From a virus (lineage: Duplodnaviria; Caudoviricetes), in IMG/VR virus record IMGVR_UViG_3300037790_000023, positions 1 to 46,195 of that record: a DNA stretch of 46,195 bases; one strand, given 5' to 3'. Both the position numbers and the translations under genes were made by a program. The notes below the pieces were generated by a model. That model made no database searches. It was not told the origin of the DNA and was given only the letters and a program-made list of their open reading frames with translations. This document shows positions 1 to 46,195 of this stretch, piece by piece (the stretch's first letter is position 1; every line of letters begins with the position of its first letter).

Positions 1-1332
1 AAAAACTATTATAATTATGATACGATGTTCCATAAGGATATTTATGCTTGGGATTCTGTATTCCTGCCTAAATATGACAGCTTGATACAACACTTGGCAG
101 GAGCATGGAACTCGAGGATGTTCTTAACGATGTCTCCGTGGGTAGATTATGCCACTGGATATCATATTAGAGATGACAAATCATTTTCAAAAGGAAGTCC
201 GTACATAAATAGGAATACTTATTCAAGTTCAGGAATAGCTTACAATAAAGCCTACGAACTACCTAACAACCTTTCAAGGGGTAACTTGCGCTTAAAACCT
301 TGGGCCAGTTGGTTTAAAGATAGCCTCTATAAAGAAATAGAAGGGTATGAAATAAACTCATTTGACTTTAGTAATAATGACCGTTATACTATGGAATTTA
401 CTAAAGGTAGCAGTATAAAAACCTTATACTGGAACCCTAATAATAACCATAGTAGGCCAAAGTTTTTACCTGAAAGATTTAACATGGCCTTTGCCCTTGT
501 ATCCGACTCACTATTTGAAAAAAGTACAGAGGTTATTGGTAGCGATTTTAGCGGAACATGGTCAGGGGTAAAATCATTACCAGATATCTCAACCTACACA
601 CTTAAGGCTGAAGAAGGACAGCCATATAGCTACAACAGCATACATCCGGTAGACAGCACTGAGGTTATTAAAACTGAAAACAATATTACCTTTTTTAGAA
701 AATCCTTTGATCTAACAGATACAGTAGATTTAAATGCACGTATCAGAATGACGGTAGACGATGCGATGGAAATTTACATCAATGACATCCTTATAGCCAG
801 AGAGGATCATTCAGGGCCACCCAACTTTAAATCCCCTTATCATGATTTAATGTATAGATCCGATACCCTAAACGCCAATGGCTACAATGGAAATGATGCC
901 TTTGATTATGTAAAGGCAGACCTTAAAGGAATTTTTAAAAGCGATGAAAATACAGTAATCTTAGTAGTACGAAATAAAAGTAAAAGCGGAGATAAAGGCG
1001 GGTTTTCATTTCGTTTGGATTTGGGGAAAGGTGAATCCACAGTCATCAAGAAAATGAACAAATCTGTTGCCACTACTTCTTCCTCATCTATCGCACAGGG
1101 CTTTATAGTTTATCCAAACCCTACTATGGGTGTAACAACAATTGAATTACTTCAGGAAAGCTCTACCCCTTCTTATGTAACTGTACATGAAGCCTTTTCT
1201 GGTAACGTTCTATCGGAAAAAATAATCCTTAAAGAAGTCAGCATTGATTTGAGCGACTATTCAAATGGTCTGTATATCCTAAAAATTAACATAGGTGGTA
1301 AAACCTACTTTCATAAGATCATCAAGAATTAG
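1..1332 (+). CDS. Host secreted protein, 5'-truncated by the window edge; C-terminal T9SS sorting domain, glycoside-hydrolase-like N-terminal part
   Basis: Frame open from base 1; C-terminus VYPNPT...LSDYSNGLYILKI...KIIKN is a typical Por/T9SS CTD; first ~130 aa resemble the C-terminus of the ORF at 12276-14273. Confidence 0.8.
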   Translation, partial: KNYYNYDTMFHKDIYAWDSVFLPKYDSLIQHLAGAWNSRMFLTMSPWVDYATGYHIRDDKSFSKGSPYINRNTYSSSGIAYNKAYELPNNLSRGNLRLKPWASWFKDSLYKEIEGYEINSFDFSNNDRYTMEFTKGSSIKTLYWNPNNNHSRPKFLPERFNMAFALVSDSLFEKSTEVIGSDFSGTWSGVKSLPDISTYTLKAEEGQPYSYNSIHPVDSTEVIKTENNITFFRKSFDLTDTVDLNARIRMTVDDAMEIYINDILIAREDHSGPPNFKSPYHDLMYRSDTLNANGYNGNDAFDYVKADLKGIFKSDENTVILVVRNKSKSGDKGGFSFRLDLGKGESTVIKKMNKSVATTSSSSIAQGFIVYPNPTMGVTTIELLQESSTPSYVTVHEAFSGNVLSEKIILKEVSIDLSDYSNGLYILKINIGGKTYFHKIIKN

Positions 1333-1359
1333 AGATTTTAATAAGTAAACTAACTATAT

Positions 1360-1390
1360 AAAAACTGCCTTTAAAAGGCAGTTTTTTTTT
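1360..1390 (+). terminator. Rho-independent terminator of the host gene
   Basis: aaaaactgcctt-taa-aaggcagttttttttt hairpin with T tract. Confidence 0.85.
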
Positions 1391-1437
1391 ATCCATATCG
1401 GCAATAAATAAGCGGTGGTAATAAGCAGTACCACAAC

Positions 1438-1473
1438 AAAAAAAGCCGCAAGTTTTTCAACTTGCGGCTTTTT
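1438..1473 (-). terminator. Terminator downstream of the tRNA 3' end (possibly bidirectional)
   Basis: aaaaaagccgcaag-tttttcaa-cttgcggcttttt perfect stem. Confidence 0.85.
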
Positions 1474-1474
1474 A

Positions 1475-1526
1475 GTCGGGGCGGCAGGATTCGAACCTGC
1501 GACCTCCTGCTCCCAAAGCAGGCGCG
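1475..1526 (-). other. 3' fragment of tRNA-Pro(TGG); prophage att site
   Basis: Minus strand CGCGCCTGCTTTGGGAGCAGGAGGTCGCAGGTTCGAATCCTGCCGCCCCGAC has anticodon arm (TGG), T arm and 3' acceptor strand; the 5' acceptor and D arm are replaced by AT-rich DNA. Confidence 0.9.
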
Positions 1527-1615
1527 AATTAAATATATTCGTTTGATTTTCAGCACGCATCGAAAATATTTTCAAAGTTTTAAAAGTTTTTTAAAAGTGG
1601 TATTACTTTGTTTTG

Positions 1616-1623
1616 TATATTTG
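1616..1623 (+). promoter_or_regulatory. Bacteroidota -7 promoter element
   Basis: TATATTTG matches TAnnTTTG, 27 nt before ATG 1651. Confidence 0.55.
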
Positions 1624-1650
1624 TTTACATCAAATGAAAAGCAAATTAAT

Positions 1651-2073
1651 ATGAAGTTTCAAGACATTAAAGTAGGTGATGAAGTTTTTGTAGGTAATTC
1701 AATAAGGTATGGGTGGAACTTAGGAGAAGAGTTTTTTATTCCAGAAAAAGTTGTTAGAGTTACAAAAACACAGTTCTCAACTGTAAGCGGAAGAAGGTTT
1801 AAAAAAGAGTATGGGCAGCAAATAGGCTCAGGCACTTATGGAGCCAACGCTTATATGGAAGGTGATAAAAAGAGCCATTGGTCAGATGATGTTATATACG
1901 ACCAAACTAAAGAAATGGAAGAGTTCAAGAAAAAAATCAGTCTTGAAAGAGATGTAATCCAAACCTTAGCAGATATAAATCCTTCGCTTAATAGCGGTCT
2001 TTCGTTAAAAGAATTGGCTGAAATAAAGAAATCCCTTTTGGAGATTAAAGCCAGACTCAACCCCACCCCTTAA
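1651..2073 (+). CDS. Hypothetical phage protein (beta-barrel-like N-terminus)
   Basis: ATG at 1651 after an A-rich leader; the longer ORF call overlaps the tRNA fragment. Confidence 0.75.
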   Translation: MKFQDIKVGDEVFVGNSIRYGWNLGEEFFIPEKVVRVTKTQFSTVSGRRFKKEYGQQIGSGTYGANAYMEGDKKSHWSDDVIYDQTKEMEEFKKKISLERDVIQTLADINPSLNSGLSLKELAEIKKSLLEIKARLNPTP

Positions 2074-2092
2074 ATAATAAAAGCTAAGAGAT

Positions 2093-2305
2093 ATGAAGAT
2101 AGACGAAGTAATAGCAAAATTAGAATCCTACAGGAAAGAGCATGGTAATATAGATGTTCGTGTCGCTGGCTCTATAGAATACTGGGGGACAACCTACAAC
2201 GAAGTAGATGAATCCACCCTTAGAGTAGACGAAAACACATCGTTAAACCCTAAGAAATTAGAGAATACTAAGGCCGTTGTTTTTTGCTTTGGGTATGACT
2301 GTTAA
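2093..2305 (+). CDS. Hypothetical phage protein
   Basis: 70 aa ORF with ATG, co-oriented in the operon. Confidence 0.7.
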   Translation: MKIDEVIAKLESYRKEHGNIDVRVAGSIEYWGTTYNEVDESTLRVDENTSLNPKKLENTKAVVFCFGYDC

Positions 2306-2315
2306 TACCGAGCCT

Positions 2316-2588
2316 ATGACCCTAAAAGAAAAAACACAATATGACTTTGGCGGGTATTGCTCCAATTGCTTAAATAAGCTAAAAGAATGTACCTGCAAGT
2401 CTATTGATTTTAAAATGGATATAAAAGACAAAATACGCCTCATACGCCACAAGGTTTCCCAAAAGGAACTAGCTCGACAAATAGGATGGAGCCAAAGGTC
2501 TTTCTCTAACTGGATGAATGGGAGACGGAATATACCGAAAGACAAGCTGGAAAAGTTGGAGGGGATTGTTGAGGGGCTACGACCGTAG
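2316..2588 (+). CDS. XRE-family helix-turn-helix protein (start uncertain, possibly 2415)
   Basis: VSQKELARQIGWSQRSFSNWMNGRRNIP HTH motif. Confidence 0.8.
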   Translation: MTLKEKTQYDFGGYCSNCLNKLKECTCKSIDFKMDIKDKIRLIRHKVSQKELARQIGWSQRSFSNWMNGRRNIPKDKLEKLEGIVEGLRP

Positions 2589-2600
2589 GGTATTTTGCCT

Positions 2601-2726
2601 CAACGGTAAAGTATATGCGTTCGGTTGCGATTAAAAGCACGGACGTATCAATTTAAAACAAAACTTAATAGAATGGAAGAAACAACGAATAAGCACGAAG
2701 CCGCAACTGACGTATATACAGTGTTA
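2601..2726. repeat. attC-like site S1
   Basis: CAACggtaaaGTATATGCGTTCGGTTGCG ... CGCAACTGACGTATATACagtGTTA. Confidence 0.85.
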
Positions 2727-3365
2727 CCCACTGGCACGGGTAATTTACTGGAACTTTTCGCAGGATCTAGAAGCGTTGGAAAGGTTGGTGAAAGGCTTGG
2801 CTACAATGTATTTTCGATTGATTGGAAAGAATACGATGGAATAAACCTTGCTATTGATATTGGCAATTTAGTTAAAGAAGATGTGCCTTTTGTTCCTGAT
2901 GTAGTTTGGGCTTCTCCTGATTGCACTACATACAGCATTGCAGCTTGTAGTACACACCGAACTAACAGTATTGAACCAAAAACAGACTATGCTAAAAAGT
3001 GCGATCAGGTAAACGAGCATTTTATAGGACTGATTAAAGAATGGCTAAATATTAACCCTAATATGGTATTCTTTATTGAAAATCCAAGAGGTATGCTCCG
3101 TAAAATGCCGTTTATGCAAGAGTTCAAAAGGCACACAATATGGTATTGCCAATATGGTGACGATAGAGCCAAGCCGACTGATATTTGGACGAACAGCAAA
3201 GACTGGATACCAAGACCACAATGTAAGAACGGAAACCCTAATTGCCACCACCAACCTGCACCGAGAGGAAGTAAGACAGGAACGCAAGGGCGAAAAGGAA
3301 GCTACCAACGATCTATAATACCCGTAGAACTTTGTTTGGAAGTACTAAGTAGTGCTTGTGGGTAA
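2673..3365 (+). CDS. Compact C5-cytosine DNA methyltransferase (cassette gene)
   Basis: Motif I LLELFAG, motif IV SPDC, motif VI IENP; starts inside S1 and stops at the TAA of S2. Confidence 0.8.
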   Translation: MEETTNKHEAATDVYTVLPTGTGNLLELFAGSRSVGKVGERLGYNVFSIDWKEYDGINLAIDIGNLVKEDVPFVPDVVWASPDCTTYSIAACSTHRTNSIEPKTDYAKKCDQVNEHFIGLIKEWLNINPNMVFFIENPRGMLRKMPFMQEFKRHTIWYCQYGDDRAKPTDIWTNSKDWIPRPQCKNGNPNCHHQPAPRGSKTGTQGRKGSYQRSIIPVELCLEVLSSACG

Positions 3366-3420
3366 CGGTTTGGCTATGAAATAGCGTAGCGACCCGAAGG
3401 GTATTTTATAGCCTGTGTTA
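3363..3420. repeat. attC-like site S2
   Basis: TAACggtttGGCTATGAAATA ... TATTTTATAGCCtgtGTTA. Confidence 0.9.
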
Positions 3421-3464
3421 TATACTGGCACGGGCAAATAGTAGAAACTTAATTTAAAAACGAT

Positions 3465-3704
3465 ATGAGAACCAAAAGGCATTTAAGTACAAACATTGAA
3501 GGAGTTTTACGAAACTTTAAAGGAAGGAAAATGACTGGATTATTCGATGATGAAAATGGAAATCCAATGAGCGACAAAGATATTAGGCAAACATTAGCTG
3601 AACTTCAAGCTAAAGGACATAAACTAATCGGTTCTGAGAACTGTGAAGGATTTGACCCTTTTGGTGGTGGTTGTCCTGGACATCCAATCGAAGACGATGA
3701 GTAG
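3465..3704 (+). CDS. Hypothetical cassette protein
   Basis: 79 aa ORF between S2 and S3, ends CEGFDPFGGGCPGH. Confidence 0.8.
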   Translation: MRTKRHLSTNIEGVLRNFKGRKMTGLFDDENGNPMSDKDIRQTLAELQAKGHKLIGSENCEGFDPFGGGCPGHPIEDDE

Positions 3705-3714
3705 TGCTTGTATA

Positions 3715-3835
3715 TAACGCTAAGTATAAAAACAGTGATAATTAACAGATAAAATTTAAAAAATGGCAGAACTTATTGAATTTCCGATGAACCAAGATAG
3801 ACGCAAAGAACTATCATTGTTTTTATACAATGTTA
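3715..3835. repeat. attC-like site S3
   Basis: TAACgctaaGTATAAAAACAGTGATA ... TATCATTGTTTTTATACaatGTTA. Confidence 0.9.
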
Positions 3836-3999
3836 GGCGTAGTGGTTTATATCCTGATATGGTAATAGACCGACTTGAAGCACATATAATTGAAGGAAAG
3901 CCTGAAAATGTTGTAGATAGCATATTTCACGAAGAACCAATTTGGATTGCAAAAAAGATGATGCAAATAATGATAGAGTTTGGCTACCATTACGCCTAA
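3763..3999 (+). CDS. Hypothetical cassette protein
   Basis: Starts in the S3 loop, stops at the TAA of S4. Confidence 0.75.
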   Translation: MAELIEFPMNQDRRKELSLFLYNVRRSGLYPDMVIDRLEAHIIEGKPENVVDSIFHEEPIWIAKKMMQIMIEFGYHYA

Positions 4000-4092
4000 C
4001 GGTGTAGCTATGCACAGGGCGATGAATCCAACACCAGTCTAAGATTGCACACAATTACCCCTGCTCTTTTTTTGCCCCAAACGAAAATAAAT

Positions 4093-4152
4093 TTAAGTAT
4101 TTACTTAAAAAAGGTTGTAAAATATTTGGTTTGTATTTAAGTATATGCTTAT
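4093..4152 (+). promoter_or_regulatory. Two near-palindromic operator-like boxes in the promoter region of the loop operon
   Basis: TTAAGTATTTACTTAA (4093-4108) and TTAAGTATATGCTTAT (4137-4152). Confidence 0.5.
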
Positions 4153-4177
4153 ATTACACCATCAAAACAAATAAGCT

Positions 4178-4360
4178 ATGACACTTACGCAAGAACTTAA
4201 AAGCAATCCTTACTTCAAGCCGTCAAACTGTACTGATCTATCAGACCTTGACCACGCTATTGGTGAAGTGTTAAAGCTGGAAGATAAGTACGGCCAACAT
4301 AAGAGCATTGATAATGTGTTTGAAAAACTATATAACAAACGTAAAAAGCTACAGGAATGA
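4178..4360 (+). CDS. Hypothetical protein (loop operon gene 1)
   Basis: 60 aa ORF, ATGA overlap with the next gene. Confidence 0.75.
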   Translation: MTLTQELKSNPYFKPSNCTDLSDLDHAIGEVLKLEDKYGQHKSIDNVFEKLYNKRKKLQE

Positions 4361-4611
4361 TTTACGATAATAATGATAACCACATTACAGTAAAACTTCT
4401 AAAAAAGAAAGGATGGATTCTTTTTGAAGTTTATTCAAGTAGATGCTCCGAAGCTAATGGTGAATCCGGTGGGTGGTGGATAGAAACATCTGTTGCTCAC
4501 GATACCGAACACGCTGAAAGTCATAGAAAAATTCAAAGCCTATTCTTAGGTTGCACTCTAAAGGGTGCAATATCGACACTAAAATCTGATAAAGTACCTT
4601 ATAATGACTAA
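4357..4611 (+). CDS. Hypothetical protein (loop operon gene 2)
   Basis: 84 aa ORF, translationally coupled. Confidence 0.7.
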   Translation: MIYDNNDNHITVKLLKKKGWILFEVYSSRCSEANGESGGWWIETSVAHDTEHAESHRKIQSLFLGCTLKGAISTLKSDKVPYND

Positions 4612-4780
4612 GCTAAAAGAAACAAGAAACCCAAGACCCTGTGCATTTTTGTATAAATGGATTGAAACCCAATTAGGAAATAAAAGGCAGTGTAGAAGGT
4701 GCGGTAAATTACAACATTTAGAGTTAGGCCATCCTGATAGATCAAATTCAACATGTAAAACAATAGGGTATTTTAAATGA
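4604..4780 (+). CDS. Small Cys-containing protein (loop operon gene 3; not in the ORF track)
   Basis: Manual translation MTKLKETRNPRPCAF...QCRRCGK...GYFK, 58 aa; overlaps both neighbours. Confidence 0.65.
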   Translation: MTKLKETRNPRPCAFLYKWIETQLGNKRQCRRCGKLQHLELGHPDRSNSTCKTIGYFK

Positions 4781-4956
4781 CCATCAAGGAAGTAAAAAAA
4801 GAACTCGGCATAACGGATAACGACCTGGCCGAGTTCTTCCAATACAAAACAGACATGGCCTACAGAAATTCATCTGCAAGGTCACGTATCGAAAATGGTA
4901 TTGTGAAACTGTATGCCCTTATGAAAACGCGAGCAGGGCAAAAAAAACCAGCCTGA
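4777..4956 (+). CDS. Small HTH-like protein (loop operon gene 4; not in the ORF track)
   Basis: Manual translation MTIKEVKKELGITDNDLAEFFQYK...GQKKPA, 59 aa; ATGA overlap. Confidence 0.7.
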   Translation: MTIKEVKKELGITDNDLAEFFQYKTDMAYRNSSARSRIENGIVKLYALMKTRAGQKKPA

Positions 4957-5022
4957 TGTATCAGAAAAGGACGAATAAGCCTTGGGTATAGCTGGTGTTG
5001 GTGTGTCGTTTTAATGCATCAC

Positions 5023-5145
5023 CAACGGTTTGTATATGAAACGTGGCGTTTGTAAAGCACAAACCTTCGGGCTTAGGAGTAGCGATATGGAGCAACTTGA
5101 ATCTTCAAGAGGACAGAAACTAGCCATGTTTTATATACTTTGTTA
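5023..5145. repeat. attC-like site S5
   Basis: CAACggtttGTATATGAAACGTGGC ... GCCATGTTTTATATACtttGTTA. Confidence 0.9.
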
Positions 5146-5197
5146 GCGCACGTTATTGTTAATCATGCGGACATTAATGTCCTTAACATCTAATATT

Positions 5198-5374
5198 ATG
5201 ACGAGATTTATTTTAAAAACAGACAATAGACAAGGTGAATATCTTAAAGCTGAGTACAATGGTAAAGATGCGCCTAACGGATGGAATCACTACACGCACA
5301 GCAAAAGAAAAAAGGTTGAAGAGTATGCACAAAAGCATAATATAATTGGGCGCATTGAAAAGGTTGTTCTTTAA
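5198..5374 (+). CDS. Hypothetical cassette protein
   Basis: MTRFILKTDNRQ... ORF between S5 and S6; start uncertain. Confidence 0.65.
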   Translation: MTRFILKTDNRQGEYLKAEYNGKDAPNGWNHYTHSKRKKVEEYAQKHNIIGRIEKVVL

Positions 5375-5381
5375 TGTGCGC

Positions 5382-5578
5382 TAACGCCTACGGCTATGCA
5401 CAGTAATTTTAAATAAACGATATTATGATTAGAATAGAACAAACAACTAAAGCTCGCAGAAAGCTATTTCCCTCAGATGAATACTGCATTAATAAAAATG
5501 GCGAATACATTTATTTGACTAAAGTTGAATTAATGAAAATAGTTTGTGATTTAAAATTATTGGGTATAGCCGATGTTG
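5382..5578. repeat. attC-like site S6
   Basis: TAACgcctacGGCTATGCACAGTAATTTTAAAT ... ATTTAAAATTATTGGGTATAGCCgatGTTG. Confidence 0.9.
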
Positions 5579-5676
5579 TATGCCCGAAGGGTAAGTGCAA
5601 TCGATACAAAGAACTACATGATGGTGAAGTAGCAATTAGCAGCAAAGCAATAACCAACCCTAATTGGGAAGAGTAG
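5425..5676 (+). CDS. Hypothetical cassette protein
   Basis: First ~50 codons lie within S6; right arm encodes LLGIADV. Confidence 0.7.
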   Translation: MIRIEQTTKARRKLFPSDEYCINKNGEYIYLTKVELMKIVCDLKLLGIADVVCPKGKCNRYKELHDGEVAISSKAITNPNWEE

Positions 5677-5689
5677 GTTGCATTGCATA

Positions 5690-5801
5690 CAACGGTTTGG
5701 CTATGTGGTGTGCCAACCGAACCCAAGCAAACACCACTAACGATTGAATTAAAAACAAACATTAATTAATAACTAAGATGCATACCATATAGCCTTTGTT
5801 A
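5690..5801. repeat. attC-like site S7
   Basis: CAACggtttGGCTATGTGGTGTGC ... GCATACCATATAGCCtttGTTA. Confidence 0.9.
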
Positions 5802-5824
5802 TGCATCTGTAAATTTTACAGATT

Positions 5825-6025
5825 ATGGAACGAATAAAATATTTAGAAAGCAAACTACCGAAAGGTTTTGACCCAAACGAAAAGTACGGTAAAAATTTTG
5901 ATAAATACGCAAGGTATATGGGTAATGGTGTTTATTCCTGGAAAGGTTTAATGGCTACCGACACACGAGAATTGTTTTTACTTGGTGTTCTTAGAAGTGA
6001 GGGTATTGAATTTAAGGAAGAGTAA
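5825..6025 (+). CDS. Hypothetical cassette protein
   Basis: 66 aa ORF between S7 and S8. Confidence 0.7.
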   Translation: MERIKYLESKLPKGFDPNEKYGKNFDKYARYMGNGVYSWKGLMATDTRELFLLGVLRSEGIEFKEE

Positions 6026-6043
6026 AGTAAAATTTATTGTGCA

Positions 6044-6171
6044 TAACGTTATACGGCTATGAAGCGTTGCCGATTAAAACGCTATAACTTTTCAAATTAG
6101 AAACAAAATGAGTAAAGAGAACAAGACTTTGGATAAGCAACAAAACGGCAATGATTTTATAGCCGATGTTA
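6044..6171. repeat. attC-like site S8
   Basis: TAACgttatacGGCTATGAAGCGTTGCCG ... CGGCAATGATTTTATAGCCgatGTTA. Confidence 0.9.
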
Positions 6172-6380
6172 GCAACCGTTTATTATTGCACGTACATAAT
6201 GATATTGAAGATGGTGCGAAGTGGTATAATATACCGTTAGCTTTTTGGAACAAAGATTCAGTTTATGTAATGCAAGAAGATAGATGTGTATTTGTTGGTA
6301 ACGCAGCAGCAGCTTTGCAATTCATAACTTATAACGAGGGTAAATATTGTCAATCGAAGTTTCCTTTAAATGGTTGCTAA
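6108..6380 (+). CDS. Hypothetical cassette protein
   Basis: Starts in the S8 loop (NGNDFIADV), stops at the TAA of S9. Confidence 0.75.
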   Translation: MSKENKTLDKQQNGNDFIADVSNRLLLHVHNDIEDGAKWYNIPLAFWNKDSVYVMQEDRCVFVGNAAAALQFITYNEGKYCQSKFPLNGC

Positions 6381-6462
6381 CGATCAAGGCATAAGGCGAG
6401 TGGATGCGAAGCATACACATAGAGCCTTTGAGCTTCGCATCATTAGCCTTATGCGCCTGTTA
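6378..6462. repeat. attC-like site S9 (alternative right arm at 6532-6544)
   Basis: TAACgatcaaGGCATAAGGC..GATGCGAAGC ... GCTTCGCATC..GCCTTATGCgcctGTTA. Confidence 0.85.
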
Positions 6463-6581
6463 GGGAGCGTGGCCCAAGGGGCAAGCCTACATAAATTAAA
6501 TAATTATTAACCTCTCCTGATGCGTTGCTCAGCCTTGATCGTTAGGGCTCAGAGAGCTGCAAAGGAGCTTATTATTTTTCA

Positions 6582-6794
6582 ATGTTAACAGAAATTCAAA
6601 AAGCGAAAGCGGAGCAAATACATTCTCTTATAAGGGGAATAATAGCTATAGAAATGGGTTATGCTAATCAAACAAAAGTTTGCAAATCCGCTGAAGCGGT
6701 TTTTAATAAAATTGGTCAGTTAACATACCAAGAGTTTCGGCTTGTAAAAAAATATCTAAGCGGTTGCAGCGTACCGAAGGGCGATGAGCCCTAA
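6582..6794 (+). CDS. Hypothetical cassette protein
   Basis: 70 aa ORF ending at the TAA of the terminal TAAC. Confidence 0.65.
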   Translation: MLTEIQKAKAEQIHSLIRGIIAIEMGYANQTKVCKSAEAVFNKIGQLTYQEFRLVKKYLSGCSVPKGDEP

Positions 6795-6810
6795 CTAGCA
6801 TATAGAAAAC
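6785..6810 (-). other. Putative attI-like primary recombination site
   Basis: Last core TAAC (6792-6795; minus strand ctatatgctaGTTAGGGC) has no partner arm and lies 37 bp from the recombinase ATG. Confidence 0.6.
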
Positions 6811-6831
6811 CAACAACCTAAACCATTGATT

Positions 6832-7638
6832 ATGAAAACCAAACACGATGAAGTTTTAAGAATTACATTTCAAAAGCTTAAATATTTAAACTACTCTGAC
6901 AGAACGATTGAAACCTATATTCATTACTGTAAGAAGTTTTTAGAATCGGTGGATAAATATCATCAGCACTTGGTGGCAAGTGATTTTCAAAGCTACTTGA
7001 ATGGATATAATTTTACATCAATAAGCCAGCAAAATCAGATTATAAACGCTATAAAGTTCCTGTATAAAAAAGTACTTGGGCGGTCTTATGGCAAGGTGAA
7101 TTTTCAACGACCTCGCAAAGAAAAGAAACTCCCTCGCCCAATTGATAAAGACTTCCTTGTTTCGTGTATAAATCAGATTGAGAATTTGAAGCACAAGGCA
7201 ATTTTATCGCTTGCTTTTAGTGTAGGGTTAAGAGTTTCTGAGGTGATTAATCTAACAATCTCCGATATTGACAGCAAGCGTATGATGATATTTATAAGAG
7301 AATCGAAAGGTAGGAAAGATAGATACGTTCCTTTAAGTGAAGGTTTGTTGAATCTATTAAGACTTTACTTCAAGGAATTTAAGCCGAAAGTTTACCTGTT
7401 TAATGGTCAAAATAAAAATCAATACACTTCTTCAAGTTGCAATAAATTAGTAAAAAGGTATGTTGGTAGGAAATATCATTTTCATCAACTTAGGCATAGT
7501 TCCTTTACTGCGATGATGGAAAATGGAACCGACACAAGGATAATTCAAAAGTTAGCGGGTCATTCAAGCATTAAAACCACTCAGGTTTATACTCATGTTT
7601 CAAATTTTTCACTTCAAAATATTGCTCTTCCAATATAA
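6832..7638 (+). CDS. Tyrosine recombinase with N-terminal SAM-like domain, integron-integrase-related
   Basis: YSDRTIETY N-domain; catalytic R (GLRVSE), K (KGRKDR), HQLR, H (LAGH), Y (QVYTHV). Confidence 0.92.
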   Translation: MKTKHDEVLRITFQKLKYLNYSDRTIETYIHYCKKFLESVDKYHQHLVASDFQSYLNGYNFTSISQQNQIINAIKFLYKKVLGRSYGKVNFQRPRKEKKLPRPIDKDFLVSCINQIENLKHKAILSLAFSVGLRVSEVINLTISDIDSKRMMIFIRESKGRKDRYVPLSEGLLNLLRLYFKEFKPKVYLFNGQNKNQYTSSSCNKLVKRYVGRKYHFHQLRHSSFTAMMENGTDTRIIQKLAGHSSIKTTQVYTHVSNFSLQNIALPI

Positions 7639-7642
7639 AACG

Positions 7643-7864
7643 CTAAACATTCCTTGTGAGGTGTTCTAGGTTTATTCCCCACTCTTCTAAGCTGTTGTTA
7701 AATTCGTGTCTTGCTGGATTGTTAGGGTTCTTTACAAAGTACTCATTAAGGTCGTGAAGGACGAAAGACATTCTTTGAGCTGCTATCATTTGTTCTAATT
7801 TCAATAAGTGTTCAGGGTTTAAAAGATTCCCTTCTATTTTCATGTTAATTCTATCTTCGCTCAT
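7643..7864 (-). CDS. Hypothetical protein
   Basis: 73 aa ORF with ATGA overlap to the upstream gene. Confidence 0.65.
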   Translation of the reverse strand: MSEDRINMKIEGNLLNPEHLLKLEQMIAAQRMSFVLHDLNEYFVKNPNNPARHEFNNSLEEWGINLEHLTRNV

Positions 7865-9132
7865 ATCACAATTTCCATTACTGTTTTGCCGACATGAAGT
7901 TTACTCACACTTTTAGCATTATACGCTTCTAACTCCCTTATCACATTGTAGCCTTCGCAATTCGCGAATTGCAAATCTATGTATTGGTAATACCTTTCTT
8001 TGCCTATAGCTACATAACATACGCCTGATGCCCTGCCTTGTAATCCTAATGCGTTTTCGTTAAAAGAGTTGGAGCCACTCATTGAGCCACTTCTACAACT
8101 TATATCCGTTGCTCTATGCGCGTGTATGTGACCACCTATAACAAAGTCTATCAATATTCCTTTAAGAGCCTGAACGCCTATTGATGATTGCGTGTTTTTT
8201 TGTTGATCTAAAGTCTTATCGAGATTGTGTTTTATAAGCCAGTTCTGCTCACCTACTTTTACTACTATCTCTAAATCATCGTGGGAGTGGAATCTTATCC
8301 CTTCAATTCCTGAAAATTCAAATATCTGTTTAAGTTGGGCAATAATGGTAAAGTCGTAGTTGTCCGAAAAAGCCTCTTTGCTAAATGTCATTTCCTTACC
8401 TACCCTGCTTTCATTACCCAGCACCGAAACTATATCCACCTCAAAACCTTCATTCCTTACCTCTAATATCATTTGCTTTAAGAGGTGTATCATTAAGATA
8501 CTTGCCTTGCTTCTGTTTGTAGATGCGTTCAGTAATTCATCTAATCGCCTATCAGAGTTTAATAAATCGCCTGTAAAAGCGATTAAGACTTTAGATACCT
8601 TACGATGCTTAAAATACTCTAAACTCTCCCTCGTGTACTTTTTGAGCCTTTTGGATAGTATATTGAAATCGTATTTATTATGAGGTAGGTCTATCAATTC
8701 ATTGCCGTGAACATCTGTGATTTGCATCACACCAATCCCACCTGTATTTAATTTGATGGGATTGATGTTTATTGAGTTAGACAAAATTTGTCCAAATTGT
8801 TTATTCTGCTCAACAAGTGCCGCCCCAAATTCGGATACAGCATTTTCAACACGATAGAACTCGCGCCTTGTTTTTCGTTCAATCCTTAGTTTGTCTGCTG
8901 ATTTTTGATACTTCTTTTCAAGGATTACATTCTCGGCTATTATTTCATTGTCGGCCAACCATCTTTTTAGTGCATCACCAATGGTTCGCCTTAACCCATC
9001 TTCGCTGCATCGGTCTGAAATTTCAGGATGTTTGTGATAAAGTAGTTTGGCAACATGGGTAATATTGCCGTCCAACTCTTCATAAGATTCTAATATCTCA
9101 TCCTTGTAATCGTGAATGTATGGTTTTGCCAT
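7861..9132 (-). CDS. Calcineurin-like metallophosphoesterase with N-terminal HTH/coiled coil
   Basis: TDVHG, TGDLLN, LGNE, KH and GHIH motifs. Confidence 0.8.
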   Translation of the reverse strand: MAKPYIHDYKDEILESYEELDGNITHVAKLLYHKHPEISDRCSEDGLRRTIGDALKRWLADNEIIAENVILEKKYQKSADKLRIERKTRREFYRVENAVSEFGAALVEQNKQFGQILSNSININPIKLNTGGIGVMQITDVHGNELIDLPHNKYDFNILSKRLKKYTRESLEYFKHRKVSKVLIAFTGDLLNSDRRLDELLNASTNRSKASILMIHLLKQMILEVRNEGFEVDIVSVLGNESRVGKEMTFSKEAFSDNYDFTIIAQLKQIFEFSGIEGIRFHSHDDLEIVVKVGEQNWLIKHNLDKTLDQQKNTQSSIGVQALKGILIDFVIGGHIHAHRATDISCRSGSMSGSNSFNENALGLQGRASGVCYVAIGKERYYQYIDLQFANCEGYNVIRELEAYNAKSVSKLHVGKTVMEIVI

Positions 9133-9260
9133 GTTGTTGTTGTGTTGTATAGCCTCTACATCCGATAAATTAAAATATCGGAGTTTAAGCCGATTTTATG
9201 TAAGGAATGATAGTATTATGATGATTAATAGAATGGCAATGGCTATGGATGATTTCATTT

Positions 9261-9719
9261 TCATCCTTTGTTCAGAAAGCTAAAAATGTACTTCCTGATT
9301 ACGAACCCTATAATAAAAAGCAAAGCCATACCCATTGCGCCTATTTGAATACCGTATTTAGCCCTTGTTCTTTGCCACCAGCTTAATTCTACTACTTCTT
9401 TTACATATACCTCTTTCACCCTGTCTACATAGGTTGTAATTTTAACCGTGTCTTTAGTTTCGCACTCGGCAGTTAATCGGTTTAAGGCATCTTTGTAAAG
9501 TCTTATTTCCGCCCCTGATTTTTTATCTATCTTGTAGATGGTGTCGGTTAAGGTGTCACAGCTTGCAATAGGCCAGTTAACCTGTAGATTAATACCTTCT
9601 AATGTTTGATGCTTAGTATTTACTTCTACCCGCTCAAATGAGTTGATTGATGGCTGCTTAGATTTACATCCGAATAGCAGTAGAGTGATTGAAATATAGC
9701 TGAGTGTGCGTAGTTTCAT
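9261..9719 (-). CDS. Putative unimolecular spanin
   Basis: N-terminal lipobox LLFGC plus C-terminal TM helix, downstream of the endolysin. Confidence 0.7.
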   Translation of the reverse strand: MKLRTLSYISITLLLFGCKSKQPSINSFERVEVNTKHQTLEGINLQVNWPIASCDTLTDTIYKIDKKSGAEIRLYKDALNRLTAECETKDTVKITTYVDRVKEVYVKEVVELSWWQRTRAKYGIQIGAMGMALLFIIGFVIRKYIFSFLNKG

Positions 9720-9930
9720 CTTTAGTAATTATTGCTAAATTACTATTTTTTAACGGAATAGATGCTATCGTATCAGAATATTATTATCTTTGGTGTGTTA
9801 AAAGTAAATCGAATCCCCCACCCCTGCATGAAACAAACTTCATTAACCTTTAATATGAGGGTTAGTGAATGAGATGTGATGTAGCAGATATGTTATCGTT
9901 GCGAAATTTTAAAACTAAACTTTATATAAA

Positions 9931-10236
9931 ATGAAATACACAGAACAAGACTTAAAAGACGAGTACGAACAAGCGGTTAAGCGTAAAGGTGAATTATACG
10001 CAGAAGGTTATATAGAAGGTATAAAAGATGCACAAAACCAAGCATTAACTATACCCGATGCTATAAACTGGGTGGCGGTTTCAGAGCAAACACCACCAGA
10101 AGGTGAGTGGGTAATTACAGGGCATAATGTAGATAAATGGGTTGATAGAGCATCTTATCATGGAGGTAGTTGGGAAAATGGCGAATGTGATATATACCCA
10201 ACACATTGGGCGCTTATTGAGCCACCTTGTCTATAA
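9931..10236 (+). CDS. Small phage protein with DUF551-like C-terminus; decayed cassette
   Basis: WVAVSEQTPP...PTHWALIEPP; TATCTTTG promoter at 9785-9792; arm remnant ALTIPDA. Confidence 0.75.
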   Translation: MKYTEQDLKDEYEQAVKRKGELYAEGYIEGIKDAQNQALTIPDAINWVAVSEQTPPEGEWVITGHNVDKWVDRASYHGGSWENGECDIYPTHWALIEPPCL

Positions 10237-10336
10237 ACACCTTACAAACAACCTCCAAAACTTACCCTTTCAGTAATTATTACTATATTCGCAACGTCAG
10301 TTTGAGAGCTGACACTTGAGAATTTGACAAAACCGA

Positions 10337-10371
10337 GAAACAGGATTGCATTTGTAGTCCTGTTTTTTTTT
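10337..10371. terminator. Terminator between convergent genes
   Basis: aaacaggattgca-tt-tgtagtcctgttttttttt. Confidence 0.75.
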
Positions 10372-10780
10372 ATTCCTCACCATCTAAAAACTGAATTGCT
10401 ATAACCGAATCACTTATACCGTGGGTATTCATAAACTCCCCCGCTGGTACTTCTAAGGGTATAGTATTTTCATCTGCAAATTGATTTCTTAAAGGGTCAT
10501 ACACTTTGCCTTTTATAACGTGAATTTTACGGTCTACATCTAAGGAATAAGGCTTACCCATGTAACCCTCTTTGATTACGGCAATCACAATTTTATCCTT
10601 CACCCCAAATTCATCGGGAATGTTCAATGCAAAATGCGCCCCCATGCCGTCCGGGTCTTTCACCCATTTTTCAACTAAGGGAATCTCCTTTTCCGTGCCG
10701 TCCTGAAATCGCGACATTATAGAATCGTGCTTTAATTCTATTTCAGCACACAACGCTTTTAACCTCTCCTTATCTCCCAT
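10370..10780 (-). CDS. Hypothetical protein in the lysis module
   Basis: 136 aa ORF overlapping the upstream gene. Confidence 0.7.
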   Translation of the reverse strand: MGDKERLKALCAEIELKHDSIMSRFQDGTEKEIPLVEKWVKDPDGMGAHFALNIPDEFGVKDKIVIAVIKEGYMGKPYSLDVDRKIHVIKGKVYDPLRNQFADENTIPLEVPAGEFMNTHGISDSVIAIQFLDGEE

Positions 10781-11069
10781 TTTTACAACCTGATTCTTTG
10801 ACTTGTCCGCGTAATTCCCGCATTTCGTCCTTTACGCTGTCAAATTGATTAATTACTTTATCTATCGCGTTGTTTGAAGTTGTTACAGCTTTTAAAGCAT
10901 CTTTCGTCAGTTCCTTTAGCTCCTCGTTGCGCTTGTCCTCCCTTTTTTCTAATTTTTTGATGTGGTAAATCAAACCAGCAATGATTGCAACCAGTATTAA
11001 AAATACTATCCCTAATCTCGCTATTTGATAAAACACATCTATAAAATCTACCACCTGTAAAACCCCCAC
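10770..11069 (-). CDS. Membrane protein, holin/antiholin-like
   Basis: One TM helix followed by a coiled coil, next to the endolysin. Confidence 0.6.
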   Translation of the reverse strand: MGVLQVVDFIDVFYQIARLGIVFLILVAIIAGLIYHIKKLEKREDKRNEELKELTKDALKAVTTSNNAIDKVINQFDSVKDEMRELRGQVKESGCKNGR

Positions 11070-11082
11070 TTTTATTGAGTTT

Positions 11083-11616
11083 TTATTTTATTCCTAGAGC
11101 CTTCCTACACTCCCCTAATCGTTTTAATCTATCAGCATAACCATTTAAACCCCCGTTTATACGCTTGGTAACCGTTTCAAACTTCCCCTCATCAGCCAGC
11201 TTGTTTAGCTTTTTATGAACCGTCCAAAACCAACCAGCGGACGCGCAAGCATTAGCGGGTTCTTCTACCTTTTCAGGATTCTTTACAAAGTCCTCATTCA
11301 TAAAGTCTGAAAAGGATTTGTAGTTCGCCCTTCCAGTAAGCTGAATAAACCCTCTACCCTTGTATCTAATCCCATCACCCGTCTCGGTATTACCTAAGTC
11401 CTTACGGCCTTCATACGCGCTCCCTGACGCTATTTCACGGACATATAAAAGGTCTAGGCTCTCATGTCCTATTTGAGCAAAGAAGAAACTTACACGCTGC
11501 GGTGTGTCTATGTCAAAAACCTGTAGCGTTTTCATCATTGGCTCGTAATATTTATTTATTCGAGCGTTTGATGTGCGCGGGAAACAGGCTTTGAATTGCT
11601 CTTTAGTCAGATTCAT
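11083..11616 (-). CDS. GH19-family endolysin
   Basis: FFAQIGHES, YKGRGFIQLTGRANY, TKRINGGLNG; likely start MNLTKEQF. Confidence 0.9.
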   Translation of the reverse strand: MNLTKEQFKACFPRTSNARINKYYEPMMKTLQVFDIDTPQRVSFFFAQIGHESLDLLYVREIASGSAYEGRKDLGNTETGDGIRYKGRGFIQLTGRANYKSFSDFMNEDFVKNPEKVEEPANACASAGWFWTVHKKLNKLADEGKFETVTKRINGGLNGYADRLKRLGECRKALGIK

Positions 11617-11836
11617 TTTTCTGTTTTGCTTTTGTTTCTTGCGCTTTACTACCCATTTTCCAGCCAGCGGCCAAGCCAACTATTCCTGATACGTAGGCTA
11701 ATGCAGGAACGCTACCCTCCATACGCACTACGTAAACACCTATTATCATTGCATAGGTTACCAATCCAAGAACTATCAATCGAGTGATTGAAAAGTTGCC
11801 TGAATCATCCTGAAAAAAACCTGACTTCTTTTCCAT
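11603..11836 (-). CDS. Putative holin
   Basis: 77 aa, two TM segments, charged C-terminus, directly upstream of the endolysin. Confidence 0.7.
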   Translation of the reverse strand: MEKKSGFFQDDSGNFSITRLIVLGLVTYAMIIGVYVVRMEGSVPALAYVSGIVGLAAGWKMGSKAQETKAKQKNESD

Positions 11837-11846
11837 ATCTATTTAT

Positions 11847-12002
11847 TTAACCATTAATCTCGTTTAGGTCGGACAAAAGGCGCAATGTTTCATCTATGAG
11901 CTTATCTACATAAGGCACATCGCTTGTTTCTCCGCTGTTTGCCAATTCCTTTTTACGTTCCTGCAACCACTCGTGGCGGTCTATTAATACTGATTCTGTC
12001 AT
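11847..12002 (-). CDS. Small hypothetical protein (not in the ORF track)
   Basis: Manual translation MTESVLIDRHEW...NEING, 51 aa, fills the operon gap. Confidence 0.55.
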   Translation of the reverse strand: MTESVLIDRHEWLQERKKELANSGETSDVPYVDKLIDETLRLLSDLNEING

Positions 12003-12009
12003 GACTTTA

Positions 12010-12270
12010 TTAATAAAATTTAGTATCGTATCCTAAAACCTTAGACATACGCTTGTTTCCCTCAATTAACCTTTGTTCATGCTCTATTTGCAAACGCTCC
12101 GTTTTCAACTCATAAACATCTGACCAAACGCTTAATAATGAGTTTAAAGAAATTGACCATCCTATCATTAGGCTAATCATAATCGTAATGAATATACCTT
12201 CCGATATTCGCTCTTTGAGGTTGTTTTCCTTTTTCCTATAGGACTTGTATTTTATCGGTTCTCTTCTCAT
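12010..12270 (-). CDS. Small membrane protein
   Basis: 86 aa with one TM helix. Confidence 0.6.
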   Translation of the reverse strand: MRREPIKYKSYRKKENNLKERISEGIFITIMISLMIGWSISLNSLLSVWSDVYELKTERLQIEHEQRLIEGNKRMSKVLGYDTKFY

Positions 12271-12275
12271 AGTTT

Positions 12276-14273
12276 TTATTCTAAAATTTGTGGTTGACTA
12301 TTTACATCTGTTGTCCATTGCACTTGTTTTTCTTGGCCTAAATCATTCCTATACGTTTGTGTCCACGTGCTGCCGTTTACATCCGTGCTTATCAAACTAT
12401 ACTCCCCTAAGCTCTCAAAAAGACTTTTAAGTAACTCCCCTGATGGTTTTAGTTGGATATTACCTCTTGCTATCCTATCTACCCTAAAAGCTATACCTGT
12501 GCTGCTATAAGTGCTTTGGTTGTCCCACGGTGGCTCGAAATTATCCCTCATATGGTATATCATAAGGTAGTCTGCATACTCTGAAGCTGTGAGCATATAC
12601 CGCGCGTTGTAATTCGCCTGTCGGTATAGAATGATAGAATCCCACTCTGGCCAAAAAACGTTATCGTACAACCACCCAGCTAATGAATCACCCTGATTGT
12701 CTATAAGCTCATGTAATGCTACATCTACTGAATCATCAATAAATACTCTGTTTAGGTTCCAATCTATAGCGGTGGCATCTGCTCCAAATTCCGATAAAAT
12801 ACAGGGTAGCCCCATACTATGTGAAAACTCACACGTCCGCTCTATTTCGTGCAACCATTCCGTATTTTCGGGTGGTATAGCGTGGGCATTGGCCGACCAT
12901 TGAAAGCCTAATTTATTGGTGCAATAGCTATTTACCGAAATCATATCAGCACAAAAAACGCTATCCGATCTAAACGTTTCAAACCATTGCTTCGCCATTT
13001 TCATGTACCCGACATTGTTGTAGGCTTGTGCCATCCATGCTACTCTAATTTCAGGAAATGAATCTTTTATACCGTACCCGAATTGCCCCTCGTGGCCATC
13101 CCAAAACACACTATAAGCAGCGGCTACCATAAAAGGGTTTAAGCGGTGATAGCCTGTTTGCCACGTTTTATCCAGTTCGTTAAAAAGCTGAATAATAGCC
13201 ACGGTGTCCAAATTATTCTCATGGATATAAGAGGCAACTTGCATCATCATATCCCGTAAGGGCTGCCAGTTTTCGGGGTCAAACTGCCTTGCCCTGTTTT
13301 CATTTCCCGTTAAATTCTCATCCCAATAAAACATTGGTACACCGTCATAAGCTGCCGCTGGAAATGAGTTTGTAAAGGTGTCTGGTGTTCCTACAAAAGA
13401 AAGCAACAACTCCCCGCCTTTGTCCGCGAACTTTTCTAATTGGTTAATGTCAAAAGCTCCTGCTGCCGCCCCTGATTTGATTAGGTTCAAGGTCTTTTGA
13501 TTCCACGTCTTTACAGATTCAACATAAGTCCGTGATATGTTAAAGAAGTTCGCATCGTAGATGTTTTGAATACCCGCTGAATCCAAAGATTCTACATGGT
13601 CATAGTCGTGTGTGGTTACGCCCCATTGGTCTTTTACTTTCTTGTTAACCACATAGCCTGATGGTTCAGGAATAGCATCTATTCTACTACCATATACCGC
13701 TACCTCACCTATGCCATTAACCGAGCCTAAAGGGTGCCTAAGCATTACATATCTTAAAGTGTCCCCTATCGGTACTTTTCGCCAAGCTAAGTACAAGCTT
13801 AGATTTATTTGAGTGACTGAATCTACATCGAAGATATTTTCTTTAGCCGTCCAAATTTGAATAGGCGTAACCCCTGCTACATCTCTTATCCAAATGCTAT
13901 CTATCTTACACCTCCCTTGCAGGTCAATAATTATTATCTGTTCATTTAAACCTGTGTTAGGTATCACTTCATAAGGTGGGCTGGCCCAAATGTTTGACGT
14001 AAATGTTGCGGTGGTGTTTAGTACCGAATCAAATAATGCCGCTGCTTCATATTGTACGGTGTGATAGTCCGCTAATATCCACTCATGGGTAACGGGTAAA
14101 AGCTCATTTGTCAACCATGTCCCTGTAGGATTTCCACCCCCGCCCTGACTGGGTGGTGTGATAAGAGTATCTAACCTCCTTATGCGTGTGGTTTTTTCGG
14201 CTTGCTGCATTACCGCTGGTAATTGTGCCTCAACCGTAAAAGAAAAGAGTAGTATGTAAATGATGTACCTCAT
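12276..14273 (-). CDS. Secreted clan GH-A-like glycoside hydrolase with discoidin-like N-terminal domain
   Basis: Signal peptide ending VEA|Q; acid/base motif QLFNELD, nucleophile motif ILSEFG. Confidence 0.7.
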   Translation of the reverse strand: MRYIIYILLFSFTVEAQLPAVMQQAEKTTRIRRLDTLITPPSQGGGGNPTGTWLTNELLPVTHEWILADYHTVQYEAAALFDSVLNTTATFTSNIWASPPYEVIPNTGLNEQIIIIDLQGRCKIDSIWIRDVAGVTPIQIWTAKENIFDVDSVTQINLSLYLAWRKVPIGDTLRYVMLRHPLGSVNGIGEVAVYGSRIDAIPEPSGYVVNKKVKDQWGVTTHDYDHVESLDSAGIQNIYDANFFNISRTYVESVKTWNQKTLNLIKSGAAAGAFDINQLEKFADKGGELLLSFVGTPDTFTNSFPAAAYDGVPMFYWDENLTGNENRARQFDPENWQPLRDMMMQVASYIHENNLDTVAIIQLFNELDKTWQTGYHRLNPFMVAAAYSVFWDGHEGQFGYGIKDSFPEIRVAWMAQAYNNVGYMKMAKQWFETFRSDSVFCADMISVNSYCTNKLGFQWSANAHAIPPENTEWLHEIERTCEFSHSMGLPCILSEFGADATAIDWNLNRVFIDDSVDVALHELIDNQGDSLAGWLYDNVFWPEWDSIILYRQANYNARYMLTASEYADYLMIYHMRDNFEPPWDNQSTYSSTGIAFRVDRIARGNIQLKPSGELLKSLFESLGEYSLISTDVNGSTWTQTYRNDLGQEKQVQWTTDVNSQPQILE

Positions 14274-15142
14274 GGAAGCATGGCCTCTATGCCTGTTCTA
14301 TTTGTTGTTTGATTGGAAGGATAGACTACTAAAAGTTTGATAGTACCAAACCAAAAAGAAGTGCCTGAATGTCCGCTCCCCATTGTAACCCTACCCAATT
14401 GGCCTGAGCCTACATTCTTTGAGCCTAAGTCTGTACCGTTTATCCAAAGTTTACTTGCTGTGGTGTTGAAAAGACCGAACCATGTAGTTTGCGCTTGGAA
14501 AGGGCTAAGGGTAGTATAGTCATTTACCGAACCTGCAAACAACCTGCAATTAGCGTCACCATTGATACCTATTACCTGCCTGTGTGTTGGGCTACCGTCT
14601 GTAATGTAGTGCGCCCCTCCGTCCGCTGCGGCATCTCTTGTAGCAATAGCTATCCTTGTGGTAGGTTGTGCGGTTGGCCCAAAGTCTACCGTTTGCAGAT
14701 AGTCTCCGTCAAACTCCATCGTGGGGTTTCCGTCATCACCTCTTATTATGGTGCCACTACTCACTATTTTAGGTTGATTACCCGCTGTAAGTTGCCTAAG
14801 ATTTCTACCGTTCCCGCTTTGGTCAAAACCTCTTCTTACAAAGCAATCCGTACCCGCGCAAAAGGTCTTTAGGGTGGCGCTATCTAAATCAGTATTTACA
14901 AACCCGATATAGGCCGTGTCATTATCGCTTGATCTTCTTACCTGTATGCAATTACCTGCATAGTCTTTATCTAGTTTGTTTAAGGCAAAAGCAAAGGCCG
15001 CGTTTGGAAAGCTATCCAATAAAAGCCATGAAGCAGGGGCGGGTGGTGTACTCCCTGCCGTGTCATGTATAGCATAGTAGTAGTTCTGCCCCGAAAGGCT
15101 TAACCCTATACTGATAAATAAGAGTAGAATCAGTTTTTTCAT
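14270..15142 (-). CDS. LamG/concanavalin-like domain protein with signal peptide
   Basis: MKKLILLLFISIGLSLSG|Q; AFALNKL..YAGNCIQVRRSSDN motif typical of phage fibre domains. Confidence 0.65.
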   Translation of the reverse strand: MKKLILLLFISIGLSLSGQNYYYAIHDTAGSTPPAPASWLLLDSFPNAAFAFALNKLDKDYAGNCIQVRRSSDNDTAYIGFVNTDLDSATLKTFCAGTDCFVRRGFDQSGNGRNLRQLTAGNQPKIVSSGTIIRGDDGNPTMEFDGDYLQTVDFGPTAQPTTRIAIATRDAAADGGAHYITDGSPTHRQVIGINGDANCRLFAGSVNDYTTLSPFQAQTTWFGLFNTTASKLWINGTDLGSKNVGSGQLGRVTMGSGHSGTSFWFGTIKLLVVYPSNQTTNRTGIEAMLP

Positions 15143-18100
15143 TACAGTACGACATAACTATTGGTTCCTGTTTTACGCAATATCCCGCCTGTGTAAACCG
15201 AGCTATTGCCTACATCTTTATCACCTGCACTCACTCCGTTTATTGAAACTCCTGTAGCCCCTTCAATGGTGAATGTTGTGCCGAGTGCCTCTAAGTTTAT
15301 TACGTCCCCCACGGCCATTGCAGAGAAGTTTAATGTGATGGTTAGCGTGGCTGTAGAGGTACAACTAAGGGTATTGCCCACGTCAGAGGCCGCAATATTT
15401 CTGTTAGATGAAACGGCTATTACAGTAGGTTTGAGCTGGTAATATTGCAGGGTGTCCGATACCAAACTATCTACTTCGGATTTAGTATAATATCCTGATA
15501 AGTCAGTTGAACCCCCTCCGCTAACCGTTGCACCATTCGCGACATAAAAAGTATCATTAGCATACATTACAGAAGCCGTAGCTAACACGGTATCGCTTGT
15601 AACATTCTGCCCCCCTATCTTTAGGTTTGATGTCCCTTTTAGTAATCTAAATGAGCCTTCATCGCCATTATTCCAAAAGTTAATAACACTACCATTTGGA
15701 GCAGAAATAGTGTTGAATGTTACGGCTATTTCGCTGTTTGAAACATTCTGAATATTACACGAGGTATCGGTTGCGCTAACTGTGAAATTTGAGGTTACTT
15801 TCTTATAGCAGGATTTGAAGCCTGAACCGCTATTTGATGTTGTGTTATTCCTTACCCAATCTCTCGTTGCAACGGTATCTGTACCCCAAAGAACCATTTT
15901 GCCTGTTTTAGGAGACAGGTAAATATCTCCTATGTAATTGACAAGACTTAAAGACCTGTTGGCTTCCGTGTGAAATCCTGAACGGCCTAAAACTGCACCT
16001 GATGAATTTCTATGTTCAATAAACGATGTTGTGGTGGTAGAGTCACCATTAGCATCTGCTAAAACAATTAAACCTCCGTTATGCCTTACACGCATATTAG
16101 AACCTACATCTAAAGCGAATGAAGGGTTTAAATTGGCTATACCAAAACCGCCACTTTTTAAAGTTGCGTACTCAGTGTTGGATATTCTAAAAGCAACCCT
16201 CTCACCTGATTTAGCATTAATGGAAGTCGTCCCCGCGCTTGTTTGCCCAACGGCATAATCTGTAGATGTAGAAAGTCCTCTATACCCTAATGAAAAAACA
16301 TTGGGTGTAGCCGATGGCCTTCCTAAAAAATAGTTTTCACCTAATAGCTCCCGTGGTGTGTAAAGTTGACTGTTAGTTGAAACAATAGTATCTGCATAGG
16401 TGGTTTTACCTGTGGCCTCCCCACTTGTATCATCTGCGCTTGGCACCCATGCTGTACCACTCCATTTTAATATTTGACCTACAGAAGCCCCACCTTGCCC
16501 AATATCGCTTGGGGATATATCTAAATTAGCTTTTAACCCATTTAAAATTGTGTTGAATCCCTCACCTCTCGATACTGTAGAAGATGTGGTTTTAATGTAA
16601 CTACTATATCTATTTTGGACTTCCATTTGTCCTCCCCAAACATAAAATCCATTCACCCCATCACCCGCGTAACTTGGGCGGTTTGTGGCTGTAGGAGAGT
16701 TAATAGTAGCTAAACCTATTACACCCGTTCCGTTAGCTGCGGCTGTTTGTGTTACTGATATTCTGTACCAATCGTTAGGTAGAGATGCTATTTCGGCAGA
16801 ACTGAAAATATTAGCGGTAATAGCACCCGTCTGTAAGTCAAAATTGGCATACCTACTTGAAGGAAATCCAGCACCAGCACCATAAATCTGAATATACCTT
16901 AACCCTGCTTGCTTTACAAAAAAGCTAACTGAATAAGTAGTACCTGATGTAACTGTTTTTGTTTGGGCGATAACGTGTGTGCCGTTGGTAACTGTAGGTG
17001 TTATTTTTTCAGCTGATGTAGTTCCATCAGGCGCAATAGCTGAATCTACACCTACTGTCATATTCACCGTACCCCAAACAACATTATTTAGCTGTTCGCT
17101 ATATGTATATAAGTTGGTAGAGTTCGGTTCGTAAGTGAAATAATCAGATGCATCACCCGTGAGCGTGTCACCAACAGAACCCCCACCACCGCCTGAGCTT
17201 GGTGGTATGTCGGGGCCTACGGTGTTGTTTCCAGTCATATCACCCGCTGTATTGTATGCTCTTTTAAATACATTTAGAATCGACCAACCGACTTTTACAC
17301 TATAAGCATTGGGGTTAATAACCATTATTTTAATGGATTCATCATACTTTATAGGCGGCACGGTGAAGGATTGAAAACCTGCCCCATCGCCAGACTGAGC
17401 GTAAATATTAGTATTGAAATACAACACCCTTTCACCGTCAATAATGATTTTTACATAACCTTTAAAAGCATTGATTGTACCCGAAATTACATTCCCTGAA
17501 AGGCTGTTAAATTCTAAAACGGCTAGACTATCACCCGCTGATACAGTAGTGTTGCTACCTCTTTCCCATCTCAAATCTCCTGTTTTAGCACCAATACCCC
17601 ACGCATTTTCTAAACCTGTGGGACTTGTGATATACTCCGTTTGCAGATTTTGAGCGTTAATATCGCGGGCTGTAACACTTGGCGCGACTACGCTTTTGGT
17701 TGTAACTAATTTATTCTCGTTATCATTCGCAACCTTAACATTATCGCCCTCCCTTACGGCTATAGCGTAAGATGTCCACCACGTATTATTTATCCCTTTA
17801 GAGGAATACCAAACCTCATATTTCGTTTCATCTAACCTCCTGAAACTACTTTTATAAAGTATCTGATTTTCATTCTCAAAGAATGGGTTTAACAAGGTGT
17901 TTCGGTAAGCAAAAGATGTTCCGTTGCTGCTTTCTAATATCCATAATCTCCCATTTGCACCACCTTTACCAGAAGCAGCATTAAGTAGCATTTGCCAACC
18001 GTATTTTTCATCCCATTGAACCTCTACGTGCCAAGGTATTCTACTATCAGGTTTACCTGTAATTGATACCGCTTGCTCAACTCCATAATTAGCCGCAACC

Positions 18101-19134
18101 ATTGGGCTGCCTGTTATTTGCTTTCGGGCAAGTGTTAAGGTGTTCAGTCCAAAATCGTAATTGCAGTAATACATATACACGTTACCGCTTCCATCTTTTA
18201 CAATAGATGGTGATAGAAAAGGAATGTCAGGGTCAGCGTCCATAATTTCGTAATACAGCACTTGCTTTTTCGCGCTCCAATTCACACCATCTACGCTCTT
18301 TACCATATATACATATAGTCGCGTAAATCCTGACTGTGTGATACTTTGGCGAAACGCCATGTATAGGGTGTCATTGTTGTAAAACAAGTTGGGGTCTGCG
18401 TTATAATCCGCGTTTAAATCTGCACCACTTGTAGGTGTTGGCTCAATTGGATTAGTTAAACCCGTTGGAACTACCCAATTAACTCCGTTGTGACTCGCAA
18501 ATACACAAGGATTCTCAAACCTGTTTTGACTATCTGCATAAGGTGTTATTGCCATCCAATACCTATACCCATTGAAAGGTGTATCAAAATATAACACCGA
18601 AGGGTGGACGGTCTGACCTATGTTGTATGGTTCTGGTATGCGAACGGTTACAGGTCTATGGCTATACTCATTCGCGCTTTTAACCGATACCGCTGCATCA
18701 TTGCTGAATTTCAACTCTAAATTAGCCTCTAAAGTATCCGCTGTGGTGGTTAACTCGGCTTGTGTAACATCACCCCCCGCTGGTATCTCCACACTATTAC
18801 CCCCACTAATGGTAAGGGTTGAGCCGTCAATTGATAATGTTTGATTCAATGTATCAGCGGCCGCTTGTAATTGGGCTTGCGTAACATCACCCTCACCGCC
18901 TCCACCTGAGAATTTAGATAATTTCCTATAGCTAACTTTACCAGAAGGTAACACTATAGCTACTACAGTATCTGATTCATCAGCTAAATCAGGAAGATAA
19001 ACAGGACTTCTAAATAAAGCACCACCCAACCATTTATATTTAATGGGGTTCTTTTGGTACTTTAAAGTGTCGCTTTCCTGTGCAAATGAGCAAAGGGAAA
19101 GACTTAAAAAAAGGAGTGTTACTATCCGTTTCAT
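15142..19134 (-). CDS. Large mosaic fibre/adhesin-like protein with beta-propeller glycosidase-like domain and signal peptide
   Basis: Signal peptide ending SFA|Q; VHPSVLYF..YWMAITPY..ENP propeller; TNLYTYSEQ..WYRIS..VWGGQME fibre domain; GQILKWSGTAWVP repeat. Confidence 0.7.
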   Translation of the reverse strand: MKRIVTLLFLSLSLCSFAQESDTLKYQKNPIKYKWLGGALFRSPVYLPDLADESDTVVAIVLPSGKVSYRKLSKFSGGGGEGDVTQAQLQAAADTLNQTLSIDGSTLTISGGNSVEIPAGGDVTQAELTTTADTLEANLELKFSNDAAVSVKSANEYSHRPVTVRIPEPYNIGQTVHPSVLYFDTPFNGYRYWMAITPYADSQNRFENPCVFASHNGVNWVVPTGLTNPIEPTPTSGADLNADYNADPNLFYNNDTLYMAFRQSITQSGFTRLYVYMVKSVDGVNWSAKKQVLYYEIMDADPDIPFLSPSIVKDGSGNVYMYYCNYDFGLNTLTLARKQITGSPMVAANYGVEQAVSITGKPDSRIPWHVEVQWDEKYGWQMLLNAASGKGGANGRLWILESSNGTSFAYRNTLLNPFFENENQILYKSSFRRLDETKYEVWYSSKGINNTWWTSYAIAVREGDNVKVANDNENKLVTTKSVVAPSVTARDINAQNLQTEYITSPTGLENAWGIGAKTGDLRWERGSNTTVSAGDSLAVLEFNSLSGNVISGTINAFKGYVKIIIDGERVLYFNTNIYAQSGDGAGFQSFTVPPIKYDESIKIMVINPNAYSVKVGWSILNVFKRAYNTAGDMTGNNTVGPDIPPSSGGGGGSVGDTLTGDASDYFTYEPNSTNLYTYSEQLNNVVWGTVNMTVGVDSAIAPDGTTSAEKITPTVTNGTHVIAQTKTVTSGTTYSVSFFVKQAGLRYIQIYGAGAGFPSSRYANFDLQTGAITANIFSSAEIASLPNDWYRISVTQTAAANGTGVIGLATINSPTATNRPSYAGDGVNGFYVWGGQMEVQNRYSSYIKTTSSTVSRGEGFNTILNGLKANLDISPSDIGQGGASVGQILKWSGTAWVPSADDTSGEATGKTTYADTIVSTNSQLYTPRELLGENYFLGRPSATPNVFSLGYRGLSTSTDYAVGQTSAGTTSINAKSGERVAFRISNTEYATLKSGGFGIANLNPSFALDVGSNMRVRHNGGLIVLADANGDSTTTTSFIEHRNSSGAVLGRSGFHTEANRSLSLVNYIGDIYLSPKTGKMVLWGTDTVATRDWVRNNTTSNSGSGFKSCYKKVTSNFTVSATDTSCNIQNVSNSEIAVTFNTISAPNGSVINFWNNGDEGSFRLLKGTSNLKIGGQNVTSDTVLATASVMYANDTFYVANGATVSGGGSTDLSGYYTKSEVDSLVSDTLQYYQLKPTVIAVSSNRNIAASDVGNTLSCTSTATLTITLNFSAMAVGDVINLEALGTTFTIEGATGVSINGVSAGDKDVGNSSVYTGGILRKTGTNSYVVL

Positions 19135-19235
19135 TCGTTGTTGTTGTTTTCTTTATCCAGCTTTTTTAAAAAGAGCTTCAACTTTTTTTCATTCTCCGCC
19201 TTTGGCTTGTAGCGTGTTTTTAGTCGAGTACCCAT
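19131..19235 (-). CDS. Very small basic protein (not in the ORF track)
   Basis: MGTRLKTRYKPKAENEKKLKLFLKKLDKENNNNE; overlaps both neighbours. Confidence 0.5.
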   Translation of the reverse strand: MGTRLKTRYKPKAENEKKLKLFLKKLDKENNNNE

Positions 19236-19726
19236 CCTCCACGATTTGAGTTAGACTTATCAGGGTATATATCCCCATTCCTATTCTGATTATACTCTGG
19301 ATAGCGGGTAGGGTATGCGCATAAATGAGATTTAAGTAAGTCCGCGTAATGGTCGGCAATGTCCCTTTCCTTTTGCACCATCTTTTCTACGTCAAAACTT
19401 TGAGCGGTTTCGCCTTGCTCTGAGCTACCTCTAATTATACCTTTATTCCCTATTGTTATACCCGCCCACGGTAGATACTCCATCATAGCGTAATGGATAA
19501 GAGCGGGTTTTATGTAGTCGTCCACTAATGTTTTGTAGTTGCCCGAAAGGCTACTATCTAATATTAAAGTTTGCAGCCTCTGCATCAACTTAGTGCCTAT
19601 CACATTTTGAATGTGTATATCCTGAGCCACAAGTATAAATTGCGTGAATTTGTCCGCGTCTACATTCCCGCCTAACGCGGTCTTTTGCCTGATGTCTGCG
19701 GGGCTTATAAATAGTGCCTTTGCCAT
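19220..19726 (-). CDS. Putative head-tail adaptor
   Basis: Helical 168 aa protein directly after the portal. Confidence 0.6.
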   Translation of the reverse strand: MAKALFISPADIRQKTALGGNVDADKFTQFILVAQDIHIQNVIGTKLMQRLQTLILDSSLSGNYKTLVDDYIKPALIHYAMMEYLPWAGITIGNKGIIRGSSEQGETAQSFDVEKMVQKERDIADHYADLLKSHLCAYPTRYPEYNQNRNGDIYPDKSNSNRGGWVLD

Positions 19727-21708
19727 TATTTCAACCTTCCATTATTCGGCATATCTACAGGCCGAGTTGCTACTTCTTTTGAGTTTTGGGGCATCTCTAC
19801 TCCCTTTCTTCGGGCTTCATTCACGCTTACTTTTTTATCATTCTGCAAGCCCTCATTCGGAAGGAATTTGCCATTTTCACGTTTTCGCATATACACCTTT
19901 CTCATCCAGTAATGATGACATTGCGCGCCCCCCTTAAATTTGAATAGGTCATATGTGCTTTGTCCGCTGGCTGAAAATTCACCATTAACCCCCGCATTAC
20001 TCATGGTGTCTATATCTTCCTTGCGATATACTACCCCTTGCTGTGATAATGCTACCATTTGTTTGCAGAAGTCTCGGCTATTTTCGCTTGTAGTTTCAGG
20101 AGCATAGGCATATCTTATCTTAAATAAACCCCTGTCCTGCTCACTCTTTTTGTCAGGCTCAGAATACCCAACTATTGATTTTGCAACCCTTAGCTCTACC
20201 TGCTCCGTTTCGGCTGGTGCTTCACTGTATAGCTCGTATTCATCCAAATCCATCACCTCGCCTAACTCACCTGCTAACTTTAAAATCTCGTTTGCCCTTG
20301 TATCGGATAAGTCGTTATTTGCGCTAAGTTTCAACTCCACACCTAAATAAGCGCGGGCTTTCTCTTCTGACCAGCCCGTCATATCTTGTAGCTGGATTAT
20401 AGCCTGCCCTTCTGTTAGGTTTCCTTTATTAAACTCTCTAACTATACGCTGTATTTGTTGCTGTTGACGTGGTGTGAAGTCTCTTACCGCCACATTTACT
20501 TGTGGCTTTTCCTGTTCAAGATTTTCTTCTTCAACCTCACTACCTACACCCTCTTCTTTTTCTATCTGTTCATCTGTAGCCTCGGCTTGTGCTGTTTCTG
20601 TTGCAAATTCAAGGGGCTTCAATGGTTTAAAGTATAGGTCAAGGCTTATTCCTGCTTTAGCGCATATCTTCTGGATAACCTCTATAATACAATCCTGATA
20701 GGGGCGACATACCGTAGATTCCATAAGTAGGTAAGCTGTTTTAAGCTCATCCGCGTTATTGCCTAACCCTGTATTATCTTTTATACCTAAAAGCATAGGG
20801 GAGGTGATTCTATGGCTAATCATTAGCTTTTGGCTTGCCTCTTTGCTTAGTAGGTCAAATAGCTTGTCAGCATCTTCTATTCCTGCGCTGTCAATAGTGG
20901 GGGCAGTTTCCTTACTTTCATTGAAAGAAACAATCACTCTTTGCCCTTGTGTGCCTGAAAATTTATGTTTTACCTGACTTTCAATTTCCACTTGCTTTGC
21001 ATCGTCAGGAACCCCGTTATTAAAATTAACTACGGTTAAATCGTGAAATCCATTCTTTAAGTGGTTCAAGTGGAAATCTGCAATACCCTCTTCCATTTCA
21101 GCATACTGCAACCCTCCCTGATAATCTACAGGGGAGAAATAAAAAGAGCCGGGGGAATAAGGTTGATAGTAGATGATTTCCGATTCTTCAATAGGTAATC
21201 CATCTTCGTTTAATTCACCTTTGCCAAGTACGGGTACTCGCTTAGGTTTTATGTTTTCATTTGTCCAGTCTGGACTGAACCAGTATGCTTCTATCTCACC
21301 ATATTCATTGCACTTTTCAGGCATATAGCAGTTAACAGGGGCGTGGTATATTTCCGCTATTGCCTTTCTATCTGTGGAGTAGATTACCTGAAATGCAAAC
21401 TTATTGAAGGTCTTAAAGTCGTTGGCCACTTTTCGTACTTCATCATCTTTAAATAGCTTCTTAAATTTCGCCCAATCTTTCAACCTTACATCTCTATCTG
21501 TGGCATCTATACCTTTACCATAAATCATATCTGATATAGCCTGAATAATAGCGTTATTCGTTGGGCTGCCGTGGTATCGGTCTATAATGTAGTTGAAGTA
21601 GTTATCTCCGTTTTGTGTTTGCCATCTCACCCACTTTTCGCCAATCTTCTCAGTGAGTTTAGGCTTAACGTATGAGTCTAACTCTATAAATTTCATATTC
21701 CCGCTCAT
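19726..21708 (-). CDS. Portal protein with C-terminal head-morphogenesis-like extension
   Basis: SPTNNAII, ISHRITSPMLLG portal-like motifs; C-terminal SRDFC...GGAQCHHYW. Confidence 0.75.
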   Translation of the reverse strand: MSGNMKFIELDSYVKPKLTEKIGEKWVRWQTQNGDNYFNYIIDRYHGSPTNNAIIQAISDMIYGKGIDATDRDVRLKDWAKFKKLFKDDEVRKVANDFKTFNKFAFQVIYSTDRKAIAEIYHAPVNCYMPEKCNEYGEIEAYWFSPDWTNENIKPKRVPVLGKGELNEDGLPIEESEIIYYQPYSPGSFYFSPVDYQGGLQYAEMEEGIADFHLNHLKNGFHDLTVVNFNNGVPDDAKQVEIESQVKHKFSGTQGQRVIVSFNESKETAPTIDSAGIEDADKLFDLLSKEASQKLMISHRITSPMLLGIKDNTGLGNNADELKTAYLLMESTVCRPYQDCIIEVIQKICAKAGISLDLYFKPLKPLEFATETAQAEATDEQIEKEEGVGSEVEEENLEQEKPQVNVAVRDFTPRQQQQIQRIVREFNKGNLTEGQAIIQLQDMTGWSEEKARAYLGVELKLSANNDLSDTRANEILKLAGELGEVMDLDEYELYSEAPAETEQVELRVAKSIVGYSEPDKKSEQDRGLFKIRYAYAPETTSENSRDFCKQMVALSQQGVVYRKEDIDTMSNAGVNGEFSASGQSTYDLFKFKGGAQCHHYWMRKVYMRKRENGKFLPNEGLQNDKKVSVNEARRKGVEMPQNSKEVATRPVDMPNNGRLK

Positions 21709-22130
21709 ACTATTACATAATCGTTTTCGGTGTCCTGACTTGTATAACTCCCCTTATTCATTTCAAACCTTTCTAAGTCGGTCTGTGTGGTGCAAAATAT
21801 CTTACCGTTTGCTATTTCCTCAATGACATTCTCTGCGATATAAAGAGCGAAAATGTTTTCACGCATTACGTCTGATTCTTCTTCTGAATCTGTTACGCTT
21901 CCATCCTGTGTAAATAGTTGGTAGTTGTAGAATTTTTCTACTTCCGTTTCTACATCAATATTGAAGGTAGTTTTAAATCCATCATATACTATTGCTGATG
22001 AATCTATTTTATAAGAATAGGCTTTATTTATCTGCTCATCGAATAGCACAAACAAATAGTCTATATCCTGCGAATGCTCCCTTGTATAAAGTGAGATTGA
22101 GCCGCTGTAATTTGGTGCTAAAACTTTCAT
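21705..22130 (-). CDS. Putative structural protein
   Basis: ATG at 22130 just after the late motif; overlaps the portal start. Confidence 0.65.
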   Translation of the reverse strand: MKVLAPNYSGSISLYTREHSQDIDYLFVLFDEQINKAYSYKIDSSAIVYDGFKTTFNIDVETEVEKFYNYQLFTQDGSVTDSEEESDVMRENIFALYIAENVIEEIANGKIFCTTQTDLERFEMNKGSYTSQDTENDYVIV

Positions 22131-22135
22131 TAAAT

Positions 22136-22163
22136 AATTAACGATAGCTTTAGCCTTTGTTAG
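22136..22163 (-). promoter_or_regulatory. Putative late promoter
   Basis: CTAACA-N14-CGTTAATT. Confidence 0.75.
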
Positions 22164-22167
22164 AAAT

Positions 22168-22200
22168 AAAAAACCCCCGACCATTATAGCCGAGGGTTTC
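22168..22200 (-). terminator. Terminator after the tail tube gene
   Basis: Minus strand aaaccctcgg...tcggggg followed by T tract. Confidence 0.65.
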
Positions 22201-22224
22201 CAACCAACCTATTATGAATACAAA

Positions 22225-22767
22225 CTAAGTTCCTTCTACTACTGTAACGGTTGAACCTAACCCCGCAAAAGGGTTGTCTTTTACAGCATCTTTCAAGAAG
22301 TTAGCAGGTACACGCTCTTGCGCGGTAGCTGTTATGGTGTAACCGTTCAAGTCTCCCATTGCCGCACCTGTAGAAGTGTTTACCGCTACTTCTGCACCAT
22401 GCTCTAACCCTACTATTACAGCTGTTCCGTTGTAGTCCTCAACTACAATGTGAGGTCTGCCGTAAGCTAAGAGTTTCATCTCCTTATTTGTCTGAGCGTC
22501 CTTCTTTTTCAAGATGGCAGTTACCACTTGTTCCCAGAAGTTTGTACCGTTTTCCCGCGATGTATTAGCCGTTTCTTCTAAGCTATTTGCGCCTTTAAGT
22601 TCATACTTATAAGCGGTTAAAGCTCCTAAATCGTCTATTACATCGGTATCGGTATCATCGTATGCCAGCCCTGTAATATCTCCGTAATTGATAAAGTAGA
22701 CAGCTTTAATACCGCCTACTGAATCTTTACAGGGTTCTTTTCGTCCTAATGTAATATCGCAAGCCAT
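22225..22767 (-). CDS. Putative major tail tube protein
   Basis: 180 aa beta-rich protein after the capsid gene; CKDSVGGIKAVYF...DLNGYTIT. Confidence 0.65.
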   Translation of the reverse strand: MACDITLGRKEPCKDSVGGIKAVYFINYGDITGLAYDDTDTDVIDDLGALTAYKYELKGANSLEETANTSRENGTNFWEQVVTAILKKKDAQTNKEMKLLAYGRPHIVVEDYNGTAVIVGLEHGAEVAVNTSTGAAMGDLNGYTITATAQERVPANFLKDAVKDNPFAGLGSTVTVVEGT

Positions 22768-22783
22768 ATCTTATTCTTTAAGA

Positions 22784-23719
22784 TTAAGAGCGGCCATCAT
22801 AAAATACAATCTCGTTACCGTAGGCATATTGCACACCAGCAGAGAATCGCATTACATAACGGAAGTTTTGGCTGCCGTCAATATCACGCATATCGATAAT
22901 CTGCACTTGGTTGTGGTCTTGCATTAAGCCAGTTCCAAACCACAGGTTTTCTTTACGAGCGATTACATAAGTATCGTTAGGCAATCCTGGGGCAAGTTCC
23001 ATTTTCAATGAAAGGAAGTTCTCAGCCTTCATGGCAGTATAACCCTTATCATCAACACCCGCTGCACCTAATCCACTTGTTCCAAATCCTGAAAGGGCAA
23101 GTTGATAAGCAGCGTATACATTCCTTGAAACATAAAGAGTCAACTCATCACCTCCTGTGAAAAGGGCTTGAGGAATGGCGTTGTAACCTTTTTCGATTTC
23201 AGCAAAAACATTCGCTTTAGTAATTGCGGTTGCGCCTGTAACGTCAATCACATCACCATCGGCAGTAAAGGCTGGTAAGAATCCCCCAAACTGATTAGCA
23301 GAGGCTTCGATACCTGTCCAAATGTTAGTCTCAACAAAAGCAGATACCTTTTCGGCTAATCTCATGTTTAAGAAAGTCTGAAAATCAGGGGGCATAGTTT
23401 TCCAAGCGGAAACACCCATTTTCACAGCTTCCCAATCATCTTCGTAATCTTTAATACAAAGTTGAAGGTTAACCTGTAGTTTCTTTGGGGTCAACACCTT
23501 ATCCGTTTTGGTAACGGTAGATGTTGGGTCAAAGTCACAGGTTGAGGCTTTAACGATGTCGTTAATGTTCACCAAGCTAACATTCAGCGAATGTGCGATG
23601 TTGGGCTTAATGGTTACAAGTTGATTACCAAGCGTTGCGCCTGATAATATAGCAGGAGCAATATATTTTCCCGCGTGTTCACCTACGTAATTAGTAGAAA
23701 TATTTGATGTTGTGGCCAT
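22784..23719 (-). CDS. Major capsid protein
   Basis: 311 aa, follows protease and scaffold genes. Confidence 0.75.
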   Translation of the reverse strand: MATTSNISTNYVGEHAGKYIAPAILSGATLGNQLVTIKPNIAHSLNVSLVNINDIVKASTCDFDPTSTVTKTDKVLTPKKLQVNLQLCIKDYEDDWEAVKMGVSAWKTMPPDFQTFLNMRLAEKVSAFVETNIWTGIEASANQFGGFLPAFTADGDVIDVTGATAITKANVFAEIEKGYNAIPQALFTGGDELTLYVSRNVYAAYQLALSGFGTSGLGAAGVDDKGYTAMKAENFLSLKMELAPGLPNDTYVIARKENLWFGTGLMQDHNQVQIIDMRDIDGSQNFRYVMRFSAGVQYAYGNEIVFYDGRS

Positions 23720-23721
23720 CG

Positions 23722-24333
23722 TTATTTAGAGTTTAAGATTTTTAAATAGGCATCTTCGATATTGGCGCGGGCGTTGCCCTTGCTTAGTGATACCATTGTT
23801 TTTGTTTCGATTTCTGACTGTGGAGCAGCTACGTTAGGTTTTGCTGCGGGTTTCGCGCTTAGTGCGGTAATCTTACCTTTAAGAGTTTCGATTTCTTTCT
23901 TCTGCTCTTCGATAAGTGAGTGAGATTCAGATTTAGCGGTTTCTAAATCTTCTTTTGAAAGGGTTTCTTTCTCCTCAAGAGCTTTTAGCCTGTCATTGAT
24001 TTTCAATAGGGCATTACCCACATCTTCAATTGACAATTGCTCCTCAGCTAGCTCTTCCGCTCCTGCTTCTTTGATTTCAGCGATTGCACCTTCTTCATTA
24101 ATCACAAGTACGCGACCATCGTCAAGGGTGATTTCACCCGCTGGAGCAGGTAGTTTTTCCTCCCCTGTTACAATCAAAACGGGTTGACCAACTTCAAAGG
24201 CTTCTGCTTCGATAGTCGTCCCATCTTCAAGTGTGGCGGTTTCGAGTTTCGTTTCAGTAGTTTCTTGCTTTTCTTCGCTCAGAAAAAACTTCTTAAACCT
24301 TTCCGCCAGAGTTTCTACTTTTTTATCTGACAT
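23722..24333 (-). CDS. Capsid scaffold-like protein
   Basis: Acidic coiled coil immediately upstream of the capsid gene. Confidence 0.65.
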   Translation of the reverse strand: MSDKKVETLAERFKKFFLSEEKQETTETKLETATLEDGTTIEAEAFEVGQPVLIVTGEEKLPAPAGEITLDDGRVLVINEEGAIAEIKEAGAEELAEEQLSIEDVGNALLKINDRLKALEEKETLSKEDLETAKSESHSLIEEQKKEIETLKGKITALSAKPAAKPNVAAPQSEIETKTMVSLSKGNARANIEDAYLKILNSK

Positions 24334-24359
24334 TTGGTGTAAATTTTTTTATTACACCT

Positions 24360-24387
24360 AATTAACGGAGTGGCTTTTTTCTGTTAG
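24360..24387 (-). promoter_or_regulatory. Putative late promoter
   Basis: CTAACA-N14-CGTTAATT. Confidence 0.75.
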
Positions 24388-24407
24388 ATTTTCAGTAATT
24401 TAGAGGC

Positions 24408-24698
24408 ATGAATAAACCAACTATAAACACACTAAGAGAAATTATAGAAAAATCTCAAAACATTGATGTTTCTCATTTTGTAATGAATTTAGAAACATTA
24501 AAAGGGATTAAGAGTAGTGCTAATGCTGTGGATTTTTGTTTGATAAATGAAATACTTAATCAGGGTACTTTCTGCGGTATAAATGTTTATATAGACCCAC
24601 TATACCCTAAATACCGAATAGATTTACAATCATCCGAATACCACCCCTCTTACCTTGCCTGTAATTGCGTAGGGGAATTGCAATGTAGAACCTACTAA
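24408..24698 (+). CDS. Possible counter-oriented moron ORF
   Basis: 96 aa, ATG start, AT-rich; 3' end overlaps the convergent gene. Confidence 0.45.
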   Translation: MNKPTINTLREIIEKSQNIDVSHFVMNLETLKGIKSSANAVDFCLINEILNQGTFCGINVYIDPLYPKYRIDLQSSEYHPSYLACNCVGELQCRTY

Positions 24699-25211
24699 TG
24701 TTAATGAATCAAAAGCGGTTGTAAGATGTTGCCCAGATTGTTGAATATGTATTGCTTTTAATTCTTTACCTTCAAAAGCTGGATGTGTTATTGAGGTTTC
24801 GCCTGCTAATGTTACTTCGATTAATGTTATTGGAGTTTCCATAGTGTCAGAATTTGGAAGCACAAAACCATATATTTTACCTGTAAGAGCATACGGAAAT
24901 ATTAATCTTGTGCCTGATATTGTAGTTTCATTAAATGCCGTTAAAAGATGTTGCCCTGAATTGTAGAGAAATATCTGCCCCAATGTTGCGCCTTCAAAAG
25001 CTGGATTAGAATAATATTCATCATTACTTAGGGTATCTTCGATTAATTGAACTTCGCTCGCTGGTTGTCTATAAATTACACCTATACCCTGAGCTTTGAA
25101 AGAGCCATCGCAGCACTCTTTAGCATAGGTTTGTTTATCCCAACATAAACAACCTGTATTAGCTCCTTTGGGCGGGCTTGGGTTTCCTATGAATCTATTG
25201 AACCAACCCAT
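24630..25211 (-). CDS. Protein with Cys-rich N-terminus and two tandem ~65 aa repeats
   Basis: CLCWD...ECCDG; PAFEG..SGQHL.TAF..FPYA.TGK occurs twice. Confidence 0.75.
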   Translation of the reverse strand: MGWFNRFIGNPSPPKGANTGCLCWDKQTYAKECCDGSFKAQGIGVIYRQPASEVQLIEDTLSNDEYYSNPAFEGATLGQIFLYNSGQHLLTAFNETTISGTRLIFPYALTGKIYGFVLPNSDTMETPITLIEVTLAGETSITHPAFEGKELKAIHIQQSGQHLTTAFDSLTLVGSTLQFPYAITGKVRGVVFG

Positions 25212-25837
25212 TAAACCAGTAAAAATTCACCTAATGTTTGGATGTCGGCATCTGTCAAATCTTCGCCCGCTTCATATCTTTTTAAGATAGATTCCACGGC
25301 TAAATTTTCATCTTTCTTTTTCACGGCATCCGCGAAATATCCTTCAATGCTAAATCCTTTAACCTTACCCGTTTTTACATACCCCTCCCAAATCTCATCA
25401 TTCAAAACCTTCATTGATACCATCCATGTTCCTTCTGGGTACTCTAAACCGTAGGCTTTGGATTTATCATTCTTAGGGTCGTCAATTATCCAGCTCTCCA
25501 CCAAGCACAAGCCCTGCAATTCTATTTCATGCTCTAAAGTAGATCGGCTTTGCCTGTTTAAAATTAGATACATTTCAGAGGCTTTGCGTACAGTGTCGCG
25601 ATTAAAGAAGATATGAAACGGCTCACCCTCCTCATCCATGCGAATGATAGCTTTATTGGGTATAAGGGCTGGCCCCATTAATACGCGCCTTTCCTTTTTT
25701 ACCTCGGCAAACTTCACCTCATAATCTTTACTGAGGGCTATAAAATCCTCTTCTATTGCTGGATGTTCAACAATACTAATAGCGTGTATTCCTGTTCGGA
25801 AATCGCTATCATCGAGTATCATTTCAACTAATTTCAT
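25211..25837 (-). CDS. XkdF-like prohead serine protease
   Basis: AISIVEHPAIE, LMGPALIP, ESWI, GTW, VKGFSIEG. Confidence 0.8.
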   Translation of the reverse strand: MKLVEMILDDSDFRTGIHAISIVEHPAIEEDFIALSKDYEVKFAEVKKERRVLMGPALIPNKAIIRMDEEGEPFHIFFNRDTVRKASEMYLILNRQSRSTLEHEIELQGLCLVESWIIDDPKNDKSKAYGLEYPEGTWMVSMKVLNDEIWEGYVKTGKVKGFSIEGYFADAVKKKDENLAVESILKRYEAGEDLTDADIQTLGEFLLV

Positions 25838-25849
25838 AACTTCTTTTAA

Positions 25850-25877
25850 AATTAACGGTCTATATACCCATTGTTAG
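25850..25877 (-). promoter_or_regulatory. Putative late promoter
   Basis: CTAACA-N14-CGTTAATT. Confidence 0.75.
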
Positions 25878-27625
25878 AAAGTCGCGTTTGATGCTATCTT
25901 TCTGTCTAATTCCTGCTCACTTGAAACTTCACTACCTACCACATAGGATTTTTGGGGCTGGTTATTCCTTGTGTTTATGCTATCATTTATTTGATTCAAT
26001 TGATTATTGCCCCCCGTAAGGTTGAATTGTGGAGCAACAGGAGCAGATGCCGCCCCCGCTGCGGAAGGAACAGCACTTGAAGCAGAACCACCCCCACTAC
26101 CACTTGCGTAAGAGGCTAATTTTCCTGATGGCTTAGGGGTTTTAGCTGATACTATATTTTTAACATTAGCTAAACCAGCAGCTACAGCTACAGCGGCAGC
26201 CACGGGGCCCAGAACCCAACCAACCACAGAAATAGCACTCGCAGAAGAGTAAGCGGCAACAGCGGCCTGATAAGTTTGAATAGTAGCAGCGGCAACAGCC
26301 AAACCTTTTGCAAGGTCTGAACCCTCAGCGGCCAATCCAGCAGCAGCACCTAAAGCACCACCAACAATGTTTAGTTTTGCGTTTTCCTCGGCCTGTTTCT
26401 TTTGTATGGCGGCTTGCGCTAATTGGTCTTGGTAATCAGCATACTTTTTATTTATACTCGAAAGGGCTGCGGTTTTTTGGGCTTCAATTCCCGCGGTTTC
26501 TTCTCCGTAATATTCCGCTAATTCAAGTAATCTATCATACTTCTGAGCCTCCAAAGCTATCTCCCTTTCCTGCTCTGACATTTGCACCTCGGCTAACAAC
26601 TCGCGGTCTAGTGCTTCCCTTTCTAATCGTGCTTGACGTTGCTCCTCTTCCATTTCAAGCTCGGCAATCATGTCGTCAAGCCTTTTGTTCCTTTCTTCCT
26701 GCCTTTTTGCTTCTCGCTCTTGCTCAATCTCCCATGCCGCCTCTGCGTTGGCTTGTGCTTCCCTATTTAATCCGTTTAGCTTATTGTTTAGCTCTATCTG
26801 CTTGGTGGTAGATTGCTGCCTTAATTCTGATAATCTCACCTCTGCATCTGCAAGGGCTTGATTCTCTTCTATGCTATTTTCTGCAAATTCTGATTGTGCT
26901 TTAAGTATTCGCACTTTTTCAGCTTGCAGGGCTATATCTTTTTGTAGGAACTCCTGCTCTAAAGCTAGGGCTGCTTTTGCTGCCTCGCTCCTTTCTTGTA
27001 TGGTTCGGGTAGTATCTTCCGCTAAAAACTTTTGCCGCTCAATTTCAGCATTAGCCTTCGCGCGCTCTACATTTAACTGCCTTTCTCTTATTTCAAGGTC
27101 GTTAAGTGCTTTTTGTAATTCATATGCTCCTTTTGTTTCTCTTGCAATCTCATCACCAAGCCCAGAAAAAGCACCTTTCAACTTTTCTACACCCCCTGAG
27201 AAATCACCTGATAAAAGAGATAGCAACCCATCACCTAAAGCTAAAACCCTATCTATAACCACCCTTACAGCGGCTCCCATTGCTGCAAATGCTTCTTTAA
27301 GTCTATTTGCGCCTGATTCTGTTTTATTGAAATAAGATACAAGTGATGTTATGGTTAAAAGCAATGCTCCTATACCTGTAGCTGCAATAGCGAATTTCAA
27401 AGACTTCATTGCGCCAACTCCCGACTTAGCCCCTGACACAAGATTTTTAAATCCTGATACCGCGCCATTCGTCATGTCATCGAGCTTGCCTACAAGCCCA
27501 TCCATTGACTTGTTAGTATCTTCTACAGACTTATCTACCTTTTTAAATCCCTTGTTTAGGTTCTCAGTAGATTTTACAGCCTGACCATCGTTAACTACTA
27601 CATCTATTATTGCCTTCTTGCCCAT
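25874..27625 (-). CDS. Tape-measure-like protein
   Basis: AIAATGIGALL segment, long coiled coil, Ala-rich hydrophobic C-terminal region. Confidence 0.75.
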   Translation of the reverse strand: MGKKAIIDVVVNDGQAVKSTENLNKGFKKVDKSVEDTNKSMDGLVGKLDDMTNGAVSGFKNLVSGAKSGVGAMKSLKFAIAATGIGALLLTITSLVSYFNKTESGANRLKEAFAAMGAAVRVVIDRVLALGDGLLSLLSGDFSGGVEKLKGAFSGLGDEIARETKGAYELQKALNDLEIRERQLNVERAKANAEIERQKFLAEDTTRTIQERSEAAKAALALEQEFLQKDIALQAEKVRILKAQSEFAENSIEENQALADAEVRLSELRQQSTTKQIELNNKLNGLNREAQANAEAAWEIEQEREAKRQEERNKRLDDMIAELEMEEEQRQARLEREALDRELLAEVQMSEQEREIALEAQKYDRLLELAEYYGEETAGIEAQKTAALSSINKKYADYQDQLAQAAIQKKQAEENAKLNIVGGALGAAAGLAAEGSDLAKGLAVAAATIQTYQAAVAAYSSASAISVVGWVLGPVAAAVAVAAGLANVKNIVSAKTPKPSGKLASYASGSGGGSASSAVPSAAGAASAPVAPQFNLTGGNNQLNQINDSINTRNNQPQKSYVVGSEVSSEQELDRKIASNATF

Positions 27626-27762
27626 TGCCTTTTGATGTGTATTATCATTTCTTTGAAGCTCTTAGGGATAGCGTGTAGCCCTTTGGCTATGTCTATATTT
27701 TCCGACACTCCAATAGCTTTATTATTCGATAGGATGGCATGAATGTTTTTAAAATCTATCAT
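27607..27762 (-). CDS. Small hypothetical protein (not in the ORF track)
   Basis: MIDFKNIH...ENIDIAKG...WARRQ, 51 aa; overlaps both neighbours. Confidence 0.55.
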   Translation of the reverse strand: MIDFKNIHAILSNNKAIGVSENIDIAKGLHAIPKSFKEMIIHIKRQWARRQ

Positions 27763-30005
27763 TCGGCTGGTGGGTTAAAGTTTATAACATAGTTTGTGCT
27801 TGGCAATCGTGTGGGTTTGCCTTTGGAAATCTCAAGCCTCATCGTTGGGGTGGCGGCCTTTCTCCAAACTCCCCCGTTCAGGTTGTATAAATCATCCGTA
27901 TTCCCTACACCTTGCGCGCTGGTCATTGACACTCCTCCTCCAGCAGATGAGCCTGAAACTGTTCTGTATGTTTTATCTCTAAAGAATACCGATAATTCTA
28001 AGTCTGCCATCTTTGATGAGAGGTCGTATTTTAGAGAATCAATCGTGTAATAGTGGCCATTGAAGAAAATATTATCACTCATTTCTAAAGTGTGATATTC
28101 TGCTAATGACAAATACACCTTAACCTTTAAAGACCGTTGTTGTGGGTCAAATACCCTTTGAACGTATGTGTTGTAAAACTCCTGATATAATGTTTTTACC
28201 GCTGGTATACCTCTTGTTGGCTCTTCAATTGAAAAGTTTAAACTTTCGGTTGAAGCAATTCCTGAAACGTCTGTAAACATAGATACATAAGGGGCGGTGT
28301 ACATTGTGGTAAATGTTGCCAGCCCTGATGCATCTACTCCGTTTTGCATCTCAAAAGGTGATGTAGATAATATTTGGTTTTGGTCGTAATAGAATATTCT
28401 GGGAATATCAACCATTGGCTTATTTTCGTCATCCAACATTCGCAATGTGTGAATATTAGTATTGGCTACTACCGTACCTGATGCATCTTGGTCAACCATT
28501 TCAACAGGTATCGTTGGCCCAAAGTCAACACTTACCTCTAATGAATCTTTGGCATATTCTATTTCTGGTGAAAAAAGGGTACTCCCATATTTTCTACCGA
28601 ATGTCTTTTCAAAGAATTTTGATACCGCGTCCTCTGTATCTCCATACTCAAAACTTATATCCCCGAAAATATCAGGCTTGCTTAATTCTATCTGGTCTAT
28701 ATCAATGATGTTTTCCCAATTCTTTATCGCTCCATTTTGATAGAAGTCGTTTTTATTTTCAATTATAAAATGTGTTTCTGATTCAGGATATATCAGTAAA
28801 TTAAACATCCTGATTATGGAGTTCATAAAATCTACAACCTTTACCTTTTTAGGCAAATTAGCTGTCATGTCTATCACCTCATTATAAATAAATAAAGGGT
28901 AGTAGTCAGTTGTAAAGGTGTGGCTAAAGTCACATGGCTGGTCAACCTCTGCATAAAACCTAAGCTCCTGCCCTGCGTATAAATAGGCATTTATAGTCTT
29001 AACTATACCATAAGGGCCGGGAGGTGATGAGTATGTATTTGAACCTAAATTTATTAATGCCCCGCCATCTACTGAGTAATACAAAGTCATTGTAACAGGT
29101 AATGAGGGAGCGATAGCCCTGCCGAATAGATTAAATTGATAGTTGCCTGTATTTGGTACTACGTACTTATCATTTACAAAATCAAAGTTTCCATTATTAT
29201 CAATCGCTTGAGAGGCATCCCAATCTAAAAGAAAAGCCCCTGCACTTCTTGTTGTAGTTCCGTAGCATTGGGTGTAATTATCGATAAGGTTTTCATCCGA
29301 GCGAAGGTCGCCCGCCTCCCTATGCATCAACATATAGGTGTTATAAAAAATACCTGACGTATCTATTATTGAAGATTCATAGGTAAAACCGTAGTGGTCA
29401 AATATTTTATCCCATATATATTTTAATCGCACAGCGGGCTTTAGTTCAGTAACTAAAATTCCATCCGTATAAATATTTCTTTGGTCGCCTGTTATGGTGG
29501 TTGAGTATATCCACCCCCTTTGCAGGTCGGTCATTGGGTATACAACATTCCCACTTAACAAGCCTTGCACCCAGCTTAAAGTAATATTGGGTTGTGTTAC
29601 CGCGTGGTCTAATGCTGATAAATCCAATACATCAAGCGTATCACTTCCAAAAACATTTTTTAGCTCTGATACCTGACCATAAAACACCACCTTATAGGAT
29701 GATGGTCTATGCTTCTTTGTGCTTACCGATAATAACTCTACATTGCCATAATCTACAACCACACCATCTGCCTCTAAATAAGCGGGTACTTTTTGCTGAG
29801 GGTCGAATACTCCGCTTACGTCAATATTGTAGTAGTGGCTAAATATGGAATTGTTAATGGGAGTAGCGGGAAGTGTAAATGACTTTGTGAAGTTGGAAAA
29901 GACCTTTGATATATCTTTAAAGTCGGTAATCTTTTTTGTGAGCCTGATACTTTCATCTGCATACATATCACACTTCACATTATTTATGTAAAGTACTGCG
30001 CTCAT
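27759..30005 (-). CDS. Tail tip/hub-like structural protein
   Basis: 748 aa; FTKSFTLPAT..N..IF motif; position in the tail module. Confidence 0.65.
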   Translation of the reverse strand: MSAVLYINNVKCDMYADESIRLTKKITDFKDISKVFSNFTKSFTLPATPINNSIFSHYYNIDVSGVFDPQQKVPAYLEADGVVVDYGNVELLSVSTKKHRPSSYKVVFYGQVSELKNVFGSDTLDVLDLSALDHAVTQPNITLSWVQGLLSGNVVYPMTDLQRGWIYSTTITGDQRNIYTDGILVTELKPAVRLKYIWDKIFDHYGFTYESSIIDTSGIFYNTYMLMHREAGDLRSDENLIDNYTQCYGTTTRSAGAFLLDWDASQAIDNNGNFDFVNDKYVVPNTGNYQFNLFGRAIAPSLPVTMTLYYSVDGGALINLGSNTYSSPPGPYGIVKTINAYLYAGQELRFYAEVDQPCDFSHTFTTDYYPLFIYNEVIDMTANLPKKVKVVDFMNSIIRMFNLLIYPESETHFIIENKNDFYQNGAIKNWENIIDIDQIELSKPDIFGDISFEYGDTEDAVSKFFEKTFGRKYGSTLFSPEIEYAKDSLEVSVDFGPTIPVEMVDQDASGTVVANTNIHTLRMLDDENKPMVDIPRIFYYDQNQILSTSPFEMQNGVDASGLATFTTMYTAPYVSMFTDVSGIASTESLNFSIEEPTRGIPAVKTLYQEFYNTYVQRVFDPQQRSLKVKVYLSLAEYHTLEMSDNIFFNGHYYTIDSLKYDLSSKMADLELSVFFRDKTYRTVSGSSAGGGVSMTSAQGVGNTDDLYNLNGGVWRKAATPTMRLEISKGKPTRLPSTNYVINFNPPAE

Positions 30006-31177
30006 CGTATAGAGTTTACTATATTAAAAGATGGCTCAAAATTGAGTGTGTAGTTTATGTTTCTATCTGTAACTGACTTCTTAATTTCTTCACTGGTGTT
30101 TTTTAGCCTGTAGGGTAGTAATTGACCTGTGCCATTCTCTATAAGTATCTGCTCACTCATCATTAATTGAGTGATAAGAATACCTAACCCCTCACCCTGA
30201 AATCCTGTGTTTAAGGTTAAAGATTCCATCCCATCAACATTGTAATCTTTTACGCTATGCTTTTCTGTGGAATAGGTTATCGAACTACTTGAAAATTGCG
30301 CTATGTTCCTGTGGAAATCTTCTGATTCGCGCCTAACTGTAGATGATGAACGTTTATTACATAGTATGAAATCCCATACACCGTATCTGTTTACAAACCA
30401 AACCTGAAACACCTCATATTTTGGTTCGCATACCAAATGCACATTGTACGCTTTTAGAACATTATCCGAGGCATCTAGTATGTTTAAAGTATAATCTCTT
30501 GTTAAATCTAAACCTGTGGTTGCACTCGATAGGTAACTGGGCTTTATAGGGAAATACTTAATCCTGTCCGCGCTATTTGTAGGTGATGTGTTGATAGATA
30601 TAGAATCGCTCGCCCCTGTATAATCAATAACATCTACCCCTCTGACTACTCCTGTAGCTTCCTGAAAAAATGGGAGTGTTGAAACTTTATCAGGGTGAAT
30701 ATAAACATCCGTTGGCCTATCTGTAAGGGCATATTGTGGAGGTGTTGCCCCTGATGTTTTCTTTGCGTTTACCCCTTCTGTAAATAAACTATATCCGTAT
30801 GTACTCGTAAACCGTGTTCCTGTAGTGTTGGCTATACTATCCCCTGAATCAGAAGTGTACCCAGCTTTTACTAAAACATTTACAGAGGTAGTGCCGCCCG
30901 ACCTGAATGTGTTGGTTGTGTTGATGGTTGTTAGTTGCGTAATGTACTCCGCAATGAAGTCTTTTATATCGAATGTCGCTCGGTTTGATGGGGCTGGTGG
31001 GCGTGATAATCTATAGGTTCTTGTAGCTGGTACGCTTGCATCTGCCCCATGCCATATAAACACATCCAGCACATACTTAAAGTTTGTGTTGTTATATGCC
31101 GCGTCATAAAGCGTAATGATTACGGGTGATTTACAAAGTGCTAAAACACTCGGCTGCTGTGCTATCGTTGTTGCCAT
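30002..31177 (-). CDS. Distal-tail-like structural protein
   Basis: 391 aa; FVNRYGVWD and LTLNTG motifs. Confidence 0.6.
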   Translation of the reverse strand: MATTIAQQPSVLALCKSPVIITLYDAAYNNTNFKYVLDVFIWHGADASVPATRTYRLSRPPAPSNRATFDIKDFIAEYITQLTTINTTNTFRSGGTTSVNVLVKAGYTSDSGDSIANTTGTRFTSTYGYSLFTEGVNAKKTSGATPPQYALTDRPTDVYIHPDKVSTLPFFQEATGVVRGVDVIDYTGASDSISINTSPTNSADRIKYFPIKPSYLSSATTGLDLTRDYTLNILDASDNVLKAYNVHLVCEPKYEVFQVWFVNRYGVWDFILCNKRSSSTVRRESEDFHRNIAQFSSSSITYSTEKHSVKDYNVDGMESLTLNTGFQGEGLGILITQLMMSEQILIENGTGQLLPYRLKNTSEEIKKSVTDRNINYTLNFEPSFNIVNSIR

Positions 31178-31182
31178 TAATT

Positions 31183-31210
31183 AATTAACGGCTTATAAAG
31201 GGTTTGTTAG
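31183..31210 (-). promoter_or_regulatory. Putative late promoter
   Basis: CTAACA-N14-CGTTAATT, 5 nt before ATG. Confidence 0.75.
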
Positions 31211-31215
31211 GGTGC

Positions 31216-31252
31216 AAAAAAAACCGTGAGACTTGCAGTTATCCCACGGCTT
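31216..31252 (-). terminator. Terminator after the moron operon
   Basis: ccgtg...cacgg stem with A8 tract on the plus strand. Confidence 0.65.
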
Positions 31253-31307
31253 TGATCTAACCAATTAACTAAAACTAAACCTTATGACGGAGCTAATATA
31301 GTAATAA

Positions 31308-31490
31308 TTACTGAATCACTCGCTTTTTAAACTTTGTTTTTATAAAATCATATCCCTTGTAGGTAAAGGGGTATTTCTTGCCCTTTAACGTGTGATAGCT
31401 AAACTCAGGGTAGTTTGAACATATCTCGGTTAAACTACCCCATGTTTCGTACTGGTTGTCTTTGTATAGGATTATGATGTTTTGGTACAT
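31308..31490 (-). CDS. Small hypothetical, possibly DNA-binding
   Basis: 60 aa; TWGSLTEIC...FSYHTLK. Confidence 0.65.
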   Translation of the reverse strand: MYQNIIILYKDNQYETWGSLTEICSNYPEFSYHTLKGKKYPFTYKGYDFIKTKFKKRVIQ

Positions 31491-31493
31491 TGG

Positions 31494-31784
31494 TTACTGA
31501 AAGGAGTTGATAGATTCTATAAAACCAGCATTCTTAAGCCTACGCATAGCGTCCATTTCCTTAGAGTTACAAGGCCAAATAAGAAATCCGTTTTCATCGC
31601 ACCACCATTGACCTGTATTAGTTACAACTACTGACCAATCTTTATTTAGCTTTTCTATAACAGATTTATTATCTGCCACTTGCTCTCGCTCTATATGCTT
31701 TAATTGCCTTTGTCGCTCAAGGGCTTGCTGTAGTTCTATTTGCAAGCCCTTTATTTCATTTTTAATAGTTTCTACGCTTCGCAT
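31494..31784 (-). CDS. Hypothetical protein
   Basis: 96 aa, coupled in a mini-operon. Confidence 0.65.
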   Translation of the reverse strand: MRSVETIKNEIKGLQIELQQALERQRQLKHIEREQVADNKSVIEKLNKDWSVVVTNTGQWWCDENGFLIWPCNSKEMDAMRRLKNAGFIESINSFQ

Positions 31785-31966
31785 AGCTCAAACATCATTT
31801 CTAATTGATTAAGCCTTTTTTGCTCTTTGTATGTAGTCCACTCATTAAATATTTCATCCCAAATGTAAACTGTTTCTCCGTGAAACTTCACCATTTTTTC
31901 AAGCTCTTGAAGGCTATTTACAGTTACGTTTGTTGAATTGTCTTTTAGGTTTGTTGCGATTGTCAT
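31772..31966 (-). CDS. Hypothetical protein
   Basis: 64 aa; TATCTTTA promoter-like element ~25 nt upstream. Confidence 0.65.
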   Translation of the reverse strand: MTIATNLKDNSTNVTVNSLQELEKMVKFHGETVYIWDEIFNEWTTYKEQKRLNQLEMMFELCEA

Positions 31967-32113
31967 AATTCTTTGCTTTTAATTATGGCGTAAAGATAAG
32001 TAACTATTCCGAATACGCAAGTAAAAAGTAGAAATATTTTAAAAATCTTTCCGTGAAAACACTTTTGGGGTGACCTTTTTACGGCTTATTAATAAAGGTG
32101 TAAATTTGATACC

Positions 32114-32392
32114 ATGAAAAAAGTAATAATACTATTATCAGCCTTCGCTTTATTTGCCTGTGAAAAATCTACAGAAACAAAGGACATACTAGAGCAGCCC
32201 GAAACGGTTGACACTAAATGTGATTGCTACGTGTACGAGTTGAAGTCTGAAATAAGAATGGTGAACGGTAAACCTGTACAGGCTGTAAAGTGGGAACAGG
32301 GCAGGTATTGGGGTGATGACTGCTCAGACGATGGATATACGTTTCAAGAGAATGGCGGAGAATCTAGGCAAGTTCGTTGTACTGAGATTTAA
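32114..32392 (+). CDS. Counter-oriented lipoprotein (moron)
   Basis: Lipobox ALFAC; TAAATTTG promoter at 32101-32108. Confidence 0.8.
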   Translation: MKKVIILLSAFALFACEKSTETKDILEQPETVDTKCDCYVYELKSEIRMVNGKPVQAVKWEQGRYWGDDCSDDGYTFQENGGESRQVRCTEI

Positions 32393-32586
32393 TTCCAGCC
32401 TGCATCTATAATCTCTTTGCATTTTAAACACAATTTTGCTGTTTTAACCTCTTTTGTTTTGGTGGGTGATGATACATACATCTGCCAAAATTCCCCATGT
32501 ATTAACGTTTCGCACTTTTTACACTCTACCCCCTCACCTTTTTCTAACCGCCAATCGGTTTTTATGGTGAGGGTTATTTTTTTCAT
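32389..32586 (-). CDS. Small zinc-finger-like protein
   Basis: CKKC...CLKC; ATGA overlap with the upstream gene. Confidence 0.6.
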   Translation of the reverse strand: MKKITLTIKTDWRLEKGEGVECKKCETLIHGEFWQMYVSSPTKTKEVKTAKLCLKCKEIIDAGWN

Positions 32587-33119
32587 GCATCTACAAACTT
32601 AATATTCTCAAACTTAGAAGTTGTAAATTTAAGAAATTGCTCGACATCTAAGGCATAAGCAGCGGCCATTTCATCAGGTAATTTCTGGAAGTTCTTTTCA
32701 AAGGGGTCTGTAAAGAAATTAGTAGGCTCTATTCCCTTTTCTTTTATCTTTCGATTAATCAGATAGGCTAATGACTGGTAAGCCTGTGGTGTGGCTTTTA
32801 CGAACTTTCCGTACTTATCTCTTGGCTTAATGGGTTTAGTTTTTACCCATTGTAGTATTTTTTTAGGAGGTGCGCCCTTACCTGCCTTTCGCCCAGCATC
32901 TACCCACTCCCCGTAATCTTCCATTATCATTTCAAGACTAAAGGAGTTCTTTGATACTTTCAGGGCATAGGCTAATGATTCTCTTAACTTACCTGTGTTG
33001 TCAATCCTTCGCCTCTTGCCTTTAACGTTCTTATACGAGCCGAGATTAAGCCGCGAACGCTTTAATACTTCATCTGCAAAAGCTCTTAGTGCCTTTTCTG
33101 TAGAGTGAGCGTCTAACAT
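32583..33119 (-). CDS. Neck/tail completion protein (HK97 gp10-like)
   Basis: NTGKLRESL, YGEWVDAGR, GIEPTNFF. Confidence 0.65.
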   Translation of the reverse strand: MLDAHSTEKALRAFADEVLKRSRLNLGSYKNVKGKRRRIDNTGKLRESLAYALKVSKNSFSLEMIMEDYGEWVDAGRKAGKGAPPKKILQWVKTKPIKPRDKYGKFVKATPQAYQSLAYLINRKIKEKGIEPTNFFTDPFEKNFQKLPDEMAAAYALDVEQFLKFTTSKFENIKFVDA

Positions 33120-33583
33120 ATAGGATTATCAAAAGGAACATCTATGCTAACAGTCATAAGCCATCCAGCTATACCATTAGCATACGCGTCTTTTATCGCT
33201 TCTAAAGATGGGTCTGATTCAATTCTAAACAAGGTATTGTAACCATCACCCCTGCGAAAATAAGATACCGTTTCAACGGCTATTTGTTCCATATTGTGAA
33301 ATACGTCTTGCTCGTTGTTATTCCCATAAGCGGGTTCTAATCTTGTGCGTGTATCTTGCTTAGAGTAGTCTACTAAGTCTAAAAACCGAACCTCCAAATT
33401 ATAAGATATTGACCTTTCGCCTATGGTAGAGGTTTCAAGTGTGGTGTGAATGAGCGGGTATATAGACTGTTTATTCAAATCTATTTCAAACGTATCACCA
33501 ATAGATATAGTGTTCACGTCCCCCCGACCTTGCCAGTACTTTCTTAGTGTATCTGTAAGTTGATAGAATCCCGCTCTTGCCAT
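33113..33583 (-). CDS. Tail terminator-like protein
   Basis: YPLIH...IAGW motifs; size and position. Confidence 0.55.
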   Translation of the reverse strand: MARAGFYQLTDTLRKYWQGRGDVNTISIGDTFEIDLNKQSIYPLIHTTLETSTIGERSISYNLEVRFLDLVDYSKQDTRTRLEPAYGNNNEQDVFHNMEQIAVETVSYFRRGDGYNTLFRIESDPSLEAIKDAYANGIAGWLMTVSIDVPFDNPIC

Positions 33584-33825
33584 TACTTACCGTTTATGAA
33601 TACACTTGCTAAATGCTCTTTTCTGTCAGCTAATTTGCCGTTAACTCTAATCCTGCGATTGCCATAGGTTAGTATTGAATCCTGCCCAACCTGTGAAAAC
33701 TCAACACCCTCTGGTAGTTGCTCAACAAGGCTTTTTTCTTTAGGCTGCGAAACTTTCTTTTCCACCTTTGCAGATTCAACCTCATTACTTTCTTCTACCT
33801 TCTTTACTACTTTCTTTGCCATCAC
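33583..33825 (-). CDS. Small charged hypothetical protein
   Basis: 80 aa, coupled to neighbours. Confidence 0.6.
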   Translation of the reverse strand: MMAKKVVKKVEESNEVESAKVEKKVSQPKEKSLVEQLPEGVEFSQVGQDSILTYGNRRIRVNGKLADRKEHLASVFINGK

Positions 33826-34076
33826 TTTGATTTTAATATTTGACGTTCTAATTTATCCTTGTCCGCGTTATAAGCTAACCAAGTTAATACCTGAAACAAT
33901 TGGGTTTTACCTATAGCTTCATACTTGGTAATATCGTTATTAGCTGCCGCGTTAATAGTTCCATACCATCCCCATTTTTCGGAGAAGTTTTTACGCTTGT
34001 CTGCGTGTTTGTCGATTTCTTGGCTTTCTCCGAAGAGTTCAGGATATAACTCGATAGTTCGATTCCTAAATTCCAA
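33822..34076 (-). CDS. -1 frameshift extension of the upstream chaperone-like gene
   Basis: No ATG; begins at a T9 run, in the -1 frame relative to 33911-34582. Confidence 0.7.
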   Translation of the reverse strand: MEFRNRTIELYPELFGESQEIDKHADKRKNFSEKWGWYGTINAAANNDITKYEAIGKTQLFQVLTWLAYNADKDKLERQILKSK

Positions 34077-34582
34077 AAAAAAACCTGCGCCCCTAAATAA
34101 ACAGATAGCGGGGCTTTTTTCATTATGTCCGCTGTTTGGCTTGTACCATTGTAAAAAGCTATGTCGTACAGGTCTTTATGCGTTCTTGTTATTGGCCTGT
34201 ACATTACAGCCATTGCTTTATGAGCGTTGGAAATATCGTTTATGTATTGGTCAAGGTCTGCGTATTCATCCGTGGTAATGTCGTCCAACTTAGGAATAAA
34301 ACCATACTCTACACCATCCATTTTAAACCGTTGCTGAAAGGGTTGAACCTTTCCAAATGCGTCACCTATTCGGTTTAGTAGGTCATTTAATTGGTGTGCT
34401 TTGGTTTGAGGTTGGATGTCATAAGGTAGTCCGCAGAATATCTTTAGAGCGTGACTATTTTGAGTGCGCTCATCTATTGTAGGGCTTCCATTTTCATCTA
34501 CCTTTAACTTTGATTGGTAGTCTTGAAATTGACCTACTGTAATATCATCCAGCGATTCTATTAGATTAACTTCTACCTTCAT
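33911..34582 (-). CDS. Tail assembly chaperone-like protein
   Basis: DDITVGQF / DDITTDEY internal repeat; slippery site. Confidence 0.6.
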   Translation of the reverse strand: MKVEVNLIESLDDITVGQFQDYQSKLKVDENGSPTIDERTQNSHALKIFCGLPYDIQPQTKAHQLNDLLNRIGDAFGKVQPFQQRFKMDGVEYGFIPKLDDITTDEYADLDQYINDISNAHKAMAVMYRPITRTHKDLYDIAFYNGTSQTADIMKKAPLSVYLGAQVFFWNLGIELSSYILNSSEKAKKSTNTQTSVKTSPKNGDGMELLTRQLITILPSMKL

Positions 34583-34587
34583 TGATT

Positions 34588-34615
34588 AATTAACGGATTA
34601 AGAGGGGTTTGTTAG
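34588..34615 (-). promoter_or_regulatory. Putative late promoter
   Basis: CTAACA-N14-CGTTAATT, 5 nt before ATG. Confidence 0.75.
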
Positions 34616-34616
34616 T

Positions 34617-34826
34617 TTAATCTGGTTCTACTTCGCCATCGTTCCAAATCTCCCATTTAAGATTTTTAACTATGGACTCTGTTTGAGCATCAAAAATATT
34701 AGCCCAATCATCGTTTTGATTAACATTATCAATAGCATCTTCAATTGAATCAAAAGAACCTTTATAGTCCCTTGCCCCTCCCTTTGGGTAATAGTTGGTT
34801 CCTGTGAATAATAAATATCTTTTCAT
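34617..34826 (-). CDS. Small hypothetical phage protein
   Basis: YLLF..NYYPKGG..D motif. Confidence 0.7.
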   Translation of the reverse strand: MKRYLLFTGTNYYPKGGARDYKGSFDSIEDAIDNVNQNDDWANIFDAQTESIVKNLKWEIWNDGEVEPD

Positions 34827-34828
34827 AG

Positions 34829-36034
34829 CTAAAATCTTAAATTATAATTCCCTTTTGGTTTTCTTGCTTCCATCATTTCGATATATCGTGCTGCGTCAAT
34901 TGCGTGGTTGAATGCGTCAATTGGCCTTTGTAAAGACGCGCCTGTCTTATCAGTATCCCAAATATATTTCCTAAGCTCATTTATTAGATTAGTACTTCTA
35001 GCTGTTACCAAAAACCTTTGTTGCTGCATAAGCTGGATTCCATACCTTACACTATCTTCGCCCTTTTCTACAGGCTTTAAAGTAAACCCATAAAGGTTTA
35101 TCTCATCTATACTTTTCGGCTCTGATGATTCTGACCATCCGTAATCCTGTTTAGTGATTCCGTTTTGTTTCAGCAACCTTGCTATATCTCCATTTTTTAA
35201 ACCCTTCTGATATATTATCTCATCGTAAATGGTGATTCCATCCATTACATATTTAACTATGGCTGCTGTCGGGTCGTTAGTATATCCAAAATCTAAACCG
35301 TAACCCGTCATCTTTGGTATTAAATTACCGCGCAGGTCTTTTGGTAGTTCGGGAATGATAGCCCAATTATCAAATACAACACCTTGAAGGCTTCCGAGTT
35401 GACCTAAACCGTATACTTTCCACCAATTAGCCCAATATTCAGAAGTAGCCGCTTTATCTCTTGCCTTCTCAATCTCTGCTACTATCGTTGGTGATAGTGC
35501 TTCATTATCTTTGTACGTTAATGTCAACCATTCCGCGTCTGGGTCATCCTTCAATTCGGTATGTACCCAAAATTCATTTGAGGGGTTGAAATCTAACCAT
35601 ATCTCACCACTCGTTCTAATTGCTAATTGATGGTAAGTCTCAAAGTTGATGTTATTACACTCATTGATGTAAAGAATATTTCTTCGCGGGCCTCTAACCT
35701 TCCCCTCTTGATCTGCGCTGAAAAACTCTATAAATGACCCTGTGGAGAATGTGTAGGTTAATAATGTTCGGTTATAATGAGCGTCTATATACCTGCCCGT
35801 CTCCTTCATTATTTTCAGAAAGTCTTTTAAAGCTCCTTTTCGCAGGTGAGGTATTGTTTCTGATACTACCGATATTTCTAACCCTTCATTCTTTGCCGCT
35901 AAGTCTATTAGTATAGGAATTATGCCAAATGTCTTTCCAGCAGATGTACCCCCCGGTACTACCCGCTTTCTCTTTTTGAGCTTACGTAGCTTTTTTATAG
36001 CTGTGGTGTAAACGAAAGGCATAATTATATTCAA
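34829..36034 (-). CDS. terL: Terminase large subunit (PBSX-like)
   Basis: Walker A GGTSAGKT, Walker B LYINEC, DFNP, GLDFGY, NHAIDAARY. Confidence 0.93.
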   Translation of the reverse strand: MNIIMPFVYTTAIKKLRKLKKRKRVVPGGTSAGKTFGIIPILIDLAAKNEGLEISVVSETIPHLRKGALKDFLKIMKETGRYIDAHYNRTLLTYTFSTGSFIEFFSADQEGKVRGPRRNILYINECNNINFETYHQLAIRTSGEIWLDFNPSNEFWVHTELKDDPDAEWLTLTYKDNEALSPTIVAEIEKARDKAATSEYWANWWKVYGLGQLGSLQGVVFDNWAIIPELPKDLRGNLIPKMTGYGLDFGYTNDPTAAIVKYVMDGITIYDEIIYQKGLKNGDIARLLKQNGITKQDYGWSESSEPKSIDEINLYGFTLKPVEKGEDSVRYGIQLMQQQRFLVTARSTNLINELRKYIWDTDKTGASLQRPIDAFNHAIDAARYIEMMEARKPKGNYNLRF

Positions 36035-36052
36035 TATCTTTCCGCGGAAACA

Positions 36053-36475
36053 CTATTTTTCATCATCCCCAAATAAAGGTTGTTCTTTAATCGTATGGTC
36101 TTGAATAATCCTATCTCCATATTTTGTAGGATTCATTTTTGATAAAAACCATTTTCGGGCATCTACGCGAAGTTTTGAACGTTGTATAGCCTCGTGGTCT
36201 ACAACTTCTTTTACATCCTCCCCTACGTTTATTACCTTCTTGTCTGCACTGGTGTCATCTGCTATTGATAGTATATCTTCAAAAATAGCATCAGCCCTCC
36301 CCTCGCACGCGCGCGCGTACTGTTTCGCCCACTCTTCATTTTCATCAATCCACCTGTAAAAAGTTTCGGGTGCAAGCTCTACTTTCTTTAATGCATTTCT
36401 TAGGCTTTCCCCATTCGCTACTACTCCAAAAATGGCTAGTAGCTTACTCTCCCTTTCCTCTTGTGTGTACGGCAT
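36053..36475 (-). CDS. terS: Terminase small subunit
   Basis: GESLR..TFYRW..YARA..RSKLRVDARKW..P.KYGD. Confidence 0.88.
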   Translation of the reverse strand: MPYTQEERESKLLAIFGVVANGESLRNALKKVELAPETFYRWIDENEEWAKQYARACEGRADAIFEDILSIADDTSADKKVINVGEDVKEVVDHEAIQRSKLRVDARKWFLSKMNPTKYGDRIIQDHTIKEQPLFGDDEK

Positions 36476-36479
36476 TACC

Positions 36480-36758
36480 TTACCCTTTAAATCCTTTATC
36501 TCTTAACTCTATTGCGTTTTGTATTGATTCCCATATGTGTTGTTCAAACATTATTCTTTGACTGTCTCCATCGCTAAAAACTAGCACCATAGAATCATTA
36601 TCTCGTGTCCACACTCTTACTACATCCTGTAAACAGAAGAGGTAATCTTCGGTTTCGTTTATCTCGTCAGGAACTATTACCGTGTCCCCTTCTAATATTT
36701 TGTTTTGAGCGGCATTAATCTCAAATGCGTTTTGCTGAAATATAGCTATAGCTTTCAT
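36480..36758 (-). CDS. Hypothetical protein
   Basis: 92 aa, coupled. Confidence 0.65.
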   Translation of the reverse strand: MKAIAIFQQNAFEINAAQNKILEGDTVIVPDEINETEDYLFCLQDVVRVWTRDNDSMVLVFSDGDSQRIMFEQHIWESIQNAIELRDKGFKG

Positions 36759-37276
36759 GCCGTTTGCTTAATAGTAAAGTTTTTTCGCCTCCCTAATGGT
36801 AGATACCCTTTCGCTTCTTTCAGGCTGTTAAAATCCAATACAAATAAATTTTCTAAGTATCTCATTTTTGATAAGTAGTGGCTTTCTTTGAGTTCATGTA
36901 TCGATTGCGGTGTTTGTTCTGTATAGTGTTTTTTATAAATACTATACTCTTTTTTGCCGTGTTCTTTATACCATCCAGACCTAACCATGCTTTTAGATAC
37001 TTGGTTGGTACTTCTGTCAATATAAACGATTAACTCACCTTCTGCGAGGTTTGGGAATAAATGAAATAACGCAGGGCATTGAATAACAGATTTATTTTTA
37101 TCTATTGATAGAAATTTATCTAAATCACTTGCGTTAAACTCTGCTTCGTCAATATGTCTGTAACCTATTTCTTCTGCCAATGCTTTAGCGCAAAAGGTAG
37201 TTCCCGTCCTTTGACATCCCGTTACATAAATAGTTTTGTATTTACTTGCTTTATCCTTTAGTTTGCTCCATGTCAT
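36755..37276 (-). CDS. Sulfotransferase-like P-loop protein
   Basis: IYVTGCQRTGTT resembles the PAPS 5'-PSB loop; VYIDR..KS resembles the 3'-PB motif. Confidence 0.6.
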   Translation of the reverse strand: MTWSKLKDKASKYKTIYVTGCQRTGTTFCAKALAEEIGYRHIDEAEFNASDLDKFLSIDKNKSVIQCPALFHLFPNLAEGELIVYIDRSTNQVSKSMVRSGWYKEHGKKEYSIYKKHYTEQTPQSIHELKESHYLSKMRYLENLFVLDFNSLKEAKGYLPLGRRKNFTIKQTA

Positions 37277-37706
37277 AAGTACTGATTATTTCTTTTAGTT
37301 CGTCATACCATTGTAGAAACTGATTAAATGCCGCTGTACAATTACATGAGGGCATATGATAGGGGTGTCCGAATACCCTTGAATGGGTCTTAGCTAAAAA
37401 GGCTTGTTCATGTACCTCTACTTTATTTACAGGCCGTTTAAAGTCTTTTAGGATGTTATACTCCTGCTCTGTTAGGCATTTGGGTTTAGCGTATGGAAAT
37501 AGCTTGTTTAACTTTTCTTTTCGCTGGTCACATCCGCAATCTTCACCCATTACCCATTTAACCAGCTTCTTTATTCCTGTGGCCTCAGTAATGTTTTCTA
37601 TGGTGTCTCCTAATCCTTTAGGCTTTCTCCCGCGCCTCTTGGTACTTGCGCCATTGCTTTTGACACTTTTCTTTGATGGTGTTTCTGACATTTTTGATTG
37701 ATTCAT
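37251..37706 (-). CDS. Cys-containing phage protein
   Basis: GLGDTIE..ATGIKK..DCGCDQRKEKLN; start uncertain. Confidence 0.7.
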   Translation of the reverse strand: MNQSKMSETPSKKSVKSNGASTKRRGRKPKGLGDTIENITEATGIKKLVKWVMGEDCGCDQRKEKLNKLFPYAKPKCLTEQEYNILKDFKRPVNKVEVHEQAFLAKTHSRVFGHPYHMPSCNCTAAFNQFLQWYDELKEIISTYDMEQTKG

Positions 37707-38217
37707 AGATTGAGTAATATGGTATTCCTGTTTCTATTTCCATTTTCCTGTACGACATTTTATCGTCATTGTGGAAGATTTCAAATAGCTTTTTATTATA
37801 CCAATGTTCGTTCCTTAGTTCCTTATCCACACAATCGCAAAGGGTTTCATATTCCCTGTCTGCGTAATCGTATTGAGTATTGTTGTTCTGCCTGTGGAGA
37901 TTAACCTCCATATATCTATGCTTTCTAGCATCTCTAGGCTCTGTGTAAACTTCCGTTTGCTCTGTTTCCGTAAAAGTTTTTTTCTCCCTTCTGTAGTGGT
38001 CTATGTATAGATTCCTGAGGGTTACAAAAATGAACATGGTGTTAATATCCCCTTTATACTCTATTCGAGCTAAACCTTCTGGGCTTTTGTTTATCTCTAA
38101 TAGTTTGATAAACATTTCAGACACGAGGTCTTGAGCTAAATCTTCATCTGCCCCAATCTTTCGCGCCATGCGCACCCACTCAACACGCCTTGCGGCAATC
38201 TCTTCTATCGTTGGCAT
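37618..38217 (-). CDS. Phage ECF-like sigma-70 factor
   Basis: Region 2 AQDLVSEMFIKL..TLRNLYIDHYRR; region 4 MSYRKMEIETGIP..SI. Confidence 0.8.
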   Translation of the reverse strand: MPTIEEIAARRVEWVRMARKIGADEDLAQDLVSEMFIKLLEINKSPEGLARIEYKGDINTMFIFVTLRNLYIDHYRREKKTFTETEQTEVYTEPRDARKHRYMEVNLHRQNNNTQYDYADREYETLCDCVDKELRNEHWYNKKLFEIFHNDDKMSYRKMEIETGIPYYSIYESIKNVRNTIKEKCQKQWRKYQEAREKA

Positions 38218-39163
38218 ATAATAGATCGTGTCTTATTTCGTTTATCTTATCCATCCTGTAGTCCCAAACATCTTCTCTTAGGTTCTCAGCTAGTTCCTGA
38301 GCCTGTTCTTTATTTATGTTTTTAATAGCCTTTTCCCAACTCCAACCAGCAGGAACTGATACACAATTATCTGATTCGATTACCTGAGTATATGGGTGGG
38401 TGTGTGATACTATGGCCGCTGTGCCTGTAAATCCTGCCTCTAACATTTTAAGGTTAGATTTACACCTATTGAATTTAGATGCTCTAAGCGGTATTAGCGA
38501 AACATCAAAGTGAGAATATAGAGTGGCGTATTCATCTACATCTTTAGGCTCTAAAACATTGCCTACATTCAGTATTTCGGGATAGGTGTCTACCTTTACG
38601 CAGTAGCTATTTTCACTCCCTTTAAAGTCTAATTTTGTTGATAGTAAATCTTCTTTATGAGATATGCCGCCTACATAACCAAACCTTAAACTTTCGCTTT
38701 TTATCTTTTCGTGCTGCCATTGTTTGTCGTGGTGGTTTATAGCGTTCGGTACTATCTTTACATTTTTATTTTGGATGTGCTTTGCTAATTCCTTATGTGT
38801 TACCCATACTTCATCAGCGTATTGATTCGATAGCTGAATCCATAGTTTCATAAACCTATCGTATAGCTTTTTTGAAGGATGGTAATTTGGTAAATCCCAA
38901 TGGTCATCTTGGTCAATGATTACCTTTATTCCTTTGCTTTTTAGGAATTGGAATACATGAAGTATTTGCTTGGATGGTATGAATCGGGACGCTATAAAAT
39001 GAGTGACACCGCCAAACGTTTCTATGCTTATTTCGTTAAAGTCATAGATTATTTGAAGGTCTATATACCCCCCCTCTTGTAGATGTCTTAGAGGTGTTTC
39101 TATTCGGTGGTAAGTAACCCCTGATTTTTTACGCGCTAACGCAAGTACTTTAGGTTTATACAC
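38180..39163 (-). CDS. GT-B fold glycosyltransferase
   Basis: SGVTYHR, DQDD, VPNAI, GYVGG, FDVSLIPL..FNRCKSNLKMLEAG. Confidence 0.8.
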   Translation of the reverse strand: MYKPKVLALARKKSGVTYHRIETPLRHLQEGGYIDLQIIYDFNEISIETFGGVTHFIASRFIPSKQILHVFQFLKSKGIKVIIDQDDHWDLPNYHPSKKLYDRFMKLWIQLSNQYADEVWVTHKELAKHIQNKNVKIVPNAINHHDKQWQHEKIKSESLRFGYVGGISHKEDLLSTKLDFKGSENSYCVKVDTYPEILNVGNVLEPKDVDEYATLYSHFDVSLIPLRASKFNRCKSNLKMLEAGFTGTAAIVSHTHPYTQVIESDNCVSVPAGWSWEKAIKNINKEQAQELAENLREDVWDYRMDKINEIRHDLLYANDRRDCRKAC

Positions 39164-39186
39164 TATTATAAGTTGCTGTGTTTAAG

Positions 39187-39194
39187 CAAAGATA
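39187..39194 (-). promoter_or_regulatory. Bacteroidota -7 promoter element
   Basis: TATCTTTG on the minus strand; 15 bp context repeated at 40513-40527. Confidence 0.65.
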
Positions 39195-39230
39195 GTGTTT
39201 TGCAATTATTTCAGCAACTATTACAAACTA

Positions 39231-39256
39231 AAAAAACCCCGCTAAAAACGGGGCTT
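39231..39256 (-). terminator. Terminator
   Basis: ccccg-ctaaaaa-cgggg stem with A tract on the plus strand. Confidence 0.65.
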
Positions 39257-39307
39257 ACTGTTGTGTTGATGGGGGTTACTTATTTTTTAACATCTTATGC
39301 CTTTGCT

Positions 39308-39499
39308 TCATTTTACATCTCTTACATCAAGAGATAGTTTATCCCAATTGCGTTTGGGAATAGAAAGTAAATTACCGTCAATTGTTACCTCTATATTGCC
39401 ATTATGAATCCACATAAACACACATTTTTTCCATTCTTCATTATGGTATAAAAATATTGTTTGATTGCTTTCTTCTTTTAACAAGGCTGTATCTATCAT
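39308..39499 (-). CDS. Hypothetical protein
   Basis: 63 aa co-oriented ORF. Confidence 0.5.
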   Translation of the reverse strand: MIDTALLKEESNQTIFLYHNEEWKKCVFMWIHNGNIEVTIDGNLLSIPKRNWDKLSLDVRDVK

Positions 39500-39684
39500 G
39501 TTGTTACCAATTTATCCAAAGTGGAGTTCCTCCTAAGCTATCTAAATAACTTTTCCGTCCAAAATAATAATCCATCCAGTCATTTTTCATGTTATGCAAA
39601 TTTAATCATTCCTCATCCGCAGGCTCTTCGTCCCAATACCAAATCATTTCTGATATAGGGTCGTTGGGGTTGGGGTCTTTCATT

Positions 39685-39876
39685 TCAACTCGGTCTTTCT
39701 CCTCTGTCTTTAATGTGTCCATGCTCGAATGTAGATACGGTGTAATACTTGTCTCCCTCTGCATTGGTCATGGTTCGCTCTTCTTGTAGCACATCGTCAT
39801 CTAAAGAATTGAGTAGTGCTTTTAGTTGCGCCCATGTTTGTTTTGGGATTTCGTTTTCGGGTTGTTCGGGATTCAT
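39685..39876 (-). CDS. Hypothetical protein
   Basis: 63 aa ORF with A-rich leader. Confidence 0.55.
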   Translation of the reverse strand: MNPEQPENEIPKQTWAQLKALLNSLDDDVLQEERTMTNAEGDKYYTVSTFEHGHIKDRGERPS

Positions 39877-39887
39877 TGTTTTTGGTT

Positions 39888-40193
39888 TTAGAAAGGAAGT
39901 GAATCATCGTCCTCGTCATCACTCAAATTCGGAGCTTGCGGGGCTGATGTGTTAGAAGATTGAGGGGTGGAACCTTTACCGATAGGTTTAGAGTTACCCA
40001 GTATCGCACCTTTAACACCTTGCTTCCTTTCATTTTCTGACACGGATTGAACTATCATTCCATTGTTTCCGTATTCATCTAATTCGTCTTTGATAAAGAC
40101 TACCATGTCAAGGTACTGGCCTTTTTTCCCTTTGTAGATTCTGCTTTTGTCTATTTTGCTTACGTCTATTCGTAAAGATAGAATTGAACTCAT
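39888..40193 (-). CDS. Putative single-stranded DNA-binding protein
   Basis: IDVSKIDK..KGKKGQYL; acidic tail DDEDDDSLPF. Confidence 0.65.
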   Translation of the reverse strand: MSSILSLRIDVSKIDKSRIYKGKKGQYLDMVVFIKDELDEYGNNGMIVQSVSENERKQGVKGAILGNSKPIGKGSTPQSSNTSAPQAPNLSDDEDDDSLPF

Positions 40194-40381
40194 AGTTGAT
40201 TGTTTATTTCTTGTTTTACCTCTTGCCAATATTGAACCCTGTGTTCCATTGACTCACTTTTATGTTCTTCGATAATTTCATCAATCGCTATTAAAGCGCA
40301 TTTCACCCCCTCACTTCCTTGACGTGAGCCTATTAAGGAGAATTTATTGATTAGTTCTATAGCTTTTTGTTTTGGATTCAT
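40190..40381 (-). CDS. Hypothetical phage protein
   Basis: MNPKQKAIELINKF..CALIAIDEII..YWQEVKQEI. Confidence 0.7.
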   Translation of the reverse strand: MNPKQKAIELINKFSLIGSRQGSEGVKCALIAIDEIIEEHKSESMEHRVQYWQEVKQEINNQL

Positions 40382-40727
40382 CCAGCTTGCTTTAAGTCCA
40401 TGCGCTCCTCAATTTGAACTGCATGGATTTCTACTAATTGACTGCCGTTAGTTAGGATTACTCCTACTTTAGTTTCCTGATTCATAAGGTTTTGTTATTG
40501 TGTTGAACATTTCAAAGATAGTGTTTTAGCAATTAATACTGAAACACTTATGCGTTAATTTTAAACAATAATATTTATTTCATCCTTAATTTACAAGTAC
40601 TTCAAATGACGTATTTCCATTTGTAGGTTTTACCTTTAAGGCATTATTGCGGTGTGTTAACGATTATTGCGGAGTGAGTGGGGGAGGGTATATTTGATGT
40701 GTTCTTTATTAATGCGTTAAGCCTCAA

Positions 40728-41030
40728 TTAATAATCTAGCGCATGGTCAGTTAATCGTGTGGCGTGTTTTAAAAGTTCGCTTTTTGCCCTTTCCGCTTCT
40801 GCAATAGATTCATCACAGCACATTCCGCAACATGAAGCAAATGCACTTACATAGTCCTGCCAATATCTCCAAGGTGCTGAATATAGCTTACCTTCAATCT
40901 TAATATGCATTGGGATATTATCTTCAAGCAAAAAGCGAAGGTATCCAGCCATTTCATCAGGCATTCCCTTTTTTCTCATGTGGTTGACCAAATCATATAC
41001 AAGTGAGTGGTCGTAAGTTTCTATTTTCAT
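40728..41030 (-). CDS. Hypothetical protein in a decayed orphan cassette
   Basis: ORF (ATG 41030, or TTG 41057) flanked by attC-like arms. Confidence 0.65.
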   Translation of the reverse strand: MKIETYDHSLVYDLVNHMRKKGMPDEMAGYLRFLLEDNIPMHIKIEGKLYSAPWRYWQDYVSAFASCCGMCCDESIAEAERAKSELLKHATRLTDHALDY

Positions 41031-41174
41031 AATCCGATTATTAAAAGTGGCTAACAAAAGATAAAAAGAATGCGCCTTGATAGATACCCCTACCGTCTAT
41101 CCTCCGAGTTTTTTTCGCTGGTTCTCTCCGCTTGGTAAGGTTTGTGGAGTGGCACACTCATTTTATCAGGATCA

Positions 41175-41843
41175 TCACCCCCTAAACACCCCAAACTCAT
41201 CAGGGTATATCCCTAATTCTGAATTGATGTAGTTCCTTAGTTCTATTCGGGTCTGTGGGTTGTTTACTATTAAATCCGATTTTAAAGTGTTTCTTAGTTC
41301 AGAGGCTTTGTTTTTTATCTCGATTAATTCGGTCTTATTTAGCTTTAATGGTGGGCAGGCTTGCAGTCCATTCATAAAGTCCGCGTACTCCTGACCGTAG
41401 ATGTTTATTAAGCCTTCGCGGTATTTTAAATTATCACCTCCTTTCGGGCCATTTGAGTGGTAACTCTGAATATGGATGTTGTGAGTGTTTAGACAAATGG
41501 TTCTATTGGCTCCAACGGCTATATAATGGCCGCCTGACATTTTACCGTAAGTACCTGTAGCTATACACGGTTGCTCGTGGTCTATTAGTCTTACTATCTC
41601 ATTTATGATAGGTTGAACATACTTCGCTCTGTACTCATCAACCGACATTAAATCCAGCTTACGTTTCTTCAACTCCCTACGCTCTGCTAATGCCTCTTTT
41701 CTTCTTTTCTTTTCGTCTTTTTCCTTAGCATATTCTATCGCGCATTGTATAGAGCAGGTTTGTTGTAGTGGCCTGAATGGTTTAAACTCACTTTTGCAGA
41801 CTTTACATTTTGGGAGTTTGATTTTTTTAGGGCTTTTTACCAC
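41175..41843 (-). CDS. NinG/Rap-like recombination endonuclease
   Basis: CKVC..F.P..Q.TCSIQCA; RLID..PCIA; GGHY; NIHIQ..SN. Confidence 0.8.
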   Translation of the reverse strand: MVKSPKKIKLPKCKVCKSEFKPFRPLQQTCSIQCAIEYAKEKDEKKRRKEALAERRELKKRKLDLMSVDEYRAKYVQPIINEIVRLIDHEQPCIATGTYGKMSGGHYIAVGANRTICLNTHNIHIQSYHSNGPKGGDNLKYREGLINIYGQEYADFMNGLQACPPLKLNKTELIEIKNKASELRNTLKSDLIVNNPQTRIELRNYINSELGIYPDEFGVFRG

Positions 41844-41908
41844 TCCGATTCGCTTTTAGTAATTATTCCTTAAAGATAGTTATTTTTAGTTAATTATTGC
41901 TGATTTTA

Positions 41909-42271
41909 CTAAGTAATTGTTACCACCGTATGGTTTTTCATTACTACTTTAAAATCTTTATTTGGGTACGTGCCATTTCCTCCTAATTTTGACACTAAAC
42001 ACCTCACCTCTTCTGATAGGATTTGTGATTCAATCATTGAGATGTCTAAACCTCCTTTTCGTTCTAAGTACCTAATAATAGCGTGTTCTGAAACCTTTAG
42101 GTTCTCATTCTTGTCTATCGCCTCAATTTCATCTTTCACCTTTTTTATCTGCGATAGTTTACCTGAATAGTTTCTTTGCGCATCTGCTACCTGCTTTTTA
42201 ATTATCACCGCCTCTTCTTCAAGGGTTGATAAATAGCTTCTTAACTTCTTAATGTTTCTGATTTCTTTCAT
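41909..42271 (-). CDS. Hypothetical protein
   Basis: Coiled coil plus VSEHAIIRYLER...VVTI. Confidence 0.7.
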   Translation of the reverse strand: MKEIRNIKKLRSYLSTLEEEAVIIKKQVADAQRNYSGKLSQIKKVKDEIEAIDKNENLKVSEHAIIRYLERKGGLDISMIESQILSEEVRCLVSKLGGNGTYPNKDFKVVMKNHTVVTIT

Positions 42272-42555
42272 TTTGATTTGCTTATTTTTGATACTAACTG
42301 TAAATAATTTTGCCTAAAAATTCCCTCCTGAAATATCCAAGCCCTACCTTTTTCTAAGTGATATAAACTTGAACGATTATCCATTAAGAAAGTACTGCTA
42401 ATTGCCATTAACTTTAGCTTGCAATATTTTTCAACCATAATAACAGCCATTGTTTTAGCGTCTTTGGCGTTTCTCTTTGGGTAGGGCTGGCGTAGAAGTT
42501 TTGGCTTTACACCATAATGTCGCGCTACCATCACTATCAATCTAAGTGCTTTCAT
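42268..42555 (-). CDS. Degenerate DnaA-domain-IV-like HTH protein
   Basis: VARHYGV..L..AK.MA..L..IS..F..D.SS.YH pattern. Confidence 0.5.
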   Translation of the reverse strand: MKALRLIVMVARHYGVKPKLLRQPYPKRNAKDAKTMAVIMVEKYCKLKLMAISSTFLMDNRSSLYHLEKGRAWIFQEGIFRQNYLQLVSKISKSK

Positions 42556-43312
42556 TGGTAAATGTTATTTCTACTGCTATTCTCCTACATACTCTTTTCC
42601 ACTTCATTGTGCCTTTCTCAATCGGTTTGTCCATTTCCAATTGCTTTAGTAGCTCATCAATGCTTCTTACCTCCCACTTTTCGGTAATGCTCAAAGCGGC
42701 TTTAGATATATTCTCTCGCATCTCTTCCAGTCGCTTATGCGCCTTAAACCTCACCTCTTCAATGAAAAACTCATCGGTTTCGTCAATAAAACCCAAATCC
42801 CTACCCACACGGTACAGGTAAACTTCGCCCAGCATCTCACCTGTTTTTAGGAACTTGGATTTAGCCTCATTCCACATTATCAGCTTTTCATCTTTCGTTA
42901 CTTCGGGAGTAGGTTCAGGAAGTGCTTGATTTTCTTTTTTCGATTCCCGAACTATGTTTTTTCGTTTTTCGCTCATTAGATAGCTTTTTAAGAACCCTGT
43001 GAGGGTTAGGGGTGTAATTCCGTAGAAAGTGCCGTATTCGCCAAAAAAACCGTCTTTAAACGCCTGTTTGACTTCAGGGAGGGTTAACATTCCGAACTTC
43101 TCTAAAATTTCAGGCACAACCATTTCAACCGTCACCTGAATTTCTTCGTTAAAGTTTTCAGGTAGTTTGGTTTGTGTGATTTTGTAGCCTCTCAACACCT
43201 CGTCAAACAGGTCTGCTTTTAGCGTTTCGGGTATTTCAAACCTCACTTTTATTCCCTCCTGACTTGTGCCAGCTAAGGCTATTTGATGATTTTGTTTTAC
43301 AATGTTGCTCAT
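42542..43312 (-). CDS. Replication-associated protein (loader position)
   Basis: Coupled downstream of the initiator; LTLPEVKQAF..G. Confidence 0.5.
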   Translation of the reverse strand: MSNIVKQNHQIALAGTSQEGIKVRFEIPETLKADLFDEVLRGYKITQTKLPENFNEEIQVTVEMVVPEILEKFGMLTLPEVKQAFKDGFFGEYGTFYGITPLTLTGFLKSYLMSEKRKNIVRESKKENQALPEPTPEVTKDEKLIMWNEAKSKFLKTGEMLGEVYLYRVGRDLGFIDETDEFFIEEVRFKAHKRLEEMRENISKAALSITEKWEVRSIDELLKQLEMDKPIEKGTMKWKRVCRRIAVEITFTNEST

Positions 43313-44010
43313 GTCCTGTAGGGGTTTACGGTTTTTACAATTTGTGCGCTCATGCCCTCACTTTCTTTTTTTGCGGAACTTTTTTCTTTTTGCAGAAAGT
43401 TCAAAGTGTTTAGAAGTGTTGTTTTCCAATTTTTGATTTTAGCGTTCTTGCCTGTTTTCCATCCGTTTTCCTTCCACGCTAAATACTTGGCTTTGATTTT
43501 CGATTCATCAACCTCGATGTTTATGTCCTGCGCTTTTTCAATAGCGTAGTCTAAAAATTCTTCAAAAGTTGGGGGAGGTGCTATATGGTTCTTTGTTCTT
43601 TGTTTATTGTTTATTGTTTCTTGTTTATTTATACTATCAATGCTTTGTACCGTGCTTTCACTTTGCTTTGTCGTGTGCTTTATCAATGCTTTGTCAAGTG
43701 CTTTGTCATGTGCTTTATTAAAATTTGATAGGGCAATTATGTTGCTGGAGTACTGATTTTTCGATTTTTCAATAAGCTTAAAGAAGCCAAATGCAACTAT
43801 ATCTTTAAAGGTATTTGCATAAGTGTTGTAAGACTTTATACCTATTGCCTCCATTGCCATAGACGAGGGAAGTCCAAACTTATCTTTCCACCCTAACCTA
43901 TTACAATGCTCGATAGCAAAAAAGTATAGTGCTGTATGGACTGGCTTCACCTTTTCGGGATTTACAAAGCACCAGTCAAACCACTCTCTGCTTAAGTCGT
44001 AGCTATTCAT
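43309..44010 (-). CDS. Phage replication initiator
   Basis: N-terminal wHTH, internal iterons, C-terminal PPTFEE..NGWK..IKNWK. Confidence 0.75.
   Translation of the reverse strand: MNSYDLSREWFDWCFVNPEKVKPVHTALYFFAIEHCNRLGWKDKFGLPSSMAMEAIGIKSYNTYANTFKDIVAFGFFKLIEKSKNQYSSNIIALSNFNKAHDKALDKALIKHTTKQSESTVQSIDSINKQETINNKQRTKNHIAPPPTFEEFLDYAIEKAQDINIEVDESKIKAKYLAWKENGWKTGKNAKIKNWKTTLLNTLNFLQKEKSSAKKESEGMSAQIVKTVNPYRT
43598..43717. repeat. Origin iterons plus AT-rich tract
   Basis: Seven TGCTTT at 43641, 43653, 43664, 43676, 43687, 43699 and 43711; ttgttt repeats adjacent. Confidence 0.75.
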
Positions 44011-44100
44011 CTTAAAATTTTTTAAAAAACATGGGTGACATTTTAAAACCCCTGTATAAAGAGGTGTTAATAACCATGTTAATAACTATATGAAACACAC

Positions 44101-44658
44101 TTACTGATTTAATTTTAACTCTCTAAAATTCCTTCGAGCCGCTTTTATTCGATTGAGGTGTTTAGCCTTTAGCCAACCTTCGATAATATGCGATTCATGC
44201 AATACTTTTTCGCTTTGATGCAGGAGTAGTAGGGAATTATTAGCCAGTTTTGCGATTAACCTTTCGTAATGGTCACGCTGTATCTCAAAGCGTCTGTTTG
44301 AGCGTTCCTGACTGAGTACCTCGTAATTATACTTTCGGTTAAGGAGCGGAGCAATGTTTATTTGGTAGTCTGCTATTAATTGATTAATTTCAGATGCAAA
44401 GTCACGTTCCGTATCTATCAAATTATTGATAGTTTTCATGCTATGTAGCACCGTTGCATGGTCTTTCCCGCCAATATGAGAGCCTATTTCCTGTAGCGAA
44501 AATTTGGTAACTTTTTTTGATAACCAATGTGCGATTTGACGCGGCCTGATTATCTCCCTTTTTCGGGTGTTCAGATTCAATAATTCAGGGCTTATCTTGT
44601 ACCTGCTCGCCACAAATTCAACAATTATTTTTAAATCTTTATTTACTGCCTGTGCCAT
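44101..44658 (-). CDS. Protein with DnaA C-terminal (domain IV) HTH
   Basis: RKREIIRPRQIAHWL..SLQEIG..GGKDHATVLHS. Confidence 0.85.
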   Translation of the reverse strand: MAQAVNKDLKIIVEFVASRYKISPELLNLNTRKREIIRPRQIAHWLSKKVTKFSLQEIGSHIGGKDHATVLHSMKTINNLIDTERDFASEINQLIADYQINIAPLLNRKYNYEVLSQERSNRRFEIQRDHYERLIAKLANNSLLLLHQSEKVLHESHIIEGWLKAKHLNRIKAARRNFRELKLNQ

Positions 44659-44672
44659 AATGTAAGTGTTAT

Positions 44673-44903
44673 TTATGCGGCCACTAATCTGTAAGCCGTG
44701 TCGTATCTTTTTTTAACTAATTTCTTGCAACTAATCTCTATCACATTGTTTCGCTTCAATGTGTTGATTCTACCTCTAACTTTCAACTTGTCAATCCTTA
44801 GCCGTGATGCAATTTCGGTTACTGTAAAATCTTCTTGAGGGTATCTCTTAAAACATCTTTCTACTCTCGCTAAATCTGTCATATTAGCCACTCTTTTAGC
44901 CAT
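44673..44903 (-). CDS. Winged-helix protein
   Basis: FTVTEIASRLRIDKLKVRGRINTL. Confidence 0.65.
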   Translation of the reverse strand: MAKRVANMTDLARVERCFKRYPQEDFTVTEIASRLRIDKLKVRGRINTLKRNNVIEISCKKLVKKRYDTAYRLVAA

Positions 44904-45036
44904 AGTTTAATTACTGTTTTGATGTTACTAAATATGTCTATAATGATGCTTTTACAGATGAAGAATAAGCCAACTATTCCAAATACTATAAATACACCAA
45001 AAAACACCATACAACCGATAATAAAATACTCCATAG

Positions 45037-45426
45037 CTATTGGGTTTTGTATTCTGTTTTCACCTCTGAGATTATAAGTTTAGCCTTTACTTTATTAATC
45101 TCTTTAGCCAGCCTTTCTTCCAGTAATTCCAAAAAGGTTTTAGGCTCTTTAGTGGCAACCCATGAATAGAATTTATACGCGGTGTTTGGATATTTGCCCT
45201 CCATTACACTACCACCTGACACAACCTGACCTACCTTGTGCATTTCTGATAACCTTCTACGGCACTCTACATAATTGATATTAAGGATAGGCTCTAAGTC
45301 CCGCGCGGTGTATGCTGTGTGCCTATGGGTGTGCAGGTAGCTTAATATCTCATTCGCGTGTTGCTTCCTTTCTGATTCTGATTTTTTACGAGCCTCGATA
45401 CTGTTTTGGTTTACTTTTCTTGTCAT
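45037..45426 (-). CDS. Winged-helix protein
   Basis: YTARDL..INY..CRRRLSEM. Confidence 0.65.
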   Translation of the reverse strand: MTRKVNQNSIEARKKSESERKQHANEILSYLHTHRHTAYTARDLEPILNINYVECRRRLSEMHKVGQVVSGGSVMEGKYPNTAYKFYSWVATKEPKTFLELLEERLAKEINKVKAKLIISEVKTEYKTQ

Positions 45427-45771
45427 TTTGATTTGCTTTTTTTAGTTAGAACCTATGAACAAATGCGGGTCGTTATCATCTATATCATCGTTGCTATTGA
45501 ATAGGTCGAACCTTTTGAAGAGATAGATTAACATAACTACCACCAGTATAAAAATGATAGCAAATGCTATTAATAATGTCCCGCTTTCGCTTTCCTGATT
45601 TTCGATTAAGTTTGGATTCATTGATTTGATTGTTTTTAAAAACCCCGCGCTCCTTACTGTTTCTACGTTAATATTTATTTATTAATTAAAAACACGCGGG
45701 GTTCTTGGTTTAAAATGATGCGTATAAATTACCTCCTACTGCTATAGGAGTTTCGGTTTCTTTTTCGTTCA

Positions 45772-46195
45772 TTAAGCTGACTTTTGGAACTCAGGTATAA
45801 CAGATAATGAAAGGTCGTTTAGATACTCTCTACAGTTTTTAATCTGTAGGTAAAGTGCATCTAACATTGATTGGTCTTTTTGCACCTGAAAGATTTTAAC
45901 TCTTAGCTCTTTAGGTATCTCTACAAAGTCACTAAACCATTCTCTGTAAACCGTTGAAGATTGCTGGCAGAAACTATCTAATCCCTCATGTGTGAAGATG
46001 TGTTTTGAAACTAACTCAATTACAAAGTCCTGACTATCTTTTTTCACTTCACCATCTACGGTTAGTATATTGTGCTTCCAGTCAGCCCTTCTTATTTCAT
46101 CTTCAATAAGATTAAAGGGAGTGTCAACAAGGCAATAGATCAACTCAGCTTCATTAAACCCCCATAAATCCATATACCCATGTAGCTGCCACAAG
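45772..46195 (-). CDS. YqaJ-like exonuclease, C-terminal part (truncated by the window edge)
   Basis: WQLHGYMDL..AELIYCLVDTP. Confidence 0.65.
   Translation of the reverse strand, partial: LWQLHGYMDLWGFNEAELIYCLVDTPFNLIEDEIRRADWKHNILTVDGEVKKDSQDFVIELVSKHIFTHEGLDSFCQQSSTVYREWFSDFVEIPKELRVKIFQVQKDQSMLDALYLQIKNCREYLNDLSLSVIPEFQKSA

Follow-up and report, generated by a model that had tools for sequence, protein, structure and literature searches.

Integrons are bacterial stores of resistance and anti-phage genes. The specific insertion of their IntI recombinase is essential for integron function, yet it is not fully conserved in an integron-like subgroup (PMC8138268). Chromosomal rAID-1 arrays are recognized, among other features, by a 5' XerD-like recombinase that exceeds 44% identity to BF9343_RS08045. 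On the phage side, attC-like sites have been described around methylase genes in Polaribacter phage P12002L, where P12002L_attC1 was the one of six sites not integrated by IntI1, and phage attC clusters have been described as integrase-less or as captured IntI integrons (Qi et al. 2023, PMC9892861).

Here we analyzed a window of 46,195 nucleotides (IMG/VR virus record IMGVR_UViG_3300037790_000023), in which an array of nine YAAC…GTTR units spans positions 2601–6795 of a Bacteroidota-type prophage (Table 1). We put at about 75% the probability that these hairpin-bounded units form one system with a docking site and a short tyrosine recombinase, the enzyme excising and inserting units in integron fashion by cutting the folded gene strand at YAA/C (the slash marks the crossover). 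A sequence-only reading knew of no description of the arrangement; its parts are in print as rAID-1 (10.1101/471110) and phage attC clusters (PMC9892861), and the literature searched did not yield the phage platform as a whole.

Table 1. Features of the array and its surroundings (window coordinates).
Feature	Position	Strand	Content
tRNA-Pro gene, 3' 53 nt	1475..1527	-	sequence; partial Rfam tRNA match
Unit 1	2604..3365 (762 nt)	+	hairpin 2601-2726; DNA methyltransferase 2673-3365
Unit 2	3366..3717 (352 nt)	+	58-nt hairpin; 79-aa ORF 3465-3704
Unit 3	3718..3999 (282 nt)	+	78-aa ORF 3763-3999, start in loop, stop on core TAA
Unit 4	4000..5025 (1026 nt)	+	loop ORFs 4178-4360, 4357-4611, 4604-4780, 4777-4956
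Unit 5	5026..5384 (359 nt)	+	ORF ending 5374 (72 aa from TTG 5156)
Unit 6	5385..5692 (308 nt)	+	83-aa ORF 5425-5676, start in loop, through right arm
Unit 7	5693..6046 (354 nt)	+	66-aa ORF 5825-6025
Unit 8	6047..6380 (334 nt)	+	90-aa ORF 6108-6380, start in loop, stop on core TAA
Unit 9	6381..6794 (414 nt)	+	adjoins docking site; hairpin 6378-6462; 70-aa ORF 6582-6794
Inverted junction copy	6532..6551	-	exact 20-nt copy of unit 9 predicted circle junction (6785-6795 then 6382-6390)
attI-like docking site	6792..6831	-	YAAC core without hairpin, then AT-rich box, 40 nt before recombinase ATG
Tyrosine recombinase	6832..7638	+	268 aa from ATG; catalytic residues intact, no IntI insertion

Every YAAC start and flank pair given in the sequence-only reading (nine of each) was verified, as was its claim that the flank after each GTTR pairs with the next site and not with its own. 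Using 12-nt flanks, 81 of 108 positions matched toward the next site against 30 of 108 toward the own site; a score of 81 was reached by 1 of 362,880 permutations, and GTTR/YAAC pairs elsewhere in the window (n = 2,461) averaged 3.4 matches of 12, with at least 9 in only two. In every unit the 7-nt R box pairs with the next site at 7/7 positions, against 3–5 of 7 with the own site. The nine-unit pattern is real and above chance. Not all nine hairpins are compact, since the arms of site 4 lie 1,004 nt apart (3997 and 4997) with four ORFs in the loop; its flank pair, 26 nt apart, is weak (7 of 12 matches). Unit 9 carries two GTTA (6459 and 6541), and no hairpin follows the last YAAC (6792). The upstream flank of site 1 has no partner near the array, and 1530–2600 was therefore not counted as a unit.

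Each unit is composed of a hairpin, one or more genes and a flank ending in YAA. The sites show the anatomy of attC, with R''/R' cores, paired arms, an unpaired central spacer, a variable loop and pairing completed in the predicted circle. Near the core, where bulges were scored, the arms align without any, and neither extrahelical bases nor the conserved bulged G of L'' are present there. The pair at −10 is G:T in seven of nine sites and that at +10 in six of nine. Folding of the predicted circle junctions favored the gene strand in eight of nine units, the exception being unit 3, which folds slightly better on the opposite strand. No family matched the hairpin sites in an Rfam search of the window.

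The unit 1 methyltransferase starts in the hairpin loop, stops at the TAA of the next core and matches phrog_757 (E 4e-26); 18 of 80 homologue loci were scored as cassette-bounded, and 62 of 80 were not so scored. The 79-aa ORF of unit 2 matches phrog_21034 and gave no usable match in an Atlas search. Family searches matched no other cargo ORF, and no immunity family was found among the window cargo. Unit 4 carries its cargo within the hairpin loop and its outer part (4997–5026) is nearly empty; its last ORF resembles the C-terminus of Freya10_9 (46% identity across 50 aa), itself located in a loop. Start codons often fall inside the hairpin (23 of 57 phage units). An inverted junction copy like that of unit 9 was flagged in none of the 57 phage units parsed by the detector, and it may record how cassettes come by their matching ends.

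Comparison with cultured Polaribacter phages bears out the proposed cassette logic and its YAA/C boundaries. Six Freya isolates (Freya_1, 2, 5, 6, 8 and 9) differ from Freya_10 only by whole units joined at YAAC with 3–4 nt shared, and these units account for the entire length difference of each record. Five of the events involve the docking site and one is an internal loss; gain and loss are indistinguishable. Internal junctions come only from Freya_5, 6 and 9 and Danklef, while those of Freya_1, 2 and 8 sit at the opening point of the circular record and rest on the depositors' circular label. The docking site of Freya_6 carries an additional 472-nt unit, which matches only Freya_6 and Freya_7 among phage records. 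Danklef_2, 3 and 4 are without a 781-nt methylase unit, at TAAC, and Danklef_5 has two units in swapped order relative to Freya_10. Indels with boundaries unrelated to the cores, which would have counted against the sequence-only reading, were not seen in the six Freya isolates. Since it is whole units that distinguish related phages, joined at one three-letter core, integron-like swapping of accessory genes is likely.

Other loci agree in their borders. Homologues of unit 1 reach a similarity of 1.0 inside the YAAC borders and 0.1/0.2 outside (L228/L234), or 0.9–1.0 inside versus 0.3 outside (L248/L273). Among 49 shared blocks, YAAC lies at 18 right and 7 left ends and GTTR at 1 and 0, with chance at 8–9%. 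Across 61 adjacent pairs in relatives, with hairpins picked on inner arms only, flanks matched the next site at a mean of 6.4 of 11 positions versus 3.8 of 11 for the own site, and 28 next-site pairs versus 0 own-site pairs had at least 8 matches. Excluding L022 and L023 (arrays identical to L021) and L028 (truncated), the 125 kb upstream of the recombinase hold 92 units and the 168 kb downstream hold 8, and 84 of the 92 upstream-unit genes share its strand. Outer pair 8 is G:T in 78 of 92 phage units; the unit detector forces a match at pairs 1–6, and hence only pairs 7–14 are informative. Where the inner arms first mismatch, G:T accounts for 34 of 42 cases.

The recombinase had been called dedicated. 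The adjacent gene is present, and a dedicated role is probable, yet Danklef varies at TAAC with a recombinase that is without about 95 N-terminal residues in all five isolates. Because of this truncated copy, and because P12002L has such sites and no such recombinase, a host enzyme may act in trans. It is improbable, in our judgment, that the units, though real and mobile, are moved mainly by a host chromosomal rAID-type recombinase, with the phage gene redundant or otherwise employed. Host homologues are common, occurring in 75 of 201 genomes of the order searched, and chromosomal Bacteroidota units show the same site chemistry on the other strand, with A:C at pair 8 in 93 of 116. Against this, the docking core keeps its spacing to the intact gene (37–38 nt to aligned residue 1) in 16 of the 25 viral loci long enough to test, arrays stand almost exclusively upstream of the phage recombinase, and Freya junctions map to the docking site in all but one event. 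These conserved positions and junctions also support the attI-like site of the sequence-only reading, which appears as a putative hairpin-less docking site adjacent to the recombinase. Furthermore, the phage recombinase genes form a separate clade: the window enzyme falls in a phage-dominated group with Freya, whose enzyme is only 36% identical, and Ingeline (support 99/99), in a tree that cannot fix the order of origin because it includes only two IntI and two Xer rows.

The recombinase retains catalytic residues R135, K160, H219, R222, H245 and Y254 (numbering from codon 6829). Its residues 179–216 align to VchIntIA 179–264, the catalytic K lies 60 residues from the H-x-x-R versus 106–107 in IntI, and it scores 147.7 bits on TIGR02249 (cut-off 265). 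Judged from these alignments, the IntI-specific insertion is absent and the enzyme is not an IntI. As the only PF00589 protein in the record, with XerA-like best NCBIfam and PDB matches, it could be a tRNA-Pro prophage integrase or Xer-like resolvase, the hairpins being regulatory repeats reshuffled by short-homology recombination. We consider this very unlikely: the tRNA core lies 5 kb away, and the far end of the record breaks off within a gene and could hold a lysogeny integrase; Ingeline has a second, longer integrase for lysogeny. The homology shared at junctions is also only 3–4 nt, and repeat-mediated exchange gives no role to unit-specific flank complementarity, which spans up to 640 nt and co-changes among methylase homologues. 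Other contigs match 1475–1527 and then continue into tRNA-like sequence, and this segment is likely the prophage attachment core. The 'Asn' tRNA that ARAGORN calls extends over phage DNA and is probably wrong.

Alternatively, the phage could have captured part of a host cassette array on a single occasion and kept it frozen since. We give this a similarly slight probability: the outer stems have decayed in units 4, 6 and 7, contigs from four of this phage's seven runs show no excision joint at any core, and phages with captured chromosomal integron pieces are published (PMC9892861), but, taken against the sites, the genes point the other way from those of host arrays, the cargo is phage-type, and one low-depth contig of run X5 matches 6793–6869 without difference before 27 non-fitting nucleotides, as a different docked unit would give. 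The run contigs do contain one joint, from 1646 to 2059, but it is not in the array. The decayed stems, the missing joint, the 36% identity to the Freya enzyme, the strand preference of unit 3 and the methylase loci not scored as cassette-bounded count against the integron-like reading too. Searching with the terminase turned up no closely related phage (best 65%).

On the integron-like reading, the G/TT crossover of the sequence-only reading holds for the minus strand, in the upstream YAAC of the gene strand, and fails for the gene strand itself, where it would deprive the last unit of its hairpin and where junctions fall at YAAC. As isolates differ by units joined at YAA/C, the gene strand corresponds to the integron 'bottom' strand and the hairpin travels ahead of its gene. 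This upstream crossover places the genes antisense to the usual cassette layout, in which the attC follows its gene and the gene reads in sense with the top strand, and unit polarity is opposite to that of chromosomal Bacteroidota arrays. In the proposed mechanism, the two flanks of a unit would pair fully only within the excised circle, and the gene strand would be cut at YAA/C after single-strand folding. The circle stem would have two G·T wobbles, symmetric around the core, that likely set strand choice, doing the job of the bulged bases and the IntI insertion in classical integrons. Arriving units would enter at the double-stranded site just 5' of the recombinase, where a one-directional gene run ends, and bring a translation start inside their own hairpin.

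The window system is likely the integron principle with reversed genes and a simpler enzyme, here on the phage side, where it likely provides methylases and other small genes; one benefit may be that methylases shield the phage from restriction. Slightly short of even odds, we would give Bacteroidota phages their own single-strand gene-capture class, in which a minimal-recombinase phage clade reads a two-fold symmetric, two-wobble hairpin, takes cargo to either side of the core and reshuffles anti-defence genes among members of a single phage population. The phage system may even be the simpler state from which IntI integrons arose. It makes testable how a recombinase without the IntI insertion recognizes a folded strand and how cassettes acquire matching ends, and the cultured phages (Freya, Leef) and 268-aa enzyme offer easy assays. 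Unit turnover explains the 44.0–48.9 kb size range of the Freya isolates, in whose paper the word 'integron' is absent from the main text.

Finally, the locus was set against the known systems. In the parts of PMC2727003 consulted, classical integrons share with it the YAAC/GTTR cores, an R box whose pairing is complete only in the circle, a central spacer left unpaired, a variable terminal loop, a crossover point between A and C on the better-folding strand, and a docking site at the 5' end of a recombinase that reads divergently. They differ in their IntI insertion and conserved bulged G, whereas the phage sites have G·T wobbles at −10 and +10, genes antisense to site polarity and running toward the recombinase, start codons often in the hairpin, and loops that can hold cargo. 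Like this locus, the rAID-1 arrays of Bacteroidales, as far as the consulted parts of 10.1101/471110 and PMC12247911 describe them, pair an XerD-like recombinase with short co-oriented genes and integron-like intergenic motifs; unlike it, they are chromosomal, with the array behind the recombinase, normal gene polarity and immunity cargo, and a crossover site or hairpin mechanism was not found in those parts. L334, a locus that fits the rAID-1 layout (42% identical enzyme, Tdi1 immunity gene), shows the same next-site flank pairing, with an ATTR core. In place of the at least two co-oriented low-GC downstream genes of rAID-1, the window has its array upstream of the recombinase and downstream genes on the other strand. 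A CALIN has no associated cassette recombinase; the window has no IntI, yet an intact recombinase and docking site are linked to the array. P12002L attC1 has the form of the window sites (core, 6-nt spacer, GGCTA…TAGCC arms, 3-nt spacer), whereas a phage-own recombinase, a docking site and reversed polarity are not described for the phage attC clusters (PMC9892861) and distinguish the present locus.

The nine sites and flank pairs claimed by the sequence-only reading are all present, and their pairing scored far above both background and permutations. Flanks matched the next site at 81 of 108 positions versus 30 of 108 for the own site, with a background mean of 3.4 matches in 12 (2,461 pairs), and 81 matches were reached by one in 362,880 permutations of flank order. 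Hairpins measured 58 to 197 nt, except at site 4, whose arms enclose approximately 950 nt holding four ORFs; spacers were 5 to 7 nt after YAAC and 2 to 4 nt before GTTR, and several units contain decayed stems. Every cargo ORF and the recombinase lie on the plus strand, with four ORFs starting within a hairpin loop, in addition to four more in unit 4, and four stopping at the core TAA. No hairpin stands behind the last core, which fits a unit order of hairpin, gene and flank. Among the cargo ORFs, only that of unit 1 could be assigned a function; it encodes a DNA methyltransferase, as does the variable unit of the Polaribacter phage Danklef, and the likely benefit is protection against restriction, as argued for phage methylases in the available text of PMC9892861. 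The terminal small protein of unit 4 is related to loop cargo of a unit in a second Polaribacter phage, Freya.

Features of the window and of compared loci
Record	Feature	Position	Strand
Window	53-nt tRNA-Pro 3′ fragment, end of host-type DNA	1475-1527	
Window	TAnnTTTG box upstream of small ORFs, the last an HTH gene immediately before site 1	1616 (region 1616-2588)	
Window	Segment skipped by one run-X4 contig	1647-2058	
Window	ATG where X4 and X5 contigs cease to match	2316	
Window	CCGAAGG/CCTTCGG mini-hairpins in array (four of the window's five)	3394, 5064, 5584, 6774	
Window	Inverted junction copy	6532-6551	
Window	Last core	6792	
Window	Exonuclease-family gene, 423 aa, phrog_284, convergent with recombinase	7861-9132	-
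Window	Large proteins of the tail region (665, 290, 1330 aa), probably for receptor binding	12276-19134	-
Window	Isolated YAAC...GTTR hairpin, distant from array	37067-37136	
L001	Second array downstream of recombinase, as in some viral loci	~10540-11900	
L012	Same, sites of opposite polarity		
L203 (Danklef_5)	Duplicated cassette-hairpin start in place of recombinase N-terminal part	11970-12480	
L334	rAID-like array	1200-4760	

The expectation that units in related phages would begin and end at YAAC was borne out by natural junctions. Seven of the ten Freya isolates were compared, with Freya_10 as reference. Freya_1, 2, 5 and 9 have an upstream YAAC fused to the core preceding the recombinase, an internal unit of 902 nt is absent from Freya_8, and Freya_6 carries an additional 472-nt unit at the core preceding the recombinase. 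Each junction has 3 to 4 nt common to both sides, and unit differences explain the full differences in record length. The Freya_1, 2 and 8 junctions sit where a circular record was opened, which leaves Freya_5, 6 and 9 as the secure cases, together with Danklef, in which isolates 2, 3 and 4 lack a 781-nt methylase unit bounded at TAAC. The order of two units is swapped in Danklef_5 relative to Freya_10. Near-identical homologues of unit 1 in other phages are alike within the YAAC borders and unlike outside, with six flank variants, every one matched at both ends. At the ends of 49 blocks shared between viral loci, YAAC occurred 18 and 7 times versus 1 and 0 for GTTR. Because cleavage of classical attC takes place on its bottom strand, between C and A (PMC2727003, available text), the plus strand of the window corresponds to the bottom strand; it also folded more stably in eight of the nine predicted circle junctions. 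A 20-nt exact inverted copy of the junction expected solely in the circle of unit 9 may record an insertion of the wrong strand or a template switch within the folded circle.

Site chemistry was compared between 27 phage loci and 79 chromosomal loci with enzymes 38 to 50% identical. Units lie mainly upstream of the recombinase in phages (92, versus 8 downstream), with genes on the recombinase strand in 84 of the 92, and mainly downstream in chromosomes (116 versus 16). Outer-stem pair 8 is G:T in 78 of the 92 upstream phage units and A:C in 93 of the 116 downstream chromosomal units, the latter being the phage site read off the opposite strand. The first inner mismatch is also G:T in 34 of the 42 phage units having one, at position -10 in 31, so the folded circle would carry one wobble at -10 and another at +10, counted from the GTT guanine, and both probably have a functional role. 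In the available text of PMC2727003, pairing past the R box is likewise known for classical cassettes, a fixed wobble was not found, and strand recognition is linked to a 5′-GAA triplet of the terminal loop, a feature to compare with the CCGAAGG/CCTTCGG mini-hairpins of the array.

The recombinase comprises Phage_int_SAM_4 and Phage_integrase domains with all catalytic residues, lacks approximately 47 residues of the insertion of IntI, the classical integron integrase, and scores below the integron-integrase cut-off. In a thinly sampled tree of 48 rows, it clusters with other viral copies, Freya and the phage Ingeline (support 99/99), with the phage Leef outside, and the only two IntI rows are placed among enzymes without the insertion, away from the only two Xer rows. 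In 16 of 25 viral loci, a hairpin-less YAAC precedes aligned residue 1 by 37 to 38 nt. The anatomy and natural junctions show a system that works like an integron, with catalysis inferred, yet falls outside the IntI family.

Some observations count against this reading. No excision was seen at any core in contigs from four of the window phage's own runs, the Danklef array varies although its recombinase is truncated, and the phage P12002L has sites and no enzyme; host enzymes may therefore contribute to unit movement, and a homologue was found in 75 of 201 genomes of the order searched. The Danklef_5 recombinase gene looks like a target of recombination by its own array.

The 46,195-nt record carries terminase, portal and endolysin on the minus strand. 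Since it ends within a gene, a lysogeny integrase may lie past the right end. Judging by a Por secretion-tail protein encoded in the host-type DNA and by the relatives of the recombinase, the host probably belongs to Bacteroidota. The TAnnTTTG box, a Bacteroidota promoter motif, may drive the array. Both contig discrepancies there indicate that this region varies by a route other than that of the array.

In the literature searched, which covered few subscription journals, no paper was found on reversed cassettes served by an insertion-less recombinase that the phage itself encodes; the word "integron" is absent from the available text of PMC8776804. Judging from accessible parts of the sources, one complete integron was found in Bacteroidetes proper (PMC9024848), and Qi et al. 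2023 (PMC9892861) described phages with integrons and attC clusters, including P12002L_attC1, which belongs to the same site class as those of the window and was not integrated by IntI1. The chromosomal counterpart of the phage system appears to be rAID-1, arrays beside a XerD-like recombinase in Bacteroidales, as far as described by Ross et al. (10.1101/471110) and in PMC12247911. One compared locus, L334, matches the rAID-1 layout; its cores are ATTR rather than GTTR, yet its flanks pair with the next site as in the window.
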